Source of the DNA: Candidatus Shapirobacteria bacterium | Lineage (GTDB): Bacteria > Patescibacteriota > Microgenomatia > 0-14-0-10-38-17 | Length of the DNA: 64,000 nucleotides | NCBI GenBank assembly: GCA_018052565.1 | Contig: JAGPNC010000001.1 | Coordinates: 45,512 to 109,511 of the forward strand | Direction of reading: 5' to 3' | Shown here: positions 1-64,000 of the stretch, piece after piece | How positions within the stretch are numbered: position 1 is the stretch's first letter | Layout of the letters: every line of letters starts with the position of its first letter | Position numbers and translations under genes: made by a program | Notes under the pieces: generated by a model | The model's input: only the letters and a program-made list of their open reading frames with translations | Told to the model about the DNA's origin: nothing | Databases searched by the model: none

Positions 1-45
1 CAATTTTAACTTTTGACTTTTGACTTTTAACTTTTGATTGTCCAT

Positions 46-1752
46 CTAGTCTCTTACCACTCTCACCACTTCTTCCATCGTGCTCACTCCCTCAACCACT
101 CGTAAATAACCATCTTGCAACATGGTGACCATTCCTTCTTCTATGGCCTGCTTTTCTATTTCGCCAGCCGGTGAACGCTCCAAAATCAGTTTAACAATTT
201 TTTCGCTTACTGACAAGACCTCAAAAATACCAATACGACCGTAATAACCAGTATTATTACATTGTTCGCAGCCTTTTCCCCGAAAAAATCTAATTTCTTC
301 TTTTTTCTTCGGTAAGAACTTACCCAAAACCGCTGTCAACTCATCTAAGGTTGTCTTTTCCGGCTGATATTCTTCACGACAATTAGGACAAATCTTCCGA
401 GCGATCCGCTGGCCAACTACCAGGGAAAGAGAAGAGGCAAGTAGAAACGGTTCGGCGCCAAGATCTAAAAGCCGGGGGATTGTCCCCGCCGCCTGATTGG
501 TATGGAGGGTCGAAAAAACCAAATGGCCGGTTAGCGAAGCCTGAATGGCCAACTCCGTTGTTTCCTGATCCCGAATTTCCCCTACCATAATAATATCCGG
601 ATCTTGTCTTAAGAAGGAACGCATCGCCGAAGCAAAGGTTAGGCCCGCCTCGCGGTTTACCTGCACTTGGCTAATTCCTTTAATCTCATATTCCACCGGA
701 TCCTCGATAGTCATGATATTTACCCCGGGATTATTAATCCTGGTAATAACTGAATAAAGAGTGGTCGTTTTTCCTGAACCGGTAGGACCGCAGACAATAA
801 CGATCCCATTTGGCTTTTGAATTGCTTCCTCAACTCTTCTTAAACCTAATCCCCTTAAGCCCAATTCCGGCAGATCGGGAACGCCGCCGCTCGAGCGTAG
901 AAGTCGCATCACAATTTTCTCTCCCCAAATCGTTGGAGCCGAGGAAACCCGTAAGTCTACCTCAGCGTTTTCTACCTTAAACTTGAAGCGCCCGTCCTGG
1001 GGAACTCTTTTCTCATCAATTTTCATCCCCGATAAAATTTTGATCCGGGAAACCAAGGCCTCATGAATGGTTTTAGGAAGCAAAAGCTTCTCATGCAAAA
1101 CACCATCAATACGATAACGAACCCGTGTATTTTCTGGCTGCGGTTCGATATGGACATCGGAAGCCCGTGAGGAAACCGCAAACTCCAAGACGGTAGAAAC
1201 AACCTTGGCAATAGGGGCTTCTCTAATTACCGTCCCTAGTTGGCGAATATCAATCGCCTGCGCCTTGGGAACCGCCAGCTCTTCTTCCATTGCCTGAGAA
1301 ACTTCCGCTACCAGTGTTCCTCCATAACGCTCTTTAATTGCTCCCCCAATCTCTCCTTCTTCTGCTAAATAGGGGACAACCTCACTGCCCGTTTTTTTCT
1401 CCAAAAACTCAATCGCCTCCAAATCTAAGGGGTTAGCCATCGCCACCGCCAGCTCATTCTTCTGACGGTTAAATCGAAGAGGAATAAGACGATATGTCCT
1501 TGCCACCGCCTCAGAAACCAAAGCGACAGCTTCAGGCGAAATCGGCGTCTCGGCCAAGGAAACGAAAGGAACCCCCAACGCTTTTGCCCGCGCCCGCGCC
1601 AGTTCTTTTTTCTCGACTAAACCCCTTTCCTCAACCACCTTTTCTTCGCTCAAGCCCTTCTCGCTTGCTTCAACAACAATCTCCTCTGCTTGACCCTCGC
1701 TAAGCAAGCCCTCGCCGACCAAAATCTTCAGTAAACCATTTTTAATTGCCAT
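46..1752 (-). CDS. pilB: Type IV pilus assembly / type II secretion ATPase (GspE/PilB family)
   Basis: N-terminal T2SS-E N-domain-like segment; Walker A GPTGSGKTTT; Asp box and His box; C-terminal tetracysteine CPNC...CEQC. Confidence 0.85.
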   Translation of the reverse strand: MAIKNGLLKILVGEGLLSEGQAEEIVVEASEKGLSEEKVVEERGLVEKKELARARAKALGVPFVSLAETPISPEAVALVSEAVARTYRLIPLRFNRQKNELAVAMANPLDLEAIEFLEKKTGSEVVPYLAEEGEIGGAIKERYGGTLVAEVSQAMEEELAVPKAQAIDIRQLGTVIREAPIAKVVSTVLEFAVSSRASDVHIEPQPENTRVRYRIDGVLHEKLLLPKTIHEALVSRIKILSGMKIDEKRVPQDGRFKFKVENAEVDLRVSSAPTIWGEKIVMRLLRSSGGVPDLPELGLRGLGLRRVEEAIQKPNGIVIVCGPTGSGKTTTLYSVITRINNPGVNIMTIEDPVEYEIKGISQVQVNREAGLTFASAMRSFLRQDPDIIMVGEIRDQETTELAIQASLTGHLVFSTLHTNQAAGTIPRLLDLGAEPFLLASSLSLVVGQRIARKICPNCREEYQPEKTTLDELTAVLGKFLPKKKEEIRFFRGKGCEQCNNTGYYGRIGIFEVLSVSEKIVKLILERSPAGEIEKQAIEEGMVTMLQDGYLRVVEGVSTMEEVVRVVRD

Positions 1753-1933
1753 ACCTTCTTATAGTAAAGAAATTATGTTAGAATGTCAATCAAGGAAAGT
1801 TAAAAGTCAAAATACAAAATTCAAAATTCCAAGTTAAAATTAAAAAGCAAAACAAGAGGCGCCTAACTTTCAACCAGAAATTTCAACTTTTGAATAATTA
1901 AATTTCTTACTTTTAACTTTTGCCTTTTGAATT

Positions 1934-2581
1934 TTGCCTTTTTTTACCGTGTTTCATTCCCTCATTATCACCGGCGCCAGTAAAAAAAGAAGGGTAGGTG
2001 AGGCAGAAAAAATTCGCTCCCAATATAATTCTTGTCCGGCCGATGCCGATCCCGACTGCCTTCTTCTTGAGGAAGGCACCATTGAAGCTGTTCGCCAAGC
2101 GAAAATTTGGCTTGCCAGGAAACCATTTTCCGGCAACAAAAAAATCGTAATTATTGTTGAGGCGCAAAATCTAACCTTGCCGGCCCAAAATGCTCTTTTA
2201 AAAACCTTAGAGGAGCCACCGGCAAACTCGCGTCTTATCTTAACTATCCCTAATCCTGCCCTTCTTTTGCCAACGGTTGTTTCCCGCTGCCAGATAATTC
2301 ATCTTCAGCCAAAACAAAATATCTCCTTAAAAGAAACCTCTCCTCAACAAGAAATTTATCAAAAAAGCGCGGCAGAAAAAATTATCCTTGCCCAAGAAAA
2401 AGGGATCAACCTTGAAAGTGCTAAAAGCTGGCTGCGGGGGCAAAGAAAATTCTGGCAAGAAAAATTTCCAGAGAATTTACCCGAAGCCTCTTTTTGGCTT
2501 GAAAAAACCCTTCTTTGCGAACAAATGCTCAAGCAAAATGTCTCTCCCCGACTAGTGCTAACCTATTTTCTCCTTAAATAA
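1934..2581 (+). CDS. holB: DNA polymerase III delta-prime subunit-like protein (short, degenerate P-loop)
   Basis: KIVIIVEAQNLTLPAQNALLKTLEEPP and SRCQ motifs typical of clamp-loader delta-prime. Only 215 aa. Starts on TTG in the track. Confidence 0.55.
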   Translation: MPFFTVFHSLIITGASKKRRVGEAEKIRSQYNSCPADADPDCLLLEEGTIEAVRQAKIWLARKPFSGNKKIVIIVEAQNLTLPAQNALLKTLEEPPANSRLILTIPNPALLLPTVVSRCQIIHLQPKQNISLKETSPQQEIYQKSAAEKIILAQEKGINLESAKSWLRGQRKFWQEKFPENLPEASFWLEKTLLCEQMLKQNVSPRLVLTYFLLK

Positions 2582-2663
2582 AATGTCTTAACTTAGCAGA
2601 AACCTATGCATTGACGGATTATGCCGCTTTTTTATTGCTTAAGATAGTGGCATAATTGCTTTT

Positions 2664-2824
2664 AAATTATTCTAATTAACCTAATTATTCTAAATAAATC
2701 CCAAATACCAAAACCCAAAGAAATTTATTTTCTTTTTCAATTGGCTTTAATTTTGACAATTTGGGGTTCTGGGTATTCTTTAGGTCGATTAGGATAATTA
2801 GAGCAATTAGAATAATTTTTAGCC
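2664..2824. repeat. Palindromic MITE-like intergenic repeat, copy A
   Basis: Arms AAATTATTCTAATTAACCTAATTATTCTAAATAAATCCCAAATACC and GGTATTCTTTAGGTCGATTAGGATAATTAGAGCAATTAGAATAATTT are inverted copies of each other. A related sequence occurs at 4 other loci. Confidence 0.7.
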
Positions 2825-3048
2825 TTTTTTTTGATCTTAAACTCCCTCCGTGGCGAGGCGAGGCGGGCGAATTAAGAATGACGCCCGGAAATAATAGTTA
2901 GCAGATGATAGTTGGGGATTGGGGGGAAATATTTTTTCCTAACTACTAACCCCCAACTGTCATTTTTCCTCTGGCAGGTAATCCCCAAAATTGATATAAT
3001 AGAAATTACCCTCAAATCACGGGCAAATTTTAAATTGATTTCATTATT

Positions 3049-4965
3049 ATGACCTCTTCTAGTGACTATACAGCCGACAAAATCCAAGTTTTAGAAGGAG
3101 TTGAACCGGTGCGCCTTAGACCGGGGATGTTTATCGGTTCCACCGACACCAAAGGGCTTCACCATCTCTTAACAGAAATCATCGATAACTCGATTGACGA
3201 AGCCCTTTCCGGTAATGCCCAAAATATTTGGGTTTACCTGCAAAAAGACGGCCAGGCCCGGGTAGTTGACGACGGCCGGGGCATTCCGGTAGAAAAGCAT
3301 CCCGGGCTGGGCATCTCTGCCTTGGAAGTAGCCATGACTCGTTTGCACGCCGGGGCTAAATTTCAAAAAGGCACTTATAAAGTTTCCGGCGGCCTACATG
3401 GGGTAGGAGCGAGCGCCGTCAATGCTCTTTCCCAAAAAATGCGCGTTGAAGTTCGTCGCAATGGCAAGCTTTATTATCAAGAATACCGCCGCGGCAAGCC
3501 ATTAGCGCCTGTTAAAGAAGCACCTTTTCCTCAAGACAACCTTCCTAAAACCGGCACCCAAACCATCCTCTTGCCCGATCCGCAAATTTTTGAAGACACC
3601 AATTTCTCCCAAAAAAGAGTTGAGCAATCACTAAGAATCCGGGCCTATCTTATCCCGGGAATTTTTATTCACTTCTTTGACGAAAGAGAGAACTACCAAA
3701 AGCACTTTTATTTTGAGGGTGGCATCCGTTCTCTTTTAAAGAAAACTAACCAGGACCATAAAAAAATCAGTCCCATAATTTATATCAGCAAAAAAGACGA
3801 GAAGCTAAGCTTAGAAGCAGAAATTGCCTTCCAATACATTGACGATATTGAAGAGAATATCCAATCATTTGTCAATGTTATCCCCACTCCTGATGAAGGC
3901 ACCCATGTCGCCGGCTTTCGCTCTGGCCTCACCCGGGTAATTAATGATTACGCTCTTGAAAAAGGTCTTGTTAAAGAAGGAGAAAAATTCAGCGGCGAAG
4001 ACACAAAAGAAGGGCTGACAGCCATTATTTATGTCAAAATGCCCTCAGAAAAAATCCAATTTGAGTCGCAGACAAAAACAAAATTAAATAATAAAGAAGT
4101 GGGGATCTTTATCAACCAAATTGTCCGGGAAGAGCTAACCACTTTCTTGGAGGAACACCCTTCGGAAGGGCGTAATATTGTCGAGAAAATTAAAATTGGC
4201 CTTCAGGCGCGAATGGCCGCCAAGGCGGCTCGCCAGGCAGTATTACGAAAAAGCGCCTTAGGCAGCGGCTCCCTGCCGGGAAAGCTTGCCGATTGTCAGG
4301 TAAAAAACCCCGAGTTGGCCGAGCTTTTTATTGTTGAAGGCGATTCTGCCGGTGGCTCGGCCAAACAAGGACGCGACCGACGATTCCAGGCTATTTTTCC
4401 CCTAAGAGGAAAGCTCTTAAACACCGAGCAGGCGCGTTTAGATAAAATTATTAAGTTTGAAGAACTTAAGAATTTGGTTACCGTTCTTGGGATGGGTATT
4501 GGCGAAACTCAAAGCCCGGAAAAACTTCGTTACCAAAAGGTAATCATTATGACCGATGCCGACGTTGATGGCGAGCATATCGCCACCTTGCTTTTAACTT
4601 TTTTTTATCGCCATCTTCCTTATATCGTCGAAAATGGTTACCTTTATCTTGCCCAGCCCCCTCTTTACAAAATCAGCGCCAGCGGGAAAGACCATTATGT
4701 TTATTCCGACATTGAAAGAGAAGAGCTTTTGAAAAGCCTTGATGGCCAAAAAGTAAGAATCCAACGTTACAAGGGGTTGGGAGAAATGAATCCCGACCAA
4801 CTTTGGCAAACAACGATGGATCCAAATGTCAGAATCCTGAAAAAAATCACCATTGAGGATGCCCAAGAAGCCGACCATACTTTTGATATGCTCTTAGGCA
4901 AGGAAGTCCTGCCTCGCCGGCGTTTTATACAAGCTAATGCCAAACTGGCAGAGCTTGACGTTTAA
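3049..4965 (+). CDS. gyrB: DNA gyrase subunit B
   Basis: GHKL ATPase motifs (LHHLLTEIIDNSIDEA). Toprim EGDSAGGS. PLRGKLLN. Short form without the E. coli insertion. Lies upstream of gyrA. Confidence 0.9.
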   Translation: MTSSSDYTADKIQVLEGVEPVRLRPGMFIGSTDTKGLHHLLTEIIDNSIDEALSGNAQNIWVYLQKDGQARVVDDGRGIPVEKHPGLGISALEVAMTRLHAGAKFQKGTYKVSGGLHGVGASAVNALSQKMRVEVRRNGKLYYQEYRRGKPLAPVKEAPFPQDNLPKTGTQTILLPDPQIFEDTNFSQKRVEQSLRIRAYLIPGIFIHFFDERENYQKHFYFEGGIRSLLKKTNQDHKKISPIIYISKKDEKLSLEAEIAFQYIDDIEENIQSFVNVIPTPDEGTHVAGFRSGLTRVINDYALEKGLVKEGEKFSGEDTKEGLTAIIYVKMPSEKIQFESQTKTKLNNKEVGIFINQIVREELTTFLEEHPSEGRNIVEKIKIGLQARMAAKAARQAVLRKSALGSGSLPGKLADCQVKNPELAELFIVEGDSAGGSAKQGRDRRFQAIFPLRGKLLNTEQARLDKIIKFEELKNLVTVLGMGIGETQSPEKLRYQKVIIMTDADVDGEHIATLLLTFFYRHLPYIVENGYLYLAQPPLYKISASGKDHYVYSDIEREELLKSLDGQKVRIQRYKGLGEMNPDQLWQTTMDPNVRILKKITIEDAQEADHTFDMLLGKEVLPRRRFIQANAKLAELDV

Positions 4966-5009
4966 TTTCTAAAAAAGAACAGATTATTTTTAACTAATTG
5001 ATTTTTAAT

Positions 5010-5066
5010 AAGTAGGGTTTTGGATATTTTTTAGGTCAGTTAGGGCAATTAGAATAATTTCTAACT
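5010..5066. repeat. Partial, right-arm-only copy of the palindromic MITE-like repeat
   Basis: GGGTTTTGGATATTTTTTAGGTCAGTTAGGGCAATTAGAATAATTTCTAAC matches the right arm of copies A, C, D and E. Confidence 0.55.
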
Positions 5067-5161
5067 TGTAATAGACAATAAGCTTGCGCTGCACAAAATA
5101 TATCCCAAACGCTCAGCCCTTCTCTTGTTTAAGCCCTTTACTCATGTTAAACTAACCTTCT

Positions 5162-7792
5162 ATGGTCAAAAAACAATGGGTCTTTTCTTTTAACGCTGTT
5201 CCCAAAATTGACAAAAATTTGTTGGGCGGCAAGGGAGCCGGGTTAGCGGAGATGACTAAAATTGGCTTGCCCGTACCTCCCGGTTTTATTATTACCACAG
5301 ACGCCTGTAAAGCTTATCAAAAGAATAAAAAATTACCACCAGACCTTTGGCCACAGATTATAAGAGAACTTAAAAAATTAGAAGAAAAAACGGGAAAGAG
5401 ATTTAATGATGCTAAAAACCCTCTATTGGTCTCGGTTCGTTCCGGCGCTCCCGTTTCCATGCCCGGGATGATGGACACCGTTTTAAATTTAGGTCTAAAC
5501 GATGAAACCGCCAAAGCATTAGCTAAAAGAACAAAAAATTCCCGCTTTGCCGCTGATTCCTATCGCCGCTTTATCCAAATGTTTGCCAACATCGTTAAAA
5601 GTGTACCACTGAAAAAGTTTGAGGATGTTTTAGAACAAGAGAGAGAACGCCATGGCTTCAAAAACGATACCGAATTCAGCGCCCAGGACTTAGAAAAAAT
5701 CATCCGACGTTATCAGCAAATTTATCAAGAAGAAACGGGAGAAAAATTTCCTCAAGATCCCTTGGTTCAACTCCAAGAAGCAATTAAGGCTGTTTTCAAT
5801 TCTTGGGAAAATAAAAGAGCCATCGATTACCGCAATTTTAATAAAATCCCCCATCATTTGGGTACCGCAGTTAATGTTCAGGCAATGGTTTTTGGCAACA
5901 TGGGAGAAAAATCGGCCACGGGAGTTGCTTTTACCCGCAATCCTGCTATCGGCAAGAAAAAACTTTATGGCGAATTTCTAATCAATGCCCAAGGCGAAGA
6001 CGTTGTCGCCGGTATTCGTACTCCCCGGCCAATTAAGGAGCTGGCCAAGGCAATGCCTAAGGCTTATGAAATCTTGCAAAAAATTGCCCAAACTCTGGAA
6101 AAACATTTCCGCGACATGCAAGACATCGAATTTACTATTGAAGAGGGGAAATTTTATATTCTCCAAACCCGTAGCGGTAAACGAACTCCTGAAGCAGCAG
6201 TAAAAATTGCTTACGATATGGTTTTGGAAAAGCTTATCAGTAAAGAAGAGGCGATCATGCGTCTTGATCCTGATCAGATTAATCAATTGCTTCACCGCCA
6301 CATTGATCACGACGCCCGGCTGCAAGTTATTGCTAAAGGGCTAGCTGCCTCTCCCGGTGGCGCCAGCGGCGAGGTAGTCTTAGACGCTGATAAAGCCGAA
6401 AGCGAGGGCCAGCTTGGCAATCAGGTGATTCTTGTCCGCCCGGAAACTTCTCCTGATGATGTCCATGGTGTTATTTGGGCTCAAGGAGTTTTAACCAGCC
6501 GGGGCGGGACAACTTCTCATGCGGCCGTGGTGGCCCGGGGTTTAGGCCGACCCTGTGTTTGCGGGGCAGAGGAAATAAAAATTGATTTGGAAAAGAGCCA
6601 GTTTACTACTCGCGGCCAGACAGTTAAGGAAGGAGAAGTAATTACTCTTAACGGATCAACAGGCGAGGTCATCTTGGGTGCCGTGCCGATGGTTGAGCCA
6701 AAACTAAGCCGGGAGCTAAAGACCGTTCTTTCTTGGGCAGACGAGATAGCAAAATTAAAAGTCTATACCAACGCCGATTATCCGAGGGATGCCAAAACAG
6801 CCCGTGATTTTGGCGCCAAAGGCATTGGCCTTTGCCGAACGGAACATATGTTTATGGAGCAAGAACGACTACCACATGTCCAGAAAATGATTTTGGCGCC
6901 AAATGCTCAAAAGCGAGAAGAGCCGCTTGAAAAAATAGGTCAATTCCAAAAAGAAGATTTCGTGGGCTTATTCCGCATTATGGATGGCTCGCCGGTAATC
7001 ATTCGCCTAATTGATCCTCCTTTGCACGAATTTCTGCCAAAGGAAAAAGAAATTAAAGAAAGCTTGGAGAAGGCCAAAAGTAAAAAAGAAAAAGAGCATT
7101 GGGAGGCAATTTTAACCGCTCGCAATAATTTGCACGAGGATAACCCCATGCTGGGCTTACGCGGTTGCCGACTGGGAATTTTAATGCCCGAAATTATTAG
7201 AACACAAACCCGCGCCATCCTCGAAGCAGCCCTAAAGGTTAGAAAAGAAGGCAAAAGAGTAAAACCACAAATTATGGTGCCGCTGGTAGCCTTCAAAGAA
7301 GAGCTTGCCCTTGTTAAAAAAGAGATCATCGACGAGGCAGAAAAGGTTTTTGCTAAAGAAGGAGAGAGGCTGGAATTCAAAATTGGCACTATGATTGAAT
7401 TGCCACGCGCCGCCCTTAGAGCAGGGGAAATTGCCGAAGAAGCGGAATTTTTTTCTTTTGGCACTAATGACTTAACTCAAACCACTATTGGTATTTCCCG
7501 CGATGATGCGGAGGGAAAATTCTTAGCTTCTTATCAAAAATTAGGCATTATTAAAACTGATCCTTTCCAAACATTGGACCAAGATGGGGTAGGGGAATTA
7601 GTCGAAATAGGGACAAGAAGAGGCAGAAAAATAAACCCCGATCTTTCGGTAGGCATTTGCGGCGAGCACGGCGGCGATCCCGAAAGCATTAAGTTTTGCC
7701 ACCAAACTGGCCTAAATTATGTTTCCTGCTCTCCTTACCGTGTCCCCGCTGCCCGTCTTGTCGCCGCCCAAGCAGCAATTGGCGGGAAATGA
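5162..7792 (+). CDS. ppdK: Pyruvate, phosphate dikinase
   Basis: N-terminal ATP-grasp (GGKGAGLAEM). Central phospho-His domain (GGTTSHAAVVARGLGRPCV). C-terminal PEP-utilising TIM barrel (CGEHGGDP). 876 aa. Confidence 0.9.
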   Translation: MVKKQWVFSFNAVPKIDKNLLGGKGAGLAEMTKIGLPVPPGFIITTDACKAYQKNKKLPPDLWPQIIRELKKLEEKTGKRFNDAKNPLLVSVRSGAPVSMPGMMDTVLNLGLNDETAKALAKRTKNSRFAADSYRRFIQMFANIVKSVPLKKFEDVLEQERERHGFKNDTEFSAQDLEKIIRRYQQIYQEETGEKFPQDPLVQLQEAIKAVFNSWENKRAIDYRNFNKIPHHLGTAVNVQAMVFGNMGEKSATGVAFTRNPAIGKKKLYGEFLINAQGEDVVAGIRTPRPIKELAKAMPKAYEILQKIAQTLEKHFRDMQDIEFTIEEGKFYILQTRSGKRTPEAAVKIAYDMVLEKLISKEEAIMRLDPDQINQLLHRHIDHDARLQVIAKGLAASPGGASGEVVLDADKAESEGQLGNQVILVRPETSPDDVHGVIWAQGVLTSRGGTTSHAAVVARGLGRPCVCGAEEIKIDLEKSQFTTRGQTVKEGEVITLNGSTGEVILGAVPMVEPKLSRELKTVLSWADEIAKLKVYTNADYPRDAKTARDFGAKGIGLCRTEHMFMEQERLPHVQKMILAPNAQKREEPLEKIGQFQKEDFVGLFRIMDGSPVIIRLIDPPLHEFLPKEKEIKESLEKAKSKKEKEHWEAILTARNNLHEDNPMLGLRGCRLGILMPEIIRTQTRAILEAALKVRKEGKRVKPQIMVPLVAFKEELALVKKEIIDEAEKVFAKEGERLEFKIGTMIELPRAALRAGEIAEEAEFFSFGTNDLTQTTIGISRDDAEGKFLASYQKLGIIKTDPFQTLDQDGVGELVEIGTRRGRKINPDLSVGICGEHGGDPESIKFCHQTGLNYVSCSPYRVPAARLVAAQAAIGGK

Positions 7793-7849
7793 AGTCCAAC
7801 TAAACCAATTTTTCCCGCCAAGTAAAGAGATTTTTAGAAAACAAACCAA

Positions 7850-7968
7850 TATAAAACTAATAGAAAGTTGAAATTCGAAATTTAAAAGCAAAACAAAAAA
7901 CTTTTGACTTTTAGCTTGTCCGCCAGCTGGCGGATTGAATTTTGACTTTTTAATTTTGAATTTATTAT
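7850..7968. repeat. Oligo-A/T-tract palindrome with a central GC hairpin GTCCGCCAGCTGGCGGAT (ppdK-gyrA spacer)
   Basis: GAAAGTTGAAATTCGAAATTTAAAAGCAAAAC...CTTTTGACTTTTAGC-GTCCGCCAGCTGGCGGAT-TGAATTTTGACTTTTTAATTTTGAATTT. Confidence 0.6.
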
Positions 7969-7969
7969 C

Positions 7970-10567
7970 ATGTCTTCCTCCGATAATCAACAAATCAAAA
8001 CCGTCCCTATTGCGGGCGAAGTTAAGAAGGCTTATCTTGACTACGCCATGTCGGTCATTGTTTCCCGGGCTCTTCCCGACGTTCGCGATGGTCTAAAACC
8101 GGTTCACCGCCGTATTCTTTACGCCGCTTATCAACTCAACCTTTCCCATACTTCCCCCTTCACCAAAAGTGCCAAGTTGGTCGGCGAAGTTTTGGGAAAA
8201 TACCACCCCCATGGCGATGCCTCTGTTTACGACGCCCTCGTTCGTTTAGCCCAGGATTTTTCGATGCGCTATCCCTTAATCCAGGGGCAGGGAAATTTTG
8301 GCTCCATCGATGGCGATCCTCCCGCCGCCATGCGTTATACCGAGATAAGATTGGCAAAAATTGCCCAAGAGATGCTAAAAGATTTGGAAAAGGAAACTGT
8401 TCCCACCTTGCCAAATTTTGACGGTACTCTTGCCGAACCGCAATATTTGCCCGCTCTTCTGCCAAATCTCCTTCTTATGGGCTCAGAAGGAATTGCCGTT
8501 GGCATGGCCACCAAAATCCCTCCCCATAACTTGGGTGAAGTAGTGAGAGCTTTAATTTTAATGATCGAGAAAGGGAGAGCGACTTTCCCCCAAAGCCATC
8601 CCTTGAGCCAAAAAAATATTGGCCAGAAAGAAAAAGAAAGTTTTTATCAGAAACTTTTAGAAATGCCTTTTGAGGAAGTGGCCAATTTTTTGCCTAATTT
8701 TGAAACCGAAGCCAACCTTGATGATATTCTGACAAAGATTAAGGGGCCGGATTTTCCCACCTACGGTGCTATTTTTGGCAAAAACCAAATCCGGGAAACA
8801 TATCAAAAAGGGAGAGGAACCATCTTAGTTCGCGGTAAAGCCGACATTGAAGAATTAAGAAAAAACCGCCTGGCCATCATTATCAGCCAGTTGCCATATC
8901 AGGTTAATAAGGCGCTTTTAGTCCAAAAAATTGCCGATCTTATCCGCGAACAAAAAATAAAGGGAGTAGGGGATCTGCGCGATGAGTCCAGCCGGGAGGG
9001 AATTCGCATTGTTTTAGAACTGCAACGCCAAGCAAAACCGCAAGCCATTCTTAATAATCTTTATAAAAAAACCGAGCTGGAAACCACTTTTCCGGCGAAT
9101 TTTGTCGCCCTTTTAAACGGCGTCCCCCAAACGCTGGGCCTGCGGGAAATTCTTCTTCACTACGTGAGTCATCGCCAAGAAATTGTCTTCCGCCGCACCA
9201 TCTTTGATTTGCGTGCCGCTCAAGGACGGGCCCATATTTTAGAAGGTCTCAAAATTGCCCTAGATTATCTCGACGAAGTTATTAAAACTATCCGTAGCTC
9301 AGCCAACACCACCGAAGCCCAAAAAAACTTGATGGAAAAATTCTCTCTCAGCGCCCTGCAGAGTGAAGCCATTCTTAATATGCCTTTAAAAAGGCTCTCT
9401 AAACTCGAGCGGGAAAAAATTGAAGAAGAATATCAGCTTATCCAAAAACAAATCAAAGATTATAAAGCCACATTAAGTGAACCTGAAAAAATTCTCAACA
9501 TTATCAAAGAAGAACTTAACTATCTTTTGGAAAACTACGAGGATAGCCGCCGCACCCAAGTTTTTGCTTCTCTCCCCGGCGAGTTGGCGGAAGAAGATTT
9601 AGTGGCTGATGAACCGGTAATTATCACCATTACCAAACAAGGCTATATTAAGCGTTTGGCCAAGAACGTTTATCACGCTCAAAGACGAGGCGGCAAAGGC
9701 ATTACCGGCATGACCACCAAAGAAGAAGATGAGGTCAAGCAAGTTTTAAGCGCCCAAACCCATGACCAGATTATTTTCTTTACCAATCTTGGCCGGGCTT
9801 TCCGTCTGCCCATTTGGGAAATTCCTGAGGGCAATCGCCAAAGCCGTGGTAAAGCAGTCGTTAATTTAATTAATTTAAACGGTGAAGAAAAAGTAGAGGC
9901 CACTTTGATTATGCCCAAAGAGAAAAGCGAAGAAAAAAAATATCTAATCCTTACCACCAGAAAGGGAATGGTTAAAAAAAGTTTGCTTGAAGAATTTAAT
10001 AAAATCCGCGCCAACGGTTTGGTGGCCATTAAGCTTCGTCCCGGCGACCAACTCTGTTGGGCCAAAACCGCGGGAGAAAACGATCATCTTCTTTTGGTAA
10101 CCGCCTTTGGGCAATCGATCAGATTCCCCCAGCAAGAAATTCGCACCACTGCCCGTGACACCATCGGGGTAGGAGGCATCCGCCTCAAAAAAGGCGATTA
10201 CCTTGTTGGCGCAGAAATCATCCCCCCTAAGGTAGCCATAAAAGACCGCCGCCGCAAACCCTACCAGCGGCTTCTCCTGGTAACACAAAAGGGCTTAGGC
10301 AAGCAAACCGATCTTGATGCTTTCCCTCCTCAGCATCGTTATGGCAAAGGAGTAAAGGCTGCTAGGATTAACGAAAAAACCGGTCTCGTCTGTGAGATAA
10401 AAATCATTTACGAAAAAGATCAGGATCTAATTATCACCTCTCAAAAAGGCCACTTAATTAAACTCCCCCTGAAGAACATTCCCGTTTTGGGAAGAAACAC
10501 CCAAGGAGTTATACTGATGCGTTTTAAAAACGAGGGTGATCAAGTTGCCAGTGCGGCCATTGCCTAA
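7970..10567 (+). CDS. gyrA: DNA gyrase subunit A
   Basis: [27 protein letters not shown] with the active-site Tyr region. C-terminal beta-pinwheel repeats. Confidence 0.9.
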
Positions 10568-10837
10568 GCAGTATTCGTTGCCATCCTGAACTTACTCAGT
10601 GGACAAAATAAGATTTGGGACCTTTCTGCAATAGACAAATTTCCAAATTCCAAATCACAAATCACAAACAAATTCTAAACTCCAATTTTCATTTTCTAAG
10701 CAAGAAAAAATAAACGATCTATTTTGATAGTTTCGAATTTAGAATTTTGGTCATTAGAGATTATTTGGAATTTGTTATTTGTAATTTGAGATTTTTGGGT
10801 TTCAATTTCGCTATTCCCGTAGTGAATGCCTTTTATT

Positions 10838-11788
10838 TTATTTTTTAGCTATCTCTCTTAGGGGATGATACTTCCGGTGGGCCTTTTCGGCAAAACGATC
10901 TGAGGGATGAACATAGCGCGTCGTGGTTTCCAACGATTCATGCCCTAAAAGAATTTGAATTGCCACCGGCGAAGCGCCGCTTTCCGCCAAATAGGTAGCA
11001 AAGCCATGACGCAGAGAATGGGGAGAAACGGGAACATTAATCTTTAGCTTCTCTCGATACTCCTTAAGCTTACTCTCAACGTAATTGGGAGAAATTCTTT
11101 TTTCTTTTTTGGAAACATTAGGGCCAGAATAAGGAATAAAAAGCGCCGGCGCATCATCTTGACGAGTAGAAAGATACCGTTCGATAATTGCCTTAGCCCG
11201 CGGAGTTAAATAAACAAAACGTTCTTTTTTTCCTTTACCCAAAATAAAAATCCGACCCGAATCATCAATGTCAGCACGATTAAGATGGCAAAGCTCGGAA
11301 ATTCTCAAGCCAGTGGCAAAAAGAGTTTCCAGGATCGCCCGATTTCGTAAACCAACCTTAGCATCTTTCTCAAGAGTTGTTGGCGCCTCAATTAAACGCA
11401 CTAATTCCTCAAACTCGGCCACGCGGGGATGACGCCTTTCGGTTTTTACCAGTTTAATCGCGTCCGGCACCACCGGCACTGGCACATCGCGATCGACTAA
11501 AAATTTAAGATAGCTCCTTAGCGCTGAGAGCATCCGATTGATACTTTGTGCCGATAATTGGGCATCTTTTTTCTCTTTTTTAATTGCCGTTTGCCGGTCA
11601 CGGGAAACCAGATATGCTTTATATTCATCAATCGTTCTCTTGTTAATCTTCTCGAAGGAAGGAGTAGGGGAGGCAACCAGGTAGGCATCAAAAACTTTCA
11701 GGTCGCGTTCATAATTATAAACCGTCTCGGCAGAGTAGTTATTGGTTTTTAGCGACAATAAAAAATCGTCAAAATAAGGAAGAATCAT
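10838..11788 (-). CDS. Tyrosine site-specific recombinase, XerC/XerD family
   Basis: N-terminal SAM-like domain. Catalytic R..HxLRH..Y: HSLRHGFAT ... LGHESLETTTRYVH. Confidence 0.8.
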   Translation of the reverse strand: MILPYFDDFLLSLKTNNYSAETVYNYERDLKVFDAYLVASPTPSFEKINKRTIDEYKAYLVSRDRQTAIKKEKKDAQLSAQSINRMLSALRSYLKFLVDRDVPVPVVPDAIKLVKTERRHPRVAEFEELVRLIEAPTTLEKDAKVGLRNRAILETLFATGLRISELCHLNRADIDDSGRIFILGKGKKERFVYLTPRAKAIIERYLSTRQDDAPALFIPYSGPNVSKKEKRISPNYVESKLKEYREKLKINVPVSPHSLRHGFATYLAESGASPVAIQILLGHESLETTTRYVHPSDRFAEKAHRKYHPLREIAKK

Positions 11789-12666
11789 AAAAAATTTTTT
11801 AGATAAAGTATTTTTTCAAAAATTTATTCTTTTGGTCGGGTAGGGGAAGAAAAGAAAAATTTTCTTTCCTCAACTGAGTGTAAGAGTAATTATACTCAGT
11901 TAAGGGTCATTATAACCAAGAGCCAATTTTTTGTCAAGTTTTAGGAAATATAGCCAAAGTTAGACCTTCGCTAAATAGGCCTAAAACGGCTGAAAAAGGA
12001 AAAGACGATAAGCTGACCACCCTCTTTTTATAGAATTTGAGAACAAAATCGTCATCTTTCTCTCATCTTTCTTGAGGAAGTCCCCCGCACAAACCCTGCA
12101 GCACCTACAAGTTCACACTAACAGATATCAATCGCAGCAATTTAACAATTTTTGTTTTAAAAAAGTAAAAAAAAGGGGAAGAAAAAATAATTTCAAATTA
12201 ATATTTAAATTCTTGTAAAATAATAATCAATTATTTCGGTTAATTCCTTTAAAAATACCAAAGCCAGAAGAAGATTTGTCCTCCTCCGAAGTTTTCCACA
12301 AAAGTATATCAAACAATATCATTAGCAGCTTAAAGCTTTAATTGCTAAAAGTGTGAAAAAATGCTTTTTAATTTCGTGAAAACTATGGGATAGAAACTAT
12401 AGGGTATATTATTATGGGATAATAAGATGCGACCTGCCCTTCTCCTTCACTCCCCTACCCTAAAATTCCCCAAAATATCATTTTTATAAAAGCTATTATT
12501 AACTTAAAACTCAAAGTGCAAAAGTGAAAATTATAAGTAAAAATTTATTTTAACTTTACCTTAACTTTTGGTTTTATTTAAGGTCGGCCTAAACTGAACC
12601 CGCTATTAGCAAAAAGACCTCATCGCTACTTTATACTTAATACCTAATACCTAATACATGCTTTTT

Positions 12667-13476
12667 TCACCCTCGCCAAGAAGTCGTTAAAAAAAGCCCT
12701 AAAAACATTAAGCTTCCTACTATTAGATATTCTTGGGCTGTTCTCTTAAAAAGTCGATCCGCCCGCTGAGCACTCCCCAATCCTAAAAGCACATAAGAAA
12801 CGGTCGTTAAAAAAAGAGATCCCATTAAAATTTCTACCGGATAGAAGGAAATAATTAAAGAAAACTCTCCCGCCACTAAGGAAAAAATTAAAGCCAAAAG
12901 TAGGTCATCACGCGAGAGGCTTTCCTCTAAATTGACCGCCCAAAGCGAATGGAGAGTCAGGGGAAAAGTAAAAAAAGAGGCTAAAATCGCGTTTTTCCAA
13001 AACGAAAGCCGAAAAGAAAAAATGGCGTCATAAAGGAAAAAAAGGGAAAGTAGTGTTAACAAAAACCCTACCGCTTGCGCCGCCCGCGCTAAGGCAATCG
13101 TTCGCAGGGAAGCAACGGTAAAAATATTCTCGGTTAGAAAAATAACATACATGCCAAAGGAAAAAAGGGCAAAAATTAAAAGTTGGTAGGGCCAGGAAGA
13201 AGGAAGTAGAAAATAAAAAAGGGAAACACCCAAAGAAAAAAAGGACGGCAAAATAGGCGTCAGCAAACGCTCCACATTAAAATTAAGTCCTTCGTAAAGA
13301 GAAAAAAAATGCAAAGAGATACTTAAAATTAACAAGCCGCCAATTCCCCAATAGCGCTGAGGAAAGGGCAATTGTTGAATGAGCAGAAAAATTAACCCCA
13401 AGAAAAGGGAAGAAAAAACAAAACGAACTCTTTTACTGGCGCGCAGACGGGAGAAAAAACGAGTTAAAAAAGACAT
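12667..13476 (-). CDS. Polytopic integral membrane protein, function unknown
   Basis: About 8 hydrophobic segments, no recognisable catalytic motif. Confidence 0.4.
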   Translation of the reverse strand: MSFLTRFFSRLRASKRVRFVFSSLFLGLIFLLIQQLPFPQRYWGIGGLLILSISLHFFSLYEGLNFNVERLLTPILPSFFSLGVSLFYFLLPSSWPYQLLIFALFSFGMYVIFLTENIFTVASLRTIALARAAQAVGFLLTLLSLFFLYDAIFSFRLSFWKNAILASFFTFPLTLHSLWAVNLEESLSRDDLLLALIFSLVAGEFSLIISFYPVEILMGSLFLTTVSYVLLGLGSAQRADRLFKRTAQEYLIVGSLMFLGLFLTTSWRG

Positions 13477-13483
13477 TCACCAT

Positions 13484-14245
13484 CTAAAAGTTGCTGAAAA
13501 CGCTTTGAACATCATCATGCTCTTCGAGGCGGGAAAGAAACTCCGTTACTTTCTCTCTCTTTTGAGGATCGCTAATCATTAATGGTACTTGAGGGAGAAA
13601 GACTAACGATGAGGAAAAAACTGAAAATCCTTTTTCTTCAAGATCGGCCACGGTTCTGGCTAAAGATTCTTTCGCCACTGTCAACCTTATTTTCCCCTCT
13701 TCTTCCTCAACATCTTCGACACCGGGGAAATCCATCAGGAACAAAACCTGCTCTTCAGTTTTCTCTTCTTTCTTGGGAGCCAAAAAAATTTCCCCTACTT
13801 GGCGGAAATTATAAGAAACAGCACCGGGAGAAGCCAACGACCCGCCACTTTTTTCAAAAATATTTTTAAGCTCTTGGGTAGTCCGTTGTCGATTATCTGT
13901 GACCGCATTCACAATTACCGCCACCCCCTCGGGGCCATAGCCCTCAAATTGTAACGAAGAGAAAGAGCCGTCCTTTTTCCCCCCGGCCCGGCTAATGGCT
14001 CGTTCAATATTACTCTTGGGCATATCAGCTCCCCGTGCTTGCTCGATTGCCAAACGCAGGCGAAAGTTAGCATTGGGGTCTGTTTCCCCTCCCCCCTCAA
14101 TAACGGCCACGCTAATTGCCCGCGAGAGCTTGGAAAAAACCTGCCCGCGCTGTTTGTCCTTCGTTTCTTTTTGGTGTTTTATAGTTGCCCACTTTGAATG
14201 ACCAGACACGGCTTGAAAAAATTTAAAAATTATTACTAAATGCAA
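13484..14245 (-). CDS. yebC: YebC/PmpR family DNA-binding transcriptional regulator
   Basis: GHSKWATIKHQK...NANFRLRLAIEQARGADMPKSNIERAI are signature motifs. Confidence 0.85.
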   Translation of the reverse strand: MHLVIIFKFFQAVSGHSKWATIKHQKETKDKQRGQVFSKLSRAISVAVIEGGGETDPNANFRLRLAIEQARGADMPKSNIERAISRAGGKKDGSFSSLQFEGYGPEGVAVIVNAVTDNRQRTTQELKNIFEKSGGSLASPGAVSYNFRQVGEIFLAPKKEEKTEEQVLFLMDFPGVEDVEEEEGKIRLTVAKESLARTVADLEEKGFSVFSSSLVFLPQVPLMISDPQKREKVTEFLSRLEEHDDVQSVFSNF

Positions 14246-14340
14246 ATCTCAAAATGCAAAATGAAAAAGAAAAAATGTAAAAAGAATTTTTAAGTTTTAC
14301 ATTTTCATTTTGACTTTTGCATTTTGATTTTTTGATTTCA
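14238..14340. repeat. Oligo-A/T-tract palindrome (hairpin-forming) intergenic element
   Basis: Left arm AAATGCAAATCTCAAAATGCAAAATGAAAAAGAAAAAATGTAAAA. Right arm TTTTACATTTTCATTTTGACTTTTGCATTTTGATTTTTTGATTTC. Short loop. Confidence 0.65.
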
Positions 14341-14448
14341 AATAATTAATGCAAACTCCAATTAAGTAAGCAGAAATATACCGTTTATTTTTTTACTTAA
14401 CTGTTAAACGTCTATTATTTTACCACCAACCAACCTTGTTGGCAAAAA

Positions 14449-15162
14449 CTAACCTACTCTATTAAGAGTTAATAAAGCTTTTTTAAGCCCGTAGGGAAGT
14501 TTAGAAACAAATTCTACCCAATTATTACTTTCAGGATGATAAAAACCGATTTTCCTTGCATGAAGAAAAAGCCGCGGGCACCAACGAAGGTCTGACCTTA
14601 AACGCTTCTCCCCCACATAAAAAGAATCACTAACCAGCGGATGGCCTAGATAAGAAAAATGAACTCTAATCTGATGGGTGCGGCCGGTTTTTGGAAAAAC
14701 TGTCACGAGGCTGAAATACTCCCCCTCCGAGCCTCGATATAATTCTTTTCTTTCAAAATAAGTCAAGGATGGTTTAGCCCCTGCCATCACCCCAAACCTC
14801 TCCCTTTTCCAAGGTAAACGCCCTACCGGCATACTAATCGTTCCCCCATTTGGCACTTTTCCATGAAGAAGCGCCCAATACTCTTTCTTGACCAGATGGT
14901 TCTTAAATTGACACTGGAGATTATTAAGAATCTCCTCATTTTTAGCCACCAAAAGCAAACCACTTGTTTCCTTGTCTAAACGATGGACTATTCCTGCTCG
15001 CAAATTCGGTAAAGAAACAATCAAATAGGAAAAATTTTCCCGCAACCACTCTTCAACAGTTTTTTGCCCCTGCGTCGTTTTAGCCTGGTTTACTACCCAA
15101 CCGGCCGGTTTTTCCAACACCAGAAGACAATCGTCTTGATAAAGAACCCGGGGGGCGATCAT
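14449..15162 (-). CDS. RluA-family 23S rRNA/tRNA pseudouridine synthase
   Basis: HRLDKETSGLLLVAKNEE catalytic Asp motif. Confidence 0.8.
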   Translation of the reverse strand: MIAPRVLYQDDCLLVLEKPAGWVVNQAKTTQGQKTVEEWLRENFSYLIVSLPNLRAGIVHRLDKETSGLLLVAKNEEILNNLQCQFKNHLVKKEYWALLHGKVPNGGTISMPVGRLPWKRERFGVMAGAKPSLTYFERKELYRGSEGEYFSLVTVFPKTGRTHQIRVHFSYLGHPLVSDSFYVGEKRLRSDLRWCPRLFLHARKIGFYHPESNNWVEFVSKLPYGLKKALLTLNRVG

Positions 15163-16619
15163 TTCTTTATTCTCACCTTTGTCCCGCCAGCAGTATCTTC
15201 CAAAAGATAGCCCGCTTTTTCAATTTCCTGACGAATTTTATCCGCTTCTTCCCACCGCCTTTCCTCTCTTAGCTTCTCCCTTTCTTCCACTAATTCTTTA
15301 ATTTTTGAGTAATTTTTATTACGCGATTTTAATAACTCTTCAGCTTCATTTTTTATCTTTAAGCCAAAAATGTGATCAAAATCAACAACTAAAAATATCT
15401 TCTCCTCTCTTTTCAATTTTTTATCTTTAAAAACTTGCCAAAGCAAAGCCAGTGCACGAGGAGTATTTAGATCATTTTCCAAAAAACGGCTAAATTCTTG
15501 TTGATATTCTTCTGTTCTCCTGCTCTTCTCTTTTTTTTCTCCTTTCTCTAACAAATCAGCCATTTTTTCTATTAACCCCTGATAGGCTTTTTTTGCTCCT
15601 TCTAGGGCCTCCCAGGTAAAATTCATCTTCCTCCGATAATGCGCCGTTAAGAAAAAATAGCGAAGCGGCATCAGGTTTTTATACCCTCTTTTTGTCAAAT
15701 CACTAAGGCTATAAAAATTGCCTAAGCTCTTGCTCATTTTTTTGCCTTCGATCTCTAAAAAGGCGAAGTGTATCCAATAGTTGACAAACCTTTTTCCTGT
15801 TGCCGCCTCTGATTGAGCAATTTCATTAGTATGGTGAACGGGAATATGGTCAATGCCACCTGTGTGAATATCAATCGTCGCAAATTTTTCTGGGAAAAAC
15901 TGGCCATCAACAAAGCAGGGGGTAAGATATTTCATTGCCATTGCCGAGCATTCAATATGCCAACCCGGGAAGCTTTTTTCTCTCCAAGGGCTTTCCCACT
16001 CCATCTGCCGTTTTACCCCCCTAGGGCTGAATTTCCACAGGGCAAAATCCGTCGGATTTTTTTTGTAAGGATTGGGTTCTACCCGCGCTCCCTCTTTCAG
16101 CTTCTCCTTGGAAAGGTGGGCTAATTTACCATAATCACTTATCTTGCTGGTGTCAAAATAAATCCCATCGGGTGTTTGATAAGTAAAGCCTTTTTTCTCT
16201 AATTCTTTCACCAAAAGAATCATTTCCTGAATATTCTCTGTTGCTCTCGGCGCTATTGACGGCGGGGAGATATTTAACTTTTCCAAAACCCGAAAAAATT
16301 CTTTCTCGTAGCGCCTAGCTATTTCCCAGGCGTTTTCCTTCTTCTCCCGAGCTCTTTTCTCCAATTTGTCCTCGCCCAAATCACGATCGCCAGTAAGGTG
16401 GCCTACATCAGTGATATTCATCACCTGGAAAGGTTCAAAGCCCCAGTATTTTAGAGTCCTTAAGAGGATATCGGTATTCACATAAGTACGCATATGGCCA
16501 AGATGGGGGTGGTCATAGACAGTGGGGCCACAACTATAAATCCTCACTCTCGGCGGGAAAAGCGGCCTAAATTTTTCTTTCCTCCTACTTAGGTTATTGA
16601 AAAAAAGAAGGTCTTTCAT
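15159..16619 (-). CDS. cysS: Cysteinyl-tRNA synthetase
   Basis: HIGH-type motif (YDHPHLGHMRTYV). KMSKS. Zinc-binding Cys/His. Class I fold. Confidence 0.9.
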   Translation of the reverse strand: MKDLLFFNNLSRRKEKFRPLFPPRVRIYSCGPTVYDHPHLGHMRTYVNTDILLRTLKYWGFEPFQVMNITDVGHLTGDRDLGEDKLEKRAREKKENAWEIARRYEKEFFRVLEKLNISPPSIAPRATENIQEMILLVKELEKKGFTYQTPDGIYFDTSKISDYGKLAHLSKEKLKEGARVEPNPYKKNPTDFALWKFSPRGVKRQMEWESPWREKSFPGWHIECSAMAMKYLTPCFVDGQFFPEKFATIDIHTGGIDHIPVHHTNEIAQSEAATGKRFVNYWIHFAFLEIEGKKMSKSLGNFYSLSDLTKRGYKNLMPLRYFFLTAHYRRKMNFTWEALEGAKKAYQGLIEKMADLLEKGEKKEKSRRTEEYQQEFSRFLENDLNTPRALALLWQVFKDKKLKREEKIFLVVDFDHIFGLKIKNEAEELLKSRNKNYSKIKELVEEREKLREERRWEEADKIRQEIEKAGYLLEDTAGGTKVRIKK

Positions 16620-16637
16620 TCTTTAAATAAAACTTCT

Positions 16638-17111
16638 TTATTCTTTCTTTTTAAATTTCTCTGTTCTTTGCGGGAAAAACCCCCGCCGCGGCCTTGAAGG
16701 CGGCAGTGGCGTTTTCTCCAGCTCTGGCGGGTAATTTTCTGCCGCCACATCATTAGCGGGTAATCCATAAACTACTGGCCTATGCTCATCACTTTCTGTT
16801 AACTGATTATCGCGGATCTTTTCTTTTTCCTTTCTCTCTTTTGCTATCTGCTGCCTGGCCATCGCTAATTTTTTTTCTATATCTCTAATATTTTCTCTTT
16901 CTTTTGCTTTCTTTTTCTCTCGCTTCTTCTCTTCCCAGACAGCAGCGTTTTGTTTTTTCTTTTCTTGGTCGTTTTCAGCAGTAGCTGGAGAAACTCCCAA
17001 TTGATTCTCCAGCTCTCTCTTTAAACTATCCGTTTCTTCTTTTAGCGCCCCAAGAGCATTTTTGCCAAGATTGCTAACCGTACTGGTGATTTTCCCTTTT
17101 CCAAAAACCAT
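16638..17111 (-). CDS. Hypothetical Lys/Glu-rich coiled-coil protein
   Basis: Low-complexity charged repeats (EKKREKKKAKERE). No TM segment. An in-frame stop lies 5 codons upstream of the start. Confidence 0.35.
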   Translation of the reverse strand: MVFGKGKITSTVSNLGKNALGALKEETDSLKRELENQLGVSPATAENDQEKKKQNAAVWEEKKREKKKAKERENIRDIEKKLAMARQQIAKERKEKEKIRDNQLTESDEHRPVVYGLPANDVAAENYPPELEKTPLPPSRPRRGFFPQRTEKFKKKE

Positions 17112-17214
17112 CCAAAAACTAATTTATTTTATGGCTAAAAGCAAATCATCGCTCAATTATTATAAAATTCCAAATAACCCGCCTGCCCCACACTGTATAA
17201 GGCGGGGCCGGCTG

Positions 17215-17412
17215 GCCCTGTACCAAAATGGTACGGGGCTGGCGGATTGAATTTTAACATTTAACATATAGTCCTGTCTACTGTGGGCAGGTTTGCGATT
17301 TGCGTTTTGAATCCATTTATAATTTTGACTTTTGGCTTTTTCCGCCAGAGGCGCAGGCCAGAGGCCTGTCAGCCTTGGGCAGAGACCCGCCTTGGGCGGG
17401 AACTTTTAAATT
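17215..17412. repeat. Cluster of GC-rich hairpin modules within A/T repeats (hypothetical-recR spacer)
   Basis: GGCCGGCTGGCCCTGTACC-AAAATG-GTACGGGGCTGGCGGATTGAATTTTA, then CCGCCAGAGGCG, GGCCAGAGGCC, CCCGCCTTGGGCGGG. The last module is identical to the one at 53745-53792. Confidence 0.6.
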
Positions 17413-17418
17413 TCTTTT

Positions 17419-18042
17419 TTAGTATTCTCTCCTTCCCTCCAGCGCTCGTTCTAAGGTCAGCTCATCAGCATACTCCAAATCCGCCCCTACCGGCAATCCC
17501 TGCCCTACTCGGCTCACCCTCACTTTATCAACCCTCTCAGCATTAACTTTCTCTAACTCTTTCTTAATATACATCGCGGTGGCTTCTCCTTCCAAAGAAG
17601 AGCCTGTCGCCAAAATAACCTCTCTTATCGTCTCATTTTCCCTTACTCTTCTAATTAGTTCGGCAATCTTAATCTCCTCGGCGCTAATATTTTGCAAGGG
17701 ATTAATTACCCCTCCCAAAACATGATAAACCCCTCGATAATGGTTCGTCCGCTCCAAAGAGAGAATATCCAATGGTTGTTCCACCGCGCAAATAATACTC
17801 TGGTCTCGGCTCAAATCAGCGCAAATTTCGCACGGATCCGTTTCTCCAATGTTATGGCAAACAGAGCACTCTTTGGTTTCCTTTTTCAAATTTACCACTG
17901 TTTCGCCAAATTGTTCCAAAAACTCCTGAGGAGTATGCAAAAGATAAAAGGTAAGTCGCGCCGCTGTTTTGGGACCAATGCCTGGTAATTGCTCAAAAGC
18001 CTCAATAAGATTATTAATCGCCTTAGGAATTTTCATTTTCAA
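17419..18042 (-). CDS. recR: Recombination protein RecR
   Basis: HhH (LPGIGPKTA). C4 zinc finger (CSVCHNIGETDPCEIC). Toprim domain. Part of the classic dnaX-ybaB-recR cluster. Confidence 0.9.
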   Translation of the reverse strand: MKMKIPKAINNLIEAFEQLPGIGPKTAARLTFYLLHTPQEFLEQFGETVVNLKKETKECSVCHNIGETDPCEICADLSRDQSIICAVEQPLDILSLERTNHYRGVYHVLGGVINPLQNISAEEIKIAELIRRVRENETIREVILATGSSLEGEATAMYIKKELEKVNAERVDKVRVSRVGQGLPVGADLEYADELTLERALEGRREY

Positions 18043-18043
18043 A

Positions 18044-18319
18044 CTAAAAATTCATCTTCCCCATCAATTTTTCGGCAACAAGGCGTTGAACTTCATCCAA
18101 GGCTTTATTAATAACTTGCGTTATCTCCTCCCCGCTTACTCCCTCTTTAAAACTTAATGACTTAAGCCGCGGTTGCCCAGAAACAACCACCTTAACGCCC
18201 CTTTCCTCTACTGTCAGCTCTTCTTTAGCCAATTGCTTTTGCAAGTCTCTCGCTTGCTTCTGCATTTTTGCTAAATCACCTAACTGTTTAAACTGATCAA
18301 ACATTTTCCTCACCTCCAA
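18044..18319 (-). CDS. ybaB: Nucleoid-associated protein YbaB/EbfC
   Basis: 91 aa, MQKQARDLQKQL... Conserved position between dnaX and recR. Confidence 0.85.
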   Translation of the reverse strand: MEVRKMFDQFKQLGDLAKMQKQARDLQKQLAKEELTVEERGVKVVVSGQPRLKSLSFKEGVSGEEITQVINKALDEVQRLVAEKLMGKMNF

Positions 18320-19805
18320 AAATTTTTTCTGCCAAGCCTAGTAGGTCTTCTTCTTTGTCTTCAACTTTTTCTTCGCTTCCTTTCACTTGCCTTCGCTTGA
18401 ATTTGGGTGAAAGTTTGAAAAAAACTTTTGCTTTTATCCCCAAAACTTCCTCCACTGCTTTTTCTACAATTCGCCGATTTAATTCCTTTTCCAAGCATTC
18501 TTTGTGAAAGGAATAGTAAACGCCAATCGTTAAAGACTGCTTGTCAAAAGAAAGCGGTTGTGCTGATTTTAAAAAAGCTTCTACCGAGTGGTTTTGTGGC
18601 CGTACTTTAGTTAAAATATCCTGCCAAATCTTATCATCGATGCTAATCCCCTTCTCCTCATCAGTGTTTTCTTCCTTTTTTTTGTCTTTATTTGCTCCTT
18701 TTTTTTCTTCCTTTTCTTTGAAATTTTTAAAAGAAGAGTCATCGCCTTCTTTTGCTCCCAAAAGCGACGCTGCCTTTCCTACTGCCACCTCAAGGGCCAA
18801 AATCGGGACGTTCGTTTGTTTTGCCTGCCTTAAGGCTTGAGAAAAAATATCAACCAACGAAAAAAGCTGATCAGAAGAAAAAGTGCTTTTTTTGCCATCA
18901 GGCAATCCCCAAAGTCCGTGGAGTAAAAGACGCAACTCCCTTAAAAGTTGTTCCAAATAAGCCTGAATATCTAAACCCCTTTGACTGATTTCTTCAACCA
19001 TTGATACTGCCTCCCCAAGTTTCCCTGCCGCTAAAAAATCAAGAAGCAATGTTGGCGCCAAAGAGTCTTCCATGCCAATTATCCTTTCCACCATCTGTCG
19101 GTCAATTTTTGGACCAAAAAAAGAAAGTTCCTCTAAGAGCTTTTGAGCATCCCGAAAGCTCCCGTCTGCCAACCGAACAATTTCTTCCAGAGCTTCTTCT
19201 TCAATTACCAATTTTTCCCCCTCTGCTGCTTTTTTTAAAGCGCCCATCACTTCTTCCGCCGTTGCCCTATTAAAATTAATCCGTACGCAACGGGAAAGAA
19301 TTGTTTCCGGTAGTTTCTCGGGGTTAGTAGTGCAAAGAATAAAAATCACTTTTTCCGGCGGTTCTTCCAGCGTTTTCAAAAGGGCATTAAAAGCCTCGGG
19401 AGTAAGCATGTGCACTTCATCAATAATATAAACTTTATACTTGCCTCGACTTGGAGCTAAATTAACCTTCTCCTTGAGATCACGAATATCGTCAATCCCC
19501 CGGTTAGAAGCGGCATCAATTTCTAAAACATCCAAAAAATCCCCCCTCGCAATCGCTTGGCAAACCTCACATTGACCACAAGGTTCTCCTTTTTTAGCAT
19601 TGGGGCAATTCAGGCTTTTGGCCACCAACCGTGCCATCGACGTTTTTCCCACCCCTCGTGGCCCCGCGAATAAAAAGGCATGAGGGAGATGATTAGACTG
19701 CAAAATCCTCCCTACCTTATCGCGTACCTCTACTAGGTCAAAATCGGCAATTTTTTGGGGACGATATTTCAGGTAAAAAGCCATAAAGAAAGTATTAAGT
19801 ATCAA
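18297..19805 (-). CDS. dnaX: DNA polymerase III subunit gamma/tau
   Basis: Walker A GPRGVGKTS. Zn module CPNAKKGEPCGQCEVC. DEVHML. SRC. Confidence 0.9.
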   Translation of the reverse strand: MILNTFFMAFYLKYRPQKIADFDLVEVRDKVGRILQSNHLPHAFLFAGPRGVGKTSMARLVAKSLNCPNAKKGEPCGQCEVCQAIARGDFLDVLEIDAASNRGIDDIRDLKEKVNLAPSRGKYKVYIIDEVHMLTPEAFNALLKTLEEPPEKVIFILCTTNPEKLPETILSRCVRINFNRATAEEVMGALKKAAEGEKLVIEEEALEEIVRLADGSFRDAQKLLEELSFFGPKIDRQMVERIIGMEDSLAPTLLLDFLAAGKLGEAVSMVEEISQRGLDIQAYLEQLLRELRLLLHGLWGLPDGKKSTFSSDQLFSLVDIFSQALRQAKQTNVPILALEVAVGKAASLLGAKEGDDSSFKNFKEKEEKKGANKDKKKEENTDEEKGISIDDKIWQDILTKVRPQNHSVEAFLKSAQPLSFDKQSLTIGVYYSFHKECLEKELNRRIVEKAVEEVLGIKAKVFFKLSPKFKRRQVKGSEEKVEDKEEDLLGLAEKIFGGEENV

Positions 19806-20067
19806 GTATTATTTATTAAGTATAATTCAAAAGCTAGAATAAAAAAAAGATAAAATTACCGAATTGCTCCTCCTAGGCGGGATATCTCGAAAGGAGATTG
19901 CGAGTGATGTGTCACCGTCATCCTGACGAAAGCCAAGATCTTTCCTAAAACCAAGGAGAAACAAATTCTGAAATTTTCATTAGAATAACAAACCCCAAAA
20001 AACAACACCTGCTGTTAACCCCTAGCAATTTGGCCTGCCTGCGGCAGATCTCCCGCAGGGAGATAAT

Positions 20068-20454
20068 TTAGTTATCCCCTTCCATAATTCTCCCCAATCC
20101 GTGCTCCACAAAATCCCAAATCGCCTCATCAATTGTTTCCTGAAAATATAGCGCTTCTTTTTGGGCTCGGGGATAGCAAACAACAATATCACCCAACAAG
20201 AGCAGCCCCCCTTCAATTGGTCTTTCGTTTTGGGGAAACGCTAAAACATCACTAGCCAAATCTTTGTCGCGAAAGTCCCGATTCAGCTGACGCATTTTCC
20301 GCTCGCCGACCACAGCAACACTCACTTCCACTTCCCCCACTCCCCTCTCTCGGAAGAATTTCTTTATTCTTTCTCTTAATAATTTTTTATCAAAAGAATA
20401 ATAAGAGCGGGAGGAGATGCCAATTTCGATCATAGGCGCCATTGTAAACACCAA
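20068..20454 (-). CDS. ybeY: YbeY-like endoribonuclease (rRNA maturation factor) with degenerate metal-binding motif
   Basis: SDVLAFPQ and LGDIVVCYP motifs align with the YbeY family. The expected H-x3-H-x5-H motif reads HGLGRIMEGDN, so only the first His is kept. Confidence 0.7.
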   Translation of the reverse strand: MVFTMAPMIEIGISSRSYYSFDKKLLRERIKKFFRERGVGEVEVSVAVVGERKMRQLNRDFRDKDLASDVLAFPQNERPIEGGLLLLGDIVVCYPRAQKEALYFQETIDEAIWDFVEHGLGRIMEGDN

Positions 20455-20489
20455 AAATAAACAAATCTATAATTTGGAATTAAAACAGA

Positions 20490-20680
20490 GGGCAGGACAA
20501 AAAAATCAAAAGTTAAAAGTCAAAAGCTAAAAGTTCCCGCCCGAGACGGATCCGCCGTTTTGGGCGAATAGATTTAAGCTTTGAGATTTGACATTCGAGA
20601 TTTCAGCTCGGCTCGGCATTTGCGTTTTGAGGCCCCTGTGTGACATTCAAGATTTGAGCTCTTTTAATCACCGCAAAGCT
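20490..20680. repeat. Composite A-tract/GC-hairpin intergenic repeat (ybeY-yqeY spacer)
   Basis: AAAAATCAAAAGTTAAAAGTCAAAAGCTAAAAGTT-CCCGCCCGAGACGGATCCGCCGTTTTGGGCG ... repeated GAGATTTGACATTCGAGATTTCAGCTCGG / GACATTCAAGATTTGAGCTC units. Confidence 0.5.
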
Positions 20681-21122
20681 CATCGTTCCCTTCAGCCATT
20701 ATCTCCTTTACTTTCCTCGCCGCAATTTCTCCACTTACTTTTCCCCGTAATTCTTTCATCACCGCTCCCATTATCTGGCCAAAATTTTGATCTTTTCCCT
20801 CTTCTAGCACCCCCTTAATTACCTTTTCTATTTCTTCTTCCGTTAATGGCGGCGGCAAGAGACTTTTAAGAAAACAAATTTCTCCTTCCGCTTTTTTAAC
20901 TAAATCCTCTCGCCCTCCCTTTTTGAAAAACTCGATTGCTTCCTCTCGCTGCTTAATTTCCTTCTGAATAAGAGAAAAAATTTCTTCCTCCTCAAGCTCT
21001 CTTTGTTTTTCAATTTCTTCCTTTTCTATTGCCGCCAAAAGAAGACGCAACACTGATACTTTTTCTGCCTCTTTCTTTTTTAATGCTTCTCTTAGAAATT
21101 GTTGGATTACTTCTTTTTTCAT
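20664..21122 (-). CDS. yqeY: GatB/YqeY domain protein
   Basis: 152 aa helical protein (LRLLLAAIEKEE...FGQIMGAVMKELRGK). Sits immediately downstream of rpsU as in Firmicutes. Confidence 0.7.
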   Translation of the reverse strand: MKKEVIQQFLREALKKKEAEKVSVLRLLLAAIEKEEIEKQRELEEEEIFSLIQKEIKQREEAIEFFKKGGREDLVKKAEGEICFLKSLLPPPLTEEEIEKVIKGVLEEGKDQNFGQIMGAVMKELRGKVSGEIAARKVKEIMAEGNDELCGD

Positions 21123-21322
21123 TTTCCTCTACCTCGCCGCATTTCTTGATTGTGCCGATGCCTTCTCGCCGAAGGCTTTTCATAGCGCTGCTTTTCTTTT
21201 AAGCTTATCACTAAGTTTTCGGCCATAATTTGCCGTCGAAAAGAGGAAATAAGTTGGTCATCGCTCTCGCCTGGTTGTTTCTTGACAATAATTGCCATGG
21301 GATCATAAAACACCTCCTTCAA
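21119..21322 (-). CDS. rpsU: 30S ribosomal protein S21
   Basis: 67 aa basic protein (SFRRQI...YEKPSARRHRHNQEMRRGRGK). Confidence 0.7.
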   Translation of the reverse strand: MKEVFYDPMAIIVKKQPGESDDQLISSFRRQIMAENLVISLKEKQRYEKPSARRHRHNQEMRRGRGK

Positions 21323-21383
21323 AACACATTACCTTATATATTATATTAAGATAAATTATAACCGAAAAGAACGCTGGTGGCAA

Positions 21384-22511
21384 CTAGCGAAGGCGCCTGA
21401 TATCACTTATTGTCACCAAAATCATTAATAGCAACAAGATAAAAAAGCCAATCTGATTAGCCCACATCTCAATTTTTTGGCGTCGCTTTGGGCCCAAAAC
21501 TTTTTCCGCCAAAACAAAAAAAACCCGCCCCCCGTCTAGAGCCGGAAAGGGGAAAACATTCAAAATGGCCAAATTTACCGAAAGAACTCCTGCGAATTGA
21601 GCTAGCGGCCAAAAACCATTAGCGGCAATTTCCCCCGTTGCCTGATAAATGCCTACAGGGCCGGCAACGTCAAAAGCCATTTTTTCTCCCCTCAAGACTC
21701 CCTTAACTAAATTGACTAAACTTGCCACAATTTCCTCTCCCCAAAAGAAAGCTTCCGAAAAGCCATTATAAATTGCCTTCGGAATCATCTGATAAAAAGG
21801 ATAAAATTGAATTTTAGTATCCGAGATAACTATCCCTAAGGGGCCTTCACCCTCTGGAGGCGTTTCCCGAGGAACTACCACTGCCAAAAATCTGCCGTCT
21901 TGGCAATAAGAATAACTTTTTTTCTCCCCTCCCTGCCCTCCCAAGATTTCTTTTTGGCAAGGATTACCCTCTTGCCGACCAATCTCTAAATTAATAGGCC
22001 GTCCGAGCGATCCGTTGACGCGCTCTAAGAATTCTTCATTGCTCGTTATCTTTTCTCCCCCAAAAGACAAAATTAAATCTCCTTCAGCTAAACCCGCCTC
22101 CAAAGCAGGAGAACCAGGCAAAACTTTAACAATCCTTACTTCATTCGCTTTTTCCGGAATGCCCAAAAACGAATAAACTAAAGTAAAAATGACCACCGCC
22201 AAGATAAGATTCATTAACACCCCCGCCAGCAAAATTCCCAAACGCTTTTTCTTGTCTTTATGACTAAAGGCGCGTTCTTTATTCTTGTTTACACTAGTTT
22301 CTTCGCCATAAAGTCGGACAAAACCACCAAATGGCAAAAGATTAAGAGAATAAACAGTTTCTCCTCTCTTTATTCCTAAAAGGCGTGGAGGCAAACCAAA
22401 ACCAAATTCTTCTACCAAAACCCCTGCCTTTTTAGCTGCTAAAAAATGTCCCCCTTCATGGACTAAAACTAACACCGAAAGCAACAGAAAAAAAGTAATA
22501 ATTGTGGGCAC
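21384..22511 (-). CDS. rseP: RseP-like site-2 zinc metalloprotease (M50 with PDZ)
   Basis: HEGGHF zinc motif in the first TM. PDZ-like central region. C-terminal LDGG motif (ALDGGRVF). Confidence 0.8.
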   Translation of the reverse strand: MPTIITFFLLLSVLVLVHEGGHFLAAKKAGVLVEEFGFGLPPRLLGIKRGETVYSLNLLPFGGFVRLYGEETSVNKNKERAFSHKDKKKRLGILLAGVLMNLILAVVIFTLVYSFLGIPEKANEVRIVKVLPGSPALEAGLAEGDLILSFGGEKITSNEEFLERVNGSLGRPINLEIGRQEGNPCQKEILGGQGGEKKSYSYCQDGRFLAVVVPRETPPEGEGPLGIVISDTKIQFYPFYQMIPKAIYNGFSEAFFWGEEIVASLVNLVKGVLRGEKMAFDVAGPVGIYQATGEIAANGFWPLAQFAGVLSVNLAILNVFPFPALDGGRVFFVLAEKVLGPKRRQKIEMWANQIGFFILLLLMILVTISDIRRLR

Positions 22512-22516
22512 AAGGA

Positions 22517-22716
22517 AAATGCAAAACTTAAAAATTAAAAAGCAAAATGAAAGAGAAAAAATGCAAAATTAAAAGTCAGCAACTCGTAACATGTTAAAAA
22601 CAAAGATGGAACTACTCTCTAATTACAAGTTACCAGTTATCGGTTATAACTTGCTAGTCTTTTTACATTTTAAATTTTCATTTTTACTTTTGAGATTTGC
22701 ATTTCGATCTAACTAC
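22517..22716. repeat. Oligo-A/T-tract inverted repeat pair with a 90-bp spacer (upstream of rseP)
   Basis: AAAATGCAAAACTTAAAAATTAAAAAGCAAAATGAAAGAGAAAAAATGCAAAATTAAAAGTC ... TTTTTACATTTTAAATTTTCATTTTTACTTTTGAGATTTGCATTTCG. Confidence 0.55.
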
Positions 22717-22860
22717 TCGCTCTCAGCATTCAGCAAACAAAAATCTAAGCACTTCCGCAAAAATAAATATAACCCAGTATTGCTATTTTACCACCAATTA
22801 GGACATCACGAGAAAGATAGGCTCTTAAAAAGGCAAGTGCCTTTTACAAAAAAGAGGACT

Positions 22861-23412
22861 TTAAACCTGACGAAGATCTTTTTCCTTATTTTCTCCCAGA
22901 AGATCAATTTCGCCAATAAATTCATTCGTCAGTTTTTGCAATTCTTCTTCTTGGAAAAAAGCCTCATCTTCGCTTATTTCTCCCTTCTCCTTTGCTTCCC
23001 TGATCTCAGCTCTTCTCTCTGCCCGCAAGCGCCTAATCATCACTCGTGAGGCCTCTAACTTATTTTTTAGCAAGCAGACATATTCTTCTCGCCTTTCTGT
23101 AGATAGAGGGGGAACTTGTATCCGTACTAAATTACCGCTGACCATTGGCGTTAAACCCATTTCCGCCTCATTTATCGCCTTAACAATTTTTTTGATTACC
23201 CCCGCATCCCACGGTTGAATTAAAATAGTTCCTCCTCCTTCGGCGGTAATAGTCGCCAGCTCTTTAAGCTTCAAGGGGGCACTTCCTTCATAAGCCCCAA
23301 CAGTAATGTTCTCCACCAGTGAAGGGGTAGCTTGGGAGGTGCGCATCAGGGCTAAATCTTCCCTTAACATTACTAACACCGCGGTCATCTTTTTTCTCGT
23401 TTCCTCATGCAT
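22861..23412 (-). CDS. frr: Ribosome recycling factor
   Basis: 183 aa. Family-typical core VGAYEGSAPLKLKELATITAEGGGTILIQPWD. Confidence 0.9.
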   Translation of the reverse strand: MHEETRKKMTAVLVMLREDLALMRTSQATPSLVENITVGAYEGSAPLKLKELATITAEGGGTILIQPWDAGVIKKIVKAINEAEMGLTPMVSGNLVRIQVPPLSTERREEYVCLLKNKLEASRVMIRRLRAERRAEIREAKEKGEISEDEAFFQEEELQKLTNEFIGEIDLLGENKEKDLRQV

Positions 23413-23455
23413 CTTCCTTTTTATTCAATCATTTTCCCTTCTCTTTTGTCAAGCT

Positions 23456-23911
23456 CTAAACTTCAAGCCTTACAAATTCTCTTACCTGAATATTTTCCCC
23501 TATTTCCCCTGCCGTCTGGGCAATTAATTCTCCCACCTTAATCTGCGGATCACGAATATATTCTTGGGTAAGCAGCTCCTCAACTGAAACGGGCGCCATG
23601 GCTGCTACTTGCATCGCCAACTCATAGGCCAATTTCTTAAATTCTTCTGTTCGAGCCACAAAATCAGTCTCACACAAAAGAGCCACCATTGCCCCAATTT
23701 TTTGATTGGCATGGACATAAGCTACCACTGCCCCTTCTCCCGTCTCTCTTTCCGACTTTTTCGCGGCTATTTCCTGACCCTGTTGACGGAGAATTGCTAG
23801 CGCTTTCTTAATATCGCCGTTGGCTTTTTCTAGGGCTTTCTGACAATCACTAACCCCTGCCCTACACAAAGAACGCAATTCTCTCACCAAAGCCAAATTA
23901 TTTTTTTCCAT
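23456..23911 (-). CDS. tsf: Elongation factor Ts (short form)
   Basis: N-terminal UBA-like LVRELRSLCRAGVSDCQKALEKANGDIKKAL. 151 aa. Downstream of rpsB. Confidence 0.85.
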   Translation of the reverse strand: MEKNNLALVRELRSLCRAGVSDCQKALEKANGDIKKALAILRQQGQEIAAKKSERETGEGAVVAYVHANQKIGAMVALLCETDFVARTEEFKKLAYELAMQVAAMAPVSVEELLTQEYIRDPQIKVGELIAQTAGEIGENIQVREFVRLEV

Positions 23912-23946
23912 ACTTAATTAATACTTAATTAGTCTAATTAATCTTA

Positions 23947-24660
23947 CTATTTCTTTAACGATTCGATAATTTTACCCAAAAGATAAGCGATACTCTTTTG
24001 AGCATCATCGTTAGCGGGAATTATATAATCGATTGGCCGAGGATCGGTGTTGGTGTCAACAATCGCTACTACCGGCACCCTCATTTTCTTTGCTTCCGCT
24101 ACCGCCGTTTTTTCTTTTTTCGGGTCCACAATAAAAAGAGCCGCCGGGATTCCCCTAAGATCAGCTACTCCTTCGTAATCTTTTTTCAGCCGCAGATACT
24201 CTCTTTTAAGTATCTCTTGTTCATATTTTGTTCTTCCTTCTTCTCTCTTCTCTACTTGCCTCTCGAGTTTTTTAAGCTTCTTTAAGTTATTTTTTTTAAT
24301 TTCCTCAAAATTAGTCAAAAGCCCCCCGACCCAACGCGTCGTAATGTAAGGCATACCTAATTGTTGAGCTGTTTGCTGAACAAAAGGAGCCGCCTGCCTC
24401 TTTGTCCCCACAAAAATAACCTGATTCAATGGGTTAGCCAAAACTTCTTGTAAAAAAGAAATTGCTTCTTTAAGTTTCTCCCGCGTTTTTACTAAATCAA
24501 AAATATGAACTCCCTCCCGCGCCATAAAAATATATTCTCTCATCTTGGGATGAACCTTCGCCACCATGTGACCAAAATGACAACCCGCTTCCAAAAGCTC
24601 CTCGAGGGGAATTTCCAAACTTGCCTTTTTCTTTGAAGTCTTTTTCGCTGTTTTCGCCAT
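23947..24660 (-). CDS. rpsB: 30S ribosomal protein S2
   Basis: CHFGHMVAKVHPKMREYIF, flavodoxin-like fold motifs. Confidence 0.9.
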   Translation of the reverse strand: MAKTAKKTSKKKASLEIPLEELLEAGCHFGHMVAKVHPKMREYIFMAREGVHIFDLVKTREKLKEAISFLQEVLANPLNQVIFVGTKRQAAPFVQQTAQQLGMPYITTRWVGGLLTNFEEIKKNNLKKLKKLERQVEKREEGRTKYEQEILKREYLRLKKDYEGVADLRGIPAALFIVDPKKEKTAVAEAKKMRVPVVAIVDTNTDPRPIDYIIPANDDAQKSIAYLLGKIIESLKK

Positions 24661-24769
24661 TATTCTGCCTCCTTTTTTTCTTCACCTATTTTAAAATTAT
24701 GCAAATCAGGAGGAATAAAATAGGTGCCAGTGATAATAACCGTTATTTTAACGGCTTTCCCTTAAAAAA

Positions 24770-25600
24770 TCAATGGGAAACTAAATCATAAAAATTAAAA
24801 AGCAGGGAAACAACCGTTATTGGTCCCACGCCGCCGGGAACAGGAGTAATAAAAGAAGCCAAGGGGGCAACTTCAGAAAAATCAACATCCCCGGCGGGAG
24901 CACCCGCGTCAATAACCACCGCCCCTTTTTTAATCATTTTCCTTCTGATCAAGCCTTTTTCTCCCGTCGCGCTTATCAAAAGATCAGCTTTCTTAGTAAA
25001 AGAGGCAACGTTTTTTGCCCCGTGACTCAAAACTGTCACCGTTGCCCCTTTATTTATTAGCAATACAGCTAATGGCTTGCCAACAATATTTGATTTTCCC
25101 AATATACAGGCATTTTTGCCAATCAGGTATTTTTGGCCTAAACCAGCAAAGGATAAAATCTCGGCTATTCCCCTAACAGTAGCGGGTAAAAGACGTGGTC
25201 TGCCCATCATTAAAAAACCTAAATTGGCAGCCGTCAGGCAATCAACATCTTTGTCGGGGAGAATAGTGTTAACAATCTCTGTCTCTGCCGGCCTTAGAAT
25301 ATCAGGCAAGGGAAGTTGCATCATTATCCCCCCTACCCTTTCATCGTTATTTAAATCATTAATTTTTGCCATCACCTCTTTCTTAGTTAAACTACCTGGC
25401 CATAAATACTCCTTAAAATTAATACCCACACGATGGGCCGCCCTTTTTTTAAGATCTAAATAAATCTTGCCCGCTTTGCTTTCGCCGATTAAAATATCCA
25501 CCAGTTCTTTGTTTTTCTTTTCTCCCAAATCTCGCCACTTTCTGCGCAAAATTTCCTCTTTCTCTAAAGCCACCCGCTGGCCGTTAAAAATAGTTGTCAT
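24770..25600 (-). CDS. folD: Bifunctional methylene-THF dehydrogenase / methenyl-THF cyclohydrolase
   Basis: Rossmann GKNACILGKSNIVGKP. PGGVGPITV C-terminal motif. Confidence 0.85.
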   Translation of the reverse strand: MTTIFNGQRVALEKEEILRRKWRDLGEKKNKELVDILIGESKAGKIYLDLKKRAAHRVGINFKEYLWPGSLTKKEVMAKINDLNNDERVGGIMMQLPLPDILRPAETEIVNTILPDKDVDCLTAANLGFLMMGRPRLLPATVRGIAEILSFAGLGQKYLIGKNACILGKSNIVGKPLAVLLINKGATVTVLSHGAKNVASFTKKADLLISATGEKGLIRRKMIKKGAVVIDAGAPAGDVDFSEVAPLASFITPVPGGVGPITVVSLLFNFYDLVSH

Positions 25601-26853
25601 AAAGCCTCCCGAGAATAAATAGGAAAACGAAGAGTTAACTTCTTAACTTCTTTTTTCACTTGCCCCACTTCTTGAGGAGAACTGATAACCTTTTCTATCA
25701 ATTCGGCAATTTTTCCCATTTCCTCCTCTTTCATCCCTCGCGTCGTTAACGCTGGTGTCCCCAATCTTATTCCTGAAGGCCGAAATGGCGGCCGGGGATC
25801 ATGGGGAATACTATTCGCGTTAACGATAATGCCTGCTTTTTCTAAAATCACCGCTGCTTTCTTGCCATTAATATTCTTGTTGCGCAAATCAACCAAAATC
25901 AAATGATTATCAGTACCACCGGAAACCAAATTAAAACCTTTCTCTTGAAGAGCATCGGCTAGGCGGCATGCATTTTTTACCACCCGATAAGCATATTGTC
26001 TAAACGACTCTTTTTCTGCCTCTTTTAAAGCTACCGCCATCGCCGCAATCGTGTTCTCGTGGGGGCCACCCTGAAGACCAGGAAAAACAGCCCGATCAAT
26101 TTTTTTGGCCATTAGCGGCTCCTTTTTTAACCCCTTTCCGGTTACCATAACCATTGCTCCTCGAGGCCCGCGAAGAGTCTTGTGAGTGGTAGTGGTTACT
26201 ACATGAGCGTATGGCACCGGCGAGGGGTGAGCGCCTGCCGCCACCAACCCCGCGATATGGGCAATATCCGCCAAAAGATAAGCGCCCACCCTATCAGCAA
26301 TTTGGCCAAATTTTTTAAAGTCTAAAATTCGCGGATAAGCGGTGGTACCCGCCACAATGATTTTTGGCTTCTTTCTTATTGCCTCTTTTTCGATTTTTTC
26401 ATAATCCAGAAGTCCGTCTTCCCCAACTTCGTAAGGAACCCCTTGAAAATAGCGGCCAGAAAAAGTAATTTTAGGATGACCATGAGTTAAGTGCCCTCCT
26501 GACAAAAGTGAAAGCCCCATAATTTTATCCCCAGGCTCAAGGAGAGCAAAATAAACCGCCGCATTTGCCGGTGAGCCAGAATATGGCTGAACGTTAACAT
26601 GGGAGACGCCAAAAATTTTTTGCGCCCTTTTTTGAGCTAAAATTTCGATTTTGTCGATAAATTCGTTACCCTGATAATAACGTTTTCCCGGATAACCCTC
26701 CGCATATTTATTTTGTACTACTGAGCCCAACGCCGCCAAAACTGCTGGCGAGGCATAATTTTCCGAGGGGATCATCATCAGTGTTTCTTCCTGGCGCTTT
26801 TTTTCCCTCTCAATCAACCTAAAAATAGTCGGGTCAGTCTTTGTAAGAGACAT
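25597..26853 (-). CDS. glyA: Serine hydroxymethyltransferase
   Basis: PLP-lysine region TTTTHKTLRGPRG. YSGSPANAAVY. Confidence 0.9.
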   Translation of the reverse strand: MSLTKTDPTIFRLIEREKKRQEETLMMIPSENYASPAVLAALGSVVQNKYAEGYPGKRYYQGNEFIDKIEILAQKRAQKIFGVSHVNVQPYSGSPANAAVYFALLEPGDKIMGLSLLSGGHLTHGHPKITFSGRYFQGVPYEVGEDGLLDYEKIEKEAIRKKPKIIVAGTTAYPRILDFKKFGQIADRVGAYLLADIAHIAGLVAAGAHPSPVPYAHVVTTTTHKTLRGPRGAMVMVTGKGLKKEPLMAKKIDRAVFPGLQGGPHENTIAAMAVALKEAEKESFRQYAYRVVKNACRLADALQEKGFNLVSGGTDNHLILVDLRNKNINGKKAAVILEKAGIIVNANSIPHDPRPPFRPSGIRLGTPALTTRGMKEEEMGKIAELIEKVISSPQEVGQVKKEVKKLTLRFPIYSREAL

Positions 26854-26968
26854 AAATTTTTTGACAAAAGATAAACTTTAAATCGATAAGCCCTCATTCT
26901 GACACCATCTCCCTTTACAAAAGTAGAATTCAAAAGCTAAGAGTTTTTTACTTTACTTTTGACTTTTA

Positions 26969-27694
26969 TTATACCCCCCCTCTTCTTTTTCTTAACTTGG
27001 CGCCGGGAATCTTTTGCCAACGCCCACAAGACATCTCGCCCTCCCAGCAAATCCTCTCCGTTTGACAACTCGGACCGGCAGCGGCAAAAAGTGTTGGCGC
27101 CACCTTTTTAACTAACCTTAACATTTCCCAAGCTAAATTCCGAATTTCCCATTGTGCCCGCTGGCAACAGCGCAAGCGAAAAAAATTATGCAACTCCCGC
27201 GCATTCATTGTCACTACTATTTTTGTTTCGCAAGCATTAGGTAAAACAAAACGCGCGTCCTCTTTTTCGATACCAGCGTTAACTAACTGCTGATAGGAAG
27301 CTTTTGCCCTCTCTAAACTTTTAAGGAAAATCTTTCTGGCCTCAGAATTCCTCTTAATATGGGGAGGAATAATATAAGGGAGAGGCCCTGCTATCTTTAC
27401 ATATCTCTGAGATTGCTGCGAGTATGAAGCCAAACGATGCCGCACCAACTGATGGGAACAAGCCCGAGAAATCCCTTCAATTGCAAAGGTGAAAGAAGCA
27501 TGCTCAATGGTAGAAGTATGCCCGGAAGAAATAATTTGTTCAATCAATCTTTCTCTTGTCTCCCGAGTAGTTTTTTCCAAAAGGTCCTCTGCCCCGACAG
27601 GGCTATAGCACTGCCGAATAGCCGCCACCACCACTTCTTCTGGCTTTTTAGTATAAGACAAAAGAACAACCTTGAGTTTTTGTTCCTTAAGCAT
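26969..27694 (-). CDS. thyX: Flavin-dependent thymidylate synthase ThyX
   Basis: ThyX signature RHRxxxxxS (VRHRLASYSQQSQRY). Confidence 0.85.
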   Translation of the reverse strand: MLKEQKLKVVLLSYTKKPEEVVVAAIRQCYSPVGAEDLLEKTTRETRERLIEQIISSGHTSTIEHASFTFAIEGISRACSHQLVRHRLASYSQQSQRYVKIAGPLPYIIPPHIKRNSEARKIFLKSLERAKASYQQLVNAGIEKEDARFVLPNACETKIVVTMNARELHNFFRLRCCQRAQWEIRNLAWEMLRLVKKVAPTLFAAAGPSCQTERICWEGEMSCGRWQKIPGAKLRKRRGGV

Positions 27695-27791
27695 TTATTT
27701 ACATTAAAACTTCTTTCTTCTTGCCTTAGTTTTTCCTCACTCTACCCATTAAAGCACAAACGTTACCTCTTCGGGGCAAAAAGAATGTCCG

Positions 27792-29306
27792 TTAATTTTT
27801 TAGCTTCGCTGTTTGCCCATCAGTAGAAACCCAAATTCCCAGTTTTAAAAAAATACTCTGCTCGGCAGCAGATAACTCATGAGTGGTATGCATAAAACAT
27901 CCTCTTAGCGCACCCAAAAATCCTTGGGCCTTTTGTGCCACGGGGTTGATCTGAGAAGAAATTGCCAAGGCCAAAAGGGTTTCGGTGCAATTAAGACTGG
28001 TTGATTTTTCCCTAATCTGCCTTTTCAGTTTATTAATCTGCTTAATAATCGCTGGCGAAATTAAATCAAGATTATCAGGAATCCTGCCTAAAACTTTGAT
28101 CGCGCTTAAAACTACGGCCGCCTCCGCATGAAGAAGGGGAGAGTTTTTCCCGCTGATAATTCTACCATCAGGAAGCTCAATCGCCGCGCCGCAATAAATC
28201 CCCCCTTCTCCTTTCCCTCTTTTTCTCATTGCTTCTTTTCTTGCCTGCCGTGCGGCGGGCACTATTTTAAGATATTCCTCACTTATCCCCAACCGTTTTA
28301 TAATCGTTTCCACTCTTTCTACCGTCTTCCCATCAACTAACCCCTTTTTATATTCCTGCCGGTAACGAAAAAGATAAAAAATAATTTCTTTTTTAGCCGC
28401 CTCGCAAACAATATTTTCATCAACAATCCCCTGGCTTAAAACATTGAGCCCCATATCAGTAGGAGAGCGGTAAGAACGAGAAAAATTTTTTTCGCTTAAA
28501 ATTTTCTCAAAAATAGCTTTGATAATCGGGAAGGCTTCCACATCACGGTTATAATTAACCGCTATTTTCTGGTAGGCCTGAAGATGAAAAGGATCAATAA
28601 GATTAAAATCGCCTAAGTCAGCGGTGGCGGCTTCATAGGCAAGATTAACCGGATGATCAAGCGGTAAGTCCCAAACAGGAAAGGTTTCAAACTTAGCATA
28701 ACCAGAATTAATTCCCTTCTTCGCGTCAAGGTATATCTGCCCCAAGCAGGTTGACAATTTCCCTGCTCCTGGCCCCGCTCCCCAAACCGCAATCAGGCGC
28801 TTTTTAGTTTTGAGATCTTCGTCTCGGCCATAGCCGTGGGTATTTAAAATATTCTCAAGATTATGGGGGTAGTTATCAATTTCGTAGCGCTTAAAAACTT
28901 TTACTCCCATTCGCTTAAGCCTTTTTTCTAAGATTTTGGCCTTGCCTTCTCCCCCAAAGCGATTAATCACCACTCCCGCTACCGTCAAGCCAATTGTCTC
29001 TAGTTCTTCTAAAGCTTTAATAGTGGCTAGATCATAGCCCATCCCCCAATCACCACGAATTTTACCATTGGCTAATTGTTTGGCAGAGACACAATAAAGC
29101 ACCTCCAAATCCTGATGCAGGCTTTTAAGCAAGCGAACCTTAGCATCAGGATCGTAACCTGGGAGCGTCCGCGCGGCATGAAAATCGGCCATTAATTTCC
29201 CCCCAAATTCTAAATAAAGCCGGCCAGAAAATTTGGCTAATCGCTCTCTAATAGCTTTCTCTTGGGCAACTAGATATTTTTTAGTGTCAAAACCTCTTTT
29301 AGCCAT
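27792..29306 (-). CDS. DUF1846 / UPF0371 family protein
   Basis: About 500 aa. N-terminal GFDTKKYLVAQEKAIRERL...LYLEFGGKL is characteristic of UPF0371. Confidence 0.6.
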   Translation of the reverse strand: MAKRGFDTKKYLVAQEKAIRERLAKFSGRLYLEFGGKLMADFHAARTLPGYDPDAKVRLLKSLHQDLEVLYCVSAKQLANGKIRGDWGMGYDLATIKALEELETIGLTVAGVVINRFGGEGKAKILEKRLKRMGVKVFKRYEIDNYPHNLENILNTHGYGRDEDLKTKKRLIAVWGAGPGAGKLSTCLGQIYLDAKKGINSGYAKFETFPVWDLPLDHPVNLAYEAATADLGDFNLIDPFHLQAYQKIAVNYNRDVEAFPIIKAIFEKILSEKNFSRSYRSPTDMGLNVLSQGIVDENIVCEAAKKEIIFYLFRYRQEYKKGLVDGKTVERVETIIKRLGISEEYLKIVPAARQARKEAMRKRGKGEGGIYCGAAIELPDGRIISGKNSPLLHAEAAVVLSAIKVLGRIPDNLDLISPAIIKQINKLKRQIREKSTSLNCTETLLALAISSQINPVAQKAQGFLGALRGCFMHTTHELSAAEQSIFLKLGIWVSTDGQTAKLKN

Positions 29307-29337
29307 CTTTGCTACTCCCTATATTATGCATCATCCA

Positions 29338-31314
29338 CTACGCCGTTGGCTTTCGCCATGAGGCCCACGAACACCGCGGGTAATTAGCGCAGCCATAAAA
29401 GCGTCTCCCTTTCTTGCTTCTTCTAACCACCACTTCGCCGCCGCATTTTGGACATTTTATCCCCAGTCTCTCATTATAAGCAGCAGTATATTTGCATTCC
29501 GGAAATCGGGAGCATGATAAAAATTTGCCAAAGCGCCCCGTTCTTACCACCATCTTTCCCTGGCCGCACTGGGGGCAAGCTTCTCCCGTTTCCTCAACTG
29601 GCACGGCGGTTCGTGGCGCTTCCTTGTCTACCTTTACTAATTTCTGAGAGAAAGGTTGATAAAAATGCTTGATTAAGTCCGTCCAACGCCTTTTGCCGTT
29701 AGCTACTTCATCAAGACCTTCCTCCATTTGCGCTGTAAAGGGTAAATCAACGATTTCGGGAAAATAATTTACTAAAAAATCGTTAACAGCTTCCCCTAAT
29801 GCCGTTGGCCTAAATATTCCTTCTTCCTTCTCAACATAATAACGATTTTCAACAGTGGTAATAATCGGCGCATAGGTTGAGGGGCGGCCAATCCCTTCTT
29901 TTTCTAAAACTGCAATCAAGCTTGCCTCGTTATAACGAGGCGGAGAATTAGTTTCTAACCTAATGGGGCTAAAACAAAAAGGGAAGATCTTTTCTCCTTT
30001 CTTTAAATCGGGAAAATTTGAATCTAAAAATTCCTTCCCCAAAATTTGGCGAAAGCCGGGAAAAATTAACTTTTGGCCAGAAGTTTCGAATAAATATAAT
30101 CCCCCTTTAATTTTGGCCGTTACCTTCTCAAAAATAGCCGGCGTCATTTGCGAGGCTACCGCTTGCCTCCAAATTAATTGATAAAGCTTCTCTTCCTGCC
30201 CGCCAAGATTAATTCCTTGACGATAAATATCAGTAGGACGAATCGCTTCGTGAGCCTCCTGCGCCACCCGGCTACGCGTTTTATAAACAACCGCCTCAGA
30301 AGGAAGAAAATTAGCGCCGTATTTTTCTAAAATTAAGGCTCTTATCTTTTCCACCGCCTCCTTGGCCAAGGTACTCGAATCGGTACGATGATAGGTAATT
30401 AAGCCTTGCTCGTAAAGATGTTGCGCTAACCTCATTGTTTGTGCGGAGGAAAAACCTAAAAGACGATTTGCGGCTTGTTGCATCGTCGAAGTAATCAAGG
30501 GAGGGGGAGGATAACGACGGCTTTCTTTTTTAATCACCTCTTCTACCCAAAAAGAGGAGTCAAAACAACTGCTCATAATTTCTAATACTTCCCTCTCGTT
30601 TTTAATCTTGCTGGAAGAAAAAGTATAATCACCCGCAAAAAGGGAAATTTTATGACGCTCTTCAATCTTCTCATCCTTAATAGCCACCAGTGAGGCGGGA
30701 AAAATCTCCCCGTCCTTTTTAAAACCACCCTCAAGCCGCCAATATTCTTGAGAAGAAAAATTCTTAATTTCTCTTTCTCGCTCGACAATCAAACGCACCA
30801 CGACTGATTGAACTCGGCCTGCCGATAAACCTCGTCTTATTTTTTTCCATAAAACTGGTGAAAGCTTATACCCCACTAACCGGTCCAAAACCCGCCGGGC
30901 CGTTTGGGCGTCAACAAGGGCAAGATTAATTTCGCCTGCTTGTTTAATCGCTCCCCTCACCGCCTCGGAAGTAATCTCATGAAAACTAACCCGGGCAAAG
31001 CTCTTCGCTTTATCGCCGGGCGGTTGGCACAACACCATTACCTGGTAGGCAATTGCCTCTCCCTCCCGATCCGGATCAGAAGCCAGAAAAACCTTTTCTG
31101 CCTTTTTGGCGCTCTTTTTAATCTCGCCAATAATTTTTTCCTTGCCGGGAAGAATTTCATATTGAGGAGCAAAACCATTCTCAACATCTACTCCTAATTT
31201 ACTTTTAGGTAAATCACGAAGATGGCCTTTAGTGGCCAAAACCTGGTATTCCTTCCCTAAAAAGCGCTCCAGCGTCCGCGCCTTGGTCGGTGACTCAACA
31301 ATAATAAGATTCAT
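29338..31314 (-). CDS. topA: DNA topoisomerase I
   Basis: Toprim MNLIIVESPTKARTLERFLG. Active-site region. C-terminal Cys4 zinc ribbons (CPQCGQG, CPKCGG). Confidence 0.9.
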   Translation of the reverse strand: MNLIIVESPTKARTLERFLGKEYQVLATKGHLRDLPKSKLGVDVENGFAPQYEILPGKEKIIGEIKKSAKKAEKVFLASDPDREGEAIAYQVMVLCQPPGDKAKSFARVSFHEITSEAVRGAIKQAGEINLALVDAQTARRVLDRLVGYKLSPVLWKKIRRGLSAGRVQSVVVRLIVEREREIKNFSSQEYWRLEGGFKKDGEIFPASLVAIKDEKIEERHKISLFAGDYTFSSSKIKNEREVLEIMSSCFDSSFWVEEVIKKESRRYPPPPLITSTMQQAANRLLGFSSAQTMRLAQHLYEQGLITYHRTDSSTLAKEAVEKIRALILEKYGANFLPSEAVVYKTRSRVAQEAHEAIRPTDIYRQGINLGGQEEKLYQLIWRQAVASQMTPAIFEKVTAKIKGGLYLFETSGQKLIFPGFRQILGKEFLDSNFPDLKKGEKIFPFCFSPIRLETNSPPRYNEASLIAVLEKEGIGRPSTYAPIITTVENRYYVEKEEGIFRPTALGEAVNDFLVNYFPEIVDLPFTAQMEEGLDEVANGKRRWTDLIKHFYQPFSQKLVKVDKEAPRTAVPVEETGEACPQCGQGKMVVRTGRFGKFLSCSRFPECKYTAAYNERLGIKCPKCGGEVVVRRSKKGRRFYGCANYPRCSWASWRKPTA

Positions 31315-31371
31315 AAAAAATAAGACTTGTTTTAAACTTTTTACTTTTGACTTTTGGCCTTTAATTATTAT

Positions 31372-32601
31372 CTATCCCCTTCCCCATTTGCCTCCACCTA
31401 AATTCTTAGCCATCCCTTTGATCTCTAATAGCCCCAAAACAGCATTAACTTTTTCTGCCGGCCAAGCCGCCTTTTTAATTATCTCATCAACCGTCAAATT
31501 TTCCCGCCAAAGAAAATCAATAATTATTTTTTCATCGGGAGATAAATTTTCGGAAGTAATTTTTTTCAAAGGCTTTTTCCCTTTTAAATTAAATTCCTCT
31601 AAAACATCCTCGGCACTGCTAACTAATTTTGCCCCATTCTTCAGAAGAAAAAGTGGGCCAGCGCAAAGAGGATAAGTAATTGGGCCAGGGACAGCAAACA
31701 CTTCCCGCCCAAAATCAGCTGCCAGAGAAGCAGTGATTAATGACCCCGACTGCCGCGCTCCTTCGGTCACCAAAACCCCCTCTGATAAACCGGCGATAAT
31801 TCGATTTCGGGAAGGAAAATTGCCCGGCAAGGGCGGCATTCCTGCCGGAAATTCGGAAATAATCAAGCCTTTTTGGGCAATTTCTTCGCTTAACTGATAA
31901 GCTTGGGGGGGATAAATCATATCAATACCACAGCCTAAAACGGCAATTGTTTTCCCTCCTCTTTTTAAAGCCGTCTGATGAGCCAAAGAATCAACTCCCC
32001 AAGCTAACCCCGAAACAATCACCAAACCTGCTTCCGCTAGCTCTTGAACCAATAAGCTTGTTACCTGCCGACCATAAGCAGTTATCCTCCTAGTTCCTAC
32101 CACCCCTAAGGAAGGCCAAGAAAAAAAATCTTTCTTCTCAAAAACTTCACTTTGTCGTCCTTTAAGATAAATTAAAAAAGGGGGCGAATCAATTTCTTTC
32201 AAAAGAGGAGGATAAAATTCATCTGCCAAGGTTAAGGGCCAAACTGGTTTATTTGCTTCTCTTAAATACTCGCCTTTCCTTTTAACCCAAGAGTAATCTT
32301 TCTCCTGCTCTTGATTATTAAAACCAAATTTTTCTCCCTGCCACAATTTGCCCAAGATTAATTTCTCAAAATATTCTTCGGGGGAAAAATGCCGACGAAA
32401 GTCTAAAAATCGTCTCGTTAGCTTCTCTCCTAAATTAAGCCGCCACCATTCTTCCTCTCTGGCTTTCCACGCCAAACGCGCTTGGCCAAAGTAACGCAAA
32501 ATAACCAAAAACTTTTGGGGTCCAATCCCCTGAAAAACATTAAAAGCGACCCAATAGGGACGATCCTCATTAATACTAATTTCTTTAAAATCAAGTGTCA
32601 T
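31372..32601 (-). CDS. dprA: DNA processing protein DprA/Smf with N-terminal extension
   Basis: Rossmann-like core LGVVGTRRITAYGRQVTSLLVQELAEAGLVIVSGLAWGVDSLAHQTAL. Classic dprA-topA adjacency. Confidence 0.8.
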   Translation of the reverse strand: MTLDFKEISINEDRPYWVAFNVFQGIGPQKFLVILRYFGQARLAWKAREEEWWRLNLGEKLTRRFLDFRRHFSPEEYFEKLILGKLWQGEKFGFNNQEQEKDYSWVKRKGEYLREANKPVWPLTLADEFYPPLLKEIDSPPFLIYLKGRQSEVFEKKDFFSWPSLGVVGTRRITAYGRQVTSLLVQELAEAGLVIVSGLAWGVDSLAHQTALKRGGKTIAVLGCGIDMIYPPQAYQLSEEIAQKGLIISEFPAGMPPLPGNFPSRNRIIAGLSEGVLVTEGARQSGSLITASLAADFGREVFAVPGPITYPLCAGPLFLLKNGAKLVSSAEDVLEEFNLKGKKPLKKITSENLSPDEKIIIDFLWRENLTVDEIIKKAAWPAEKVNAVLGLLEIKGMAKNLGGGKWGRG

Positions 32602-32792
32602 TGCTGTAATACTACCATCTTGGCCAAAATTGAAATCAAATAATCTTAATTAAAAAGTCAAAATTTTTAGTGCAAAATGCAAATAGCAAAGAGCAAAACC
32701 TAGATCAAAGTTCAAAAATGTTCTAAAGTTTTGGTCTTTGAGCTTGGTTTTGCATTTTGATTTTTTTATTGCACTTGATATTTAATACTTTT

Positions 32793-34406
32793 TTATTTTT
32801 CTCCAAAGTATTCTGCTAAAATCTCGCGAGCGATGGGAGCGGCTTGCTTTGAACCTTCTCCCCCTTCTTCTAAAAAGACAGTAACTGAGATTTCTGGTTT
32901 ATCCACTGGAGCAAAAACAGCAAACCAAGCGTGGGTGCTTTCTTCGCCCATCTCTGCTGTTCCTGTTTTGCAGGCAACTTTGTTTTCTTCTCCCCTTACT
33001 TTAAAATCAAAAAAAGGATAGGCCGTACCTCCTACTCCATCAGCCGATAAGGCGGGAGAGCAGGCTTCTCTCATTCCTTCAACAACCAAGTCAAGGTTCT
33101 CTTTTTTTAGAGAAAGAGGGGAGCATTTTTTTTCAACCGGTGGTTCTCCTTCTTTCTCCATGACCACGTGCGGCACACAAAGATTACCGCCGTTAGCAAA
33201 AACATTGGTCATCGTATTTACCTGAAGGGGGGTAAGCGCCAAATCCCCTTGGCCAATAGCAAAATGATAAGTGTTTCCTAAAAACCAATCTTCTCCTTTG
33301 GTTTCTTTCTTCCACTGCGGCGAGGGTACTAGACCGGCAACCTCCGCAGGTAAATCAATTCCCGTTTGTCGGTCAAGATTAAAATTTTTAGCCCAAAAGG
33401 AAAGCTTTTCTGCCCCTAATTTTTCTCCCACTCTATAGAAAAAAACATCATTTGACCGCTTTATGGCGGTGATAAGATCAATTGCTCCCTCTTTTTTGCC
33501 ATACTGTAAAAAATACCAATTAGCATAACGAAAATTACCAACTTCAATTACCCCCGTATCCTCAATTTTTGTCTGGCCATCAATTACTCCTTCTTCTAGG
33601 GCCGCCACCGCCGTTACCAATTTAAAAATAGATCCCGGCGGAAAACGCGCCGAAATGGCACGATTCAAGAAGGGATTACGGCTATCATCCAAAAGCGCCT
33701 CAATTCTTCCCTCATCTCGTTTATAAGTAAAAAGGTTAGGATCGAAAGAAGGGGAAGAAACTAAAGCCAACACCTCCCCATTTTGGGGATTAGTTACCAC
33801 TATTGCTCCCCTTTTTTCTCCTAAGAGAGAAGCTGCTTTTTTCTGAAGTTTTGAAGAAATAGCCAGAACGAGATCTTTGCCAGGCTTTGCTTCTTGCCGG
33901 CCAATTTCTCGCAAGTTGTTTCCCTTTATATCAGTTTCTACCAAGCGTTTTCCCGCTTCACCTCTTAACCAACATTCATACTCTTCCTCCACGCCTCCTC
34001 TCCCTCTCCAATCATCAGGGGAATAAGAACCACAGTCCTTATTCCCCTTCAACTCTTCTTTGCTTACCGGCCCTAAATACCCCAAAAGATGAGCAAAAGA
34101 GGGCCCGAGAGGATAGTAGCGCCGGTAAACTAATCTTGTTTCCTGGTTATTTATCTTACTCTTTAGGTACTCTTCCCGACTAATTACCATTTCTCTCCGA
34201 AAATATTGAGGGGAATCAATTGCCAAAGGTTCGCGATCGCGATCAAAAATTATCCCGCGCGGAGGGGGAATTTCTTCCATCACTAAGCGATTTTCTTCGG
34301 CCATAGTCTGGTATTTCCCCCTCAAAACAATAGTGAGATAAAAAAGGCGGCCTATTAAAAGAAAGAGCAAACCAAAAATTAAAAAGCGTAAGACCTTTTT
34401 AGCCAT
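32793..34406 (-). CDS. mrdA: Penicillin-binding protein 2 (class B transpeptidase)
   Basis: N-terminal TM. SxxK (SIFKLVT). KTGT motif (ACKTGTAEM). Downstream of mreBCD. Confidence 0.8.
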   Translation of the reverse strand: MAKKVLRFLIFGLLFLLIGRLFYLTIVLRGKYQTMAEENRLVMEEIPPPRGIIFDRDREPLAIDSPQYFRREMVISREEYLKSKINNQETRLVYRRYYPLGPSFAHLLGYLGPVSKEELKGNKDCGSYSPDDWRGRGGVEEEYECWLRGEAGKRLVETDIKGNNLREIGRQEAKPGKDLVLAISSKLQKKAASLLGEKRGAIVVTNPQNGEVLALVSSPSFDPNLFTYKRDEGRIEALLDDSRNPFLNRAISARFPPGSIFKLVTAVAALEEGVIDGQTKIEDTGVIEVGNFRYANWYFLQYGKKEGAIDLITAIKRSNDVFFYRVGEKLGAEKLSFWAKNFNLDRQTGIDLPAEVAGLVPSPQWKKETKGEDWFLGNTYHFAIGQGDLALTPLQVNTMTNVFANGGNLCVPHVVMEKEGEPPVEKKCSPLSLKKENLDLVVEGMREACSPALSADGVGGTAYPFFDFKVRGEENKVACKTGTAEMGEESTHAWFAVFAPVDKPEISVTVFLEEGGEGSKQAAPIAREILAEYFGEK

Positions 34407-34408
34407 TT

Positions 34409-34693
34409 TTACTCCGGTAACCTTAAACGATCGCTTCCCTTTCCCCTACTAAGATTTCCTCTTAAAAAAACCACAAAAAAAGCAATCGCCAAATTAATTA
34501 GCGCCCACTTCCCCAAGTGGCCCATTAGCAAAAAATCCAAAAGAAGACCCGCCCAAAAAGCAGCGGCAATGATTTTCTCCCCCTGAAAATAGGCCAAAAT
34601 TGCCACGAAAATTGGCAGCAAAAGCTTTCCTCCCCAAATAACCTCAAGCAGAGTTATTAAAAATAAAATTAAGAACCGAACAAGGCTAATCAT
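34409..34693 (-). CDS. mreD: MreD-like small membrane protein
   Basis: 94 aa with 3 TM segments. Position between mreC and mrdA. Confidence 0.45.
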   Translation of the reverse strand: MISLVRFLILFLITLLEVIWGGKLLLPIFVAILAYFQGEKIIAAAFWAGLLLDFLLMGHLGKWALINLAIAFFVVFLRGNLSRGKGSDRLRLPE

Positions 34694-35445
34694 TTGATCA
34701 CAAAAACATAAACTATTTCTGTCAAAGGAGTTTCCCTCTTAACTCTGGCTTCCTTAAAAACTTTATCTTGACTTTCTTTCACTTCCGCTACTTCCCCCAA
34801 CAAAATGCCATTTGGGCCGCCAAGAAGGGAGATCAAATCGCCGCTCTCTACTACCTCTTCTCTTAAAATTTCCTTAATTACTCCTCCTTTCAAAACCCCC
34901 TTCCCCTTTTGGCAGGTATCCTCAATGCCATCCTGCCCCAAACAGCTGCCCTTATTAGCAAAAATCAAAACCGGCACAATAAACCGAGAAGAATCTGACC
35001 GCAAAACTTGACTCCGTTTCTTCTCAACCTTAAAAACTTTACCCACTAAAAAATTATCCGCCAAAACCAATTGTTCATTTTTGATCCCCGCCTCTTCTCC
35101 TTTATCAATAATGAAAAAATCCTCCTCTTGGCTAATTACTTTGGCATCAATAAAACCTAAATCTTCCGGCAAAGGGAGCTGGAGAAGACGACGAAGCCGG
35201 CGGTTCTCTCCCTCAAGCTGTTCTTGGCCTAGAAGCTGGCTCTGACAAAAAGCTAATTTCTGGCGAAATTCCTGCTCTTCTTTAGGCAGAGTTAATTTTT
35301 GCTTTTCCTGTCTAAAACCACCCAAGAGGGGGTTAAAAAAAGAGGCAGAAAAATTCTTCGCTGGCTGAAAAATAGGCGTAAAATCCAAAATAAAGATCGC
35401 TGCCGTGATAATCAATATCAGGTATTTCTGTTTCTCCTTCCTCAT
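34690..35445 (-). CDS. mreC: Rod shape-determining protein MreC
   Basis: N-terminal TM, coiled-coil, beta-rich C-terminal domain. Operon position after mreB. Confidence 0.6.
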   Translation of the reverse strand: MRKEKQKYLILIITAAIFILDFTPIFQPAKNFSASFFNPLLGGFRQEKQKLTLPKEEQEFRQKLAFCQSQLLGQEQLEGENRRLRRLLQLPLPEDLGFIDAKVISQEEDFFIIDKGEEAGIKNEQLVLADNFLVGKVFKVEKKRSQVLRSDSSRFIVPVLIFANKGSCLGQDGIEDTCQKGKGVLKGGVIKEILREEVVESGDLISLLGGPNGILLGEVAEVKESQDKVFKEARVKRETPLTEIVYVFVIK

Positions 35446-35494
35446 TGCTTAATTTTTTATAAAGTTATCTTAGCTTAAGACAAACACTGTCTTT

Positions 35495-35640
35495 TGAATT
35501 ATTCTAATTATCCTAATTAATCTAATTTCCAAAAGAAATCCCAAATGCTAAAATCCCAAATCCAAAATGGTTTCTTAACCTTCTTTTTTTTAGGGTTTTG
35601 GTTTTGGGTATTTTTTAGGTCAATTAAAATAATTTGAAAC
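35495..35640. repeat. Palindromic MITE-like intergenic repeat, copy C (between mreB and mreC)
   Basis: GAATTATTCTAATTATCCTAATTAATCTAATTTCC...GGTTTTGGGTATTTTTTAGGTCAATTAAAATAATTTG. Confidence 0.65.
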
Positions 35641-35756
35641 AACTTTTGTCCTAATTACTAATTACTTATTACGAGTCACAAACTACCGGCTACGAGTTAC
35701 TTGCTACACTACTCTTTTAATCTAATCTCGTAATCTAATAATCTAGTGGCTTTCGC

Positions 35757-36794
35757 CTATAGTTCTATTTTTACCCGCTCTCTTAACTTAGGGTTATCTA
35801 GTAATTTCGCTCCCCCCAAAACTACCGCCGCTTGGGGATCGGGGGCAACAAAAACTGGCATTTTAATTTCTTGAGAAAAAAAGTTGGCTATACGAGAAAG
35901 CCCAGCCACTCCCCCGCACAAGGTAACTCCTCGCTCCAAAAAATCATCCATTAATTCCGGAGGCGATTCTTCAATCACTTCGCTTATTTGGCCGGCAATC
36001 TGATTAAGTACCGGCGCAATCGCCTCTCGCACCTCTTCCGAGCTAACCTTAACCGAAAGAGGCAAGCCAGTTTCTAAGCTTCGCCCGCGCACTACCATCA
36101 GCCTCTCTTTCTCTAAGGGTAAGGCGCTCCCTATGTTAATTTTAATCTCCTCCGCTGTTGTCTCGCCAATTAAAAGAGAGTATTTTAGTCTCAAGAAATT
36201 GACTAACGCCTTATCCATTCTATAGCCCGCTGTCCTTAAAGAGCGGTTTAAAACAATCCCCCCTAAAGAAATAACCGCAATTTCCGTTGTTCCTCCGCCA
36301 ATATCACAAATCAAAACCCCCCCGGGTTGCTCTACCGGCAAATCCGCCCCTATTGCTGCCGCCAATGGTTCTTCTATCAAAAAGCAGTTTCCTGCTCCTG
36401 CCTCAAGAGTGGCCTCCAAAACCGCCCGCCTTTCTACTTCGGTGGAGCCTGAGGGAGTTCCCACTACCACCAAAGGCTTAAAAAAAGCGTGCCAAATTTT
36501 TCCCTCCGGAGTTAATTGTTCTAAATAGTAGCTAATCATTGCCCGAGCGGCGTCAAAATCAGCGATCACCCCTTCATGTAAAGGATAAAATGCTTCGATT
36601 GTTTGGGGAGTCTTACCAATCATTTTTTTTGCCTCTTCCCCAACAGCCACAATCGCACCATCCCTTTTCTGTCTCGCTACTACCGAAGGCTGGCGAAAAA
36701 CAATCCCCTTCCCTTTTTGATAAACTAAAGTATTCGCCGTCCCTAAATCAATCGCTAATTTTTGTGAAAAACGGTCTTTTAAAAAGCTGAGCAT
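35757..36794 (-). CDS. mreB: Rod shape-determining actin homologue MreB
   Basis: LAIDLGTANTLVY phosphate-1 motif. DIGGGTTE phosphate-2 motif. Confidence 0.9.
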   Translation of the reverse strand: MLSFLKDRFSQKLAIDLGTANTLVYQKGKGIVFRQPSVVARQKRDGAIVAVGEEAKKMIGKTPQTIEAFYPLHEGVIADFDAARAMISYYLEQLTPEGKIWHAFFKPLVVVGTPSGSTEVERRAVLEATLEAGAGNCFLIEEPLAAAIGADLPVEQPGGVLICDIGGGTTEIAVISLGGIVLNRSLRTAGYRMDKALVNFLRLKYSLLIGETTAEEIKINIGSALPLEKERLMVVRGRSLETGLPLSVKVSSEEVREAIAPVLNQIAGQISEVIEESPPELMDDFLERGVTLCGGVAGLSRIANFFSQEIKMPVFVAPDPQAAVVLGGAKLLDNPKLRERVKIEL

Positions 36795-36915
36795 TATATA
36801 AAGTATAGCATCGGAAAGAAGAAGTAAGAAATGGTATAATTAACTATAAACAATCGCCAAGTGCTTTTTCGACAAAAATTATGATTTTTCTAATACTTAA
36901 TTTTGTCTACTAGCA

Positions 36916-37008
36916 GAAAATTCAAAAGTTAAAATTCAAAATTAAAACAGAAACTTTTAACTTTTTACTTGGAATTTTACATTTTCATTTTTGAATTTTG
37001 AATTTTTC
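36916..37008. repeat. Oligo-A/T-tract palindrome upstream of tRNA-Ala
   Basis: AAAATTCAAAAGTTAAAATTCAAAATTAAAAC ... TTTTACATTTTCATTTTTGAATTTTGAATTTTTC. Confidence 0.65.
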
Positions 37009-37052
37009 ATCATACTTAATACCTAATACTTAATACTTGATACTTTTTTTCT

Positions 37053-37129
37053 GGGCCCGTAGCTCAGTTGGCTAGAGCGTCCGCATGGCATGCGGAAGGT
37101 CAGGGGTTCAACTCCCCTCGGGTCCACCA
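37053..37129 (+). tRNA. tRNA-Ala (GGC)
   Basis: Cloverleaf: acceptor GGGCCCG/CGGGTCC with the G3:U70 Ala identity pair. Anticodon loop ATGGCAT. T-arm GGGGTTCAACTCCCC. Encoded CCA. Confidence 0.9.
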
Positions 37130-37317
37130 CATAAAGAAACAAAAGGTATTGCCAAATAGCCTTCCAAACTAGCTGATATCCTCTATAAAAAATGATAAAG
37201 CTAAGGATAGGCAGTAATTACCGACCTCCAATTAACATAATAACTTCGGGGGGCAAACAGGATCTTCCTTCCGTGCTGTTGTTGACGATTTTTATTAAAA
37301 AATTGTAGAATAAGTTT

Positions 37318-38376
37318 ATGAACGATTATAGCGACTACAAAGAAAGAAAATATTTATCTTCTACAGAAGCAGCAAGATATTTAGATATCTCTGTAGGAAT
37401 GTTACATAATTTGGTCAGGGTAAATAAGATTAAATGTTTTATCGCCGGAAGTGGGCAAAAACGCTTTAATCTAAAGAATTTAAAAAAATATGAAACGAGT
37501 AAACCAAATAAAAAAGTAAAAGAGAAAAAAAAAGAAATATTAATAGAAAATATAGTCAACATTAATAATACTACTCAGAAAATCTTTATTAAAAATGCGA
37601 TGGATATGAGTGAACTAAAAGATGACTCTGTCCATTTAATGATTACTTCGCCTCCTTATTTTGACGCAAAAATGTACACCAAAAAACCTATTAAAAATGA
37701 TTTAGGCAATATACATAATCTTGATGAATGGTTTAAAAAAATTGGCATTGTTTGGAAAGAAGTTTTTAGAGTTTTACAACCGGGGAGAAAAGCATTTATA
37801 AATATTATGAATTTGCCTATAAGAGATAATGGCGGTTTTAAATCTCTAAATTTAGTCGGTAGGACAATAGATACAATGGAAAAAATAGGTTTTATTTTCA
37901 AACGAGATATTGTGTGGCACAAAACAAACGGGGTGAGAGCAAATTTCGGGACCTATCCATACCCTGGCGGTATTCTAATAAATAATATGCATGAGTTTGT
38001 TCTGGAATTTAATAAACCAAACAAGAAAGGATTTAATAAATATGGACATTTGACAAAAGAGCAAAAAGAAGCATCCAGGCTCGATAAAGAATTTTGGCTT
38101 TCTATAAAAAACACTGATGTCTGGTTAATGAAGCCGCGAAACAGTGGAGATAGCCGAACCCATGTTGCTCCGTTTCCTTACGAGTTACCATATAGAATCA
38201 TCAAGGCGTTTACTTTTATCGGAGAAGTGGTCTTAGATCCGTTTCTTGGCAGTGGCACCTCGCTAGAAGTAGCCGCAGATTTAAAAAGAAATGGCATAGG
38301 ATATGAAATTGTCCCTGAAATTGCTGAAACTGCAATTAAAAATTTGAATCAACATCAGAATAAACTATTTACTTAA
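37318..38376 (+). CDS. DNA methyltransferase (beta-class N4-C/N6-A, SPPY motif) with N-terminal excisionase-type HTH
   Basis: Motif IV TSPPYFDAK is followed much later by motif I DPFLGSGTSLEVA, the beta-class order. N-terminal residues 14-60 resemble an HTH_17/MerR-like DNA-binding domain. About 30% GC, so AT-rich. Confidence 0.8.
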   Translation: MNDYSDYKERKYLSSTEAARYLDISVGMLHNLVRVNKIKCFIAGSGQKRFNLKNLKKYETSKPNKKVKEKKKEILIENIVNINNTTQKIFIKNAMDMSELKDDSVHLMITSPPYFDAKMYTKKPIKNDLGNIHNLDEWFKKIGIVWKEVFRVLQPGRKAFINIMNLPIRDNGGFKSLNLVGRTIDTMEKIGFIFKRDIVWHKTNGVRANFGTYPYPGGILINNMHEFVLEFNKPNKKGFNKYGHLTKEQKEASRLDKEFWLSIKNTDVWLMKPRNSGDSRTHVAPFPYELPYRIIKAFTFIGEVVLDPFLGSGTSLEVAADLKRNGIGYEIVPEIAETAIKNLNQHQNKLFT

Positions 38377-38390
38377 TTAATAATAAAAAT

Positions 38391-39515
38391 ATGGTAATCG
38401 ATGCAAAAACAATATATGCCCAATCGAGTGATATTAAATCTAGAACATATCTAGAGTATCGCAAAGATATGAAACAAAAAGCTATTGCTGAGTTAGAAGT
38501 TTTACCGTGGCTTAAGAAAAAAATTCGCCAAAAGGATAAAAAAGCCGTTGTTGAAAAATTCGGAGGCGATAAGTTTATTTGGTTTTTAAGAAAAGGGGGA
38601 ATTACGAGAGAACCAGATTTTGTGGCAAAATATTCAAATAAGGAAACTAAATACGTTGAATTTCAATACGCAAAAAAAGAATTAAGCGCTTATGATTTTA
38701 AGATTTCTAAAATTGCTCCAAAAAACAGAACACTAAACAAGAGGGCCCCTAAAGACGATACAGAAATTTTATATGTCGTTAAGCCAACCTATGAGTTCGC
38801 AATTTTAAGTCCTGACTGGATAATTAAGAATTCAAAACAAGCTATTGCTTCTGCTTGGGGTAATGCTCCGGTATTCAGGGTACCAAAAGAAAAATTTAAA
38901 AAAGTTTTACAGAAAGATAAAGAATTGAAAGCTGTTTGTGACTTTATAGATAAAAAAATTTCGATCTTGGATTTCCAACATAAAACCATTGAAATGGAAG
39001 AGAACAAGCTTTCTTATCTTTTGCAACAAGTTATAGATGAAGAGAAAATCCTAAAAATAATTCCAAAAACCATAGATGGATTTTTTAAAGTTTGCTTTAT
39101 GCTCGACCACATCGAAAAGATTCCAACTAATGCAAATTTGTGGCTAGTATATATTTTATCCTTTTTAGACCAAAGTTTAAATTCTTATGAACTCTTTCGG
39201 TTAATTTATAGCTTAGATTTTCTTTATCAAAAAGTTGAATTAAAAACAAATGAACTTAGCAGATTAGTAAGGGGATTAAAAGAAATTAATAAGCAAGTTG
39301 AACGATTTTCAAATCCCGATGGTTCTTTTCGGTCAGATAAAACCATCGCTCCTCTGGAAGATACAAGATATTCACTTTTCATAATAAATATCCTTGAAGA
39401 TTTGACCCAAGATGTTCTGTATTACTATGGGAACAATATCAACCTAAGACCTATCACTAGGATATACCAAACCGTTCCGCAAATAAATAAAACTTTTCAA
39501 TTCGTCATGCAATAA
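38391..39515 (+). CDS. Uncharacterised protein, candidate restriction endonuclease partner of the upstream methyltransferase
   Basis: Starts 14 bp after the MTase stop on the same strand, with the same AT-rich composition. Possible PD-x9-ETK (PD-(D/E)xK-like) segment REPDFVAKYSNKETKYVEF. No other recognisable domain. Confidence 0.35.
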   Translation: MVIDAKTIYAQSSDIKSRTYLEYRKDMKQKAIAELEVLPWLKKKIRQKDKKAVVEKFGGDKFIWFLRKGGITREPDFVAKYSNKETKYVEFQYAKKELSAYDFKISKIAPKNRTLNKRAPKDDTEILYVVKPTYEFAILSPDWIIKNSKQAIASAWGNAPVFRVPKEKFKKVLQKDKELKAVCDFIDKKISILDFQHKTIEMEENKLSYLLQQVIDEEKILKIIPKTIDGFFKVCFMLDHIEKIPTNANLWLVYILSFLDQSLNSYELFRLIYSLDFLYQKVELKTNELSRLVRGLKEINKQVERFSNPDGSFRSDKTIAPLEDTRYSLFIINILEDLTQDVLYYYGNNINLRPITRIYQTVPQINKTFQFVMQ

Positions 39516-39659
39516 ATTCGCCAAGAGGGGAAAGATATCGAGAAAATTATAAAAGAGAATAGTCATAAAATAAAATAGACCCAAGCTTAGCGTTTTAACA
39601 TCGATTCGACAAGTTCTGTAATTTTTTATCCTTAATACAATGCAAACATCACTAAGCTC

Positions 39660-41738
39660 ATGCCAAAAAAAATTACCAAAATAAACCAAAAATTTTCTTT
39701 AATTATTAACATCTCTTTTTTCCTTCTTTTCTTCTTTGTCCCACTTTTCTTCATCCCTCTAAATTCCGAAATTTTTGAAATTAATAAGATGCTCCTGAGC
39801 TTCGCCTTGGGGGCCACTATTTTTTGGGCTTGGACCAGCAAGGCCCTTTTGGGGGAAAACAAAAATTTTGAAAAAACACCTCTTTTCTTACCATTGCTTT
39901 CCTTTTGGCTTTCCCAACTCTTGGCCACCGTTTTCTCAATTCACCCCCGCACTTCCCTTCTCGGCTATTATACTCGCCTTAACGGCGGGCTTTTATCTCT
40001 CACTCTTTATCTTTTCCTTTATTTTGCCTTTGTCAACAATAGTGACGATGAGAAGACAAAAAGACTTTTTCTTCGAGCAAACCTCGGCGCCCTCTTTCTT
40101 GTTTGCTCCTATGGTATTCTGCAACACTTCGGTATTGATGACCAATTTTGGGCACAGGATGTCAAGCGCCGTGTTTTTTCAACCTTAGGCCAACCGAACT
40201 GGTTGGCCGCTTGGATTGACGCCTTAATCTTTCTCCCTCTTTTTTTTGCCTCAAACAAAAGTTTTTCCAAAAATAAACGCCTAAAGGCAAGCCTTCTTTT
40301 TATTATCAGCTTTATTTGCCTTCTTTTTACCCGCTCTCGTTCTGGTCTTCTATCTTTCTTGTTCATTTACCTTCCTTTTTGGCTTATTTTCTCATGGCTT
40401 AAGCCAAGACAGGAAAGAAAAGAACTCCTTCTTCCTTTTCTTCTCTTTAGTCTCTGTATTACCTTTTTAATCTTGATTATCGAACCGACATTAATAAAAG
40501 AAACCTTTTCGCCTTTCTTCCCTGCCACGGTTTCTTCTCCTCCTGAAAAAATCCCTTCAGTTGAGCAAGGAGGGAGCCCCTCAGAAGAAATTCGTAAAGT
40601 CGTTTGGCGAGGAGCGATAGAACTGGGGAAAAAATATCCCCTTTTAGGAACGGGGCCAGAAACCTTTGCCTGCTCTTATTATTGGGTAAGGCCCAAAGAG
40701 CATAACCTTTTATCAGAGTGGGATTTTCTCTATAATAAAGCCCATAACGAATATCTTAATTTTTTCGCCACGAGCGGCTGGTTTGGTCTCCTTACCTACC
40801 TGGGGTTCATCATCGCCTTCGTGATTATTTATTTTCAAAAAATTAGCCAACAGAAGAAGAACTTTTCTCAAAACGAAAATTTATTTTTAACCCTCGCTCT
40901 TTTTTGCGGCTTTTTAACAATTCTCATCACTAATTTCTTTGGTTTTTCTGTCGTTACCATAAACCTCCTTTTTTATCTCATCCCCGCCTTTATCTTCTCT
41001 CTTTTTAAAAAAAACCAAAATACCAACCAAAATAACTTATCAAAAACAAAAGATAATTTTGAGCCCAAAGCGCTCTTTTTTCTCCTTATTATTCCTCTTC
41101 TCTTTTCCTATTTTTTAATTATTAATTATTGGCTGGCAGATTACCATTTCGCTAAGGCAGAAAAATACGCTAACCAGCGCCAATATCTTTTGGCCAAAAA
41201 GGAATATGACCGCGCAAGGGGGAAAAACCCCCATGAGCCTCTTTACCAAAGTAATGCCGCTATAAATGCTGCTTATCTTACCGTAATTTCTAAAGAACAG
41301 GGGGAAGAAAAATTAGCTCAACAATTTGCCCAAGAAGCCCTAAGTCTAAGCCAAAAAGCAATCAAAAATAATCCTTACCACCTAAATTTTTATCGCCAAA
41401 GCGCCCAAACCCTCTTTCTATTAAGCCAAATTAATCCTCAATATCTTTCTCCCTTGGAAAAGGTTTTGCTTACCGCTCAAAAGCTTGCCCCCACTGACCC
41501 TAAACTTACTTATAACCTAGGAGTTTTAGCCTCAAGGGAAGGAAAATCCCAGGAAGCCATCAGCTGGCTGAAAAAAACAATCGAACTTAAACCAAACTAT
41601 GAAGCCGCTAGGCTCTCTTTGGCAAAAATTTATCAAGAAACAGGCGAAGAAAAAAGAGCTAAAGAGCAATTAGAATATTTGCTAGAATTTATTAATCCTA
41701 AAGATGAGGAGGCCCAAAAATTGCTTCAAGAGTTATAA
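39660..41738 (+). CDS. O-antigen ligase (Wzy_C)-like polytopic membrane protein with C-terminal TPR repeats
   Basis: At least 10 TM segments. Wzy_C-like loop GTGPETFACSYY...YNKAHNEYLNFFATSGWFG. C-terminal TPR-like helices. Confidence 0.6.
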   Translation: MPKKITKINQKFSLIINISFFLLFFFVPLFFIPLNSEIFEINKMLLSFALGATIFWAWTSKALLGENKNFEKTPLFLPLLSFWLSQLLATVFSIHPRTSLLGYYTRLNGGLLSLTLYLFLYFAFVNNSDDEKTKRLFLRANLGALFLVCSYGILQHFGIDDQFWAQDVKRRVFSTLGQPNWLAAWIDALIFLPLFFASNKSFSKNKRLKASLLFIISFICLLFTRSRSGLLSFLFIYLPFWLIFSWLKPRQERKELLLPFLLFSLCITFLILIIEPTLIKETFSPFFPATVSSPPEKIPSVEQGGSPSEEIRKVVWRGAIELGKKYPLLGTGPETFACSYYWVRPKEHNLLSEWDFLYNKAHNEYLNFFATSGWFGLLTYLGFIIAFVIIYFQKISQQKKNFSQNENLFLTLALFCGFLTILITNFFGFSVVTINLLFYLIPAFIFSLFKKNQNTNQNNLSKTKDNFEPKALFFLLIIPLLFSYFLIINYWLADYHFAKAEKYANQRQYLLAKKEYDRARGKNPHEPLYQSNAAINAAYLTVISKEQGEEKLAQQFAQEALSLSQKAIKNNPYHLNFYRQSAQTLFLLSQINPQYLSPLEKVLLTAQKLAPTDPKLTYNLGVLASREGKSQEAISWLKKTIELKPNYEAARLSLAKIYQETGEEKRAKEQLEYLLEFINPKDEEAQKLLQEL

Positions 41739-41811
41739 TTAGTAATAGGGGCCTTAATCTGCCGATGGCAGGCTCCATCTTTAATCGGGACAATTTTGAA
41801 AATATCACTTT

Positions 41812-42348
41812 ATGATTAAAGTCCTCACCGCCCCCCATCCAATATTGGCAAAAAAATCAAAACCGGTAAACGATTTCGGGCAGAAAACAAAAGACTTTTG
41901 CCGCCTCTTATCAGAGACTTTGTTGTCCTGCCAAAATCCGTCCGGCATTGGTCTCGCCGCACCTCAAGTGGGAAAAAACTGGCAAATTTTTGTTATCGCC
42001 CTGCCAGGAGAAAAACCAACCATCTTTATTAACCCAAAAATCATTAGCCATTCTAAAGAAAAGGCTTACTTTCTGCTAGAAAACGGAAAAAGCAAAAACA
42101 AGGAACCCTTCTTGGAGGGTTGCCTTTCTTTACCTAATATTTTTGGCGCTGTTAAGCGCTGGCCAGAAATTGAAGTAGAATATTCCCGCCCCGACGGAAA
42201 AAAACAAAAAGCCAGGCTAAAAAACCTTCCCGCCATTGTTTTTCAACACGAACAAGACCATCTCCAGGGGATCCTTTTTACCCAAAGAATCATCAAACAA
42301 AGAGGAGAAATTTTTCAAGATAAAAATGGCCAGCTGGAAAAAATCTAA
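41812..42348 (+). CDS. def: Peptide deformylase
   Basis: GIGLAAPQVG, EGCLS and QHEQDHLQG, the three PDF motifs. Confidence 0.9.
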   Translation: MIKVLTAPHPILAKKSKPVNDFGQKTKDFCRLLSETLLSCQNPSGIGLAAPQVGKNWQIFVIALPGEKPTIFINPKIISHSKEKAYFLLENGKSKNKEPFLEGCLSLPNIFGAVKRWPEIEVEYSRPDGKKQKARLKNLPAIVFQHEQDHLQGILFTQRIIKQRGEIFQDKNGQLEKI

Positions 42349-43243
42349 ACCTTCCTTTTCTTTGGTCTTCTTTGGCTCGTCGGAGCATTCCAATCAAATC
42401 CTGGAAGCACTTCTCGGCGTAAAACTTTGCAAAGTTGTTCTCACAGTTACTCAACCACCTAAACCGGCAGGTCGCCATAAAACACCTAAACCATCGCCAG
42501 TAGCCATTTTTAGTCGTAAGAAAAAAATCCCCTTTTTAGAAACAAATAAGCTTAACAACGAAACAATTAAAATTATCAAAAACAATAATCCCGATGTCGG
42601 AGTAATTGCCGCCTACGGACAAATTATCCCCCAAACTCTAATCGATATTTTCCCCGCCGGTATCATCAATTTTCACCCCTCCTATCTTCCCGAGCTTCGT
42701 GGCCCAAGCCCCGTCCAAAGTGCCATTTTGCAAAACAAAAAAACTACCGGTATCTCTTTAATCTTAATTGACAAGAAAATTGATCATGGCCCTATCTTAG
42801 CGCAAAAAAAAATAGCCATTTTCCCTAATGATAATCAAGCTACCCTTTCCCAACGTCTTTTTAAAGAAGGCGCAAAATTAATAGGAAAAACTTTGCCTCA
42901 ATACCTAAGGGGGGAAATTAAACCCTGCCCCCAAGATCATCGCCGCGCCACCTACACGCCACTTCTTTCTCGCAATGACGGTTTTATTAAACCAGAAGAG
43001 TTAAAAGAGGCAGTTAAGGATGATGGGGAAAAAGCAAGCTTAATTGAAAGAAGGTGGCGTGCTTATCATCCTTGGCCTGGCATCTATACTTTTCTTGCCT
43101 TACCGCCAAAGCCTCCCCAAAGAGTAAAGATTCTCTCGCTCCATCTTGAAGGCAAAAAACTAATCCTGGATCAAGTGCAATTTGAAGGGAGAAAACCCAT
43201 TTCTTGGGATAAAAACTTAAACAAAATCTATTTCGGGGAATGA
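42326..43243 (+). CDS. fmt: Methionyl-tRNA formyltransferase
   Basis: LVFFGSSEHSNQILEAL N-terminal Rossmann. IINFHPSYLPELRGPSPVQSAIL formyltransferase motif. Start reset to the in-frame ATG at 42326. The track start at 42236 would overlap def by 113 nt. Confidence 0.85.
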   Translation: MASWKKSKPSFSLVFFGSSEHSNQILEALLGVKLCKVVLTVTQPPKPAGRHKTPKPSPVAIFSRKKKIPFLETNKLNNETIKIIKNNNPDVGVIAAYGQIIPQTLIDIFPAGIINFHPSYLPELRGPSPVQSAILQNKKTTGISLILIDKKIDHGPILAQKKIAIFPNDNQATLSQRLFKEGAKLIGKTLPQYLRGEIKPCPQDHRRATYTPLLSRNDGFIKPEELKEAVKDDGEKASLIERRWRAYHPWPGIYTFLALPPKPPQRVKILSLHLEGKKLILDQVQFEGRKPISWDKNLNKIYFGE

Positions 43244-44196
43244 AAAAAAGAATTTTCATTTTTTTAATACCTCTTTTAACCCTTAGCCTTACTGCTTTTA
43301 TTTTTTCCCAAAGAAAAAAGAACCAATCATCGCCTATTATTTCCCCCCTTATTATAAAAGAAGATATTTTTTCCCAAGGGAATAAAGAACTAACTTGGCG
43401 CCCAGAAAAACAACCTGATTTTTTGAATGAAGACAAAATCCTCATCGAAGCCAAGTCAGCTCTTACTATTGACTGGACCACCAACCAAATTCTTTTTGCC
43501 AAAAACGCCAACCAAGCCCTACCTATTGCTTCTCTTACCAAGCTGATGACCGCCTTGGTGGCTCAAGAAATTGCCCCTCTTGAAACAAAACTAATCGTTT
43601 CCCAAGAGGCGGTTAAAGATGGTGAGGCAAGCATGGGGCTATTACCATACGAAAAACTAACTTTAAAAGAACTCCTTTATGGCCTTTTACTTGTTTCCGG
43701 TAATGATGCCGCTAATGTTATCGCCGAAAACTTAGGCGGCCGAGAACAAACTTTTGTCGCCATAATGAATCAAAAGGCCAAACAGTTAGGGCTGGAAAAA
43801 ACTATCTTTTATAATCCCCATGGCCTAGATGAAGAAAATCGCCCTCCCAATCAAAGCAGTGCCTACGAATTAGCCATCCTTACCCGTGCCCTACTGGATC
43901 AATTCCCCGAAACGCGAGAAATTGTTAAAACAGCGGAAATTGTCTTGCCCGCTAATGAAGATCATCAAGAATATCGCCTTAAGAACGTTTTAGGCCTTGA
44001 AGAAACTTATCCCGGTATGCTCGGTGTTAAACCCGGAAATACTTTCAGCGCCGGCTATTGCTTGGTCGGCCTGGCTCAAAAAGATAACCATGAAGTTCTT
44101 GCCATTCTTCTTAACTCGCCTAGCCCCAAAAAAGAGGTTCAAAAATTATTCGACTTTAGCTTTGGCCAAATTTCCCTTTCCCCCATTCCCCACTAG
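43240..44196 (+). CDS. D-alanyl-D-alanine carboxypeptidase (peptidase S11, PBP5/6-like)
   Basis: Signal/TM N-terminus. SxxK active site IASLTKLMT. SGN motif (LVSGNDAAN). KPG motif (GVKPGNT). Confidence 0.75.
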   Translation: MKKRIFIFLIPLLTLSLTAFIFSQRKKNQSSPIISPLIIKEDIFSQGNKELTWRPEKQPDFLNEDKILIEAKSALTIDWTTNQILFAKNANQALPIASLTKLMTALVAQEIAPLETKLIVSQEAVKDGEASMGLLPYEKLTLKELLYGLLLVSGNDAANVIAENLGGREQTFVAIMNQKAKQLGLEKTIFYNPHGLDEENRPPNQSSAYELAILTRALLDQFPETREIVKTAEIVLPANEDHQEYRLKNVLGLEETYPGMLGVKPGNTFSAGYCLVGLAQKDNHEVLAILLNSPSPKKEVQKLFDFSFGQISLSPIPH

Positions 44197-44397
44197 CTTT
44201 CCTTCCTTTTTTAATTTCTTCAAGCAACCAGTACACACTCTTATTTTTTTCTCCTCCCCCTTTTCTAAAATTGTCGCTTTCTGCAAATTTGGCATCCGCC
44301 GCACCTCTACCCTTTTTTTGATCCACTTGCCAGTACCGGTACGAATAATCCTCTTTCCCTTTGCTGGCCCTTTACCACAAATTTGACATCGTGCCAT
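44146..44397 (-). CDS. rpmB: 50S ribosomal protein L28
   Basis: MARCQICGKGPAKGKRIIRTGTGKWIKKRVEVRR...CTGCLK, an L28 zinc-ribbon-like pattern, with a Lys-rich tail. Confidence 0.8.
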   Translation of the reverse strand: MARCQICGKGPAKGKRIIRTGTGKWIKKRVEVRRMPNLQKATILEKGEEKKIRVCTGCLKKLKKEGKLVGNGGKGNLAKAKVE

Positions 44398-44501
44398 AGC
44401 GTTATTTTTTTTAAAAATTTAAAAACTGCCTATTAATTTTCTCTAATTCTTCTGTGCTATACTAACACAGTAAACCTAAATTATCAATTGTCTGATCAAA
44501 A

Positions 44502-45152
44502 GTGCTTGCTTATCTTTTTGCTGACCCCCTTTCTTTCTTCCTCTTCTTAATGGCTTTGTTTTTGGCACTTTCTATCCACGAGGCTTCTCACGCCTGGGCA
44601 GCTGACCGTTTAGGTGATCCTACCGCTCGCTTTTCTGACCGGCTCACTCTTAACCCCCTTGCTCATCTTGATCCCCTCGGAACCCTAATGCTCCTTCTTT
44701 TCGGTTTCGGCTGGGGAAAGCCTGTACCCATCGACTCTTTTAATCTCCGCCATCCTCGCCGCGACACGGCTCTTATTTCTCTCGCCGGTCCCCTCTCAAA
44801 TCTTACCTTAGCAATTCTGGTTTCTCTTCTTTGGCATTTGACGGCCTTTCTTTATCCAGCGGCCACTCATTTTCTCTCTTTATTCCTCTCCCCCCTTCTC
44901 CAACTAAATCTAATGTTGGGTATTTTTAATCTTCTTCCCCTTCAACCTTTGGACGGGGAAAAAATTTTAACCGGCCTTCTCCCTTCCCCCCAAGCAGAAA
45001 AGGTAGCCACCTTTTTAGAAAATTATAGCCTCTTTCTTCTTATCCTCCTTTTCCTTCCCTTGTTCCGCGGCTACTCTCTTCTTGATTTTCTCATTACACC
45101 ACTCGTTAATTTTTTGGAAAATTTCCTTGCTCCTACCCCTTCTCTCCTTTAA
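44502..45152 (+). CDS. M50-family membrane zinc metalloprotease (SpoIVFB-like)
   Basis: HEASH zinc motif inside a TM helix. Downstream LDGG-like motif (LQPLDGEKI). 216 aa, no PDZ. Confidence 0.7.
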   Translation: MLAYLFADPLSFFLFLMALFLALSIHEASHAWAADRLGDPTARFSDRLTLNPLAHLDPLGTLMLLLFGFGWGKPVPIDSFNLRHPRRDTALISLAGPLSNLTLAILVSLLWHLTAFLYPAATHFLSLFLSPLLQLNLMLGIFNLLPLQPLDGEKILTGLLPSPQAEKVATFLENYSLFLLILLFLPLFRGYSLLDFLITPLVNFLENFLAPTPSLL

Positions 45153-45538
45153 AGCTAAAAAAATAGTCCTGCCTTGAGGTTTAAACAAGAAGTGTTCCCC
45201 GGAAAAACGTCCAGGTGGGTTCCCGTCTGCTCTCCAAAGAGAGCAGAACTTCGGATCCCTACACTCATTGTTGGTGAGGAAGACTCTCTTGCTTTGCTTC
45301 CCCTCGTCAGCAGGACTAATTAAAGAATAACAAAAATAAACTTTCTTGTCAACACCGCTCTTTTCTGCTAAAATCAAATTCACCAGATGAGGCAACACTT
45401 TAACGCTTAATATTTCAGAATCATTAATTGTTGTCCTTGCCTTCTTGGCTTAATAGCAAAGTAACTGTCTTTTACCAGAGATATCCTGCCAAATTTGATA
45501 AAATTTAATGGAGCCTAGGAATACCGTAAAAGCGGCTT

Positions 45539-45613
45539 GCCGGGGTAACTCAGTGGCAGAGTAGCTGTTTTGTAAACAGCAAGTCGTGGGTTCAAATCCC
45601 ACCTCCGGCTCCA
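45539..45613 (+). tRNA. tRNA-Thr (TGT)
   Basis: Acceptor GCCGGGG/CTCCGGC. Anticodon stem GCTGT/ACAGC, loop TTTGTAA. T-arm GTGGGTTCAAATCCCAC. CCA encoded. Confidence 0.85.
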
Positions 45614-45633
45614 AAAAGGAAAGTTAGAAATAT

Positions 45634-45706
45634 GCCTGGGTAGCTCAGTTGGCAGAGCGCGTCTTTGGTAAAGACGAGGTCTCGGGTTCGATCCCCGACT
45701 CAGGCT
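45634..45706 (+). tRNA. tRNA-Thr (GGT)
   Basis: Acceptor GCCTGGG/CTCAGGC. Anticodon stem CGTCT/AGACG, loop TTGGTAA. T-arm TCGGGTTCGATCCCCGA. Resembles E. coli thrV. Confidence 0.85.
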
Positions 45707-45930
45707 CAGGGATGACTTTTTGAAAAAAATAGGTTAAAATAAAGAAGATGAGCCAAAAAGCGAAAAAGAAAAATGTCAATTTTCAAGCAAAGCCAAAGCA
45801 GAGTGGTTTTTACCAGCAATTACTAGCTTATTTTGAAACTAAAAGGCTCAAGACTTTGGGAAAAATAAAATTTCAAAATCCCCACTGGTGGCAATTAAAA
45901 GACAGAAGTAGTAAAAATAAAAAATAGAAT

Positions 45931-46104
45931 ATGGCAAAAAAGGGCGCGCGGCAGTTTATTGGTTTGGTCTGTTCTGTTTGTGGTCACCAAAACTACACAA
46001 GCCAGAAAAACAAAACCAATAGCCCGGAAAAAGTCACCATCAAAAAATACTGCTCTTCCTGCCACAAGACTACTGACCACAAGGAGACGAGCAAATTGAA
46101 GTAA
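45931..46104 (+). CDS. rpmG: 50S ribosomal protein L33 (not in the ORF track because it is under 60 aa)
   Basis: Translation MAKKGARQFIGLVCSVCGHQNYTSQKNKTNSPEKVTIKKYCSSCHKTTDHKETSKLK. Cys4 zinc ribbon. Canonical position between tRNA-Thr and tRNA-Trp. Confidence 0.85.
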   Translation: MAKKGARQFIGLVCSVCGHQNYTSQKNKTNSPEKVTIKKYCSSCHKTTDHKETSKLK

Positions 46105-46111
46105 AAATTAA

Positions 46112-46187
46112 AGGGACGTAGCTCAACTGGTAGAGCCGCGGTCTCCAAAACCGCAGGTTAGAGGTTCAAGCCCTCTCGTCCCTGCCA
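46112..46187 (+). tRNA. tRNA-Trp (CCA)
   Basis: Acceptor AGGGACG/CGTCCCT. Anticodon loop CTCCAAA. T-arm GAGGTTCAAGCCCTC. CCA encoded. Canonical location after rpmG. Confidence 0.9.
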
Positions 46188-46191
46188 AAAA

Positions 46192-46827
46192 CTAGCGACT
46201 CTCCTGGTACAAAATCCAATCAGTACTATTGACCACCCCATCTCTATTAATATCAAATTCCTCATTGCTCGTGCCAAAAACCCTTTTAAAATCATCTAGG
46301 GTATATTCTCCTGGAGAAATGGTAGGCGATGAACTCGGAGACAAACTCTTTGTGGGCTCCACTGTCACCGATGAGGGGACACTGGTGGGCAAAACAGGAG
46401 AAACTGCCGGTGAAATCTCCAAGGGCACTTTTGCCGCAGATTCCTTGGTAGTAAAAGAATAAGGGGCACCATTATCATCATAAACTTCTTCTCCTGCTCG
46501 AAGACGAAAATAATAAATTGTTTCTGGTAGGAGTGGCGAAAGAACAACGCTATGGTTAGTAGTTTCAGCCGTTTCTGTTGCCCGCAATAAAAAACTTCCT
46601 GGCGTCGTTCCATATTCTATTTGCCCAATCGTTGGCTCCGCTGTTTGCCAAGAAACCGTCGCGCTATTAGCGGTAATATTGGCCACTCGCACGCCCTGAG
46701 GTTTCACTTCTCCCGTTGCTCCTCCCAAAAAAGTTCTTATCGTACCCATCTGCCAGATTACTATTCCCACTGCCACCAGCCCCAAAATCCCTCCGCCCGC
46801 CATCAAAACTATTTTTTTATTCTTCAT
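46192..46827 (-). CDS. Membrane-anchored fibronectin-III domain protein with C-terminal dockerin-like repeat
   Basis: N-terminal TM anchor. FN3-like segment VRVANITANSATVSWQTAEPTIGQIEYGTT...IYYFRLRA. Ser/Pro linker. C-terminal DINRDGVVNSTDWILY matches the dockerin Ca-binding repeat D-x-N-x-DG-x-VN-x-xD. Confidence 0.55.
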   Translation of the reverse strand: MKNKKIVLMAGGGILGLVAVGIVIWQMGTIRTFLGGATGEVKPQGVRVANITANSATVSWQTAEPTIGQIEYGTTPGSFLLRATETAETTNHSVVLSPLLPETIYYFRLRAGEEVYDDNGAPYSFTTKESAAKVPLEISPAVSPVLPTSVPSSVTVEPTKSLSPSSSPTISPGEYTLDDFKRVFGTSNEEFDINRDGVVNSTDWILYQESR

Positions 46828-46841
46828 CTCTCAACTCAATT

Positions 46842-47519
46842 TTAGGCGAGACTATTTTCTCTTTTTTTGAAAAACCAAGCTAAACCTCCTGCCGCAAGGA
46901 AAAAGCCTATCCCTAAAAGTTCCCCTGTTAATTCAAACACACCCGTCTTGGGCAAGGCGGTTGAGGTTGCTTCACTGGTTGGCGTTACCCCTCCTTCCAC
47001 CCCCGTCGTTGCCGCCGTAATCGTGTAAGAACCAGTTCCATTAGCACTGCACAAAATCACGTCAATCTGCCCCTCGTTTATGTTAGAATCTGCTGTTGAA
47101 CCGCTTTGGCAACTAAAGGTGAGCCTGGCTGTTCCTGCTTTTTTTGCTCTAAAATTAATTGTTGCAAGCGTCCCTGTTCCTGTTTTAGGGGCATTACTAT
47201 CAGCAATACCATAAATTTTTATTTCTCCCAGAACACTGGTATCGCTGGTTGTAGTTGGGAAAAAAAGTCCCTCTCCAACGCTGATTACTTCTAAAAGGCC
47301 ACTATCAAACGCTATTACCGCATCGGCGCTATTAATATTTTTGCCACCGGTGTTAATTTCTACCACTACAGCTAATGTCTCCCCTACTTTTATGGTGGTA
47401 GCGGCGGGAGAAAAAGAAAAATGAGGTGACGAAGTTTGTGCCCATACTGCGCCTTCCCCCAACAAGACGCCCGCATACGCTACTGTGATAAAGGAAAAGA
47501 AAAGTTTCCGAATACTCAT
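46842..47519 (-). CDS. Secreted cohesin-like domain protein with LPXTG sortase sorting signal
   Basis: Signal peptide. Cohesin-like strand pattern VGETLAVVVEINTGGKNINSADAVIAFDSGLLEVISVGEG. C-terminal LPKTG, hydrophobic helix and KKRE tail, the classic sortase substrate. Confidence 0.55.
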   Translation of the reverse strand: MSIRKLFFSFITVAYAGVLLGEGAVWAQTSSPHFSFSPAATTIKVGETLAVVVEINTGGKNINSADAVIAFDSGLLEVISVGEGLFFPTTTSDTSVLGEIKIYGIADSNAPKTGTGTLATINFRAKKAGTARLTFSCQSGSTADSNINEGQIDVILCSANGTGSYTITAATTGVEGGVTPTSEATSTALPKTGVFELTGELLGIGFFLAAGGLAWFFKKRENSLA

Positions 47520-47656
47520 TTCCTAACCATCTTATAATAACAAAACTCCCGATGTCAAGGAGAAAATTTTTCCTAAAATTAGGAATAATAGGTATGGCTT
47601 ATTACCTTCTACCAAAAAAACACAAGGGGAAAAAGCAAAATCAAACAAAAAAAATG

Positions 47657-48403
47657 TTACACCGCTACGTTTATGCCCGGTCCTATGGTGGCACAAATTG
47701 TCACTTTTTTGATATTTTCCTTCCCCACTCCCTCAATCACCGCTTGCAAATTCTTTTGCAATTCTGCCTCTGGCTGACTAACTTGACCAAAAACCAGATG
47801 AACTAGAGGGGCTTTCTTTTCTGTCCGCACTACCACTACCCCCTTTCCCATCTCTTCTGCTACCTTCTGGGGGTTTTGCACTAAAGTGCCATTTTTCGGG
47901 TTAGGCATTAAACCCGCGGGCCCTAGAATTTTCGCATAAGGCAAAAGAGCAGGCATTACTTGAGGACTAGCGAGAAGGATATCAAAATCAATTTGCCCTT
48001 TTTTAATCTTTCCGACTACGGCAGGATCATCGGCAATAGCAATTTTCTTCTGCTTACCCGTTGGATAGGGAAAGTTTACCCTCGCCGTCAAACCTACCCT
48101 CTTTACCACTAAATGAGCTTCTGCTTTTCCTTCAAAATGACTAATTGAAGTCTTCTTTAATAAAGCCACCGCCTCTTTGGGGGAATACTTTTTTCCTCTC
48201 TCTAAAAAAGCTGCTACCTGCCGGTACTTTTTTCCCCTTTCTTTTCTTTTCAGTGCTTTTTTGCCTTGATCCTTCTCGCCCTTTTCCTGTTTATTAGCCA
48301 CCTTTCTCCTTTTTAATGTTTTTCCCTCTCTTTCTTCAACTTTCCTCTCCGCCTCTTCCTTTTTTTGATTTTTGCCAACTAAGGTAATTCTTTTTTTACC
48401 CAT
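47657..48403 (-). CDS. rplA: 50S ribosomal protein L1
   Basis: L1 fold motifs (PLVHLVFGQVS...TIGPGINV) with a Lys-rich N-terminal extension. Confidence 0.9.
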   Translation of the reverse strand: MGKKRITLVGKNQKKEEAERKVEEREGKTLKRRKVANKQEKGEKDQGKKALKRKERGKKYRQVAAFLERGKKYSPKEAVALLKKTSISHFEGKAEAHLVVKRVGLTARVNFPYPTGKQKKIAIADDPAVVGKIKKGQIDFDILLASPQVMPALLPYAKILGPAGLMPNPKNGTLVQNPQKVAEEMGKGVVVVRTEKKAPLVHLVFGQVSQPEAELQKNLQAVIEGVGKENIKKVTICATIGPGINVAV

Positions 48404-48420
48404 AATAAAATTAAATTTTT

Positions 48421-48846
48421 TTAGCCGGTTACCTCTATTCCCATGCTTCGCGCCGTTCCCGCCACAATCTTCTTTGCTTTTTCTAGGTCAGTCGTATTAA
48501 AATCCTCTCTCTTTGCCCGAGCAATTTTCTCTATTTGTGTCGTTGTCAATTTGCCAATAATATTTTTCCCCGCCTCCATTGAACCTTTCTTTATCCCTAT
48601 CTCTTTTTTAATTAAATCCGTCACCGGCGGCAATTTAGTCACAAAATCAAAACTATGATCCTCATAAACAGTGATTACGGCCGGGATAATCATTCCTTTT
48701 CTCTCCGCTGTTTGCGCATTGTATTCTTTCACAAAATCCATAATGGGGACGCCATGTTGCCCTAAAATCGGTCCCACCGGTGGCGCTGGGGTTGCCTCTC
48801 CTGCCGGTAAATTAATTTTAATCTTGGCAATAATTTTTTTAGCCAT
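48421..48846 (-). CDS. rplK: 50S ribosomal protein L11
   Basis: [33 protein letters not shown]. Confidence 0.9.
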
Positions 48847-48855
48847 TAGAGTTAT

Positions 48856-49455
48856 TTAAACTTTTCTTGCTTGCAAAAAGTCCAATTCTACCGGTGTTTC
48901 CCGGCCAAAAATAGAAACCATCACCTTGAGTTTTCCCTTTTCTTCATCAACTTCGTCAACAGTGCCTAAGAAATCCGCGAAAGGGCCTTCTGTAATTTTT
49001 ACCGCTTCTCCCGGCGAAAATTTTACCTTAAACTTTGGCTTCTCTGTCGCCAAATACTTCTCAATTACCCTCACTTCTTCTTCAGAAACCGGTGTGGGCT
49101 GATTACCGCCAATCCCCACAAAACCAGCCACTCCCCAAGTTTCCCGCGCTACCGCCCACGAAGCATCATCTAAAATCATCTTCACAAAAACATAGCCCGG
49201 AAAAAGAACTTCTTTTTTTGAAAACCGTTTTCCTCCTCTAATTTTTAGCCTTTCCTCTTTTGGAACTAAAATCTCCCAAAACTTATCCTCTTGCTTAAAC
49301 GATTTAATCCTTTGCAAAAGCATTTTAACCACCTTGTCTTCCTGGCCAGAATAAGTATGAACAATATACCACTGGGCTTGGGGGTTTTGGTCTTCCCTTA
49401 GAATCCAATAATTTTCATCTCCGTTCTTTTTCTTTGTTTTTTTAATTTTAGTCAT
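48856..49455 (-). CDS. nusG: Transcription termination/antitermination factor NusG
   Basis: NGN domain WYIVHTYSGQEDKV. KOW motif GEAVKITEGPFADFLGTVDEVD. Confidence 0.9.
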   Translation of the reverse strand: MTKIKKTKKKNGDENYWILREDQNPQAQWYIVHTYSGQEDKVVKMLLQRIKSFKQEDKFWEILVPKEERLKIRGGKRFSKKEVLFPGYVFVKMILDDASWAVARETWGVAGFVGIGGNQPTPVSEEEVRVIEKYLATEKPKFKVKFSPGEAVKITEGPFADFLGTVDEVDEEKGKLKVMVSIFGRETPVELDFLQARKV

Positions 49456-49480
49456 CGCGCAAAATTATAAAATGATAAAA

Positions 49481-49660
49481 TCATAAAATTAAATTAATAA
49501 ACTGATTAAATAAGAAATCAATACCCGCAAAAAATAATCCTAAACCAAGGCAGACGCTTATTACTAAAAGAGTCAAATAAATCACTTCCTCTCGCGCTGG
49601 CCAAGTCACTCTCTTTAACTCCCCCCCTGCCTCTTTAATAAACTTATCTATCTTGCTCAT
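49481..49660 (-). CDS. secE: Preprotein translocase subunit SecE (not in the ORF track because it is under 60 aa)
   Basis: Reverse-strand translation MSKIDKFIKEAGGELKRVTWPAREEVIYLTLLVISVCLGLGLFFAGIDFLFNQFINLIL. Conserved VTWP motif plus a single TM. Immediately upstream of nusG. Confidence 0.8.
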   Translation of the reverse strand: MSKIDKFIKEAGGELKRVTWPAREEVIYLTLLVISVCLGLGLFFAGIDFLFNQFINLIL

Positions 49661-49697
49661 GGCTTTATTTTACCATAAGAAACCCTCCTGTCGCTTA

Positions 49698-50090
49698 TTA
49701 CTTTAATTCTACTTTCGCTCCCGCCGCCTCCAGTTTCTTTTTTGCTTCCTCCGCCTCTTCTTTCTTTACCTCTTTCAAAATTTCTGCGGGTGCGCCTTCA
49801 ACTAAATCTTTAGCTTCCTTAAGCCCCAACGCCTGGTTGACTTCTCTTACCGACTTAATAACGGCAATTTTATTTGCTCCCGCATCGGTTAAAACCAAAT
49901 TATATGAAGACTTTTCTTCCTGAGGCTCTTCTGTGGAGACGCTTGCTGCAGGAGTAGCCATCACCGTAGGTGAAACGCCAAATTTTTCCTCTAAGGCCTT
50001 CACCAGTTCCGCCAATTCTAATACTGAAAGCTTAGAAATTGACTCAATAATTGCTTCTACTGATTGAGAATTTTTCTTTTCTTCCATCAA
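49698..50090 (-). CDS. rplL: 50S ribosomal protein L7/L12
   Basis: N-terminal dimerisation helix, flexible hinge, C-terminal domain ...[12 protein letters not shown]...[20 protein letters not shown]. Confidence 0.9.
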
Positions 50091-50647
50091 TTTTCACCTC
50101 CCTTAATTTCTTCCTTTCGATTAATTTCTTTGAGAACAAGAATAAAATCGCCAAGCAACTTCGATAAAACTAATTGCATTTTTACCAACGGGCCTTCTAT
50201 CCCTAAAATTGTTTTACCGATCAACTCTTCAAAAGTGGGGAGATTAGCTAATCTCCCCACCTCTTCTCCTTTTAAAACTAATGGCTCCTCTTTGCTTAAA
50301 AGCGCCCCTCCCTTAAAATTTGCCCCTACTCCTTCTCCTCTTAAAGCCTCAGAAACTTTCTTCAGTGCCTCAATTTCTTTTTCATGACCAAAAATACATG
50401 CCGTTGGACCCGTCAGGGATCTCTCCTCGCCCAACTTAATTCCCCGCTCTGCTAAAGCTCTGTTTAAAAGGCTATTTTTGACTACCAAAAAATCTCCTCC
50501 TGAATTTTTTGCTTCCCGGCGTAACCTGTTCATTAAACCAGCCTTAACCCCATTAAAATCAACTAAGAAAAAACTCTTCGCCTCCTCTATTTTTCTTCCC
50601 AAATCTTCCACCTGGCGAACTTTATTTTGATTAACCATTTTCTCCAT
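50087..50647 (-). CDS. rplJ: 50S ribosomal protein L10
   Basis: [35 protein letters not shown]. Precedes rplL. Confidence 0.9.
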
Positions 50648-50800
50648 AAAAAAACACCTCTTGCCGAGGTGTCTTATCTAAGCTTCAATAAAGCTTAAAG
50701 CTCTCGCCTCGGCAGGAAATTAAGCTTTCTGTCTCAAAGCACCTGCTGTCTTCGGTCTCTCTTATCTTCCTTAGTTTTTACCATAAATACCTCTCAATGT
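50648..50800 (-). promoter_or_regulatory. Putative rplJ 5' leader (L10 autoregulatory leader candidate)
   Basis: About 150-nt untranslated leader on the minus strand containing the inverted repeat AGCTTAA...TTAAGCT around CCTGCCGAGGCG. Bacterial rplJ operons usually carry an L10(L12)4-binding leader. Confidence 0.3.
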
Positions 50801-50830
50801 CAATAACTGCCACCTAAACCCTACCATTAT

Positions 50831-50860
50831 TTGACAACTTAACTAATATTTTGATATACT
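50831..50860 (+). promoter_or_regulatory. Sigma70-like promoter candidate for the HTH gene at 50872
   Basis: TTGACA at 50831-50836, an 18-nt spacer, then TATACT at 50855-50860, about 11 nt before the ATG. Confidence 0.35.
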
Positions 50861-50871
50861 CCTGAATACAA

Positions 50872-51114
50872 ATGACAAATAATAACCATCTTTCCCCCCT
50901 AGGCAAACCAAGGCTCTCCCTTGAAAATTTACCTGACCTTCTGACGGTACGGGAAGTAGCAGAAATTTTGCGCGTTTCCCCCCTAACTATCAAGCGCTGG
51001 GGCAAAAGAGGCAAATTACCCGCTATCAGGATTAACGCCCGGGGCGACCGGCGCTATCGTAAAGAACAAGTGCTCTGGCTCTTGGGTATGGAAGAAAAAA
51101 ACAAAAATCTCTAA
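50872..51114 (+). CDS. Excisionase/MerR-like helix-turn-helix DNA-binding protein (HTH_17-like)
   Basis: LLTVREVAEILRVSPLTIKRWGKRGKLPAIRI...RRYRKEQV. 80 aa. Confidence 0.6.
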   Translation: MTNNNHLSPLGKPRLSLENLPDLLTVREVAEILRVSPLTIKRWGKRGKLPAIRINARGDRRYRKEQVLWLLGMEEKNKNL

Positions 51115-51115
51115 T

Positions 51116-52147
51116 TTATTTTAGAGAATGCTGATATAAATCAATATTCTCAAGGGCCACTCCTATCCCCTTAATAACACAAAAAAGGGGATCAGGGGCA
51201 ACAAAGCAAGGTACTCCTGTCTCTTGGGTAATGAAACGATCAAGGTTAGCAAGAAGACTGGTACCCCCGCTGATAACCATTCCCCGATCAATAATATCCC
51301 GAGAAATTTCCGGTGGCGTTTCCTCAAACACCTCCTTAATCCCCTTAACGACCTGATGCAACACAGGCATTATCGCCTCCTTAACTTCACTGCTAGTAAG
51401 ATTAATCAATCGGGGCAAGGCCGTTAAGGAATCTCTCCCCTTAATCTCCATTGTTTTCTCCCCTTTTCCTTCTATCGCGCTACCGATCGTAATTTTAATT
51501 TCCTCTGCCGTTTGCTCGCCCACAATCAGGCCGTAATTTTTCCGCAAGTAAGAAGCAATTGCCTCGTCCAATTTACTCCCCCCCACCCGCAATGACTGAT
51601 GAGCCACAACACCTCCCAAGGCGATAACGGCGATTTCTGCTGCTCCGCCGCCAATATCAACAATCATATTTCCCGAGGCTTCGGCAATAGGCATTTGGCT
51701 GCCGATTGCTGCCGCCAATGGCTCATCAATAAGGTAAACTTTGCGAGCGCCAGCAGAAAGTGCCGCTCCAATCACCGCTCTCCTTTCTACCTGAGTGGCT
51801 CCTGCAGGGATACACACCATTATCTCCGGCTTAAAAAAGTGAGTTCCCAAAGATTTCTTGATAAAATAACGAATAAGTGCTTCGGTAACTCTATAGTTAG
51901 CCACCACCCCTTCTTTCAAGGGTCTTAAAATAGTGATATTTTGAGGGGTTTTGCCTAACATTTTTTTTGCCTCGTGACCAATAGCAATCACCCGATTATC
52001 CTTATAGGTGATGGCTACTACCGTCGGCTCATTTAAAATGATTCCCTTTCCTTTGAGATAAACCAAAGAATTAGCTGTTCCTAAGTCAATCCCCAAAGCG
52101 GGAAAAGAAAATTTTCTGGTAAAAAATTCCGCTACCCCCTTTTTCAT
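51116..52147 (-). CDS. Second MreB/Mbl actin-like paralogue
   Basis: ALGIDLGTANSLVYLKGKGIILNEPTVVAI. DIGGGAAEIAV. Confidence 0.85.
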   Translation of the reverse strand: MKKGVAEFFTRKFSFPALGIDLGTANSLVYLKGKGIILNEPTVVAITYKDNRVIAIGHEAKKMLGKTPQNITILRPLKEGVVANYRVTEALIRYFIKKSLGTHFFKPEIMVCIPAGATQVERRAVIGAALSAGARKVYLIDEPLAAAIGSQMPIAEASGNMIVDIGGGAAEIAVIALGGVVAHQSLRVGGSKLDEAIASYLRKNYGLIVGEQTAEEIKITIGSAIEGKGEKTMEIKGRDSLTALPRLINLTSSEVKEAIMPVLHQVVKGIKEVFEETPPEISRDIIDRGMVISGGTSLLANLDRFITQETGVPCFVAPDPLFCVIKGIGVALENIDLYQHSLK

Positions 52148-52238
52148 ATCAGTTTATATTCTAGTCGTTCTCATTATATAACAATAACCTCACTTCATCC
52201 TGCTTACTTTCCAAGAATCTTTAAATGTATTATAATAA

Positions 52239-52371
52239 GTGGCTGGGACATAATCCCAAGTATTGTTGCAAATTTAACCCAACGCCATCCTGAACCTAAT
52301 ACAGAATCTGTCCTGTTGTCAAAGCGGCGATCCCGACTTTCGTTAGGATGATGAATCATGTCCTATCCGCT
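52239..52371. mobile_element. Small TIR element (MITE-like), copy 1, with 9-bp target-site duplication
   Basis: Left TIR AGTGGCTGGGACATAAT and degenerate right TIR ATCATGTCCTATCCGCT. Flanked by direct repeats TATAATAAG at 52232-52240 and 52372-52380. Confidence 0.6.
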
Positions 52372-52391
52372 ATAATAAGCATAATTTAAAA

Positions 52392-53657
52392 ATGACCCGT
52401 TCTCAAAAAAGAGTCGCCATTAGTCTTTTAACTTTTTTCTTTGTTGTCAGCGGCACAATTTTAATCAGTCTTTTGGCCCGTGGCTATCGTCCTGACTTCC
52501 AAGAAAAAGGGCTTAAGCCTACCGGCTTGCTCGTCGTTAATTCTCTCCCCAAAGGAGCCCAAGTTTTTATTAACGGCCAATTAACCACCGCCACTAATCA
52601 AACTATTAACTTACCGCCCGGAGAATATAGGGTAACTATCAAAAAACCAGGCTATTCTTCTTGGGAAAAAAACATTATTTTGGAAAAGGAAGTGGTCACC
52701 AATATCGACGCTTATCTTTTCCCCCTTGCGCCCGACCTTAAAGCTCTCACCTTTTCTCCCACCTTAAATCCTCTTCTTTCACCAGACGGAACGAAGCTAA
52801 TTTACTTTTCTCCCGGAGGGGAAGAAGATCCCCAAAACCAAAACGCTACTCAAACGGCCCCTCTTCTCCCTCAAGAAAAAGGGGGTGTTTGGCTTATTGA
52901 CTTGACAGAAAAACCTCTTGGCCGCTCTCTCCAGCCGCGGGTTCTAGTCAAAACGCCTAAAGACTTACCCATTGAGCAAATTGAGACTGAATGGTCACCA
53001 GACTCAAGGCAAATTCTTCTTACTATCAACTCAAAAGACGAAAAGAGTAAGCAATATTTTCTTCTCGAAATTAATCAAGTTTACGACTTCACCCTCTCTC
53101 CTCTTATCAGCACTCCAACTGCCCAAGTGATAACTACTCTTGATTTGTGGGAAAAACAAAAAAATCAACAAAATAAAGCTCTTCTAAAAAGATTGCCCGA
53201 AGAAATACAAAAATTTCTTGAAGAAAAAGTTGCCAGCTTTTCCTTCTCTCCCGACGAGAGCAAAGTGCTTTATCAAGCAGGAAGTGATTTCCAAATTAAA
53301 GAAAAACTCTTATCCCAAGAAATTATTGGCGCTTCAACCCAAAAAGAAGAAAGGGCAGTCAAAAAAAATCAATGGTATGTTTATGATCTCAAAGAAGATA
53401 AAAACTTTCTTGTCCTTGATAATAAAGAAGCTACCAAAATTAGCTGGTTTCCCACTTCTCTCCATCTTCTTTTAATAAAAGAGGGCAAAGTAGAAATCGA
53501 AGATTACGATGGCAAGATGCGGACTACCGTTTATGCCGGCCCTTTTGATAATGGATTTGTTTTCCCCCTCCCTTCCGCTAAAGGGTTGCTGATCCTTACT
53601 TCCTTAAATAACAATACCGATTCTGCCCCCAACCTTTATTCTATTAATTTTTATTAA
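52392..53657 (+). CDS. PEGA domain membrane-anchored protein with beta-propeller-like C-terminal repeats
   Basis: N-terminal TM. PEGA motif LPKGAQVFINGQ...LPPGEYRVTIKKPGY. Repeated SPDG/SPDS segments. Confidence 0.55.
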   Translation: MTRSQKRVAISLLTFFFVVSGTILISLLARGYRPDFQEKGLKPTGLLVVNSLPKGAQVFINGQLTTATNQTINLPPGEYRVTIKKPGYSSWEKNIILEKEVVTNIDAYLFPLAPDLKALTFSPTLNPLLSPDGTKLIYFSPGGEEDPQNQNATQTAPLLPQEKGGVWLIDLTEKPLGRSLQPRVLVKTPKDLPIEQIETEWSPDSRQILLTINSKDEKSKQYFLLEINQVYDFTLSPLISTPTAQVITTLDLWEKQKNQQNKALLKRLPEEIQKFLEEKVASFSFSPDESKVLYQAGSDFQIKEKLLSQEIIGASTQKEERAVKKNQWYVYDLKEDKNFLVLDNKEATKISWFPTSLHLLLIKEGKVEIEDYDGKMRTTVYAGPFDNGFVFPLPSAKGLLILTSLNNNTDSAPNLYSINFY

Positions 53658-53744
53658 TTTTTATTGACCGTTCTTTTTCTCCTACTAACCAAGGATTAAT
53701 AAAAATAAGGCGGGGCCAGAAGCAGACCCTCTTGAGAGTGGGAA

Positions 53745-53792
53745 TTTTTAACTTTTTCCGCCAGAGGCGGACCCGCCTTGGGCGGGAAATTT
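53745..53792. repeat. GC-rich hairpin module (CCGCCAGAGGCGG + CCCGCCTTGGGCGGG) flanked by A/T tracts
   Basis: Same module occurs at 17340-17410. Related cores at 61391-61405 and 20538-20560. Confidence 0.6.
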
Positions 53793-53804
53793 TAACTTTT
53801 GACT

Positions 53805-53875
53805 TTTTTAAAGTGCCTCTACCAGGAATTGAACCTGGATCAACCGCTTAGGAGGCGATTGCTCTTTCCGTTGAG
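53805..53875 (-). tRNA. tRNA-Arg (CCT), atypical (6-nt T-loop)
   Basis: Reverse complement folds as acceptor GCCTCTA/TAGAGGC, D-arm, and anticodon stem ATCGC/GCGGT with loop CTCCTAA. The T-arm CCAGG-TTCATT-CCTGG has only 6 loop nt, so it may be a pseudogene or a 1-nt indel. Confidence 0.55.
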
Positions 53876-53945
53876 CTATAGAGGCTAACTTTATTTGAAT
53901 TTTATCATCTTTTAGGCTAAAATAGAAAACAGGAGGCTAAAAATG

Positions 53946-54018
53946 CGGAGCGTGGCCTAATGGCTAAGGCGCCAGCTTCGGGTGCTGGAGATTCCGGGTT
54001 CAAATCCCGGCGCTCCGA
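53946..54018 (+). tRNA. tRNA-Pro (CGG)
   Basis: Acceptor CGGAGCG/CGCTCCG. Anticodon stem CCAGC/GCTGG, loop TTCGGGT. T-arm CCGGGTTCAAATCCCGG. No encoded CCA. Confidence 0.85.
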
Positions 54019-54343
54019 CTGAAAGAGAAAAAAAGCTCTTTGAGTCCGAGGCACTCCATGCACCACCGCTCGCACGAAGCGTCGCAAAGCCCCTTTTATA
54101 TTCTACCGAGAGCTGCCAGATATAAAAGAAGGAAGAAAAACACAAAAATTTTAAAGATCTTTTTATAATAATTGATGGCATACCCGTTGCAACCAGTTAG
54201 GAATCTCTTCCAACTAACGAGTGCGCCATCAAAAAAAGAGATTCGTAAAAACTGGTTGCTAAATAAATATACCAAAGTCTGAAATAACTATTCAAGCCTT
54301 ATTCGCAACATGCCTTTATCCAATTCAAAATTTTAGATATAAT

Positions 54344-55477
54344 GTGAACAATATGATTTATTCAAAACCATCGCTAACAGAAATTAGGACACACCAACTA
54401 AAAGCGCAATCAGTTGACCTTCATACTTACACAAGGGAGGCAAGCCTAAGAAGAATTCCCGATACTCGAATCATAAAAGAAGGAGATAATGAATTCATTG
54501 AGTTTTCATTTAATGGTTTTAAAGTTATAACTGACACTTCCGAAGAAAGTGTCGAGTTTTCCGAAGAAGGAGACCCCCAAAATAAATATTTTCGTATTCG
54601 AAAATTTTTAGTGAATTTTCAAGGAAAAGATGTTGATCTTCTTGATAATGAAGTTGCTAAACTCTGTGATCACTTTATGTCTTTCCGAGTAAGTAGAATT
54701 GGCTCACATTTTAATAGACAGGTAGTGGTTGTTAACAATGAAGGTCAAGAAATTAAAAGACTTAAGAGCAATATCGTAATTTATGTTCCAACAAACGAAG
54801 AGAGGACAGACTACGATGCAGAAGAAATGCTATATCACTGGGTACATGAGTTCGGTCACGCTCTCGATCTGATTGACGTAGTAAGAAGATTCCGCAGGGT
54901 AAGTACTAAAGGAGAAAAGTATGAACGAGTAAGCAACGAAGAATTAAATGATGTCAAAGCAGAAAGAGACGCCCATGCAATTGGATTAAAAATCCTTAGG
55001 TGGATTCGCAGATTATATGGACCACAACCAAGTATTTCCGAAGAACGATATATCAATAACGTGGTCGAACCGGCATTACACTCCCGCCAGTTAGTTAGAA
55101 TGGACTTTCGTTCTGCTTATTCTAATCAAGACCGAGCATTATTCAGAGAAGAAGAAATAGAAATAAGAAAGATGGGTATAGCCGAAGAGGTAGATAGAGA
55201 AAGATTCCAAATAAAATTTAGGCGAGATAAAAATATTTCTTTACTATCAGAAAGACTTGGAGAAAGAGCACAAGAAATGTATGATTCTTTAGTCCAGGCA
55301 TGGGTAGATGAAAATATCGATAAGATGGTAAAATTAAATCAAATTTTTGCTAAAAGCGGCTTAGAAGAACATAAAACAAGAGAAGAATTGATTATGGACT
55401 TAGAGCTTGATTACCACTCGGCAATTTTAAGAAAACACGGAATACCATGGGAACAATTTTCAAGTTTATTAAAATAG
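54344..55477 (+). CDS. Uncharacterised HEXXH zinc-metallopeptidase-like protein (zincin motif HEFGH)
   Basis: YHWVHEFGHALD is the only recognisable motif. AT-rich (about 33% GC) with atypical codon usage. Lies immediately after tRNA-Pro. Confidence 0.5.
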   Translation: MNNMIYSKPSLTEIRTHQLKAQSVDLHTYTREASLRRIPDTRIIKEGDNEFIEFSFNGFKVITDTSEESVEFSEEGDPQNKYFRIRKFLVNFQGKDVDLLDNEVAKLCDHFMSFRVSRIGSHFNRQVVVVNNEGQEIKRLKSNIVIYVPTNEERTDYDAEEMLYHWVHEFGHALDLIDVVRRFRRVSTKGEKYERVSNEELNDVKAERDAHAIGLKILRWIRRLYGPQPSISEERYINNVVEPALHSRQLVRMDFRSAYSNQDRALFREEEIEIRKMGIAEEVDRERFQIKFRRDKNISLLSERLGERAQEMYDSLVQAWVDENIDKMVKLNQIFAKSGLEEHKTREELIMDLELDYHSAILRKHGIPWEQFSSLLK

Positions 55478-55500
55478 TATTTGAATATTGATAATATTGA

Positions 55501-55519
55501 GCGATTGTTCTGCAATCGC
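55501..55519 (+). terminator. Stem-loop GCGATTG-TTCT-GCAATCGC 24 nt after the stop of the HEXXH gene
   Basis: Perfect 7-bp stem. No downstream T-tract, so it is hairpin-only. Confidence 0.3.
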
Positions 55520-55749
55520 AAAATCGCGCGCGCAAAAAATAACGGAGGCGCGGCGGCGGCGCCCGACGCGCCGGAGTTGCGAGCGGAGCGAAGTGAGCCA
55601 ACAACCTTGAAATTTGGTTCTAAATTTTTCGTAAATCTCAAACCGCAACAAATTACCCCCCTTACTTTTCACGTGATGAAACACCTTGCTGGCTTTCGTG
55701 AGAGCCACTTCATATTTCCTCTAGAAGACAGCTTAGAAGGGCAAACAGG

Positions 55750-56298
55750 TTAATAGGAAAAAATCTCTTCCTCTTTAAACCAAAGTTGTTTTTCTAATTT
55801 TGCCTCCTCCTTGCTTCCCGAAGCATGAACTAAATTATGAACAGATCTTTTTTCTCGATTTGACAGGGAAGGCGAATCTAAACCAAAATCCCCCCTGATT
55901 GTCCCCGGTGGCGCCGTTAAGGGATAAGTAGGACCAATAATTTTACGGACGACCTCTATCGCCGCTGGCCCCTCCCAAACCATTGCTAAAATAGGTCCTT
56001 CGGTTAGATACTCTACATTCCATTTTTGAACTAATTCTCCTATCTCACGGTTAGTCAATTTGGAAAATTCCTCTCCCTTGTCTAGGCCTTCCTGCTGATA
56101 AAATTCCTTCACTTTTCGGCCAACATTCTCAAACCACTCATCATTATAACCATAATGTTTTGTCGCCAGCTCGGGTTTCACTACCACCAATTTTGCCGCC
56201 ACCATTTTCAATCCTGCTTTCTCAAAACGAGAAATAATTTCGCCAACTAAGCCGCGCTTCACCCCATCAGGCTTAATTAAAACTAAAGTTTGTTCCAT
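55750..56298 (-). CDS. ndk: Nucleoside diphosphate kinase (with C-terminal extension)
   Basis: LVLIKPDGVKRGLVGEIISRFEKAGLKMVA. NLVHASGS active-site His region. Confidence 0.85.
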   Translation of the reverse strand: MEQTLVLIKPDGVKRGLVGEIISRFEKAGLKMVAAKLVVVKPELATKHYGYNDEWFENVGRKVKEFYQQEGLDKGEEFSKLTNREIGELVQKWNVEYLTEGPILAMVWEGPAAIEVVRKIIGPTYPLTAPPGTIRGDFGLDSPSLSNREKRSVHNLVHASGSKEEAKLEKQLWFKEEEIFSY

Positions 56299-56332
56299 TT
56301 TTTCACCTCCTTCTTGTTATTTATTATTATTT

Positions 56333-57547
56333 TTAGCCAACGATTACCTCTCCTACATTGTTAGGAGTAAAAATTTTCTCCCCTGCTTCTATTACTTCAG
56401 CTAATTTTACCTTTTTTATTTTCTTAACAACACCCTCCGGTTCGACTATTTTTTCCTCCAAAAGAATTTGTTTACCATAAAATAAGGCTTGAGCAAGAGA
56501 ATCTTCCAAAGAAAGCGCTAACTGGCCTTGAAAATAGTTCTTTGCCTTTGCTAACTCCGCCGCCCTAATATTATTAATATCTTTAAGCTCTTTTTTAATT
56601 TTTCCCAACCCTTCTTCTACCTTCTCCCTATTTAAACCCGCGCTTATTAGAAAAACTCCCGTATCTGCTAAAGCTTCCACTTCTGACTTTACCGAATAAG
56701 CTAAACCATCCTCCTCTCTAATCCGCTGAAAAAGACGCGACGACATTCCTTGGCCTAAGATAATATTTAAAAGTGTTTGCGGAAAACGTTGGCGGGAAAA
56801 ATAGGAAAAAGCTCGCCCCCCTAATGACAAATGAGCTTGATCTGTTTTCCTTTTTACCATTTTATTTGCTACTTTTTTAATAGGCAAAACGGGAGCAAAC
56901 TCTTTTGGCTCTCCTGCTTTCATACCGGCAAAGTAATTTTCTACCATTTTCTTAGCTTCATTTTTTAGGAAATTACCGGCTATCACCAAAACGGTTTTAT
57001 CAGCGGTATAAAAGCTCTGCTGAAAATTTAAAAAATCTTCTCGCTTAATCTTTTCTATTGTTCGAGGGGAACCAACACCTGTTTTCCCCAAGGGATGACG
57101 AGGATAAAGCAATTTCATTATCTCCATTTCTGCCTTATATTGAGGCACGTCTTCGTACATATGAAGCTCTTCTAAAATAATCTTTCTCTCAACGGCAAGG
57201 CTTTCTTCCGCTAAAAGAGGCTCCGTCAAAAGTTGTGAAACAATTTCCAAAGATTGTTGAAAGTAAATCGTGGCGCTTTTAACATAATAAAAAGTATATT
57301 CTTGAGCCGTAGCGCCGTTATATTCTGCTCCCATCCTATCAACTGTCAAGGCAAGTTCTTTTTTAGTGGGATATTTTTTAGTCCCCCGAAAAACAAGATG
57401 TTCATAAAAATGAGCCAATCCCTCTGTTTCCGTCCCATCATAACGAGAGCCGGTTTTTACCAATCCTACCACGGAAACACTCGCCAGCTCAGGAAGAGGC
57501 AACAGGACCAGACGCAGTTGATTTTTAAGCTGGTAAATGTTAATCAT
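56333..57547 (-). CDS. M16-family (insulinase/pitrilysin-like) zinc peptidase
   Basis: Inverted zinc motif HxxEH: GLAHFYEHLVFRGT. Confidence 0.8.
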   Translation of the reverse strand: MINIYQLKNQLRLVLLPLPELASVSVVGLVKTGSRYDGTETEGLAHFYEHLVFRGTKKYPTKKELALTVDRMGAEYNGATAQEYTFYYVKSATIYFQQSLEIVSQLLTEPLLAEESLAVERKIILEELHMYEDVPQYKAEMEIMKLLYPRHPLGKTGVGSPRTIEKIKREDFLNFQQSFYTADKTVLVIAGNFLKNEAKKMVENYFAGMKAGEPKEFAPVLPIKKVANKMVKRKTDQAHLSLGGRAFSYFSRQRFPQTLLNIILGQGMSSRLFQRIREEDGLAYSVKSEVEALADTGVFLISAGLNREKVEEGLGKIKKELKDINNIRAAELAKAKNYFQGQLALSLEDSLAQALFYGKQILLEEKIVEPEGVVKKIKKVKLAEVIEAGEKIFTPNNVGEVIVG

Positions 57548-57657
57548 TTTTTTATTTTACCATCATTTTCCTGTTTTTAAACAGAAAACCAAACCATAAT
57601 AAGTATCGGAGCTGGGAATCTGTTATCCTCGCCCCATAAATGTTGTTCACGGCAGAG

Positions 57658-57842
57658 CAAATTATTCTGATTAACCTAATTATTCTGAATAAATCCCAAA
57701 TGCCAATCCGCCAGCTGAGCCCGTACTATTTCGCTACGGGGCTGGCGGATCAGATAATTTTCATTAGTTAATTAATTTTGGAGTTGTGGCTTGGATTTTT
57801 TTAGGTCAATTAGAATAATTTAGAATAATTAGAACAATTTTT
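57658..57842. repeat. Palindromic MITE-like intergenic repeat, copy D, with a central GC hairpin
   Basis: AAATTATTCTGATTAACCTAATTATTCTGAATAAATCCCAAATGCC, then hairpin ATCCGCCAGCTGAGCCCGTAC...GTACGGGGCTGGCGGAT, then GGATTTTTTTAGGTCAATTAGAATAATTTAGAATAATTAGAAC. Confidence 0.7.
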
Positions 57843-57987
57843 TAAATTTTCTCGCGTTTCAAATCTCCGCACCATACGATTGAAACTATTTAAATAGTTA
57901 AATCCGGGGGCGAGAAGATAAATTTCTTGGGGAAAGATAGCATTACCCCTACTCTAACAGATTATTTCCCAATCGTAGGGAAAAAAT

Positions 57988-59310
57988 ATGATAAAATTGA
58001 AAAGCTGTCTTTTTCAATTAAATTTTTTCATGTTCAATCCCTCTGCTTTAAAAATTATTCCCAAGGAAAAAACAGAGATAGTCCTTCCCCGCTACCAAGA
58101 TTACTGTTTCGCCAATCTTCCCTCAACTATCCTTAAATTATTTGGTTGCCAGCACTCTCGTTCTGTTCTCCCCCAGAATACCCTCCCCTATGTCCAAAAA
58201 TATCAATATGTTATTCTTATCCTCATTGACGCTTTTGGCTTTCAAAGCTTAAAAAATCAGCAAGGTCAATTTCGCTTTCTTACCAAAAACGCCATTGTTT
58301 CCCCCCTTACCACTATTTTCCCCAGCACCACCGCGGCCGCTCTCTCCACTCTTCAAACCGGCGTTTTGCCCAAAAAGCATGGTCTTCTTGAGTGGCACCT
58401 TTACCTGCCAGAAGTGGGTCAGGTGATTGAAACTCTTCCCTTTTCTCTTCCATCATCTTCTCAGGATGAACTTCTGGTAAAAGGTTTCTCCCCAAAATTG
58501 CTCTTAGACCAAAAAACCATTTTCCAAATTCTTTCTCAAGAAAGAGGCGTGCATTCCTTTACCTTTATAAAAAGAGAGTATGCTCATAGCGCTTATAGCA
58601 AAATATCCCAGAAAGGAGCCAAAAACATCGCCTATCAGGGGTTAACGGACCTTTTCGTTAATCTTAAAAATGCCTTCCAGTACCAAACCAAGAAATCTTC
58701 TCCTACCTATTTCTATGCTTATATTGATTCTCTGGATTCTCTGGGTCACCAGTATGGTCCCCAAAGTGAAGCTTATCAGGAAGAGGTCAAAAGAATCGCC
58801 TGGTCTTTAAAAAACATCTTTTTAGCAAATCTCTCTCCTCAAGAAAGGAAAAAAGCACTTCTTATTATCACTGCCGATCATGGCCAAATAGCGATCGACC
58901 CCCAGCAAAATTTTTCCCTCAATCGTTTTTTAAAACTTAAAAAAAATCTAAAAACCAATCCTGCGGGGGAGAAAATTCTTGCTACTGGAGGACGACGAGA
59001 CATCTTTCTTCATGTTAAAAAAGAAGAGGCCCCCTCCACCCTCCTCTACCTACAAAAAAAATTAAGCGAGACAGCGTGGGTTTATTCTCTAAAAAAAGCT
59101 CAAGAAATTGGTCTTTTTGGGCCAGGAAAAGCCTCCAAAAGATTCCAACAACGCGCCGGTGATATTCTCATTCTTCCCCGTGGCAAAGCTATTTTTTGGC
59201 TGGAGAAACAAAGAAGAAAAAAACCGCCAAAATTAGGTCATCATGGCGGCCTCTCCCCCGAGGAAATGCTTATCCCCTTAATCGTGGCCGACCTTTCACA
59301 TCTTTCGTAA
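57988..59310 (+). CDS. Alkaline-phosphatase-superfamily phosphodiesterase/nucleotide pyrophosphatase-like enzyme
   Basis: N-terminal metal site VILILIDAFGFQ. C-terminal LIITADHGQ. Both are typical of PF01663-type enzymes. Confidence 0.6.
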   Translation: MIKLKSCLFQLNFFMFNPSALKIIPKEKTEIVLPRYQDYCFANLPSTILKLFGCQHSRSVLPQNTLPYVQKYQYVILILIDAFGFQSLKNQQGQFRFLTKNAIVSPLTTIFPSTTAAALSTLQTGVLPKKHGLLEWHLYLPEVGQVIETLPFSLPSSSQDELLVKGFSPKLLLDQKTIFQILSQERGVHSFTFIKREYAHSAYSKISQKGAKNIAYQGLTDLFVNLKNAFQYQTKKSSPTYFYAYIDSLDSLGHQYGPQSEAYQEEVKRIAWSLKNIFLANLSPQERKKALLIITADHGQIAIDPQQNFSLNRFLKLKKNLKTNPAGEKILATGGRRDIFLHVKKEEAPSTLLYLQKKLSETAWVYSLKKAQEIGLFGPGKASKRFQQRAGDILILPRGKAIFWLEKQRRKKPPKLGHHGGLSPEEMLIPLIVADLSHLS

Positions 59311-61047
59311 AACTTCAATCCCCAAAAGACCCAATCCTTCTTCTAAAATTTTTACCGTTAAAGCAGTTAAACCCAGACGAAGGTTCTCTCTTTCTTCGCT
59401 TTCTCCCAAGATTCGGTCTTGATTATAAAAATAATTATACTTTTGGGCTAATTGGTATAAAAAATCAGCCACGAGGTTTGGCGAAAATTTCTTCGCCGCT
59501 TCAAAAATTACTTCATCCCAATGGCAGGAAAACCTAATAATTGCTAATTCTTCTTCATTTAGGCTAATTTCCGGCAATTTTTTAAAATTTTTCTTTCCGC
59601 TTCTCTTGAGAACAGAAAAACATCGCGCCGCTGTATACTGAAGATAAGGGCCGGAATTTCCTGTCAAGGTCAGCATTTTCTCCCAATTAAAAACAACATC
59701 TCTACGAGGATTCTGCTTTAAGTCATTATATTTAACTGCTCCTATGCCAATGGCCTGAACTGCTCTTTTCTGGTCTTTTGGAGAAAGAGTTTTCACTATT
59801 CCTGCTTCTTGGGTTAATTTCTCTGCCTTTCTAATTGCTTCCTTCAAAACTTCTTCTAAATAAATTGTCTTGCCGCGCCGGGTAGAGAATTTGCCCTCTA
59901 TCCCTAAAATCATTCCATGAGACACGTGAACCACATTTTCTACTGAGCAATATCCTAAAAGCGAGGCCACCGAAAAAAGTTGCTGAAAATAAAAAGTTTG
60001 GTCTACTCCCACCTCATAGATAATTAGGTAGGGTTGCCAGCGCTTCTGCCGATATTTAATCGTGGCTAAATCGCGCAAAAGATAGGTCGTCGCCCCATCT
60101 GATTTAACAAGCATCGCCGGTGTTTCCTGGCGGGGAAGAAAAATTACCTTTGCTCCCTGACTCTCGCGAAGCAGCCCCTTTTTCTGAGCATCTGAAATTA
60201 CTGTCTTCATTTTATCTTGGTAAAAGCTTTCCCCCAAAGAAACATCAAAAGAAACTCCCAACATTTTATAAATCCGATCAAACTCTCTCGTTGATACATC
60301 CACAATTGCCTGCCAAATTACCCTTGCTTCCGGATCGCCCGCCTCAAGCTTTTTAAACCATTTTCTTGCCTCTTTTTTAAGACTTGGCTTTTTTTCTGCT
60401 TCCTGATGAAAAGCAACATAAAGCTTTTCTAGGTCGCTAATGGTTAGATTTTTTAAAGTTTCTTCTCCGCCCTTTTCCTTCCGACGCTTAACGCAGCCCT
60501 GAGGCAAGTCTTGCCGTTTAACCTGGAAAAGTAGCACTCCAAATTGCGTTCCCCAATCCCCTAAGTGATTATCGCCAATCACCTGATAGCCCAAAAAATA
60601 ATAAAGATTATAAAGCGCTTGACCAATAATCGTCGATCGTAAATGCCCTACACCAAAGGGTTTGGCAATATTAGGCGAAGAATAGTCAATAATCACTATT
60701 TTCCCTTTCCCTATTTTAGAAATTGGCCTTTTTTCTAAAGAAATAATTTCCTCGTTTGCCTTCAAAAGAAAATCTGGTTTTAAATAAAAATTAATAAAGC
60801 CGGGAGAGACAACCTTAATTTCCTCAACAAACGATAAGGGTGCCAAGAGATTAATTTTTTCCTTAAATTCCCGGGCAAAACGAAGGGGATTTTTGCCTAA
60901 TTTCTTTCCGGCCACCATTGCCACGTTGGTAGCATAATCACCATGGGAAGAAAGCTGGGGCGCCTCTAGGGAGAAATTGACTTCTGATATGCCAATAGAG
61001 GCTAATGTTTTCCTAATTGCGCTGGCTAATTTTTCTCGCGCTTCCAT
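59296..61047 (-). CDS. argS: Arginyl-tRNA synthetase
   Basis: N-terminal Arg-add domain. HIGH-like PNIAKPFGVGHLRSTIIG. DALR anticodon-binding C-terminus. Confidence 0.9.
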   Translation of the reverse strand: MEAREKLASAIRKTLASIGISEVNFSLEAPQLSSHGDYATNVAMVAGKKLGKNPLRFAREFKEKINLLAPLSFVEEIKVVSPGFINFYLKPDFLLKANEEIISLEKRPISKIGKGKIVIIDYSSPNIAKPFGVGHLRSTIIGQALYNLYYFLGYQVIGDNHLGDWGTQFGVLLFQVKRQDLPQGCVKRRKEKGGEETLKNLTISDLEKLYVAFHQEAEKKPSLKKEARKWFKKLEAGDPEARVIWQAIVDVSTREFDRIYKMLGVSFDVSLGESFYQDKMKTVISDAQKKGLLRESQGAKVIFLPRQETPAMLVKSDGATTYLLRDLATIKYRQKRWQPYLIIYEVGVDQTFYFQQLFSVASLLGYCSVENVVHVSHGMILGIEGKFSTRRGKTIYLEEVLKEAIRKAEKLTQEAGIVKTLSPKDQKRAVQAIGIGAVKYNDLKQNPRRDVVFNWEKMLTLTGNSGPYLQYTAARCFSVLKRSGKKNFKKLPEISLNEEELAIIRFSCHWDEVIFEAAKKFSPNLVADFLYQLAQKYNYFYNQDRILGESEERENLRLGLTALTVKILEEGLGLLGIEVLRKM

Positions 61048-61318
61048 AACGAAAATATTTTAAATTACTAATCTGTTAATTAAATTGTTATCGGTAACTC
61101 AATCGTCATCCTGATGAAAATTAGGACCTGTCTTTGAGTGCTTCTGTCATTCTAACAGAAGTTAGAATCTATTTTCCTATTGACCTTAAACAGGTTCCGA
61201 ATCCTGCCCCGCACTGCACCATGCGTTACGGGGCCCCGCCGGCAGGTGTAGGTGAACTCAAAATGACGAAATACGAATCATTTATCTATGACTCTTGCAG
61301 TTTTTATACTTAATACCT

Positions 61319-61441
61319 AGTGGCTGGGACATAATTCTTTTTTTGTCATTCTGAAGGAGCGTGAGCGACTGAAGAATCTCATACAAGAGGATTCTCCCCC
61401 CGCCCAAGGCGGGCCCAGAATGACGTTTATGTTCCAGCCTC
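61319..61441. mobile_element. Small TIR element (MITE-like), copy 2, with about 10-bp target-site duplication
   Basis: TIRs AGTGGCTGGGACATAAT and TTTATGTTCCAGCCTC. Flanked by direct repeats (C)TTAATACCTA. Interior carries the inverted repeat GTCATTCTG...CAGAATGAC and a CCCGCCCAAGGCGGG hairpin. Confidence 0.6.
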
Positions 61442-61484
61442 TTAATACCTAATACATAATACTAAATACATCTCTATTCTACTA

Positions 61485-62405
61485 CTACTCTTCTACCCAC
61501 CAGCGCCGGCCGTCGCTGACCACCACCACATCACCATCTTGATCGGTCCGCTTTATCAACAGACCTTCTTTTTTAAGCTGCTCTCTTAGAATCTGATGAG
61601 GATGCCCCCAGGGATTTTTCCCTACGGAAATAATCGCTAGAAGAGGTTGCGCCATTCCTAAAAACTCGTCCGTAAAAGCATATTTTGAACCATGATGAGC
61701 TACTTTTAAAACTTCAGCCGGCGAAAAAGAAGTTGTGGCCAAAATTTCCGGCTGAATCCGGCTGTCAGCATCGCCGGTCAAAAGCAAATCAAATTTACCA
61801 AAAGAAATCCTAGCCACTAAAGAAAAATCATTTAAGGAAGCGTCTGGGGCTAAGACTTGATCTACTAAGATATCCCCTGATCGATAAAGATCGGTTTTCA
61901 CAACACTGATGGCTGATAGTTTTTCAAAGAACCAATCTTTTTGGGGCCAAAGAAATAAAAAATTTATCCCATCGAGGGAAATTTTATCCCCCTGCCAAGG
62001 AATTATTAATTTTGTCTTGCCCCTACTAACTAAATCCGATAGTTGACTAAATAATTTGTTTTCTCTTACTAAAGGGCTTTTAACAAAATAGCTTGCTCGG
62101 TATCTTTCTATAACCGAAGCAAGGCCACCAAAATGATCTTTTTCCGGATGAGTTAAAATTACCATTTCCAAGCGACGGTCCCAAAAGGGCATGTATTTGC
62201 CCAGACAAGTTAAAACTGCTTCATTCTCTCCACCATCTACGAGAATCTGGCTTTCCCCTCGCGTTAATAAAATCGCATCACCCTGTCCTACATTACAAAA
62301 AATTACCCGTAAATTATCATCCGGCTGCTGCCAAAGAAAAAGAAAAACTACTCCAAAAATAATTAGCGCTAAGGTAGGCAATAATTTCCGTGGTGTTAGT
62401 TCCAT
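61485..62405 (-). CDS. comEC: ComEC/Rec2 C-terminal metallo-beta-lactamase domain protein, separate ORF with its own signal anchor
   Basis: MBL motifs VIFCNVGQGDAILL, HPEKDHFGG, VAHHGSKYA. Start reset to the ATG at 62405 (MELTPRK... then a TM). The 39 codons upstream in the track ORF run through a repeat element. Confidence 0.7.
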   Translation of the reverse strand: MELTPRKLLPTLALIIFGVVFLFLWQQPDDNLRVIFCNVGQGDAILLTRGESQILVDGGENEAVLTCLGKYMPFWDRRLEMVILTHPEKDHFGGLASVIERYRASYFVKSPLVRENKLFSQLSDLVSRGKTKLIIPWQGDKISLDGINFLFLWPQKDWFFEKLSAISVVKTDLYRSGDILVDQVLAPDASLNDFSLVARISFGKFDLLLTGDADSRIQPEILATTSFSPAEVLKVAHHGSKYAFTDEFLGMAQPLLAIISVGKNPWGHPHQILREQLKKEGLLIKRTDQDGDVVVVSDGRRWWVEE

Positions 62406-62420
62406 ATTCTTTATATTTTT

Positions 62421-62714
62421 AGTGACTGGGGCATAATTCGTTATCATAACCCCGCCGGTAGCGGGGTAAATTATTCTAATTATTCTAATTAACCGAATTT
62501 CTAAATAAATCCCAAATACCAAACCCCAACCCGCCCGGGGCGGATTATTTTTAGTTGATTCTAATTTTGGGAATTGGGATTTGGGTGTTCTTTAGGTCAA
62601 TTAGAATAATTAGAGCAATTAGAATAATTTTTAACCTTTTTTGACCCTAAATTTAATTTAGGATAACGTTGAATTAAATTTACAATGGCATTGGGAATTA
62701 TGTTCCAGCCACTT
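62421..62714. mobile_element. Composite TIR element, copy 3, carrying a nested palindromic MITE-like repeat, with about 10-bp TSD
   Basis: TIRs AGTGACTGGGGCATAAT and ATTATGTTCCAGCCACT. Flanked by direct repeats TTATATTTTT. Interior carries the hairpin CCCCGCCGGTAGCGGGG and the 170-bp palindromic repeat at 62468-62636. Confidence 0.6.
62468..62636. repeat. Palindromic MITE-like intergenic repeat, copy E (nested in TIR element copy 3, between the comEC halves)
   Basis: AAATTATTCTAATTATTCTAATTAACCGAATTTCTAAATAAATCCCAAATACC...CCCGCCCGGGGCGG...GGGTGTTCTTTAGGTCAATTAGAATAATTAGAGCAATTAGAATAATTTTTAACC. Confidence 0.7.
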
Positions 62715-62721
62715 TATATTT

Positions 62722-63954
62722 TTAATACCAAATTTTTGGCCTTTTAAAAATCACCGTTGCCCAAAAACCAAAATAACCTATCAATAGCCACCAGGGCAGG
62801 GAAAAAGAAAAGAAAGGCAAAATATGACCCCAAAAGCTAACTCCCTCCACAAAAATCTTACTTGGCAAAAAAACAAGCCAAGAAAAAGGTTGAGCCAAAA
62901 ATGGCAAAAAGGGGCCAATAATTATCAAAATCATCCCCAAAAGCATAATCGGCGAAATAAGCCAAAGCAGAGTGGCGTTGGCTAAAAAAGAAAACGGCGA
63001 AAACTGGCCAAAAGAAATTAGCAAAAGCGGGGTGGTAAAAATCTGCGCCGCTAAAGTGGTCAATAAATCATCTTTAAAAGAACCAAAAGTCGGCAACCAA
63101 GAGAAAAAATTTCCCAAACGGTTTTTAAAAAAAATAATGCCGGCGCTGGAAGCAAAAGAAAGTTGAAAGCCAAGGTCAAAGATCATCCCCGGATCAAATA
63201 GGGCCAGCAAAACTCCTGCCAAAGCCAAGCCGCGCCAGCTTTCCTTCTGGCGGCCGAAAAAAGTGCCACCAATAGAAAAGCTAGCCATTATCGCCGCCCG
63301 AAGTAAAGGAGGTTCTGCTCCACACAGGAAAACATAAAACCAAATTGCTGGCAGGGTTAAAAGAAGGGCCCGGCGACGATTAAAAAATCGGTTCAGAAGA
63401 GGCAAAACAAATGAACTTACCAAAACGACATTTGTCCCCGAGGCAACCACCACATGAAGCATCCCCGTTTTAACTAAATTTTGATAAAAGTCTGAGGGGA
63501 GGGTGCTTTTAACCCCCAAAAGCACCCCTGACACTAGGGAGGCTGTTGGCTCCGGCAAAAGGCTTTCAAAAAAAAGCACCACTTTTTGCCGAAGGGAAAA
63601 AATAGTTCGGCCAAAGCCCCTCGCCGCTGAAGGGTTCAGTAAATTGACCGAGGGATAGTTCAACCAAAGTTCTTTCTTGCCATCTTTTGTCAGCGATTGC
63701 TCTACTTTGCCGACAATCTCTACCCGATCCCCATAATGAAGAACTGGCTCTCTTGCTGTTTTAACCTTAAGCCCTTCAAGACTGAATGTCTGAGTCTGGC
63801 TAAAGGATTGCGGTTCTTTTTTTAAAACACCCTCAATTTTTACTTCCTGCCCTATTAATTCTTCTCTTGGGAAAGAAGTTGTTTTCTGCCAGCGGTAAAA
63901 CCAAAGACTGCCTAACGCGAAAAGAAAAAAAAGATAAGAGAAAAACCTTTTCAC
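62722..63954 (-). CDS. comEC: ComEC/Rec2 N-terminal part (OB/DUF4131 plus polytopic competence channel domain)
   Basis: N-terminal TM plus OB-like region. Competence-domain signature GVLLGVKSTLPSDFYQNLVKTGMLHVVVASGTNV. Many TM segments. No MBL domain in this ORF. Confidence 0.7.
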   Translation of the reverse strand: MKRFFSYLFFLFALGSLWFYRWQKTTSFPREELIGQEVKIEGVLKKEPQSFSQTQTFSLEGLKVKTAREPVLHYGDRVEIVGKVEQSLTKDGKKELWLNYPSVNLLNPSAARGFGRTIFSLRQKVVLFFESLLPEPTASLVSGVLLGVKSTLPSDFYQNLVKTGMLHVVVASGTNVVLVSSFVLPLLNRFFNRRRALLLTLPAIWFYVFLCGAEPPLLRAAIMASFSIGGTFFGRQKESWRGLALAGVLLALFDPGMIFDLGFQLSFASSAGIIFFKNRLGNFFSWLPTFGSFKDDLLTTLAAQIFTTPLLLISFGQFSPFSFLANATLLWLISPIMLLGMILIIIGPFLPFLAQPFSWLVFLPSKIFVEGVSFWGHILPFFSFSLPWWLLIGYFGFWATVIFKRPKIWY

Positions 63955-64000
63955 TTTTAATTAACACTAATCAGATCTTTTATTTTTTCAAAAGTTTTTT

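Follow-up and report, generated by a model that had tools for sequence, protein, structure and literature searches.

The anchoring scaffoldin ScaE of Ruminococcus flavefaciens has one cohesin, preceded by a signal peptide and followed by a linker, and ends in an LPXTG signal by which sortase attaches it to peptidoglycan; its partners ScaB and CttA dock onto it through C-terminal dockerins (PMC2930009; PMC12484212). The ScaE cohesin is of type III, and the partners, built with an X module and two-repeat dockerins, recruit the cellulosome or a cellulose-binding protein. In the canonical type I dockerins, two tandem repeats of ~22 residues, each a calcium loop followed by a helix, fold together and provide dual binding modes. 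Cohesins and dockerins are also found in organisms that do not degrade cellulose, where they serve as general protein–protein connectors; such non-cellulosomal modules are reportedly the subject of a 2009 paper by Peer and colleagues (FEMS Microbiol Lett 291:1). Examples include a cohesin of Archaeoglobus fulgidus (2xdh) and cohesin-like domains of Clostridium perfringens (2jh2, 2vo8 and 2w1n, the last of which joins a cohesin to an FN3 domain). In each of these known cases the module stands alone inside a larger enzyme or toxin. The prevailing view of CPR bacteria is that they live attached to other cells, and to our knowledge very little has been learned about their surface proteins beyond type IV pili. 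Literature searches on cohesins or dockerins in CPR, Patescibacteria or Microgenomates yielded rumen and biogas CAZyme surveys and work on Omnitrophota giant proteins, with none on a system of the kind described here.

We analyzed two adjacent genes, ORF-A and ORF-B, in a 64-kb stretch of DNA (the window) from Candidatus Shapirobacteria, a CPR bacterium. The two reading frames are separated by 14 nt (Table 1). [quoted passage not shown] We consider the pair to be a minimal non-cellulosomal cohesin–dockerin surface module, with a probability of roughly 0.55.

Like ScaE, ORF-A combines a single cohesin with an LPXTG anchor. The pair lacks the type III cohesin and X–dockerin that mark a ScaE-type anchoring scaffoldin; whereas the partners of ScaE carry an X module and a two-repeat dockerin, ORF-B has a lone FN3 domain and a one-loop dockerin remnant without an X module, CAZyme or CBM, and the genes, unlike those of the ScaE system, are adjacent and coupled. 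A cellulosomal reading was rejected, as one cohesin and one FN3 cargo stand in the window locus without the multi-cohesin scaffoldin, enzyme (CAZyme) or CBM of clostridial cellulosomes. In contrast to the isolated modules of the known non-cellulosomal examples, the pair is a dedicated, lineage-wide, putatively translationally coupled two-gene CPR module that has a predicted sortase anchor and whose dockerin is reduced here and Cys-rich elsewhere. It is a variant of the non-cellulosomal cohesin–dockerin systems, new as such.

Table 1. Window coordinates of the gene pair, its predicted features and the neighboring rplA.
Feature	Position	Strand	Basis
ORF-A (225 aa): signal peptide aa 1–27, cohesin ~aa 30–170, Thr-rich linker, sorting signal aa 189–225	46842..47519	-	Pfam, AlphaFold, Foldseek
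ORF-B (211 aa): hydrophobic helix aa 6–25, FN3 aa 43–127, S/P/T linker aa 128–172, dockerin-like aa 173–211	46192..46827	-	Pfam, AlphaFold
LPKTG sortase recognition motif of ORF-A, aa 189–193	46941..46955	-	Sequence, conservation, TIGR01167
Dockerin-like module of ORF-B, aa 173–211	46195..46311	-	Profile of 17 orthologues vs PDB
Putative calcium loop of ORF-B, DINRDGVVNSTD, aa 192–203 (D192–D203)	46219..46254	-	Consensus match
Promoter-like element, TTGACA-N16-TATAAG or N18-TAAGAT	47529..47558	-	Consensus scan, recurrence in relatives
rplA	47657..48403	-	

ORF-A is a predicted secreted cohesin with a sorting signal

The cohesin assignment of ORF-A withstood an HMM search, as Pfam Cohesin (PF00963) scored 43.2 bits against a cut-off of 24.1 (E 5.6e-11, residues 40–155) and was carried by all but one of 27 homologues. 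The AlphaFold model has an all-beta core with a pLDDT of ~83–95 over residues 31–170. When this model was compared with the PDB using Foldseek, all 50 matches listed were cohesin entries. The best was 6kgf_C (E 1.2e-9, rmsd 2.5 Å, target-normalised TM-score 0.76), from the type I pair CohA2–Doc0917 of C. acetobutylicum. Type I pairs of clostridial cellulosomes (further examples are C. cellulolyticum, 2vn5, and the Xyn10B dockerin of C. thermocellum, 1ohz) gave the closest structures to ORF-A among the matches listed and, for the tail of ORF-B, the highest-ranking profile hits. Target-normalised TM-scores were 0.76–0.78 for these best-matching type I cohesins and 0.59–0.61 for ScaE (2zf9), so the modeled domain is nearer to type I. 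Single-sequence phmmer against the PDB gave weak matches, the best being the cohesin 2xdh at E 0.2 (eighth among the Foldseek matches listed); Pfam and Foldseek were therefore needed to settle the fold. The signal peptide ends in VWA|Q, and Ala27 is invariant in 23 homologues. Dockerin binding by this cohesin is predicted from the gene pairing.

At the C-terminus, LPKTG is followed by 24 hydrophobic residues and KKRENSLA, the textbook arrangement that the annotation had recognized. NCBIfam TIGR01167 scored 16.2 against a cut-off of 15.9, and Pfam Gram_pos_anchor (PF00746) scored 15.4, under its cut-off of 20. P190 is invariant among homologues, with L189, T192 and G193 conserved in at least 90%, and a [LIV]Px[TSA][GA] motif with 24–25 hydrophobic residues occurs in 84/84 distinct orthologues, most of which have no basic residue or one after the hydrophobic tail. 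ORF-A thus shows the signal peptide, LPXTG motif, hydrophobic segment and positive tail of a sortase substrate. These elements it shares with generic LPXTG surface proteins of Gram-positives and CPR bacteria, from which it differs in having as its passenger a cohesin with a dedicated, co-encoded partner. An identical protein is named in NCBI 'LPXTG cell wall anchor domain-containing protein [Candidatus Shapirobacteria bacterium]'. Taken together, the sequence and the model describe ORF-A as a cohesin-fold protein that is predicted to be secreted and bears a sorting signal of the sortase type.

The same LPXTG signal, on an Ig-like beta-sandwich of pilin size, would also suit a subunit resembling a pilin, which a pilus-specific sortase would polymerise into a pilus or fibre. 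A class C sortase is normally part of a pilus operon. We rejected this reading as extremely improbable, since the fold matches cohesins rather than pilins (among the Foldseek matches listed), ORF-A has neither a pilin motif nor an E-box, and a sortase gene was adjacent in 0/90 loci.

All ORFs were searched for a sortase with the motif TLxTC, also in relaxed form, and with S. aureus SrtA as phmmer query; no sortase gene was detected in the 64-kb window, out of a genome of roughly 0.6–1 Mb, or in the ~1.3 Mb covered by the 90 related loci. A sortase family is reported to be near-ubiquitous in Microgenomates (PMC6744442), and a sortase anchor in ORF-A is therefore unsurprising; the suggestion that a sortase-anchored cohesin would be notable in a CPR-like organism was overstated. 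For the source genome itself, the sortase is presumed from that report, and ORF-A would probably be processed by it, judging from the sorting signal.

ORF-B carries an FN3 domain and a dockerin-derived tail

FN3 membership of ORF-B was borne out by both HMM and fold. Pfam returned Pur_ac_phosph_N (PF16656; 42.2 bits versus a cut-off of 30) and fn3 (PF00041; 30.4 versus 25), the AlphaFold model contains an FN3 sandwich with a pLDDT of ~95 followed by a linker at ~50, and Foldseek returned generic FN3 domains.

Two features of the N-terminus bear on how ORF-B would be held. In 71 orthologues its hydrophobic segment runs to 19–23 uncharged residues, long enough to cross the membrane and unlike a typical Sec signal core, and AlphaFold predicts a continuous helix over residues 2–35; the protein may therefore stay membrane-anchored rather than be released. 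If the helix were uncleaved (N-in, C-out) and the dockerin-like tip bound the peptidoglycan-linked cohesin, ORF-B would form a non-covalent strap between membrane and wall, implying a role in envelope architecture and not in the display of a free ligand. A paralogue encoded upstream of the pair in other clades is likewise anchored by an N-terminal helix, and in the sister clade the pair has mreB-mreC-mreD-PBP2 as neighbors, and genes for Wzy_C and an S11 peptidase are close by. However, the GGA|T motif of ORF-B is conserved, with Ala37 invariant and the −3 position small (G, S or A) in 26/26 aligned homologues, which fits the −3/−1 rule of signal peptidase. Envelope genes surround the pair in that one clade only, most loci being next to S21-YqeY-YbeY-dnaX, and such a strap would itself depend on the predicted cohesin–dockerin contact. 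We regard it as unlikely.

The C-terminal tail of ORF-B is a 39-residue helix–loop–helix with one dockerin-type calcium loop (AlphaFold helix 177–183, loop, helix 201–210; pLDDT 82–94). The loop DINRDGVVNSTD follows the consensus D-x-N-x-D-G-x-[IV]-N-x-x-D and leads into the predicted second helix; D192, G197, N200 and D203 are invariant. A profile of the tail from 17 orthologues was searched against the PDB, and the best ten matches were all type I dockerins (E 4.7e-7 to 2e-3); with the type I dockerins of clostridial cellulosomes the tail has the loop pattern D-x-N-x-D-G-x-x-N-S-T-D in common. Generic EF-hand proteins were also returned, with weak E-values. Pfam Dockerin_1 (PF00404) scored 15.9 bits on ORF-B, under its cut-off of 22.9, and covered profile positions 32–48 of 57 only. 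Where canonical type I dockerins have two repeats, ORF-B has a single loop after the helix YTLDDFKRVFG, which in the window clade occupies the site of the other dockerin loop. The dockerin-type repeat named by the first-pass annotation was therefore right as to ancestry and fell short as to completeness: the tail points to dockerin descent, and it is not a full dockerin.

Orthologues place this tail in a wider range. Two calcium loops are present in 47/84 of them, the two loops of such orthologues aligning to both dockerin repeats (E 1e-5), and PF00404 matches are on record for distant two-loop orthologues (P0118–P0132 and L007). The linker between the two loops is of low complexity and varies from ~12 to ~40 residues, so each loop may be a mini-module of its own instead of the two forming one compact dockerin fold. 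Across orthologues the tail takes three forms, one with two loops and four cysteines and two single-loop forms, of which one has two cysteines and the other none. The window tail is placed by hhalign on ancestral loop 1, whereas in the intermediate clade the 'C-L-Q' at the C-terminus is similar to loop 2. From sequence and structure prediction, ORF-B is best described as an FN3 protein with a dockerin-derived, putatively calcium-binding tail, the function of which would be calcium dependent.

The two genes form a conserved, coupled module

Across the related species and loci of Shapirobacteria (~90), the cohesin gene lies directly upstream of and co-directional with the FN3 gene in 88/90 loci, the two exceptions being truncated at contig ends. 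Of 84 distinct pairs, 49 have a 4-nt overlap between stop and start codons, and 82 have a gap of ≤30 nt. The pair stays joined while its neighborhood varies among relatives. This recurrence, in which both the calcium loop and the LPxTG-like motif are kept, places the features of ORF-A and ORF-B far above chance expectation, and by gene order the two make up a tightly coupled module that has been conserved, which is what interacting partners would be expected to show. The two proteins, kept together in so many species, thus probably form a simple surface complex.

Two further genes lie ahead of the pair in 65–69 of 82 loci, one for a ~385-aa protein that combines a cohesin with a canonical dockerin, the other for a ~200-aa membrane-anchored cohesin-like protein. 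In most lineages, the pair is the end of a larger cohesin/dockerin cluster, of which the window holds a reduced, minimal pair, and the presence of these further proteins makes cohesin–dockerin assembly the theme of the locus. CAZyme and CBM domains were absent from the pair and from the cluster proteins scanned in relatives.

These larger clusters also lend themselves to a different account, in which ORF-A and ORF-B are co-expressed surface proteins that do not interact. The calcium loop would then stabilise the ORF-B tail or bind a host ligand or another cohesin elsewhere, and the ORF-A cohesin would take as its partner some other protein with a dockerin, or a ligand that is not a dockerin. 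The single-looped tail under the Pfam dockerin cut-off and the EF-hand proteins among the weak profile matches are in keeping with this account, and most relatives have three cohesin-like modules and two dockerins per locus, which makes the pairing ambiguous there. Yet where the cluster has been reduced to two genes, in the window clade and its sister clade, exactly the cohesin gene and the dockerin-like FN3 gene were kept, the two being adjacent in every locus examined, and the 64-kb window contains no other cohesin or dockerin-loop ORF. Independent, non-interacting proteins are in our judgment improbable. The proposal of a cohesin–dockerin surface pair thus stands as regards a coupled two-gene module and needs to be softened as regards ORF-B, whose tail falls short of a full dockerin.

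The position next to rplA reflects local rearrangement

The first-pass annotation had set the pair within a ribosomal-protein cluster, in the slot normally held by rplJ–rplL, and had suggested co-transcription with the ribosomal genes. That the pair lies downstream of rplA on the same strand can be read from the window coordinates, the cohesin gene beginning after 137 nt. If the pair were transcribed together with rplK–rplA, its expression would be tied to ribosome synthesis, and the spacing, the shared strand, the same arrangement in the relatives L011 and L012, and an rplA–cohesin interval lacking a convincing intrinsic terminator all accord with this. A T-rich tract and a weak 5-bp hairpin were the only terminator-like elements in that interval; the hairpin overlaps the −35 box and, by eye, is apparently not conserved in L011, so we treated it as chance.

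The wider comparison argues against such embedding, which we consider very unlikely. Adjacency of rplA and the cohesin gene is confined to the window, L011 and L012 (3 of ~82 loci), whereas the pair is divergent from mreB in sister lineages and upstream of S21-YqeY-YbeY-dnaX in most lineages. Nor is a displacement of rplJ–rplL by the pair supported: in the window lineage, rplJ-rplL lies upstream of secE-nusG-rplK-rplA, and the order rplJ-rplL-secE-nusG-rplK-rplA is present too in relatives that have the pair elsewhere. A functional tie to the ribosomal genes thus finds no support in the differing neighbors, and the pair's location beside them is, from the gene orders compared, apparently a local rearrangement.

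Co-transcription with rplA is also not needed, since a promoter-like element directly precedes the cohesin gene in differing contexts. In the window it has 10/12 consensus matches and ends ~10 nt before the cohesin ATG, which would give a very short leader. The form TTGAC[AG]-N16-19-TAT[AC/T]A[TG] recurs 8–12 nt before the cohesin start in L001, L003/L017, L009 and L011–L016, in the window clade and the sister clade, whether the upstream gene is rplA or the divergent mreB. This recurrence is consistent with a promoter function for the element.

A proposed surface module and its meaning

In the minimal cohesin–dockerin surface module that we favor, the pair's own promoter would transcribe both genes, with translation coupled or nearly so. 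ORF-A would be exported by Sec and its signal peptide cut after Ala27, and a housekeeping sortase would cleave LPKT|G and join the cohesin to peptidoglycan, in the manner of the single-cohesin anchor ScaE. ORF-B would be exported as well, its tail representing a dockerin minus its first calcium loop, and the helix–loop–helix would plug into the ORF-A cohesin. With the tail so docked, the FN3 domain may be held at the cell surface on the flexible Ser/Pro linker, where its most plausible role, as a guess, would be to adhere to a host cell or a polymer. We infer both the contact between the two proteins and their biological role from the conservation and pairing described above.

A more speculative extension, which we hold to be rather doubtful, is that Shapirobacteria may, throughout the lineage, build a cohesin–dockerin machine at the cell surface that has no connection to polysaccharide breakdown. 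The machine would consist of four parts in most species and of the two-protein core here, with the single-loop 'half dockerin' as a new minimal binding mode, and might serve host attachment or as a membrane–wall strap. The four parts in that reading are a membrane-anchored cohesin, a wall-anchored cohesin, a cohesin–dockerin adaptor and an FN3–dockerin protein.

The system introduces no new principle, as all parts come from known families and both proteins are already domain-named in NCBI. If read as a series, the three tail forms would amount to a natural experiment on the smallest working dockerin, and the ~39-residue one-loop tag could serve as a useful affinity pair. As a conserved, compact and experimentally tractable two-protein module in ~90 Shapirobacteria species, the pair would offer a concrete way into the envelope architecture of CPR bacteria or their attachment to hosts.

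Sequence and structural assignment of ORF-A and ORF-B

ORF-A (225 residues) was confirmed as a cohesin protein with an LPXTG sorting signal, as the first-pass annotation had proposed. The Pfam Cohesin model scores 43.2 bits over residues 40-155, against a cut-off of 24.1 (E 5.6e-11). The AlphaFold model, built with 23 homologues, has an all-beta core with residues 31-170 at pLDDT about 83-95, and cohesin entries made up 50 of 50 among the matches listed in a Foldseek search of the PDB. Type I cohesins gave the best fit (6kgf_C: E 1.2e-9, rmsd 2.5 Å, target-normalised TM-score 0.76); the non-cellulosomal cohesin of Archaeoglobus fulgidus was eighth among the matches listed, and the ScaE type III cohesin ranked lower (TM-score 0.59-0.61). 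The N terminus is a Sec signal peptide of the standard type that ends in VWA↓Q, with Ala27 invariant in the 23 homologues; C137 and C157 are also invariant. At the C terminus, LPKTG is followed by 24 hydrophobic residues and KKRENSLA. ORF-A barely passes NCBIfam TIGR01167 (16.2 versus a cut-off of 15.9) and falls short of Pfam Gram_pos_anchor (15.4 versus 20). The identical NCBI entry (Candidatus Shapirobacteria bacterium) is named 'LPXTG cell wall anchor domain-containing protein'.

Searches of the window and of the related loci for a sortase gene gave no match. The organism is a CPR bacterium of the Microgenomates group, in line with the first-pass view of it as CPR-like. According to Meheust et al. 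2019 (PMC6744442), over half of CPR genomes encode a sortase family that is 'near ubiquitous in Microgenomates', so a sortase substrate is expected here and, contrary to the initial view that it would be notable in CPR, is ordinary for the group.

For ORF-B (211 residues), the proposed FN3 domain was upheld, with residues 42-127 matched by Pfam Pur_ac_phosph_N (42.2 bits versus 30) and fn3 (30.4 versus 25). The proposed dockerin stood in part: loop D192-D203 (DINRDGVVNSTD) has the dockerin calcium-loop pattern, but the tail holds one repeat rather than a full dockerin, and Dockerin_1 scores 15.9 bits, under its cut-off of 22.9, with half of the model covered. In the AlphaFold model, residues 2-35 form a helix, the FN3 sandwich is predicted with confidence (pLDDT about 95), the S/P/T linker is disordered (about 50), and the C terminus is a confident helix 177-183, loop and helix 201-210 (82-94). 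The N-terminal hydrophobic segment, at 19-23 residues, is of transmembrane length. After it comes a conserved [SG][GQ]A↓[STA] motif, with Ala37 invariant, that fits the signal-peptidase rule. NCBI names the identical entry (Candidatus Shapirobacteria bacterium) 'fibronectin type III domain-containing protein'.

Because the ORF-B tail is short, it was tested at the family level with a profile of the 39-40-residue tails from 17 orthologues. The top ten PDB matches were type I dockerins only (E 4.7e-7 to 2e-3), and generic EF-hand proteins ranked after them at E above 0.02. More distant orthologues (33-41% identity) contain two calcium loops; in a profile of these, both loops align to both repeats of solved dockerins (E 1e-5), and most have a Dockerin_1 match on record. 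The family-profile matches and the two-loop orthologues mark the ORF-B tail, on sequence grounds, as dockerin-derived, but with only one of the two family-defining repeats.

Conservation of the pair across Shapirobacteria

The pair is a conserved module. With the ORF-B family as query, a scan of a single genome from each species gave 92 matches; 80 loci were retained, nearly all of them from Shapirobacteria or unclassified Patescibacteria MAGs, and ten further loci were added for local HMM searches. In 88 of the 90 loci, a co-directional cohesin homologue directly precedes the FN3 gene; the two exceptions are cut by a contig end. The cohesin stop overlaps the FN3 start by 4 nt in 49 of 84 distinct pairs (also in independent gene calls of loci L006 and L007), and the start falls within 30 nt in 82. 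Every cohesin orthologue in these pairs keeps [LIV]Px[TSA][GA] and 24-25 hydrophobic residues, most commonly with LPQTG, LPETG, LPKTG or LPRTG; most have 0 or 1 basic residue at the C-terminal end. Many public MAG records with a Shapirobacteria-type locus (L015, L017-L023 and others) are titled 'uncultured Gammaproteobacteria bacterium', and L045 'Candidatus Methanoperedens sp.'; judging by gene content and synteny, these labels are probably placeholders or wrong.

The ORF-B orthologue tails take three main forms, the remainder being variants or incomplete sequences: two loops with four invariant cysteines (n = 47), one loop with two cysteines (about eleven), and, in the window's clade, one loop without cysteine, with a helix-like YTLDDFxxxFG in place of the other. 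In the two-loop tails (L006:10001-10699, L007:10001-10672 and 45 others), each calcium loop is preceded by a cysteine ~4 residues away, each exit helix contains another, and a T/S/P-rich linker of about 12 to about 40 residues separates the loops. These conserved cysteines and the variable linker suggest disulfide-stapled mini-modules instead of a compact dockerin fold. Disulfide-forming enzymes are reported to be enriched in CPR (PMC6744442), which fits the conserved cysteines of the cohesin and the two-loop dockerins.

The pair forms the last genes of a larger co-directional cluster in 65-69 of 82 loci. Two genes upstream, a ~385-aa protein combines a hydrophobic helix at its N terminus with a cohesin (Pfam, 24.8 bits) and a canonical two-repeat dockerin (Dockerin_1, 35.3 bits). 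The gene immediately upstream of the pair encodes a ~200-aa protein that also begins with a hydrophobic helix and that profile-profile comparison identifies as cohesin-like (95.6% probability, E 1e-8). This four-gene order of cohesin-X-dockerin, membrane-anchored cohesin-like, LPXTG-cohesin and FN3-dockerin proteins is found in most Shapirobacteria (L006, L007, L021, L070 and ~65 other loci), and the helix of the ~200-aa protein has a conserved Glu-Ser. Downstream of the pair in clustered loci are S21, YqeY, YbeY, dnaX, ybaB and recR. In the window, the S21-to-recR genes (17419-21322) have no cohesin or dockerin genes alongside, and no second cohesin or dockerin-loop ORF was found within the 64 kb. 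The window's clade and its sister clade thus retain only the LPXTG-cohesin and FN3-dockerin genes, which is the strongest indirect argument that ORF-A and ORF-B are mutual partners.

A cohesin-family profile was searched against 1.84 billion representative proteins clustered at 50% identity, matching 160 clusters at E at most 1e-30 and 2,881 at E at most 1e-10. Among the 150 matches listed, most are 210-260-aa proteins matched over their full length, anchor included, and a few are multi-cohesin proteins. The best match, P0134 (L091:4650-11480; 2,276 aa; E 1.3e-98), contains nine cohesins, Big_7 and FN3 domains and a C-terminal dockerin. Its gene lies on an unassigned 14.8-kb metagenome contig, beside genes for a GH44 glycoside hydrolase and other cohesin proteins, and the locus looks like a cellulosome-like system.

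Genomic neighbourhood and transcription

Coordinates of the pair and the neighbouring genes in the window
Feature	Position	Strand	Remark
rplJ	50087-50647	minus	
rplL	49698-50090	minus	
secE	49481-49660	minus	
nusG	48856-49455	minus	
rplK	48421-48846	minus	
rplA	47657-48403	minus	
ORF-A	46842-47519	minus	
ORF-B	46192-46827	minus	
tRNA-Trp	46112-46187	plus	converges on ORF-B end; 4 nt from ORF-B stop (46192)
rpmG	45931-46104	plus	converges on ORF-B end

The minus-strand order rplJ, rplL, secE, nusG, rplK, rplA, ORF-A, ORF-B is common only to the window, L011 (the closest relative, about 72-80% identity) and L012. In the sister clade (L001, L009, L013-L017), the pair and mreB-mreC-mreD-PBP2 point in opposite directions, with the ribosomal block ~8 kb off on the other strand. 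The initial reading put the pair in the slot that rplJ-rplL normally occupy; rplJ-rplL have their unusual place upstream of secE in both arrangements, so the pair did not displace them. The proposed ribosomal link was not supported: the position of the pair is a lineage-specific rearrangement, and co-transcription with rplA is neither needed nor ancestral. A TTGAC[AG]-N16-19-TAT[AC/T]A[TG] element is conserved directly before the cohesin start in both clades, within otherwise unalignable spacers, and stops 8-12 nt short of the ATG. This suggests a dedicated promoter for the pair, with a very short leader. The 137-nt spacer between rplA and ORF-A has no convincing terminator, so read-through from rplA is possible.

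The ribosomal cluster itself is non-canonical, with rplJ-rplL before secE-nusG-rplK-rplA in the window, L001, L009, L011, L012, L014 and L015. rpmG and tRNA-Trp, which usually head this cluster, are detached from it and convergent in the window. Two mreB paralogues are present (35757-36794 and 51116-52147): one heads mreC-mreD-PBP2-dprA-topA, and the other is solitary, adjoining a small MerR/HTH gene (50872-51114) and a PEGA-domain protein (52392-53657). A low-GC stretch (36800-39600; 0.33-0.37 versus ~0.42 elsewhere) adjoins tRNA-Ala (37053-37129) and encodes an HTH_17 plus N6/N4 DNA methylase in one gene (37318-38376) and an unannotated 374-aa ORF (38391-39515). It is probably an inserted restriction-modification system; no homologue of either gene was found in the L011 region examined.

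Proposed surface assembly

Neither protein of the pair has a catalytic or carbohydrate-binding domain, which rules out a cellulosome. No paper on cohesin-dockerin systems in CPR was found. In Ruminococcus flavefaciens, the LPXTG protein ScaE has a single cohesin, onto which ScaB and CttA attach through their dockerins (PMC2930009; PMC12484212); ORF-A likewise combines a single cohesin with an LPXTG wall signal and would receive the dockerin-like tail of its partner, the two proteins presumably binding physically. ORF-A would be exported and joined to the wall by a sortase through LPKT↓G, and the calcium-binding tail of exported ORF-B would dock onto its cohesin, keeping the FN3 domain at the surface on a flexible linker of ~45 residues. 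If ORF-B were released, the pair may act in classical display; if it were retained in the membrane, the pair may form a membrane-to-wall tether.

Follow-up and report, generated by a model that had tools for sequence, protein, structure and literature searches.

Three short non-coding elements of 132, 122 and 293 bp in a 64-kb stretch of DNA from Candidatus Shapirobacteria (CPR, Microgenomates), the whole of which is called the window here, very probably form a genuine family of non-autonomous MITEs that are moved by a DDE transposase acting in trans. Such a reading had been proposed in an earlier note made from the sequence alone, and it is supported by the terminal repeats, by perfect flanking duplications, by an empty site for copy 1 in relatives, by the lack of coding capacity and by matching ISs in related CPR genomes. 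No ORF of ≥60 aa was found inside the three elements, and none of them has a match in Rfam. The assignment of the window to Candidatus Shapirobacteria follows from homologues of the proteins encoded next to the elements. The positions of the elements and of associated features are given in Table 1.

The elements are bounded by imperfect 16-bp terminal inverted repeats with the consensus GTGGCTGGGACATAAT, and the two ends of one copy agree at 12-13 of 16 positions in each of the three copies. With up to three mismatches, GTGGCTGGGACATAAT matches the window five times (52239+, 61320+, 61426-, 62422+ and 62697-), compared with 0.28 matches expected by chance, and five matches were obtained in none of 100 shuffles. 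The matches pair convergently (52239, 61320/61426 and 62422/62697), while the sixth end, at the right of copy 1, has four mismatches to GTGGCTGGGACATAAT. Perfect direct repeats in AT-rich spacers flank all three copies and measure 8-9, 10-11 and 10-13 bp, depending on the choice of boundary: the duplication at copy 2 is 10 bp long, which becomes 11 bp on inclusion of the final C of the repeat, and that at copy 3 ranges from 10 bp to 13 bp (CTTTATATTTTTA) with the placement of the element end. Simulation at AT-rich positions of the window, with 2 nt of slack per boundary, gave a flanking repeat of ≥9 bp with P = 0.0018 per site; for three such repeats together, the probability is approximately 1e-8. 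Furthermore, the contig L117 from an independent NCBI assembly, which spans copy 2 and most of copy 3, reproduces positions 61284-62691 at 99.86% identity; therefore, the elements in this region are not assembly artefacts. The earlier note had described three copies within 12 kb, each with inverted ends of about 16 bp and flanking duplications of 9-11 bp. This description holds, with the duplication lengths ambiguous by 1-3 nt; the positions given there are off by about 1 nt.

Table 1. Positions in the window of the MITE copies, their terminal repeats and duplications, and other repeats
Feature	Position	Strand	Remarks
MITE copy 1, 132 bp	52239..52370	+	A-end left, B-end right
Copy 1 left terminal inverted repeat, GTGGCTGGGACATAAT	52239..52254	+	pattern search
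Copy 1 right terminal inverted repeat, GCGGATAGGACATGAT	52355..52370	-	12/16 to left repeat
Copy 1 target-site duplication, left, TATAATAAG	52231..52239	.	G common to duplication and repeat
Copy 1 target-site duplication, right, TATAATAAG	52371..52379	.	perfect copy
MITE copy 2, 122 bp	61320..61441	+	B type at both ends (repeat + GTCATTCTG)
Copy 2 target-site duplication, left, TTAATACCTA	61310..61319	.	perfect copy
Copy 2 target-site duplication, right, TTAATACCTA	61442..61451	.	perfect copy
Probable relic of a further, decayed element of this kind	61085..61290	.	TCGTCATCCTGA ... AAAATGACGAA subterminal motifs; boundaries approximate
MITE copy 3, 293 bp	62421..62713	-	A-end at right (62670-62712, minus strand)
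Copy 3 target-site duplication, left, TTATATTTTT	62411..62420	.	perfect copy
Copy 3 target-site duplication, right, TTATATTTTT	62714..62723	.	perfect copy
Nested second-family palindrome in copy 3	62467..62632	.	ends AAATTATTCTAATTA / TAATTAGAATAATTT
7-nt periodic tracts	4-48, 1797-1941, 7871-7977, 12501-12544, 14230-14345, 20498-20535, 22508-22704, 31324-31373, 32636-32794, 36909-37019, 53790-53810		also in relative L149, 9780-9890

Copy 1 is located between the divergently oriented mreB gene (51116-52147, minus strand) and a gene encoding a PEGA-domain protein (52392-53657, plus strand). The comparison of empty and filled sites, proposed in the earlier note, spoke for insertion at this locus: in L149, L150 and L151, three collinear relatives that are about 77-83% identical in DNA, the copy-1 site reads AATGTATTATAATAAG once, with a single TATAATAAG and no element. 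The distant Shapirobacteria L131 and L121 have mreB-PEGA spacers of 102 bp and 84 bp, respectively, versus 244 bp in the window, and the excess over 102 bp corresponds to the element plus one copy of the duplication (132 + 9, rounded to 142). In more distant relatives, copies 1 and 3 are both absent. The evidence from relatives for the insertion of copies 2 and 3 is indirect and comes from the lengths of spacers and from ORFs that overlap. The left duplication of copy 1 overlaps a TATAAT box resembling a -10 element. A promoter-like site for the PEGA gene, TTTCCA-17-TATAAT with 10 of 12 matches, was noticed at 52208-52236, with the element now lying between this site and the gene, and the duplicated TATAAT (52371-52376) is situated 15 nt upstream of the PEGA-gene ATG. 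The window also contains a second mreB paralogue (35757-36794).

Copy 2, which folds into a long hairpin, lies between argS (start 61047) and the comEC MBL-domain ORF (stop 61485). The relic adjoining it has terminal repeats that agree at only about 7 of 16 positions, and the argS-MBL spacer that harbors both measures 437 bp in the window; in L118 and L149, this spacer is 23 bp long. Inside copy 2 (61399-61413) lies a small GC hairpin, CCGCCCAAGGCGGG(C), which also occurs at 17386-17400, 20535-20556 and 53766-53786, and heptamer tracts of the TAATACC type occur around copy 2, at 12633-12667 and at 37012-37046.

Copy 3 occupies a spacer of about 14-15 nt between two ORFs of comEC, the one for the Competence domain (stop 62722-62724) and the one for the MBL domain (start 62405). 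The division of comEC into two ORFs (Competence-domain, 62722-63954; MBL-domain, 61485-62405) is kept across Shapirobacteria; in the distant ones, the two ORFs overlap by 4-13 nt, leaving neither a spacer nor an element. Within the clade, a member of the family is present in this spacer in all four lineages (the window, L120, L149 and L118). Compared with L120, ~7 additional nt (ATATTTT) border the window's element on either side. The duplication must therefore have arisen from another spacer sequence, which speaks for an insertion of independent origin; a single orthologous insertion shared by copy 3 and the L120 and L149 elements fits these extra nucleotides less well and was set aside. Between L118 and L149, the element is in opposite orientation within flanks that are 97% identical; this is no simple inversion, since identity falls to 88% in the A-ends and the interiors are unrelated. 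The elements that L118, L120 and L149 carry in this spacer count against the MITE reading in one respect: their flanks show only T-runs of 4-7 nt, below the expected 8-11 bp. Judging from these sequences, at least two independent insertions may have occupied the spacer, as a recurrent landing site or a retained one, and its occupancy is most simply read as a hot spot with turnover. That the element has been co-opted there for regulation that depends on its orientation, as a terminator or promoter cassette uncoupling the expression of the ComEC channel domain from that of the MBL nuclease domain, seems improbable to us; if true, it would separate channel and nuclease expression in DNA-scavenging CPR bacteria.

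The nested element that the earlier note had seen in copy 3 belongs to a second palindromic family, with copies elsewhere in the window at 2664-2822, 35496-35640 and 57659-57846 and a half copy at 4982-5067. These four other places lack GTGGCTGG ends, and a search of the nested palindrome against Rfam returned only sub-threshold matches to plant MIR hairpins. Members of this second family are ~150-190 bp long, lie in spacers and carry a central GC hairpin. The region 2645-2900 and copy 3 have flanks in common, with GTG..GCATAATT on the left and TTTTTARCCTTTTTTGAYCYTAAA on the right.

The MITEs themselves take the form of long imperfect palindromes, in which the 16-bp terminal repeats are followed by an inner stem (GYCATYCTGA / TCAGRATGAC) and then by GC-rich hairpins. 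Copies 1 and 3 and the copies of the relatives have a polar layout in common, with an A end consisting of the repeat, 15 nt and AAATTTAAYYCA...GYCATCCTGAAC (repeat + 15 nt + AAATTTAA...CATCCTGAAC in copy 1) and a B end consisting of the repeat followed by TCGTCATCCTGAC...GTCAGGAT. The members in L118, L120 and L149 have one end of ~65 nt and another of ~35 nt in common with copies 1 and 3, with unrelated interiors. Common ends that enclose unrelated interiors are, as far as can be judged from sequence, a MITE-specific architecture. The interiors differ, as the earlier note had stated, but copies 1 and 3 have ~60 nt in common at one end. All three copies and the relic of the 64-kb window lie within 52-63 kb, and the end modules are common to four lineages. 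No two window copies have a common interior, and the common ends are only ~75% alike, which does not point to a recent amplification in this genome.

A metagenome scan with a 43-nt A-end pattern gave L120 as its sole match, and three scans of viral contigs gave none. Scanning a genome collection with the 16-mer returned at least 116 loci, nearly all of which are chance matches (we estimate that ~500 would be expected in 596 Gb); among the matches listed, the only informative locus was L045, from a CPR3 bacterium. The matches in Firmicutes are terminator-like hairpins or belong to an unrelated repeat of ~300-375 bp, with no transposase adjoining, and may reflect either a related transposase or coincidence. 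GTGGCTGGGACATAAT occurs at the ends of this latter repeat in Gracilibacillus (L002, 6263-6570; L049, 19-34; L110, 4067-4441) and in terminator-like hairpins of staphylococci (L004, L061 and L086) and Enterococcus (L044); Lentilactobacillus was also among the Firmicutes matches.

The window itself contains no transposase gene, as the earlier note had stated. A Pfam scan of 47 of its ORFs detected no transposase, including none of the Y1 type, and the only recombinase was a XerC/D-like tyrosine recombinase (10838-11788); a tblastn search with 74 transposases of the partner family described below gave nothing below E = 0.05 in the window and no transposase coding fragment in any copy. We considered a 1.7-kb island (54020-55750) as a transposase source and rejected it, as its 377-aa ORF has no Pfam match and a metalloprotease-like HEFGH motif, and no repeats of the family surround it. 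The island lies next to a tRNA-Pro gene, is absent from L118 and L149, shows a deviant GC skew and encodes, besides the 377-aa ORF (54344-55477; HEFGH conforms to HExxH), an ORF of 90 aa.

A full-length IS with the same ends, which the earlier note had expected elsewhere in the genome, does exist in related CPR genomes (L045, L132 and L137-148), with duplications of 8-11 bp. This candidate autonomous partner is ~1.17-1.2 kb long and encodes one DDE transposase of ~333 aa with DUF772 and DDE_Tnp_1 domains and a Y(2)R(3)E(6)K motif. In L045, a partial ORF at the contig start ends 90 bp before an exact ATTATGTCCCAGCCAC and encodes a DDE_Tnp_1 transposase with ADKGYD and YYRRGDVERLYGQLK motifs. 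Its IS end matches the element ends at 16 of 16 positions, although CPR3 is a different CPR lineage from that of the window, which counts against it. The homologues of the L045 protein are ~333 aa long, most of them encoded on contigs of 1.1-1.7 kb, and include a 'transposase [Candidatus Shapirobacteria bacterium]' and one Microgenomates protein. Full-length ISs were fetched via protein homology, independently of any DNA pattern; their ends agree with the element ends at about 10-14 of 16 positions, and their duplications measure 8, 9, 9 and 11 bp. The IS of L132 (Candidatus Shapirobacteria) is 1196 bp long, with the ends ATGACTGGGACATAAA / GTGAGTGAGACATAAT and an 11-bp duplication, AAGAGGTTATT, but its ends match those of the elements at only 9-13 of 16 positions. 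The L137-146 group has the ends GTGACTGGGTCGTAAA / ATGAATGAGTCATAAT and duplications of 8, 9 and 9 bp, and the ends in L147 and L148 are GTGACTGGGACATAAATCCCAA / GTGACTGGGTCATAATTC (L147 also given as GTGACTGGGACATAAATCCCAA / GTGACTGGGTCATAATTCAG, with L148 similar). Over all these ISs (L045, L132 and L137-148), 10-16 of 16 positions of the IS ends are identical in comparisons with copy 2, copy 3 and the left end of copy 1, and 8-12 of 16 in comparisons with the degenerate right end of copy 1. We do not equate the A end with the left and the B end with the right end of the IS, because similarity between MITE and IS ends past ~22 nt is not significant.

In the transposase alignment, D123, D219, E277, Y270, R273 and K284 are invariant. 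The protein scores 54-72 bits with PF01609 (DDE_Tnp_1; cut-off 23 bits), and DUF772 is also above its cut-off, but it falls below every curated NCBIfam IS-family cut-off, with 78-131 bits for IS1182 (cut-off 270) and ≤75 bits for the IS5 models (cut-off 140). Among annotated relatives on plasmids, the nearest are 'ISNCY family' transposases, which are ~30% identical and whose ends are unrelated, and no solved structure was found to be related by sequence. Only 13 clusters among 1.84 billion representatives are related to the partner transposase at E ≤ 1e-30, indicating a rare lineage.

In the mechanism we propose, this rare IS5/IS1182-like DDE transposase (~333 aa, DUF772 + DDE_Tnp_1), supplied in trans, would recognise the ~16-bp ends GTGRCTGGNNCATRAT and then excise or copy the element, which would insert into AT-rich intergenic DNA via a staggered cut of ~8-11 nt, and repair of this cut would give rise to the flanking duplication. 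Mobilisation in trans and a cut-and-paste chemistry are what we infer from these features, and the matching ends suggest that this IS lineage, not another, may have moved the copies. The partner IS would be present now, or would formerly have been present, in this same genome, against which counts that no IS of the lineage was found in the window or in ~150 kb of close relatives.

Each copy might instead be the remnant of a full-length IS that was internally deleted in place, so that the short form never transposed; terminal repeats and duplications would look alike in this case, no interior is common to any two window copies, and a decayed relic adjoins copy 2. However, copies 1 and 3 and the members in L118, L120 and L149 have subterminal A/B modules in common that are absent from the sequenced ISs, which points to descent from a common short progenitor, and none of the copies retains a fragment of a transposase gene; we therefore consider in-place deletion unlikely. 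Still less probable, in our view, is that these are not selfish transposons but structured cis-regulatory or RNA elements selected by the host, such as a REP-like hairpin, a terminator or an attenuator, or that the comEC element is an invertible switch. Copies 2 and 3 and the L120 element do fold far beyond shuffled sequence (z = -4.9, -7.9 and -8.9, respectively), the comEC-N/MBL spacer is filled throughout the clade, and the element there is inverted between L118 and L149 despite nearly identical flanks. Against such a role stand the perfect duplications, the site of copy 1 that is empty in relatives, the identity of the ends with those of a transposase-encoding IS, the unconserved interiors, the lack of an Rfam match and the folding of copy 1, which is no better than chance (z = -1.7); the unrelated interiors behind the similar A-ends of L118 and L149 also speak against a switch.

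Low-complexity 7-nt periodic repeats abound in the AT-rich spacers of the window, and the target of copy 2 lies in a TAATACC-type tract, so the repeats might be thought a coincidence. This explanation is refuted by the shuffles, by the flanking-repeat simulation and by the matches to IS ends; independent recurrence in other genomes and on ISs also speaks against it, and its remaining probability is negligible. A non-autonomous MITE family mobilised in trans thus accounts best for the three elements.

Periodic tracts with a 7-nt unit (TTTTGAC, TTTTAAC, TTTTGCA and similar), often as inverted pairs, are found in many intergenic spacers (Table 1). One such block in the mreB-PEGA spacer of L149 is absent from the window; hence, these tracts, too, vary between relatives. 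The stretch with the lowest GC content in the window (0.33), at 37318-39515, comprises a gene for an N6/N4 DNA methylase followed by a 374-aa ORF without Pfam matches, and the two are probably a restriction-modification pair.

The MITE and its IS are of a common type, although the host is unusual, and no new mechanism is involved. With its DDE_Tnp_1 domain, D-D-E residues and Y(2)R(3)E(6)K signature, the partner belongs with the IS4/IS5 superfamily. The IS5 group makes 4-bp duplications and the IS903 group 9-bp duplications (ISfinder). The partner resembles IS5 and IS1182 in its single ~333-aa ORF, its ~1.2-kb length, its ~16-bp terminal repeats and the combination of DDE_Tnp_1 with an N-terminal DUF772, but it differs from them in scoring far below the NCBIfam cut-offs and in its duplications of 8-11 bp.

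In the Bacillus cereus group, MIC231 elements are cassettes with the ends of IS231 (IS4 family) that are moved in trans by its DDE transposase, with duplications of ~10-12 bp in AT-rich targets. The elements presented here are likewise short, non-autonomous and bounded by IS ends, but the transposase family and the ends are different, and, whereas MICs often carry passenger genes, these elements are non-coding and only 122-293 bp long. Correia elements (NEMIS, Neisseria), RUP and ERIC are hairpin elements of 100-300 bp with terminal repeats that lie between genes or inside operons, often over promoters. To our knowledge, insertion of Correia elements duplicates TA, and no transposase is known for them, unlike the elements described here, which have a 9-11 bp duplication and a candidate transposase lineage. 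The presence of terminal repeats and duplications also distinguishes them from palindrome-associated elements derived from IS200/IS605 and from REP/RAYT elements, which have neither and whose subterminal hairpin is recognised by a Y1 transposase.

CPR genomes are small and compact. We know of no report of CPR bacteria (Patescibacteria) as hosts of active transposons, and a full-text literature search found no paper describing MITEs in them. The finding is of use for annotation and adds a little to the catalogues of ISs and MITEs. In practical terms, such elements break metagenome assemblies, with L117 ending inside copy 3 and the partner ISs assembling as isolated contigs of ~1.2 kb, and they yield spurious small ORF calls, such as the 64-aa gene that the public annotation of L118 places inside a MITE (2613-2807), an ORF made by the element. 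For the biology of these bacteria, the MITE family, with its rare and unclassified partner, means that transposition has recently shaped their genomes, including the promoter region of mreB and the PEGA gene and the junction between the two halves of comEC.

Follow-up and report, generated by a model that had tools for sequence, protein, structure and literature searches.

The locus analyzed here lies within a window of 64,000 nt, by which we mean the whole stretch of Candidatus Shapirobacteria DNA under study, and it comprises a pair of tRNA genes, a spacer, a gene coding for a zincin-like protein and a series of short sequence modules on both sides of this gene (Table 1). The divergent arrangement of tRNA-Arg(CCT) and tRNA-Pro(CGG) reported in a preliminary description was borne out by ARAGORN and Rfam, and the leader of about 325 nt with overlapping inverted repeats that it placed next is indeed present: the spacer between tRNA-Pro and the ORF covers 324-333 nt (54020-54343 or 54352), contains three inverted repeats, which are interleaved, and folds with z-scores of -4.6 on the plus strand and -3.8 on the minus strand. 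The perfect hairpin described downstream of the gene was found again, with a 7-bp stem, as was the 80-bp GC-rich block, the composition of which is 70% GC and not the approximately 75% stated at first. The gene itself had been assigned some 33% GC and an AT-rich island. Its GC content, here corrected to 35.5%, does fall below that of the window (41.1%), but the AT-richness is only mild and, since the zincin ORF has the second-lowest GC content among the ORFs of the window, the dip is modest. Judged by eye, the two minus-strand ORFs downstream resemble a nucleoside-diphosphate kinase and a peptidase of the M16 type. No HTH or partner ORF adjoins the zincin gene, as had been noted, and no small HTH ORF of the kind seen in ImmA/ImmR-type pairs was detected next to it in the window, L001, L003 or L004.

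Table 1. Features of the zincin locus, in coordinates of the window (LSR, large serine recombinase; S, structured element)
Feature	Position	Strand	Basis or remark
Upstream neighbor ORF	52392..53657	+	421 aa
tRNA-Arg(CCT)	53813..53885	-	ARAGORN; Rfam tRNA 68.7 bits; context only, divergent from tRNA-Pro
tRNA-Pro(CGG)	53946..54019	+	ARAGORN and Rfam; cassette abuts its 3' side
LSR gene 3'-tail remnant (antisense), ends ...AAAAGAAG	54020..54131	-	Alignment to LSR-bearing loci
Cassette 5' boundary motif GAAGAAAAACACAAAAATTTTAAAGATC, consensus GAAAAAACGCAAAAATTTTAAAGAAC	54132..54159	+	Dozens of loci
S element, 118 nt	54161..54278	- (probable functional strand)	Covariance model, 88 bits
Inverted repeat 1, TTGATGGCATACCCGTT/AACGAGTGCGCCATCAA	54172-88 / 54216-32
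Inverted repeat 2, GCAACCAGTT/AACTGGTTGC	54189-98 / 54250-59
Inverted repeat 3, TTAGGAATCTCTT/AAGAGATTCGTAA	54197-209 / 54236-48
S helix P1	54174-54187 / 54217-54230
S helix Y1	54188-54197 / 54251-54260
S helix Y2	54200-54209 / 54236-44
Sigma-70-like promoter (TTGAAT, 18 nt, TATATT with TG) into S	54266..54295	-	Promoter scan
TATAAT	54338..54343	+	9 nt before zincin ATG; read from sequence
Zincin-like cargo gene	54353..55477	+	374 aa from ATG; 377 aa from GTG at 54344
HEFGH codons	54845-54859
Candidate third ligand E207, codon	54962-54964
Hairpin GCGATTG-TTCTG-CAATCGC	55501..55519	+	First part of 3' module
21-mer AAATCGCGCGCGCAAAAAATA	55521..55541	+	Single copy in window; equals KIARAKN-coding stretch of LSR gene
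80-bp GC-rich block	55523-55602
Variable GC-rich insert of 3' module	55542..55602		Opening ACGGAGGCGCGGCGG common to many loci
3' module tail ..CTTGAAATTTGGTTCTAAATTTTTCGTAAATCTCAAAC	55603..55643	+	Fits consensus ..TTGAAATTCGGTTCTAACTTTTTCGTAAATCTCGAC of L103, L125, L128, L131
Downstream neighbor ORF 1	55750-56298	-	182 aa
Downstream neighbor ORF 2	56333-57547	-	404 aa

The ATG of the zincin gene given in Table 1 is the start found in its homologues and in the NCBI model, and the YHWVHEFGHALD motif confirms the HEXXH signature for which the gene had been singled out. In the AF2 model of the protein (pLDDT 82.8), the HExxH lies in a helix spanning residues 159-175. The protein also has an N-terminal beta domain, at approximately residues 40-150, and its C-terminal part is a long helical domain that harbors an invariant DFxxAYSxxDRAxFR motif. 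The preliminary description had proposed to look for a third zinc ligand downstream, and a putative one can be named in E207, which is located 35 residues past H172 in helix 203-225, so that the HExxH and E207 motifs fall on consecutive helices. Together with R208 and A210, E207 belongs to the residues that are invariant in the 13 sequences aligned, the others being F114, W166, H168, E169, H172, G226, F255, S260, R264 and R268. With an HExxH and a downstream Glu, the cargo protein is probably a Zn metallohydrolase endowed with catalytic activity, the zincin assignment being based on a short motif and weak fold similarity.

The term orphan, as applied to this protein, was fair. A set of 5.8e9 clusters yielded only 7 homologues and one of 1.8e9 clusters about 15 representatives, a search of the genome collection for relatives returned only the KatS3mg092 locus, and a protein-pattern scan of metagenome contigs revealed none, alignment A2 being too divergent for pattern scans. 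Pfam returned only GSKIP_dom (E 0.066), with none of the 13 members matching a peptidase family, NCBIfam assigned no family, PDB sequence and profile searches matched no peptidase, and Foldseek of the model against PDB gave no match. A 32-residue match to 6iai (DUF1076, NleG/StoD family; E 0.016) was discarded as too weak, and P0016 and P0017, brought up by an exhaustive search, are PKD-repeat proteins that align only around the HExxH and are spurious relatives. In agreement with what had been concluded by eye, no sequence test places the protein in M48, M50, M78 or SprT. It resembles the small gluzincins (SprT/Wss1/Spartan, the ArdC C-domain, ImmA/IrrE M78, M48) in having an HExxH helix and a Glu on the next helix, here E207 in VKxERxAHAIG, but no zincin profile of Pfam or NCBIfam matches it, and it adds the N-terminal beta and long C-terminal helical domains and has neither an HTH partner nor a recognized DNA-binding domain. 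The protein is a member of a very small, very rare and new family (about 15 clusters) without a close relative in sequence or fold.

Comparison of the loci that carry zincin homologues reveals that five of the six informative contexts are proximal to a tRNA gene. In three contexts with unrelated flanks, the zincin gene is found within a cassette that is 82-89% identical over 54125/36-55541, the similarity beginning at 54125-54136. The TATAAT that precedes the ATG is conserved in L001 and L004, and a GATAAT lies 7 nt before the ATG in L003 and L015, a pattern that makes TATAAT a possible promoter for a leaderless zincin mRNA. In L004 a MNT/HepT pair adjoins the zincin gene, and in L015 an additional ORF between tRNA-Glu and the zincin gene, considered as a recombinase candidate, codes for a TPR protein. 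The distant homologues of L003/L015 and L012 are tRNA-proximal and yet devoid of the cassette modules, which counts against a mobile cassette.

The segment that immediately follows tRNA-Pro identifies a recombinase as part of this arrangement. It is approximately 83% identical over 112 nt (z of about 30) to the post-tRNA segment of L106 and L038, two loci that carry a large serine recombinase gene (LSR) with Resolvase, Recombinase and Zn_ribbon_recom domains, and its antisense frame reads ..FFYIWQLSVEYKRGFATLRASGG.. where L062 has NFFLTDRRLIPVYKKGFAELCA. In the latter locus the pair of Arg(CCT) and Pro(CGG) genes is found again, and there tRNA-Pro is followed by an intact LSR. A tblastn search of the window detected no LSR other than this 112-nt remnant of its 3' end, which breaks exactly at the conserved AAAAGAAG core; intact LSR genes in sister loci (e.g. 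2887-4443 of L126) and a mere remnant in the window indicate that the window copy is a non-autonomous derivative. In a similar vein, a comparison at lower stringency shows that the LSR body present at one junction in L126 and six further loci is missing there from L097. With E values of 1e-30 or better, the LSR family numbers at least 7,899 proteins, the annotation of which goes no further than "recombinase family protein", and the 3' end of its gene abuts a tRNA gene in 36 of 48 evaluable copies, with the antisense tRNA 131-183 nt downstream and 17 tRNA species represented. These data lend support to the earlier suggestion of mobile-element cargo at a tRNA-linked spot. The att-like repeats to be sought there did not materialize, at least as tRNA-derived copies: when tRNA-Pro was aligned locally with 55478-55800, and tRNA-Gln with the flank of L001, no downstream repeat of the tRNA 3' end stood out from shuffles (41 of 300 reached the observed score, and two further comparisons did less well), and what abuts the tRNA gene is the serine-recombinase remnant and no integrase.

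The modules flanking the zincin gene are likewise shared with many other loci. The 5' motif (GAAAAACGCAAAAATTTTAAAGAAC) is located 5' of cargo cassettes and also of LSR genes in dozens of loci, and at least 120 metagenome contigs contain the 21-mer AAATCGCGCGCGCAAAAAATA, which is absent from the viral contigs searched. Fifty-four of its copies lie within the C-terminal coding region of the LSR, and 67 distinct copies follow the stops of non-LSR genes, accompanied by a hairpin, a GC-rich insert and a tail like those of the window. In 48 of these 67 the short hairpin precedes the 21-mer, its stem kept and its sequence variable; a 40-mer of at least 70% GC is present within 140 nt in 42 of 53 evaluable copies, the insert being absent from L001 and L131, and 32 copies possess the tail motif, which follows the 21-mer at a median distance of 96 nt. 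On the minus strand, the GC-rich insert looks like a terminator, with a hairpin and a T-run. Homology also links the 3' module of the cargo cassettes with the LSR gene's own 3' end, both displaying the hairpin, the 21-mer, a second hairpin and GTTCGAAC-TTTTT, and the complete series of 5' motif, S, hairpin plus 21-mer, GC-rich insert and tail is common to LSR loci such as L126, L078, L083 and L091.

One or two cassettes were seen per locus. A cassette measures 0.85-1.9 kb between its 5' motif and its 21-mer, and the cargo ORF stops 20-45 nt ahead of the latter. The 31 cargo proteins collected fall into 24 unrelated clusters and are mostly ordinary enzymes and membrane proteins (e.g. a dehydrogenase, a PP2C, a glycosyltransferase and a transporter), and in pairs of loci the 5' and 3' modules are 78-92% identical around unrelated cargo of differing length. 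Leader, hairpin and GC-rich block, which had been taken as peculiar to the zincin gene, are hence generic modules that accompany at least 24 unrelated cargo families, and hairpins or GC-rich blocks beside such genes should not be annotated as gene-specific regulators.

The inverted repeats of the spacer belong to a structured element, here termed S, for which a covariance model has a single match in the window and matches in 12 further loci. Both of its interleaved helices covary (89.6% paired positions vs 70.9% in shuffled controls; 126 double-change cells vs 47), none of 500 shuffles reaching the observed value, and the complementarity of Y2 averages 7.9 nt vs 3.9 in shuffled sequences. The proposal that the repeats form alternative structures or recombination-associated DNA is supported; the two helices are mutually exclusive, suggesting either a small RNA or a switch that might control the recombinase. 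The loop lengths argue against a full H-type pseudoknot, in which only 1-2 nt would have to bridge some 20 bp of stem. The mismatches in S (46 A.C vs 9 G.U) and the TATATT hexamer, which keeps a constant spacing in 21 of 29 cassettes and in most of them is preceded by TTG at 17-18 nt, bear on the strand: S probably acts on the minus strand, opposite the cargo, and is probably an RNA, given that the mismatch pattern indicates one strand and that a promoter lies in front. Compensatory changes that distinguish L001 from the window had suggested that S is a riboswitch-like leader in the zincin mRNA, but neither this nor the broader notion of the spacer as the zincin gene's own leader is compatible with the recurrence of S next to unrelated cargo genes and with its opposite orientation in L005. 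That inversion within the L005 zincin cassette, and the conservation of S even in cassettes without LSR, also count against a mobile cassette. Serine recombinases are not known to require folded sites or RNAs. Neither S nor the 3' module matches Rfam: cmscan with Rfam 15 (E 1 or better) over 53500-56000 gave the two tRNAs and noise only, and a scan of L126, L040, L103 and L027 at gathering thresholds gave only tRNAs.

Since the flanking modules are shared with other cassettes and an LSR remnant is present, the locus can be read as an LSR-less cassette, in which tRNA-Pro is followed by the LSR remnant, the 5' motif and S, the zincin gene, the hairpin and 21-mer, the GC-rich insert and the tail. 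We consider it likely that 54020-55643 of the window represents a small modular element, common in CPR/Patescibacteria, in a copy that lacks the recombinase. A complete copy of such an element holds the LSR gene tail-to-tail with a tRNA gene and one cargo gene alongside, the cargo being framed by the 5' motif and the 118-nt S on one side and by the 3' module (short hairpin, 21-mer, variable GC-rich insert and T-rich tail) on the other; the window copy would have lost the LSR and kept some 110 nt of its 3' end. S RNA would start at the conserved TTGnnn-17-TATATT promoter and head toward the recombinase gene in complete elements, and the LSR would move or exchange cassettes by site-specific recombination at conserved cores. 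Two candidate cores for the crossover can be discerned in the cassette family. Candidate recombination sites are the 5' motif and the 21-mer with its hairpins, as well as the GAAC/TTCTTTTT core and GTCGGCTCGAAC|TTCTTTTTAA.

With shared modules, an LSR/tRNA link, a diverse cargo, a covarying S and an LSR remnant observed here, mobility of the cassettes driven by the LSR may be inferred from sequence comparison. As a tentative possibility, we propose that the LSR carries out an integron-like gene capture in CPR bacteria, whereby single-gene cassettes, the LSR gene included, would share core motifs and be moved beside many tRNA genes, S, as an RNA or a folded DNA strand with exclusive helices, would control or join the reaction, and hundreds of accessory genes, the zincin gene among them, would circulate in this manner between ultra-small symbionts. 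It speaks against mobility that excision products, empty sites and target duplications were not encountered and that no two of the loci retrieved make up a filled/empty pair (88% identity or more, flanks of 200 nt or longer), and a presumed 4.69-kb circle in L029 proved to be a partial duplication, with 1563 of 2771 overlapping positions identical.

The absence of excision junctions among the fetched loci is also what one would expect if the modules were mere expression signals, that is, a divergent promoter region with a leader and a bidirectional terminator at a post-tRNA hot spot, the cargo being swapped by homologous recombination after DNA uptake and the LSR integrating only its own gene. 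The identity of the modules between loci would suffice for such recombination, the promoter-like site is conserved and the GC-rich insert resembles a minus-strand terminator. We nevertheless regard this explanation as rather doubtful, because the 3' module of the cargo is homologous to the 3' end of the LSR gene, the LSR gene begins with the identical 5' motif and the window remnant stops precisely at the conserved AAAAGAAG core.

Much less probable is a stand-alone toxin or anti-phage effector island, with the upstream repeats as its own regulatory leader or attachment site, as put forward in the preliminary description. A rare and patchy HEXXH protein that is mostly tRNA-proximal, with a MNT/HepT pair next door in L004, would suit this role, but PADLOC and PHROGs yielded no significant match for the 13 members (best single-member E 0.0021 and 0.039, respectively), no partner gene exists, the leader and 3' DNA are common to the dehydrogenase, PP2C, glycosyltransferase and transporter cassettes, and S probably acts on the other strand. 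In short, the toxin or anti-phage role found no support in these searches or in the sister cargo. A classical tRNA-targeting island of a since-lost tyrosine integrase would account for the position directly 3' of a tRNA gene and for a GC content below that of the surroundings, and is nonetheless very improbable, as the tRNA 3'-end repeat was not found downstream in the window or L001, there is no integrase, and the remnant adjoining the tRNA gene derives from a serine recombinase. An IS200/IS605-like element, a bridge-RNA/omega-RNA system and a relaxase/oriT were rejected, there being no HUH, TnpB or IS110 protein and the enzyme being a serine recombinase.

CPR/Patescibacteria have tiny genomes, the accessory genes of which are thought to shape host dependence, and the movement of such genes is poorly known. 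The zincin locus has led to a very abundant LSR family beside tRNA genes, with modular single-gene cassettes and an S element absent from Rfam, and no published description of this element family was found in the literature searched. If the cassettes are mobile, they would provide a simple route of gene exchange within the CPR radiation, a source of serine integrases that apparently use tRNA-adjacent sites and a new structured RNA/DNA motif tied to a serine recombinase.

Among known systems, Islander-type islands of tyrosine integrases are also inserted directly 3' of a tRNA gene and have cargo of atypical composition, but the elements described here have no tyrosine integrase and no direct repeat of a tRNA fragment, and are associated with another recombinase family. 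Elements of the Tn4451/Tn5397 type (TnpX/TndX) are likewise small, carry a single LSR and have ends that resemble each other and the target, but they bear resistance genes in Clostridia, use a GA crossover and show no preference for tRNA genes. Integron cassettes (IntI, attC) share with the present ones the single-ORF organization, an extremely diverse cargo, the occurrence with or without a recombinase nearby and a boundary element conserved more in structure, through covarying stems, than in sequence. On the other hand, the recombinase is here a serine and not a tyrosine enzyme, with no tyrosine recombinase or IntI in the window region and the sister loci examined, attI and long arrays are missing, and the structured element lies 5' of the cargo, whereas attC lies 3' of the cassettes. 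The staphylococcal/enterococcal cassette chromosomes (SCC; Ccr) also possess an LSR of the Resolvase, Recombinase and Zn-ribbon type, are inserted where a conserved housekeeping gene has its 3' end, carry variable cargo and include recombinase-less "pseudo" elements that keep conserved boundary repeats. Unlike SCC, which targets rlmH, the units reported here adjoin the 3' side of many tRNA genes (17 species) in CPR hosts, measure 1-2 kb and contain a single gene, use the 3' coding end of the LSR gene itself as one boundary and place a covarying structured element beside the cargo.

The zincin gene of the window, which encodes a HEXXH protein, is carried by a recombinase-less member of a widespread family of modular elements that combine a large serine recombinase and tRNA genes with single-gene cassettes having common ends. 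The tRNA genes, spacer repeats, HEXXH reading frame, hairpin and GC-rich block named in the preliminary description are all present. The spacer between tRNA-Pro and the zincin gene contains three interleaving inverted repeats and is more stably folded than shuffled sequence, and the GC content of the gene (35.5%, versus 41.1% for the window) shows a modest but real dip. A GC-rich intergenic repeat with TTCCGCCAGAGGCG..GACCCGCCTTGGGCGGGAA and AAGGCGGGGCC occurs at two sites of the window and looks like a genome-wide intergenic repeat family, and two copies of GGGAATTTTTAACTTTT, 44 nt apart, lie just outside tRNA-Arg. In a second low-GC stretch, none of the cassette motifs (the 5' motif, the 118-nt structured element S and a conserved 21-mer) was found.

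Positions of the features in the window
Feature	Position	Strand	Remark
GC-rich intergenic repeat, first site	17176-17403		
Second low-GC stretch	37053-39515		Directly after tRNA-Ala(GGC)
Its two ORFs	37318-38376; 38391-39515		31-32% GC
GC-rich intergenic repeat, second site	53707-53800		
tRNA-Arg(CCT)	53813-53885	-	ARAGORN and Rfam
tRNA-Pro(CGG)	53946-54019	+	ARAGORN and Rfam
Segment after tRNA-Pro	54020-54131		Similar to recombinase-bearing loci
5' motif	54132-54159		Cassette boundary
Structured element S	54161-54278		One copy by covariance model, 88 bits
Zincin ORF	54344-55477	+	377 aa; ATG at 54353 is the start in homologues and in the NCBI model
Zincin residues 248-279	about 55085-55180		Invariant motif DFxxAYSxxDRAlFRxE
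Perfect hairpin	55501-55519		7 bp; 3' of the zincin stop codon
21-mer	55521-55541		
GC-rich block	55523-55602		70% GC; 3' of the zincin stop codon

DNA identity between the window and two other zincin loci, L001 and L004, is 82-89% over 54125/54136-55541, a stretch that includes non-coding DNA, and beyond these limits the flanks are unrelated. The 21-mer that closes the conserved block is found in at least 120 metagenome contigs, and a search of viral contigs for it found none. Among the matches listed, its copies form two classes. In type A, the 21-mer (translated as KIARAKN) belongs to the sequence coding for the C-terminal region of a large serine recombinase; this protein has roughly 445-520 aa and carries Resolvase, Recombinase and Zn_ribbon_recom domains. 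An antisense tRNA gene follows 131-183 nt beyond the 21-mer (mode 157-159 nt) in 36 of the 48 evaluable type A copies among those matches, with 17 tRNA species represented, and the recombinase ORF enters the tRNA 3' end. In type B, the window's case (67 distinct copies among the matches listed), the 21-mer comes after the stop codon of an unrelated gene. On its 5' side is a short hairpin whose sequence varies, and on its 3' side, in most copies, a GC-rich insert and then a T-rich tail. The perfect hairpin and GC-rich block of the window therefore belong to the regular make-up of this 3' module. Many loci share the sequence with which the block starts, ACGGAGGCGCGGCGG, and L001 and L131 have a 3' module without the insert.

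The motif GAAAAAACGCAAAAATTTTAAAGAAC is located 5' of recombinase genes and of cargo genes alike, and in cargo cassettes it is followed by S. From 5' motif to 21-mer the cassettes span 0.85-1.9 kb, with the cargo ORF ending 20-45 nt upstream of the 21-mer. The 31 cargo proteins make up 24 unrelated clusters, with likenesses, judged by eye, to 2-hydroxyacid dehydrogenase, PP2C phosphatase, glycosyltransferase, aldo-keto reductase, alpha/beta hydrolase, MFS and EamA transporters, a JAB protein and various membrane proteins. In pairs of loci with unrelated cargo of unequal length, both modules are 78-92% identical. Relative to a plus-strand tRNA, a full element is usually arranged as tRNA (+), recombinase (-), 5' motif and S (+), cargo (+) and 3' module (+), as in loci L126, L078, L083, L091, L050, L079 and L084. 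Ten of the 26 S-bearing cargo cassettes have a divergent recombinase 100-700 nt away and four a co-oriented tRNA 219-519 nt upstream, the remainder being mostly at contig ends. In L126, the last ~100 nt of the recombinase gene on its tRNA side are repeated, inverted, upstream of the same gene (2690-2790 and 4275-4380), and the inverted copy is preceded by an incomplete 3' module that has no 21-mer. In L073 (2725-5392), two tRNA-Glu(CTC) genes, 100% identical and inverted relative to each other, enclose an island of 2.5 kb that contains one cassette and a recombinase gene with a frameshift. In L067 (6954-7028), between tRNA-Gln(TTG) and tRNA-Lys(CTT) and next to a cassette, ARAGORN calls a tRNA whose anticodon, TTA, would recognise the stop codon UAA.

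A search of the window for a recombinase found none. The segment that follows tRNA-Pro is, however, about 83% identical over 112 nt (z about 30) to the post-tRNA segment of the recombinase-bearing loci L106 and L038, and the C-terminal tail of the recombinase is still readable in its antisense frame. This similarity ends exactly at AAAAGAAG, after which intact elements go on with TTCGAGCCGAC..., complementary to the conserved GTCGGCTCGAAC|TTCTTTTT, and the window goes on with the cassette 5' motif instead. The reading of the window as a recombinase-less copy is supported by L062, where the same Arg(CCT)/Pro(CGG) tRNA pair has an intact recombinase after tRNA-Pro, and by L097, which is without the 1.56-kb recombinase body present at the equivalent place in L126 and six other loci.

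Alignment A5 of S, from 26 cassettes, reveals two helices that interleave, P1 of 14 bp and Y1 of 10 bp. Their cells are paired in 89.6% of cases versus 70.9% in shuffled sequence, 126 cells are changed on both sides versus 47 in shuffles (0 of 500 shuffles as high), and the paired share in slid controls is 24-40%. Every sequence also has the complementarity for an additional stem, Y2, with runs averaging 7.9 nt (3.9 shuffled). Because the order P1a-Y-P1b-A6-Y' leaves a junction of 1-2 nt, the two long helices are not fully formable together, and hence we infer that they are alternative states. The covariance model also detects copies in 12 non-seed loci and none near distant zincin homologues; no Rfam match for S was found. 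On the cargo strand, non-Watson-Crick cells comprise 46 A.C (24 of them from one conserved position) versus 9 G.U, and the A.C cells read as G.U pairs on the opposite strand. On that strand, 21 of 29 cassettes have a TATATT hexamer at a fixed distance before S, in most cases accompanied by TTG 17-18 nt upstream, and a promoter scan of the window flagged the same site (TTGAAT, 18 nt, TATATT with TG). The mismatch pattern and the promoter-like site suggest that S is an RNA whose transcription leads away from the cargo and, in complete elements, in the direction of the recombinase gene; it would serve as a leader or as a small RNA that adopts two conformations. S might also be a folded single DNA strand. 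What had been taken for a leader of the zincin gene thus probably serves the other strand. In L005 (113-260), a zincin cassette 75% DNA-identical to the window, S is matched on the minus strand (80.5 bits), inverted relative to the zincin gene, with a weaker overlapping match on the plus strand.

Relatives of the zincin itself are few: seven in 5.8 billion clusters, those named being all Patescibacteria or Shapirobacteria, and nine matches at E 1e-10 or better among 1.8 billion representatives searched exhaustively with a profile, where two further matches were spurious PKD proteins. Thirteen family sequences, with identity down to 23%, share the invariant residues F114, W166, H168, E169, H172, E207, R208, A210, G226, F255, S260, R264 and R268. 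These include HExxH and a Glu 35 residues later, the gluzincin pattern, with E207 as the candidate for the third zinc ligand sought downstream. The AlphaFold model from the 13-sequence alignment is confident (pLDDT 82.8, pTM 0.72) and has an N-terminal beta domain, two consecutive helices with HExxH and E207, and a long helical C-terminal domain. We rate the zincin as a new small family, probably inside a known superfamily. The stretch with the DFxxAYSxxDRAlFRxE motif has a weak profile match (E 0.016) to the DUF1076 (NleG/StoD-family) effector domain of PDB 6iai.

The zincin gene sits 3' of a co-oriented tRNA whose species differs between genomes: Pro-CGG 325 nt upstream in the window, Gln-TTG at 315 nt in L001/L008, Glu-CTC at about 108 nt or less in L003, Gln-CTG at 580 nt in L012 and Lys-CTT at 1155 nt in L004, with no tRNA within 1042 nt upstream in L009. 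With a tRNA within 600 nt in four of six loci and a tRNA density of about 6 per 64 kb, this proximity is far beyond chance (rough binomial estimate about 1e-5). A repeat of the tRNA 3' end was looked for on the far side of the zincin cassette and not found. In L004, a MNT/HepT (nucleotidyltransferase/HEPN) toxin-antitoxin pair (818-1439) lies between tRNA-Lys(CTT) and the cassette, and upstream of the tRNA there is a small GIY-YIG ORF; L122 has a GIY-YIG-like ORF resembling it after tRNA-Pro. L015 (3540-5924) is otherwise syntenic with L003 and has a 793-aa TPR-repeat gene inserted between tRNA-Glu(CTC) and a distant zincin homologue; the tRNA-adjacent spot is therefore variable in that lineage too.

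The recombinase probably integrates beside tRNA genes, and cassettes are probably gained, lost or exchanged via recombination at conserved cores. One candidate core would be GAAC|TTCTTTTT and its complement AAAAGAAG|, and another the direct repeat CGCAAAAA(A)T, which the 5' motif shares with the 21-mer and which is the point where zincin-cassette similarity breaks. Neither an excision junction nor a clean empty site was found for the cassettes, and a less probable alternative is that the modules are shared expression signals only, the cargo being swapped through homologous recombination. The proposal that the gene is mobile-element cargo with recombination-related flanks is upheld, except that these flanks are not specific to it, being shared with cassettes of unrelated cargo; for a toxin or defence role of the zincin no supporting evidence emerged.

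The recombinase family is very large, with at least 7,899 proteins (E 1e-30 or better) for which 'recombinase family protein' is the only annotation, and with named hosts among the Gottesman-, Woese-, Davies- and Curtissbacteria, the Parcubacteria and the 'Patescibacteria group'. In the full-text collection searched, a paper on horizontal transfer in Patescibacteria included, we came across no account of tRNA-linked serine-recombinase cassettes from CPR bacteria, which does not by itself establish novelty. Among known systems, SCC elements (Ccr recombinases), Tn4451/Tn5397, integron cassettes and tyrosine-integrase tRNA islands come closest; the cassette system has features in common with each of them but fails a defining feature of each.

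Follow-up and report, generated by a model that had tools for sequence, protein, structure and literature searches.

Among the closest described counterparts of the locus reported here is the single-chain ComEC/Rec2 of B. subtilis, Moorella and the cryo-EM structure of ComEC (PMC13539106), in which the DUF4131, Competence and Lactamase_B domains follow one another in one polypeptide. Its topology is TM10-CH1-TM11, with TM11 lying peripherally after the cytoplasmic helix that follows TM10, and a flexible linker together with an OB contact keeps its metallo-beta-lactamase (MBL) domain in place (PMC13539106). The MBL domain is extracytoplasmic and the nuclease is required for transformation (PMC8579336); the motif described for it is H598-x-D600-x-D602-H603 (PMC12455585). 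In Streptococcus pneumoniae, a separately encoded membrane nuclease, EndA, acts beside ComEC on the non-transported strand at the outer face (PMC8579336). For Patescibacteria (CPR), the passage on ComEC in Méheust 2019 (PMC6744442) already describes ComEC without MBL fusion and reports the fusion in only six CPR genomes, and surveys that score CPR ComEC as nuclease-less underlie the question of second-strand degradation in CPR (PMC8579336). In a Saccharibacterium, which belongs to a different CPR lineage from ours, comEC is needed for transformation (PMC10633639).

In the window, i.e., the whole 64-kb stretch of Candidatus Shapirobacteria DNA that was analysed, the parts of ComEC are distributed over two genes:

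62722-63954, minus strand: comEC channel subunit gene, 410 aa with a GTG start, from the ORF and its domain matches
62406-62721, minus strand: intergenic spacer between the two comEC genes, 316 nt
61485-62405, minus strand: ComEC-type MBL nuclease subunit gene, 306 aa, ATG at 62405
62331-62393, minus strand: predicted N-terminal membrane anchor of the MBL subunit, residues 5-25, from a confident model helix and the homologue alignment
62133-62150, minus strand: MBL metal-binding motif H86-P-E-K-D90-H91 (H-x-[E/D]-x-D-H), from the homologue alignment
62406-62522, minus strand: spurious N-terminal extensions of the MBL ORF, starting at TTG 62522 (345 aa) or at ATG 62447 (the 320-aa NCBI call)

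The channel protein is identical to an NCBI entry named ComEC/Rec2 family from Candidatus Shapirobacteria. It starts with a single TM helix, which is followed by a divergent OB/DUF4131 region and then by the Competence domain (PF03772; 173.5 bits, E 7.4e-51, profile positions 2-262 of 270). It scores 76.6 bits with TIGR00360, against a cut-off of 36.5; DUF4131 (PF13567) is sub-threshold at 23.7 bits (cut-off 31.6), and a PF13567 match is precomputed for close homologues. Channel residues 121-350 align with residues 208-435 of the solved full-length ComEC 30bt_A, and the MBL ORF, whose only Pfam domain match is Lactamase_B, aligns with residues 508-794 of the same protein, TM helix included (E 2e-31). 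Because the full-length ComEC model TIGR00361 is covered over positions 109-369 by the channel ORF and over 423-663 by the MBL ORF, the two are colinear halves of ComEC. Their scores with this model, 78.3 bits (channel) and 102.3 bits (MBL), both fall short of the equivalog cut-off of 190 bits set for a one-polypeptide ComEC, and a stop codon and a frame change lie between the ORFs. The ORF list, Pfam and the TIGR00361 coverage thus confirm the initial annotation of a channel ORF and a separate, MBL-only ORF. The gap that it placed between them exists as well; its size, given as 200 bp, was measured to the over-extended TTG start at 62522 and is 316 nt to the conserved MBL start. Like single-chain ComEC, the locus has the Competence-Lactamase_B order (preceded by a putative DUF4131 region), the H-x-D/E-x-D-H motif type, comEA as a gene neighbour, and the same TM helix leading into what is predicted to be an extracytoplasmic MBL domain. 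Unlike it, the chain is interrupted in the presumed cytoplasmic loop that leads to the last TM helix, which makes the nuclease a subunit of its own, and the OB region is preceded by only one TM helix.

The AF2 model of the MBL subunit (pLDDT 88) finds its best fold match in the ComEC beta-lactamase-like domain 9ic4 (E 1.7e-23, TM 0.82), and D43, H86, D90, H91, D212, H237, H238 and H268 are invariant in the alignment of MBL homologues. With its metal-binding residues, preceding TM helix and ComEC fold, the ORF is of the ComEC type. That it carries an N-terminal TM of its own, as had been proposed, was borne out by a predicted helix at residues 5-25 that is conserved in 22 of 22 aligned homologues. 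This helix aligns residue for residue with the TM helix preceding the MBL domain in fused ComECs and in the solved 801-aa ComEC, its counterpart in 30bt_A being residues 508-530, and the anchor is the equivalent of the last TM helix (TM11) of fused ComEC rather than a re-acquired one. The ORF 61485-62522 on the minus strand contains the internal ATG at 62405 that yields the 306-aa product, and the N-termini of the homologues align at MELTPRK. The extensions from TTG 62522 and ATG 62447 are element-derived artefacts, because they are encoded by the mobile element occupying the spacer, are absent from the homologues, and start from an ATG which, where the element brings it into the related lineage L095, does not lie in frame; the earlier suspicion that the long N-terminus is translated repeat was correct. 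For annotation, the ATG at 62405, which is preceded by no Shine-Dalgarno-like sequence, is preferable to the element-derived starts.

In a survey of 80 species-representative genomes, all 39 Patescibacteria-type loci were unfused. The channel gene lay directly upstream of the MBL gene in 24 of them and further upstream in 5, and none was present within 3 kb in the remaining 10; 10 further loci from other phyla had an MBL ORF only and lacked a channel gene within 3 kb. Fused genes numbered 31 and came from records titled Chloroflexota, Bacillota, Acidobacteriota or similar and, in one case, 'uncultured bacterium', and the nearest fused relatives of the Patescibacteria nuclease in the sample were in records titled Chloroflexota. 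Several titles of split loci (binchicken MAGs, 'uncultured Gammaproteobacteria' and the like) look unreliable, and the taxon was assigned there by similarity and synteny. The channel-to-MBL distance in the other split loci is mostly between -34 and +36 nt. Homologues of the MBL ORF number more than 2000, and the best 120 of these are all 226-325 aa long. Judged from these sequences, the two-gene comEC appears to be the normal and old arrangement of Patescibacteria. It corresponds to the lineage-wide trait described in the ComEC passage of PMC6744442 and goes beyond that passage in that the MBL domain comes from an adjacent, often overlapping gene in 24 of the 39 Patescibacteria-type loci sampled. 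The new point is that the "missing" CPR nuclease is usually the next gene, which is stated in no paper searched; an explicit split or two-gene ComEC in CPR was likewise not found in the literature searched, the incomplete coverage of which makes this weak evidence of novelty. A possible three-gene ComEC in Gottesmanbacteria (L012) was discarded, the ORF upstream of its 267-aa Competence ORF having no detectable OB similarity (E 0.21).

The spacer of the Shapirobacteria locus is occupied by a repeat element with further copies in the window:

62422-62711, minus strand: non-coding MITE-like TIR element, copy 3, 290 bp, with TIRs at 62695-62711 and 62422-62439
62712-62724, minus strand: upstream copy of the direct repeat TAAAAATATAAAG, a putative target-site duplication that holds the TAA stop of the channel gene
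62409-62421, minus strand: downstream copy of TAAAAATATAAAG, ending 3 nt before the MBL ATG
62468-62642, no strand assigned: nested palindromic repeat inside copy 3, with a GC hairpin at its centre (62531-62543) and arms made up of AATTATTCT-like units
61321-61440, no strand assigned: TIR element copy 2, between the MBL stop and argS
52240-52372, plus strand: TIR element copy 1, un-nested, intergenic, 133 bp, with a 9-bp duplication TATAATAAG

The TIRs of copy 3, TGGCTGGAACATAATTC (62711 to 62695) and GAATTATGCCCCAGTCAC (62439 to 62422), are 17-18 nt long with 14 of 17 positions matching, and the exact 13-nt direct repeat TAAAAATATAAAG abuts both of their outer ends. The 13-mer alone is not rare in this AT-rich sequence; what matters is that it adjoins each of the TIR ends with nothing in between. 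In the 64-kb window the TIR core is present 5 times against 0.23 expected, and none of 100 shuffles reached 5. Together with the palindrome at 62468-62642, this confirms the TIR element with a nested palindromic repeat that had been reported between the ORFs. The host element occurs un-nested as copy 1 and in L095, and further intergenic members of the palindrome family lie at 2664-2840, 35496-35637 and 57659-57850, with an incomplete one at 5004-5081. L001 and L095 have no element at the site of copy 2 but a spacer of 23 nt, and the element thereby combines the TIRs, target-site duplication and presence/absence polymorphism of a MITE. It resembles bacterial MITEs and REP-like repeats in being short and non-coding, with TIRs, target duplications, several intergenic copies, nesting and hairpin potential; unlike typical MITEs, it has 9-13 nt duplications and lacks an identified autonomous partner, no autonomous element or transposase with the same TIRs being found in the 64-kb window. 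The flanking duplications all abut the TIRs and vary from 13 nt (copy 3) through 11 nt (copy 2) to 9 nt (copy 1), a variability atypical for a MITE. As in Piscirickettsia salmonis, a mobile element is associated with comEC; unlike the interrupted coding sequence described there (PMC12955456), the element here lies between two pre-existing genes and nothing is interrupted.

Two histories had been offered in the initial annotation, one in which the insertion split a single-chain comEC, the MBL half then evolving a new start codon and signal anchor, and one in which an ancestral split was followed by insertion into the spacer. The element does sit exactly at the domain boundary, flanked by a duplication, and the closest relatives (77-82% aa identity) carry it at the same junction; even so, we give the splitting of comEC by the element hardly any chance, since it is refuted by the empty site, the relatives and the TM11-like anchor. 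When the element and one flanking repeat are removed in silico, the reconstructed empty site reads ...TGG TAT TAA AAATATAAAGAAT ATG GAA... (predicted element-free junction ...TGGTATTAAAAATATAAAGAATATGGAA...), and the TAA stop and the +1 frame change persist. The same two genes are found in element-free relatives at 40-56% identity and in Patescibacteria generally, and the anchor has its homologue in the TM helix that leads into the MBL domain of fused ComEC. In relatives without the element the two genes usually overlap by 1-34 nt (by 8-23 nt in L003-L011), and the comEA-channel-MBL-argS synteny is conserved around the split, which supports the ancestral split with later insertion. The element arrived after the split and broke neither gene, and the locus is an ordinary lineage trait plus a MITE in the intergenic spacer. 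A split shared by relatives that lack the repeat, with an independently conserved MBL start, had been named beforehand as the sign of an ancestral split unrelated to the element; the comparison of comEC architecture revealed this pattern, the split being general in Patescibacteria-type genomes, with the qualification that the closest relatives carry the element. The exact empty site predicted for copy 3 was found in none of the recovered relatives. The equidistant lineage L094 was considered as an empty site and set aside, having a different spacer of ~115 nt without TIRs and very low coverage. Because no exact empty site was recovered and the L094 spacer differs, a single old insertion and repeated insertion at the junction cannot be told apart. 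Decay of the locus into a pseudogene with loss of competence, or an assembly or frameshift artefact, is also highly improbable. Genes broken by mobile elements often decay, and transposable elements disrupt comEC in Piscirickettsia salmonis (PMC12955456); here, however, the ORFs are full length, the catalytic residues are invariant and the same architecture recurs in dozens of independent assemblies. Between the element-bearing lineages (dS ~0.9), the MBL gene has a dN/dS of 0.11 and the channel gene one of 0.14 (range 0.11-0.15), and both comEC genes are under purifying selection in these lineages.

It is more conceivable, and still very unlikely, that the MBL ORF encodes an independent membrane hydrolase, a beta-lactamase or phosphodiesterase outside DNA uptake that adjoins comEC incidentally. 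Functions of this kind have been proposed for CPR MBL-fold proteins, which PMC10459063 treats as multifunctional or as resistance enzymes without bringing up competence, and the loci without a channel gene within 3 kb, 10 of Patescibacteria type and 10 from other phyla, would fit such a function. The second-best fold match, phosphorylcholine esterase Pce, could be read in the same way, but the genuine ComEC domain, too, has Pce as its nearest neighbour (PMC12455585), and in both sequence and fold the top matches are to C-terminal domains of ComEC. Colinearity of the ORF with ComEC extends to TM11, gene order and start/stop overlap are conserved in most loci, and the class B beta-lactamase model NF049846 (blaAHM) gives only 63.7 bits against a cut-off of 590. 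We also consider it unlikely, though somewhat less so, that the element was co-opted and retained as a regulatory module, either as a promoter of the MBL gene or as a hairpin setting the ratio of the two products. The element has been kept at the junction across lineages separated by dS ~0.9, its transcript would be very strongly structured (-103 kcal/mol, z = -6.8), and a promoter-like match, TTTACC-16-TATGAT at 62470-62443, is directed into the MBL gene. The promoter-like and terminator-like consensus matches in the element are, however, only weak ones in AT-rich DNA (11 found vs 5.4 +/- 2.3 expected), the element interior is wholly different between lineages, most relatives lack the element, and an Rfam scan of 61000-62800 matched no known RNA family. 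A similarity to plant miRNA precursors in that scan was sub-threshold and was dismissed as generic AT-rich hairpin likeness.

The explanation that we consider very probable is an ordinary two-gene CPR ComEC with a later MITE insertion into its spacer, both genes remaining intact and selected. The first gene would encode the membrane channel, in which a single N-terminal TM helix is followed by the OB region and the Competence domain, and the second a type-II anchored nuclease in which the TM11-equivalent helix precedes an extracytoplasmic MBL domain. The break in the polypeptide would fall behind the last channel helix, in the cytoplasmic loop that leads to TM11. Most likely the products of the two genes reassemble in the membrane, where the channel could pass one DNA strand and the MBL subunit anchored at its outer mouth could degrade the other, as in single-chain ComEC. 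A separately encoded membrane nuclease that acts beside ComEC on the non-transported strand at the outer face recalls EndA; unlike the MBL subunit, EndA is not MBL-fold and is unrelated to the ComEC C-terminal domain, and the likeness is functional only. The non-autonomous TIR element would have entered the short spacer between the stop of the first gene and the start of the second, duplicating its target, either in an ancestor common to this Shapirobacteria subclade or by repeated insertion at one A-rich site, and the palindromic repeat would have landed inside it later in this genome. The insertion would have lengthened the spacer from ~13 nt to 316 nt, abolished any translational coupling and created the false upstream starts. 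The comEC junction tolerates MITEs and whole inserted genes, and therefore the products would need no translational coupling. We further hypothesize that ComEC is probably a two-subunit machine throughout Patescibacteria, with a nuclease that is separately translated, anchored by TM11 and usually encoded by the next, overlapping gene.

At this locus the insertion has little consequence, as the competence genes are intact and the repeat is harmless in the spacer. Surveys that score CPR ComEC as nuclease-less overlook a domain that is usually in the next gene, and censuses of ComEC domains should therefore count adjacent MBL genes. If the two-subunit arrangement holds, the nuclease of ComEC is able to act in trans, and fission or fusion occurs naturally in the TM10-TM11 loop. 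One very large clade would then have an answer to how the strand that is not transported is degraded when ComEC lacks a C-terminal domain. Structural or biochemical work could also take the naturally split ComEC as a ready design for expressing channel and nuclease separately.

The same element family lies at the same comEC junction in L001, L093 and L095, homology with L095 extending into both element ends, and the family was seen only in this Shapirobacteria subclade. The spacer gave no match in a distant blastn against plasmids. A TIR-like match at 54781 lies inside a coding ORF and was attributed to chance. When metagenomes were scanned with the TIR pattern TGGCTGGRACATAATYC, 120 contigs matched, each of them once; the matches were mostly unrelated and uninformative on the spread of the element or on a partner; L162, the only one with an inverted partner, was unconvincing. 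An unrelated conserved feature of 60 nt, which does not represent a tRNA, recurs in about 26 of the 120 contigs.

The comEC locus of the window is a standard Patescibacteria two-gene ComEC with a later MITE-like insertion, nested repeat included, at the intergenic junction. ORF, domain and repeat analyses confirmed the arrangement described in the initial annotation, i.e., a channel ORF and a metallo-beta-lactamase (MBL)-only ORF separated by a repeat element with terminal inverted repeats (TIRs) that itself contains a nested repeat. The features concerned are:

62722-63954, minus strand: channel ORF, GTG start, 410 aa (ORF listing)
61485-62522, minus strand: MBL ORF in its longest form, TTG start, 345 aa; the internal ATG at 62405 gives 306 aa
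62422-62711: TIR element copy 3, 290 bp, in the comEC spacer; imperfect TIRs and an exact 13-nt direct repeat abutting both ends
62468-62642: nested repeat in copy 3, a palindrome with arms of AATTATTCT-like units
52240-52372: TIR element copy 1, 133 bp, flanking 9-bp duplication TATAATAAG
61321-61440: TIR element copy 2, between the MBL stop and argS
2664-2840, 35496-35637, 57659-57850 and, partial, 5004-5081: further intergenic copies of the AATTATTCT-type nested repeat

In Pfam, the channel ORF carries the Competence domain (E 7.4e-51) and a sub-threshold DUF4131 match, and MBL is the sole domain of the second ORF. The two match separate segments (109-369 and 423-663) of the NCBIfam full-length ComEC model TIGR00361 (663 positions), each scoring under its equivalog cut-off of 190 bits, and are therefore colinear halves of a single ComEC. 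A 'ComEC/Rec2 family' protein at NCBI, from a Candidatus Shapirobacteria MAG (110.9-kb contig), has the same sequence as the channel ORF product. The upstream MBL starts, TTG 62522 and ATG 62447, the latter giving the 320-aa NCBI call P0001, both lie within the TIR element. Homologue N-termini align from MELTPRK onwards, and the orthologue in the element-bearing relative L095 is called at 306 aa, its element-borne ATG being out of frame; the MBL start is therefore 62405, and the longer N-terminus is a repeat-derived artefact, as initially suspected. No Shine-Dalgarno-like sequence precedes this ATG. The spacer noted earlier is real, but it measures 316 nt from the channel TAA to ATG 62405, the 200 bp first given having been counted up to the TTG of the over-extended form.

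In minus-strand orientation, the spacer opens with TAAAAATATAAAG abutting TGGCTGGAACATAATTC and closes with GAATTATGCCCCAGTCAC abutting TAAAAATATAAAG, after which come AAT and the ATG. Five occurrences of the TIR core were counted in the window versus 0.23 expected, and the hits define three elements, all of them intergenic; copy 3 is longer than the others because of the second repeat nested inside it. The predicted fold of the spacer transcript is very stable (-103 kcal/mol, z = -6.8), and no Rfam family was matched above threshold. In the AT-rich sequence of the element, matches to promoter and terminator consensuses are weak; promoter-like sites number 11 against 5.4 +/- 2.3 expected.

Two histories had been proposed, either that the element split an ancestral comEC whose MBL half re-acquired a start and an anchor, or that the split is ancestral and the element arrived later in the spacer. 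When the element and one flanking repeat are removed in silico, the junction reads ...TGG TAT TAA AAATATAAAGAAT ATG GAA..., so that the TAA still terminates the channel ORF, with the MBL ATG following 13 nt later in a different frame. The comparison with relatives was decisive. Shapirobacteria CG09-type contigs (MBL protein 56% identical) have the same two ORFs without any repeat, the Competence ORF ending at 4013 and the MBL ORF starting at 4001, a 13-nt overlap. In further Microgenomates and Patescibacteria contigs the two ORFs overlap by 23, 8 and 8 nt or, in one case, stand 51 nt apart, and the gene order leuS-comEA-channel-MBL-argS is common to most of these contigs. The element thus did not split the gene, and the ancestral split is the reading supported.

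The nearest relatives (77-82% amino-acid identity) have the same TIR family at this junction, un-nested and about 140 bp long in L095, with a different nested palindrome of GCTTGA-like units in L001 and L093, and with the AATTATTCT type in the window. In blastn of the window against L095, homology runs into both element ends, and in the equidistant L094, of very low coverage, the spacer is a different one of ~115 nt without TIRs. At the copy 2 site, L001 and L095 have a spacer of 23 nt; the family therefore is or was mobile. Copy 3 may go back to a single old insertion or to recurrent insertion into an A-rich target; under either history it is younger than the comEC split.

The anchor of the MBL half was not re-acquired. 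In an alignment of the window's two concatenated proteins with seven fused ComECs, the break falls in the loop that follows the last channel helix and leads to a K/R-flanked TM helix, which directly precedes the conserved P-D-x-K-L-x-V-x-F-x-D-V-G-Q-G-D segment, and KLLPTLALIIFGVVFLFLW of the MBL ORF lines up with this pre-MBL helix. Residues 121-350 of the channel ORF correspond to 208-435 of the solved 801-aa ComEC chain 30bt_A, and residues 6-305 of the MBL ORF to 508-794 (E 2e-31), including the TM helix. By cryo-EM, ComEC has 11 TM helices, of which TM10 and TM11 are joined through a short cytoplasmic helix and lie peripheral to the channel, and an MBL domain held by a small OB-fold contact and otherwise mobile on a flexible linker (PMC13539106). 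Given these alignments and this topology, the MBL ORF comprises TM11 plus the nuclease domain, and its anchor is inherited. The basic R6 and K7 ahead of the helix fit an N-in, C-out orientation with the domain outside the membrane, where the ComEC MBL domain has been placed (PMC8579336).

The MBL gene appears intact. Invariant metal-binding or catalytic positions in a 22-sequence alignment are D43; H86, D90 and H91 (H-x-E/D-x-D-H); D212; H237 and H238; and H268, and the motif is of the type found in Moorella ComEC, H598-x-D600-x-D602-H603 (PMC12455585). The AlphaFold2 model (pLDDT 88.4, pTM 0.86) has a helix at 5-25 followed by the MBL fold; in the PDB it most resembles the ComEC beta-lactamase-like domain 9ic4 (E 1.7e-23, TM 0.82 on target), followed by the esterase Pce, also reported as the neighbour of the genuine ComEC domain (PMC12455585). 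Comparing the window with the element-bearing L001 and L095, the MBL gene gave a dN/dS of 0.11 and the channel gene one of 0.14 (dS ~0.9); purifying selection has continued on both genes with the element present.

A search with the MBL ORF returned 2049 homologues, the best 120 of which are all 226-325 aa, and channel homologues are mostly 350-530 aa and have no MBL domain. An alignment of 22 MBL-only proteins, run against one genome per GTDB species, returned 80 loci, which were sorted with HMMs made from channel and MBL homologues. A separate channel ORF lies directly upstream in 24 of the 80 loci and 0.7-2.5 kb upstream, with other genes between, in five; ten Patescibacteria-type loci lack a channel gene within 3 kb, ten loci of other phyla have the MBL ORF alone, and 31 encode both domains in a single ORF. 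The fused loci carry the titles Chloroflexota, Dehalococcoidia, Limnocylindria, Bacillota, Acidobacteriota, Gemmatimonadaceae or similar, with one 'uncultured bacterium'. Fusion is absent from all 39 Patescibacteria-type loci, with the caveat on titles that several of those given to 'binchicken' MAGs (Gammaproteobacteria, Pseudomonadales, Clostridia) sit on the loci most similar to the Shapirobacteria query, some sharing its argS synteny; these titles are considered unreliable. In split loci the MBL start mostly lies at -34 to +36 nt from the channel stop, with 4-nt (ATGA-type) and 8-nt overlaps common.

The COG system has long kept the two ComEC halves as separate COGs, and annotation pipelines already label some short MBL proteins ComEC. 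Méheust et al. described a CPR ComEC family without the MBL fusion, which they reported in only six CPR genomes (PMC6744442). Pimentel and Zhang distinguished the domain profiles DCL, DC, CL and C and deduced that Lactamase_B was gained and lost repeatedly, the words 'separate' and 'adjacent' being absent from their text (PMC6299819); Silale et al. left open the fate of the non-transported strand where ComEC lacks the C-terminal domain (PMC8579336), and competence goes unmentioned in a paper on CPR MBL-fold genes (PMC10459063). The two-gene architecture is thus implicitly known, and in the literature searched we found no statement that the Patescibacteria nuclease usually comes from an adjacent, often overlapping gene. 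The significance lies in this general two-subunit reading of ComEC and not in the window locus itself, where the element-split interpretation fails although the features are real.

Several loci showed further peculiarities. 'Uncultured Gammaproteobacteria' or 'Pseudomonadales' titles accompany the most Shapirobacteria-like split comEC (L013, L014, L016, L017, L019, L023, L025, L030, L053), some of these loci showing the Microgenomates argS synteny, and are probably wrong or unreliable. Whole genes lie between channel and MBL in five Patescibacteria-type genomes (L021:1658-2914, L016:2052-2890, L068:1933-2848, L029:496-2986, L031:2262-2959), e.g., a 418-aa ORF in a Levybacteria-titled MAG and a ~268-aa opposite-strand ORF in L068, so that co-translation of the halves is not necessary. 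Short Competence ORFs of ~265-285 aa, in the Gottesmanbacteria MAG L012 (217-1787) and in L013, L014, L037 and L045, lack the OB region because their start corresponds to window residue 126; in L012, the 255-aa membrane ORF that overlaps on the upstream side was not detectably similar to the OB part (E 0.21). Pyrinomonadaceae contigs (Acidobacteriota; L066:2884-6307, L083:2914-5660) have two co-oriented stand-alone ComEC-like MBL ORFs at a distance of ~0.4-1.1 kb from each other, and no channel gene lies less than 3 kb away.

The TIR search pattern also matched a conserved 60-nt feature (TGGCTGGRACATAATYC ... GAATCATGTTCGATCCG) located in the same flank of many gut-metagenome contigs (L099, L101, L102 and about 23 further loci); ARAGORN found no tRNA in it, and it is probably unrelated to the TIR element. 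The spacer between the MBL stop and argS (61048-61484) is 437 nt in the window versus 23 nt in L001 and L095, and besides copy 2 it holds more GC-rich hairpins, e.g., at ~61210-61260. Long AT-rich palindromes occupy many intergenic spacers (1796-1946, 14238-14343, 22517-22703, 36917-37013 and others), their arms being degenerate tandem 7-9-nt units of AAAAGTN and NACTTTT types. They are built like the AATTATTCT-type repeat of the comEC spacer and the GCTTGA-type repeat of L001, and such arm-periodic intergenic hairpins look like a general class in these genomes.
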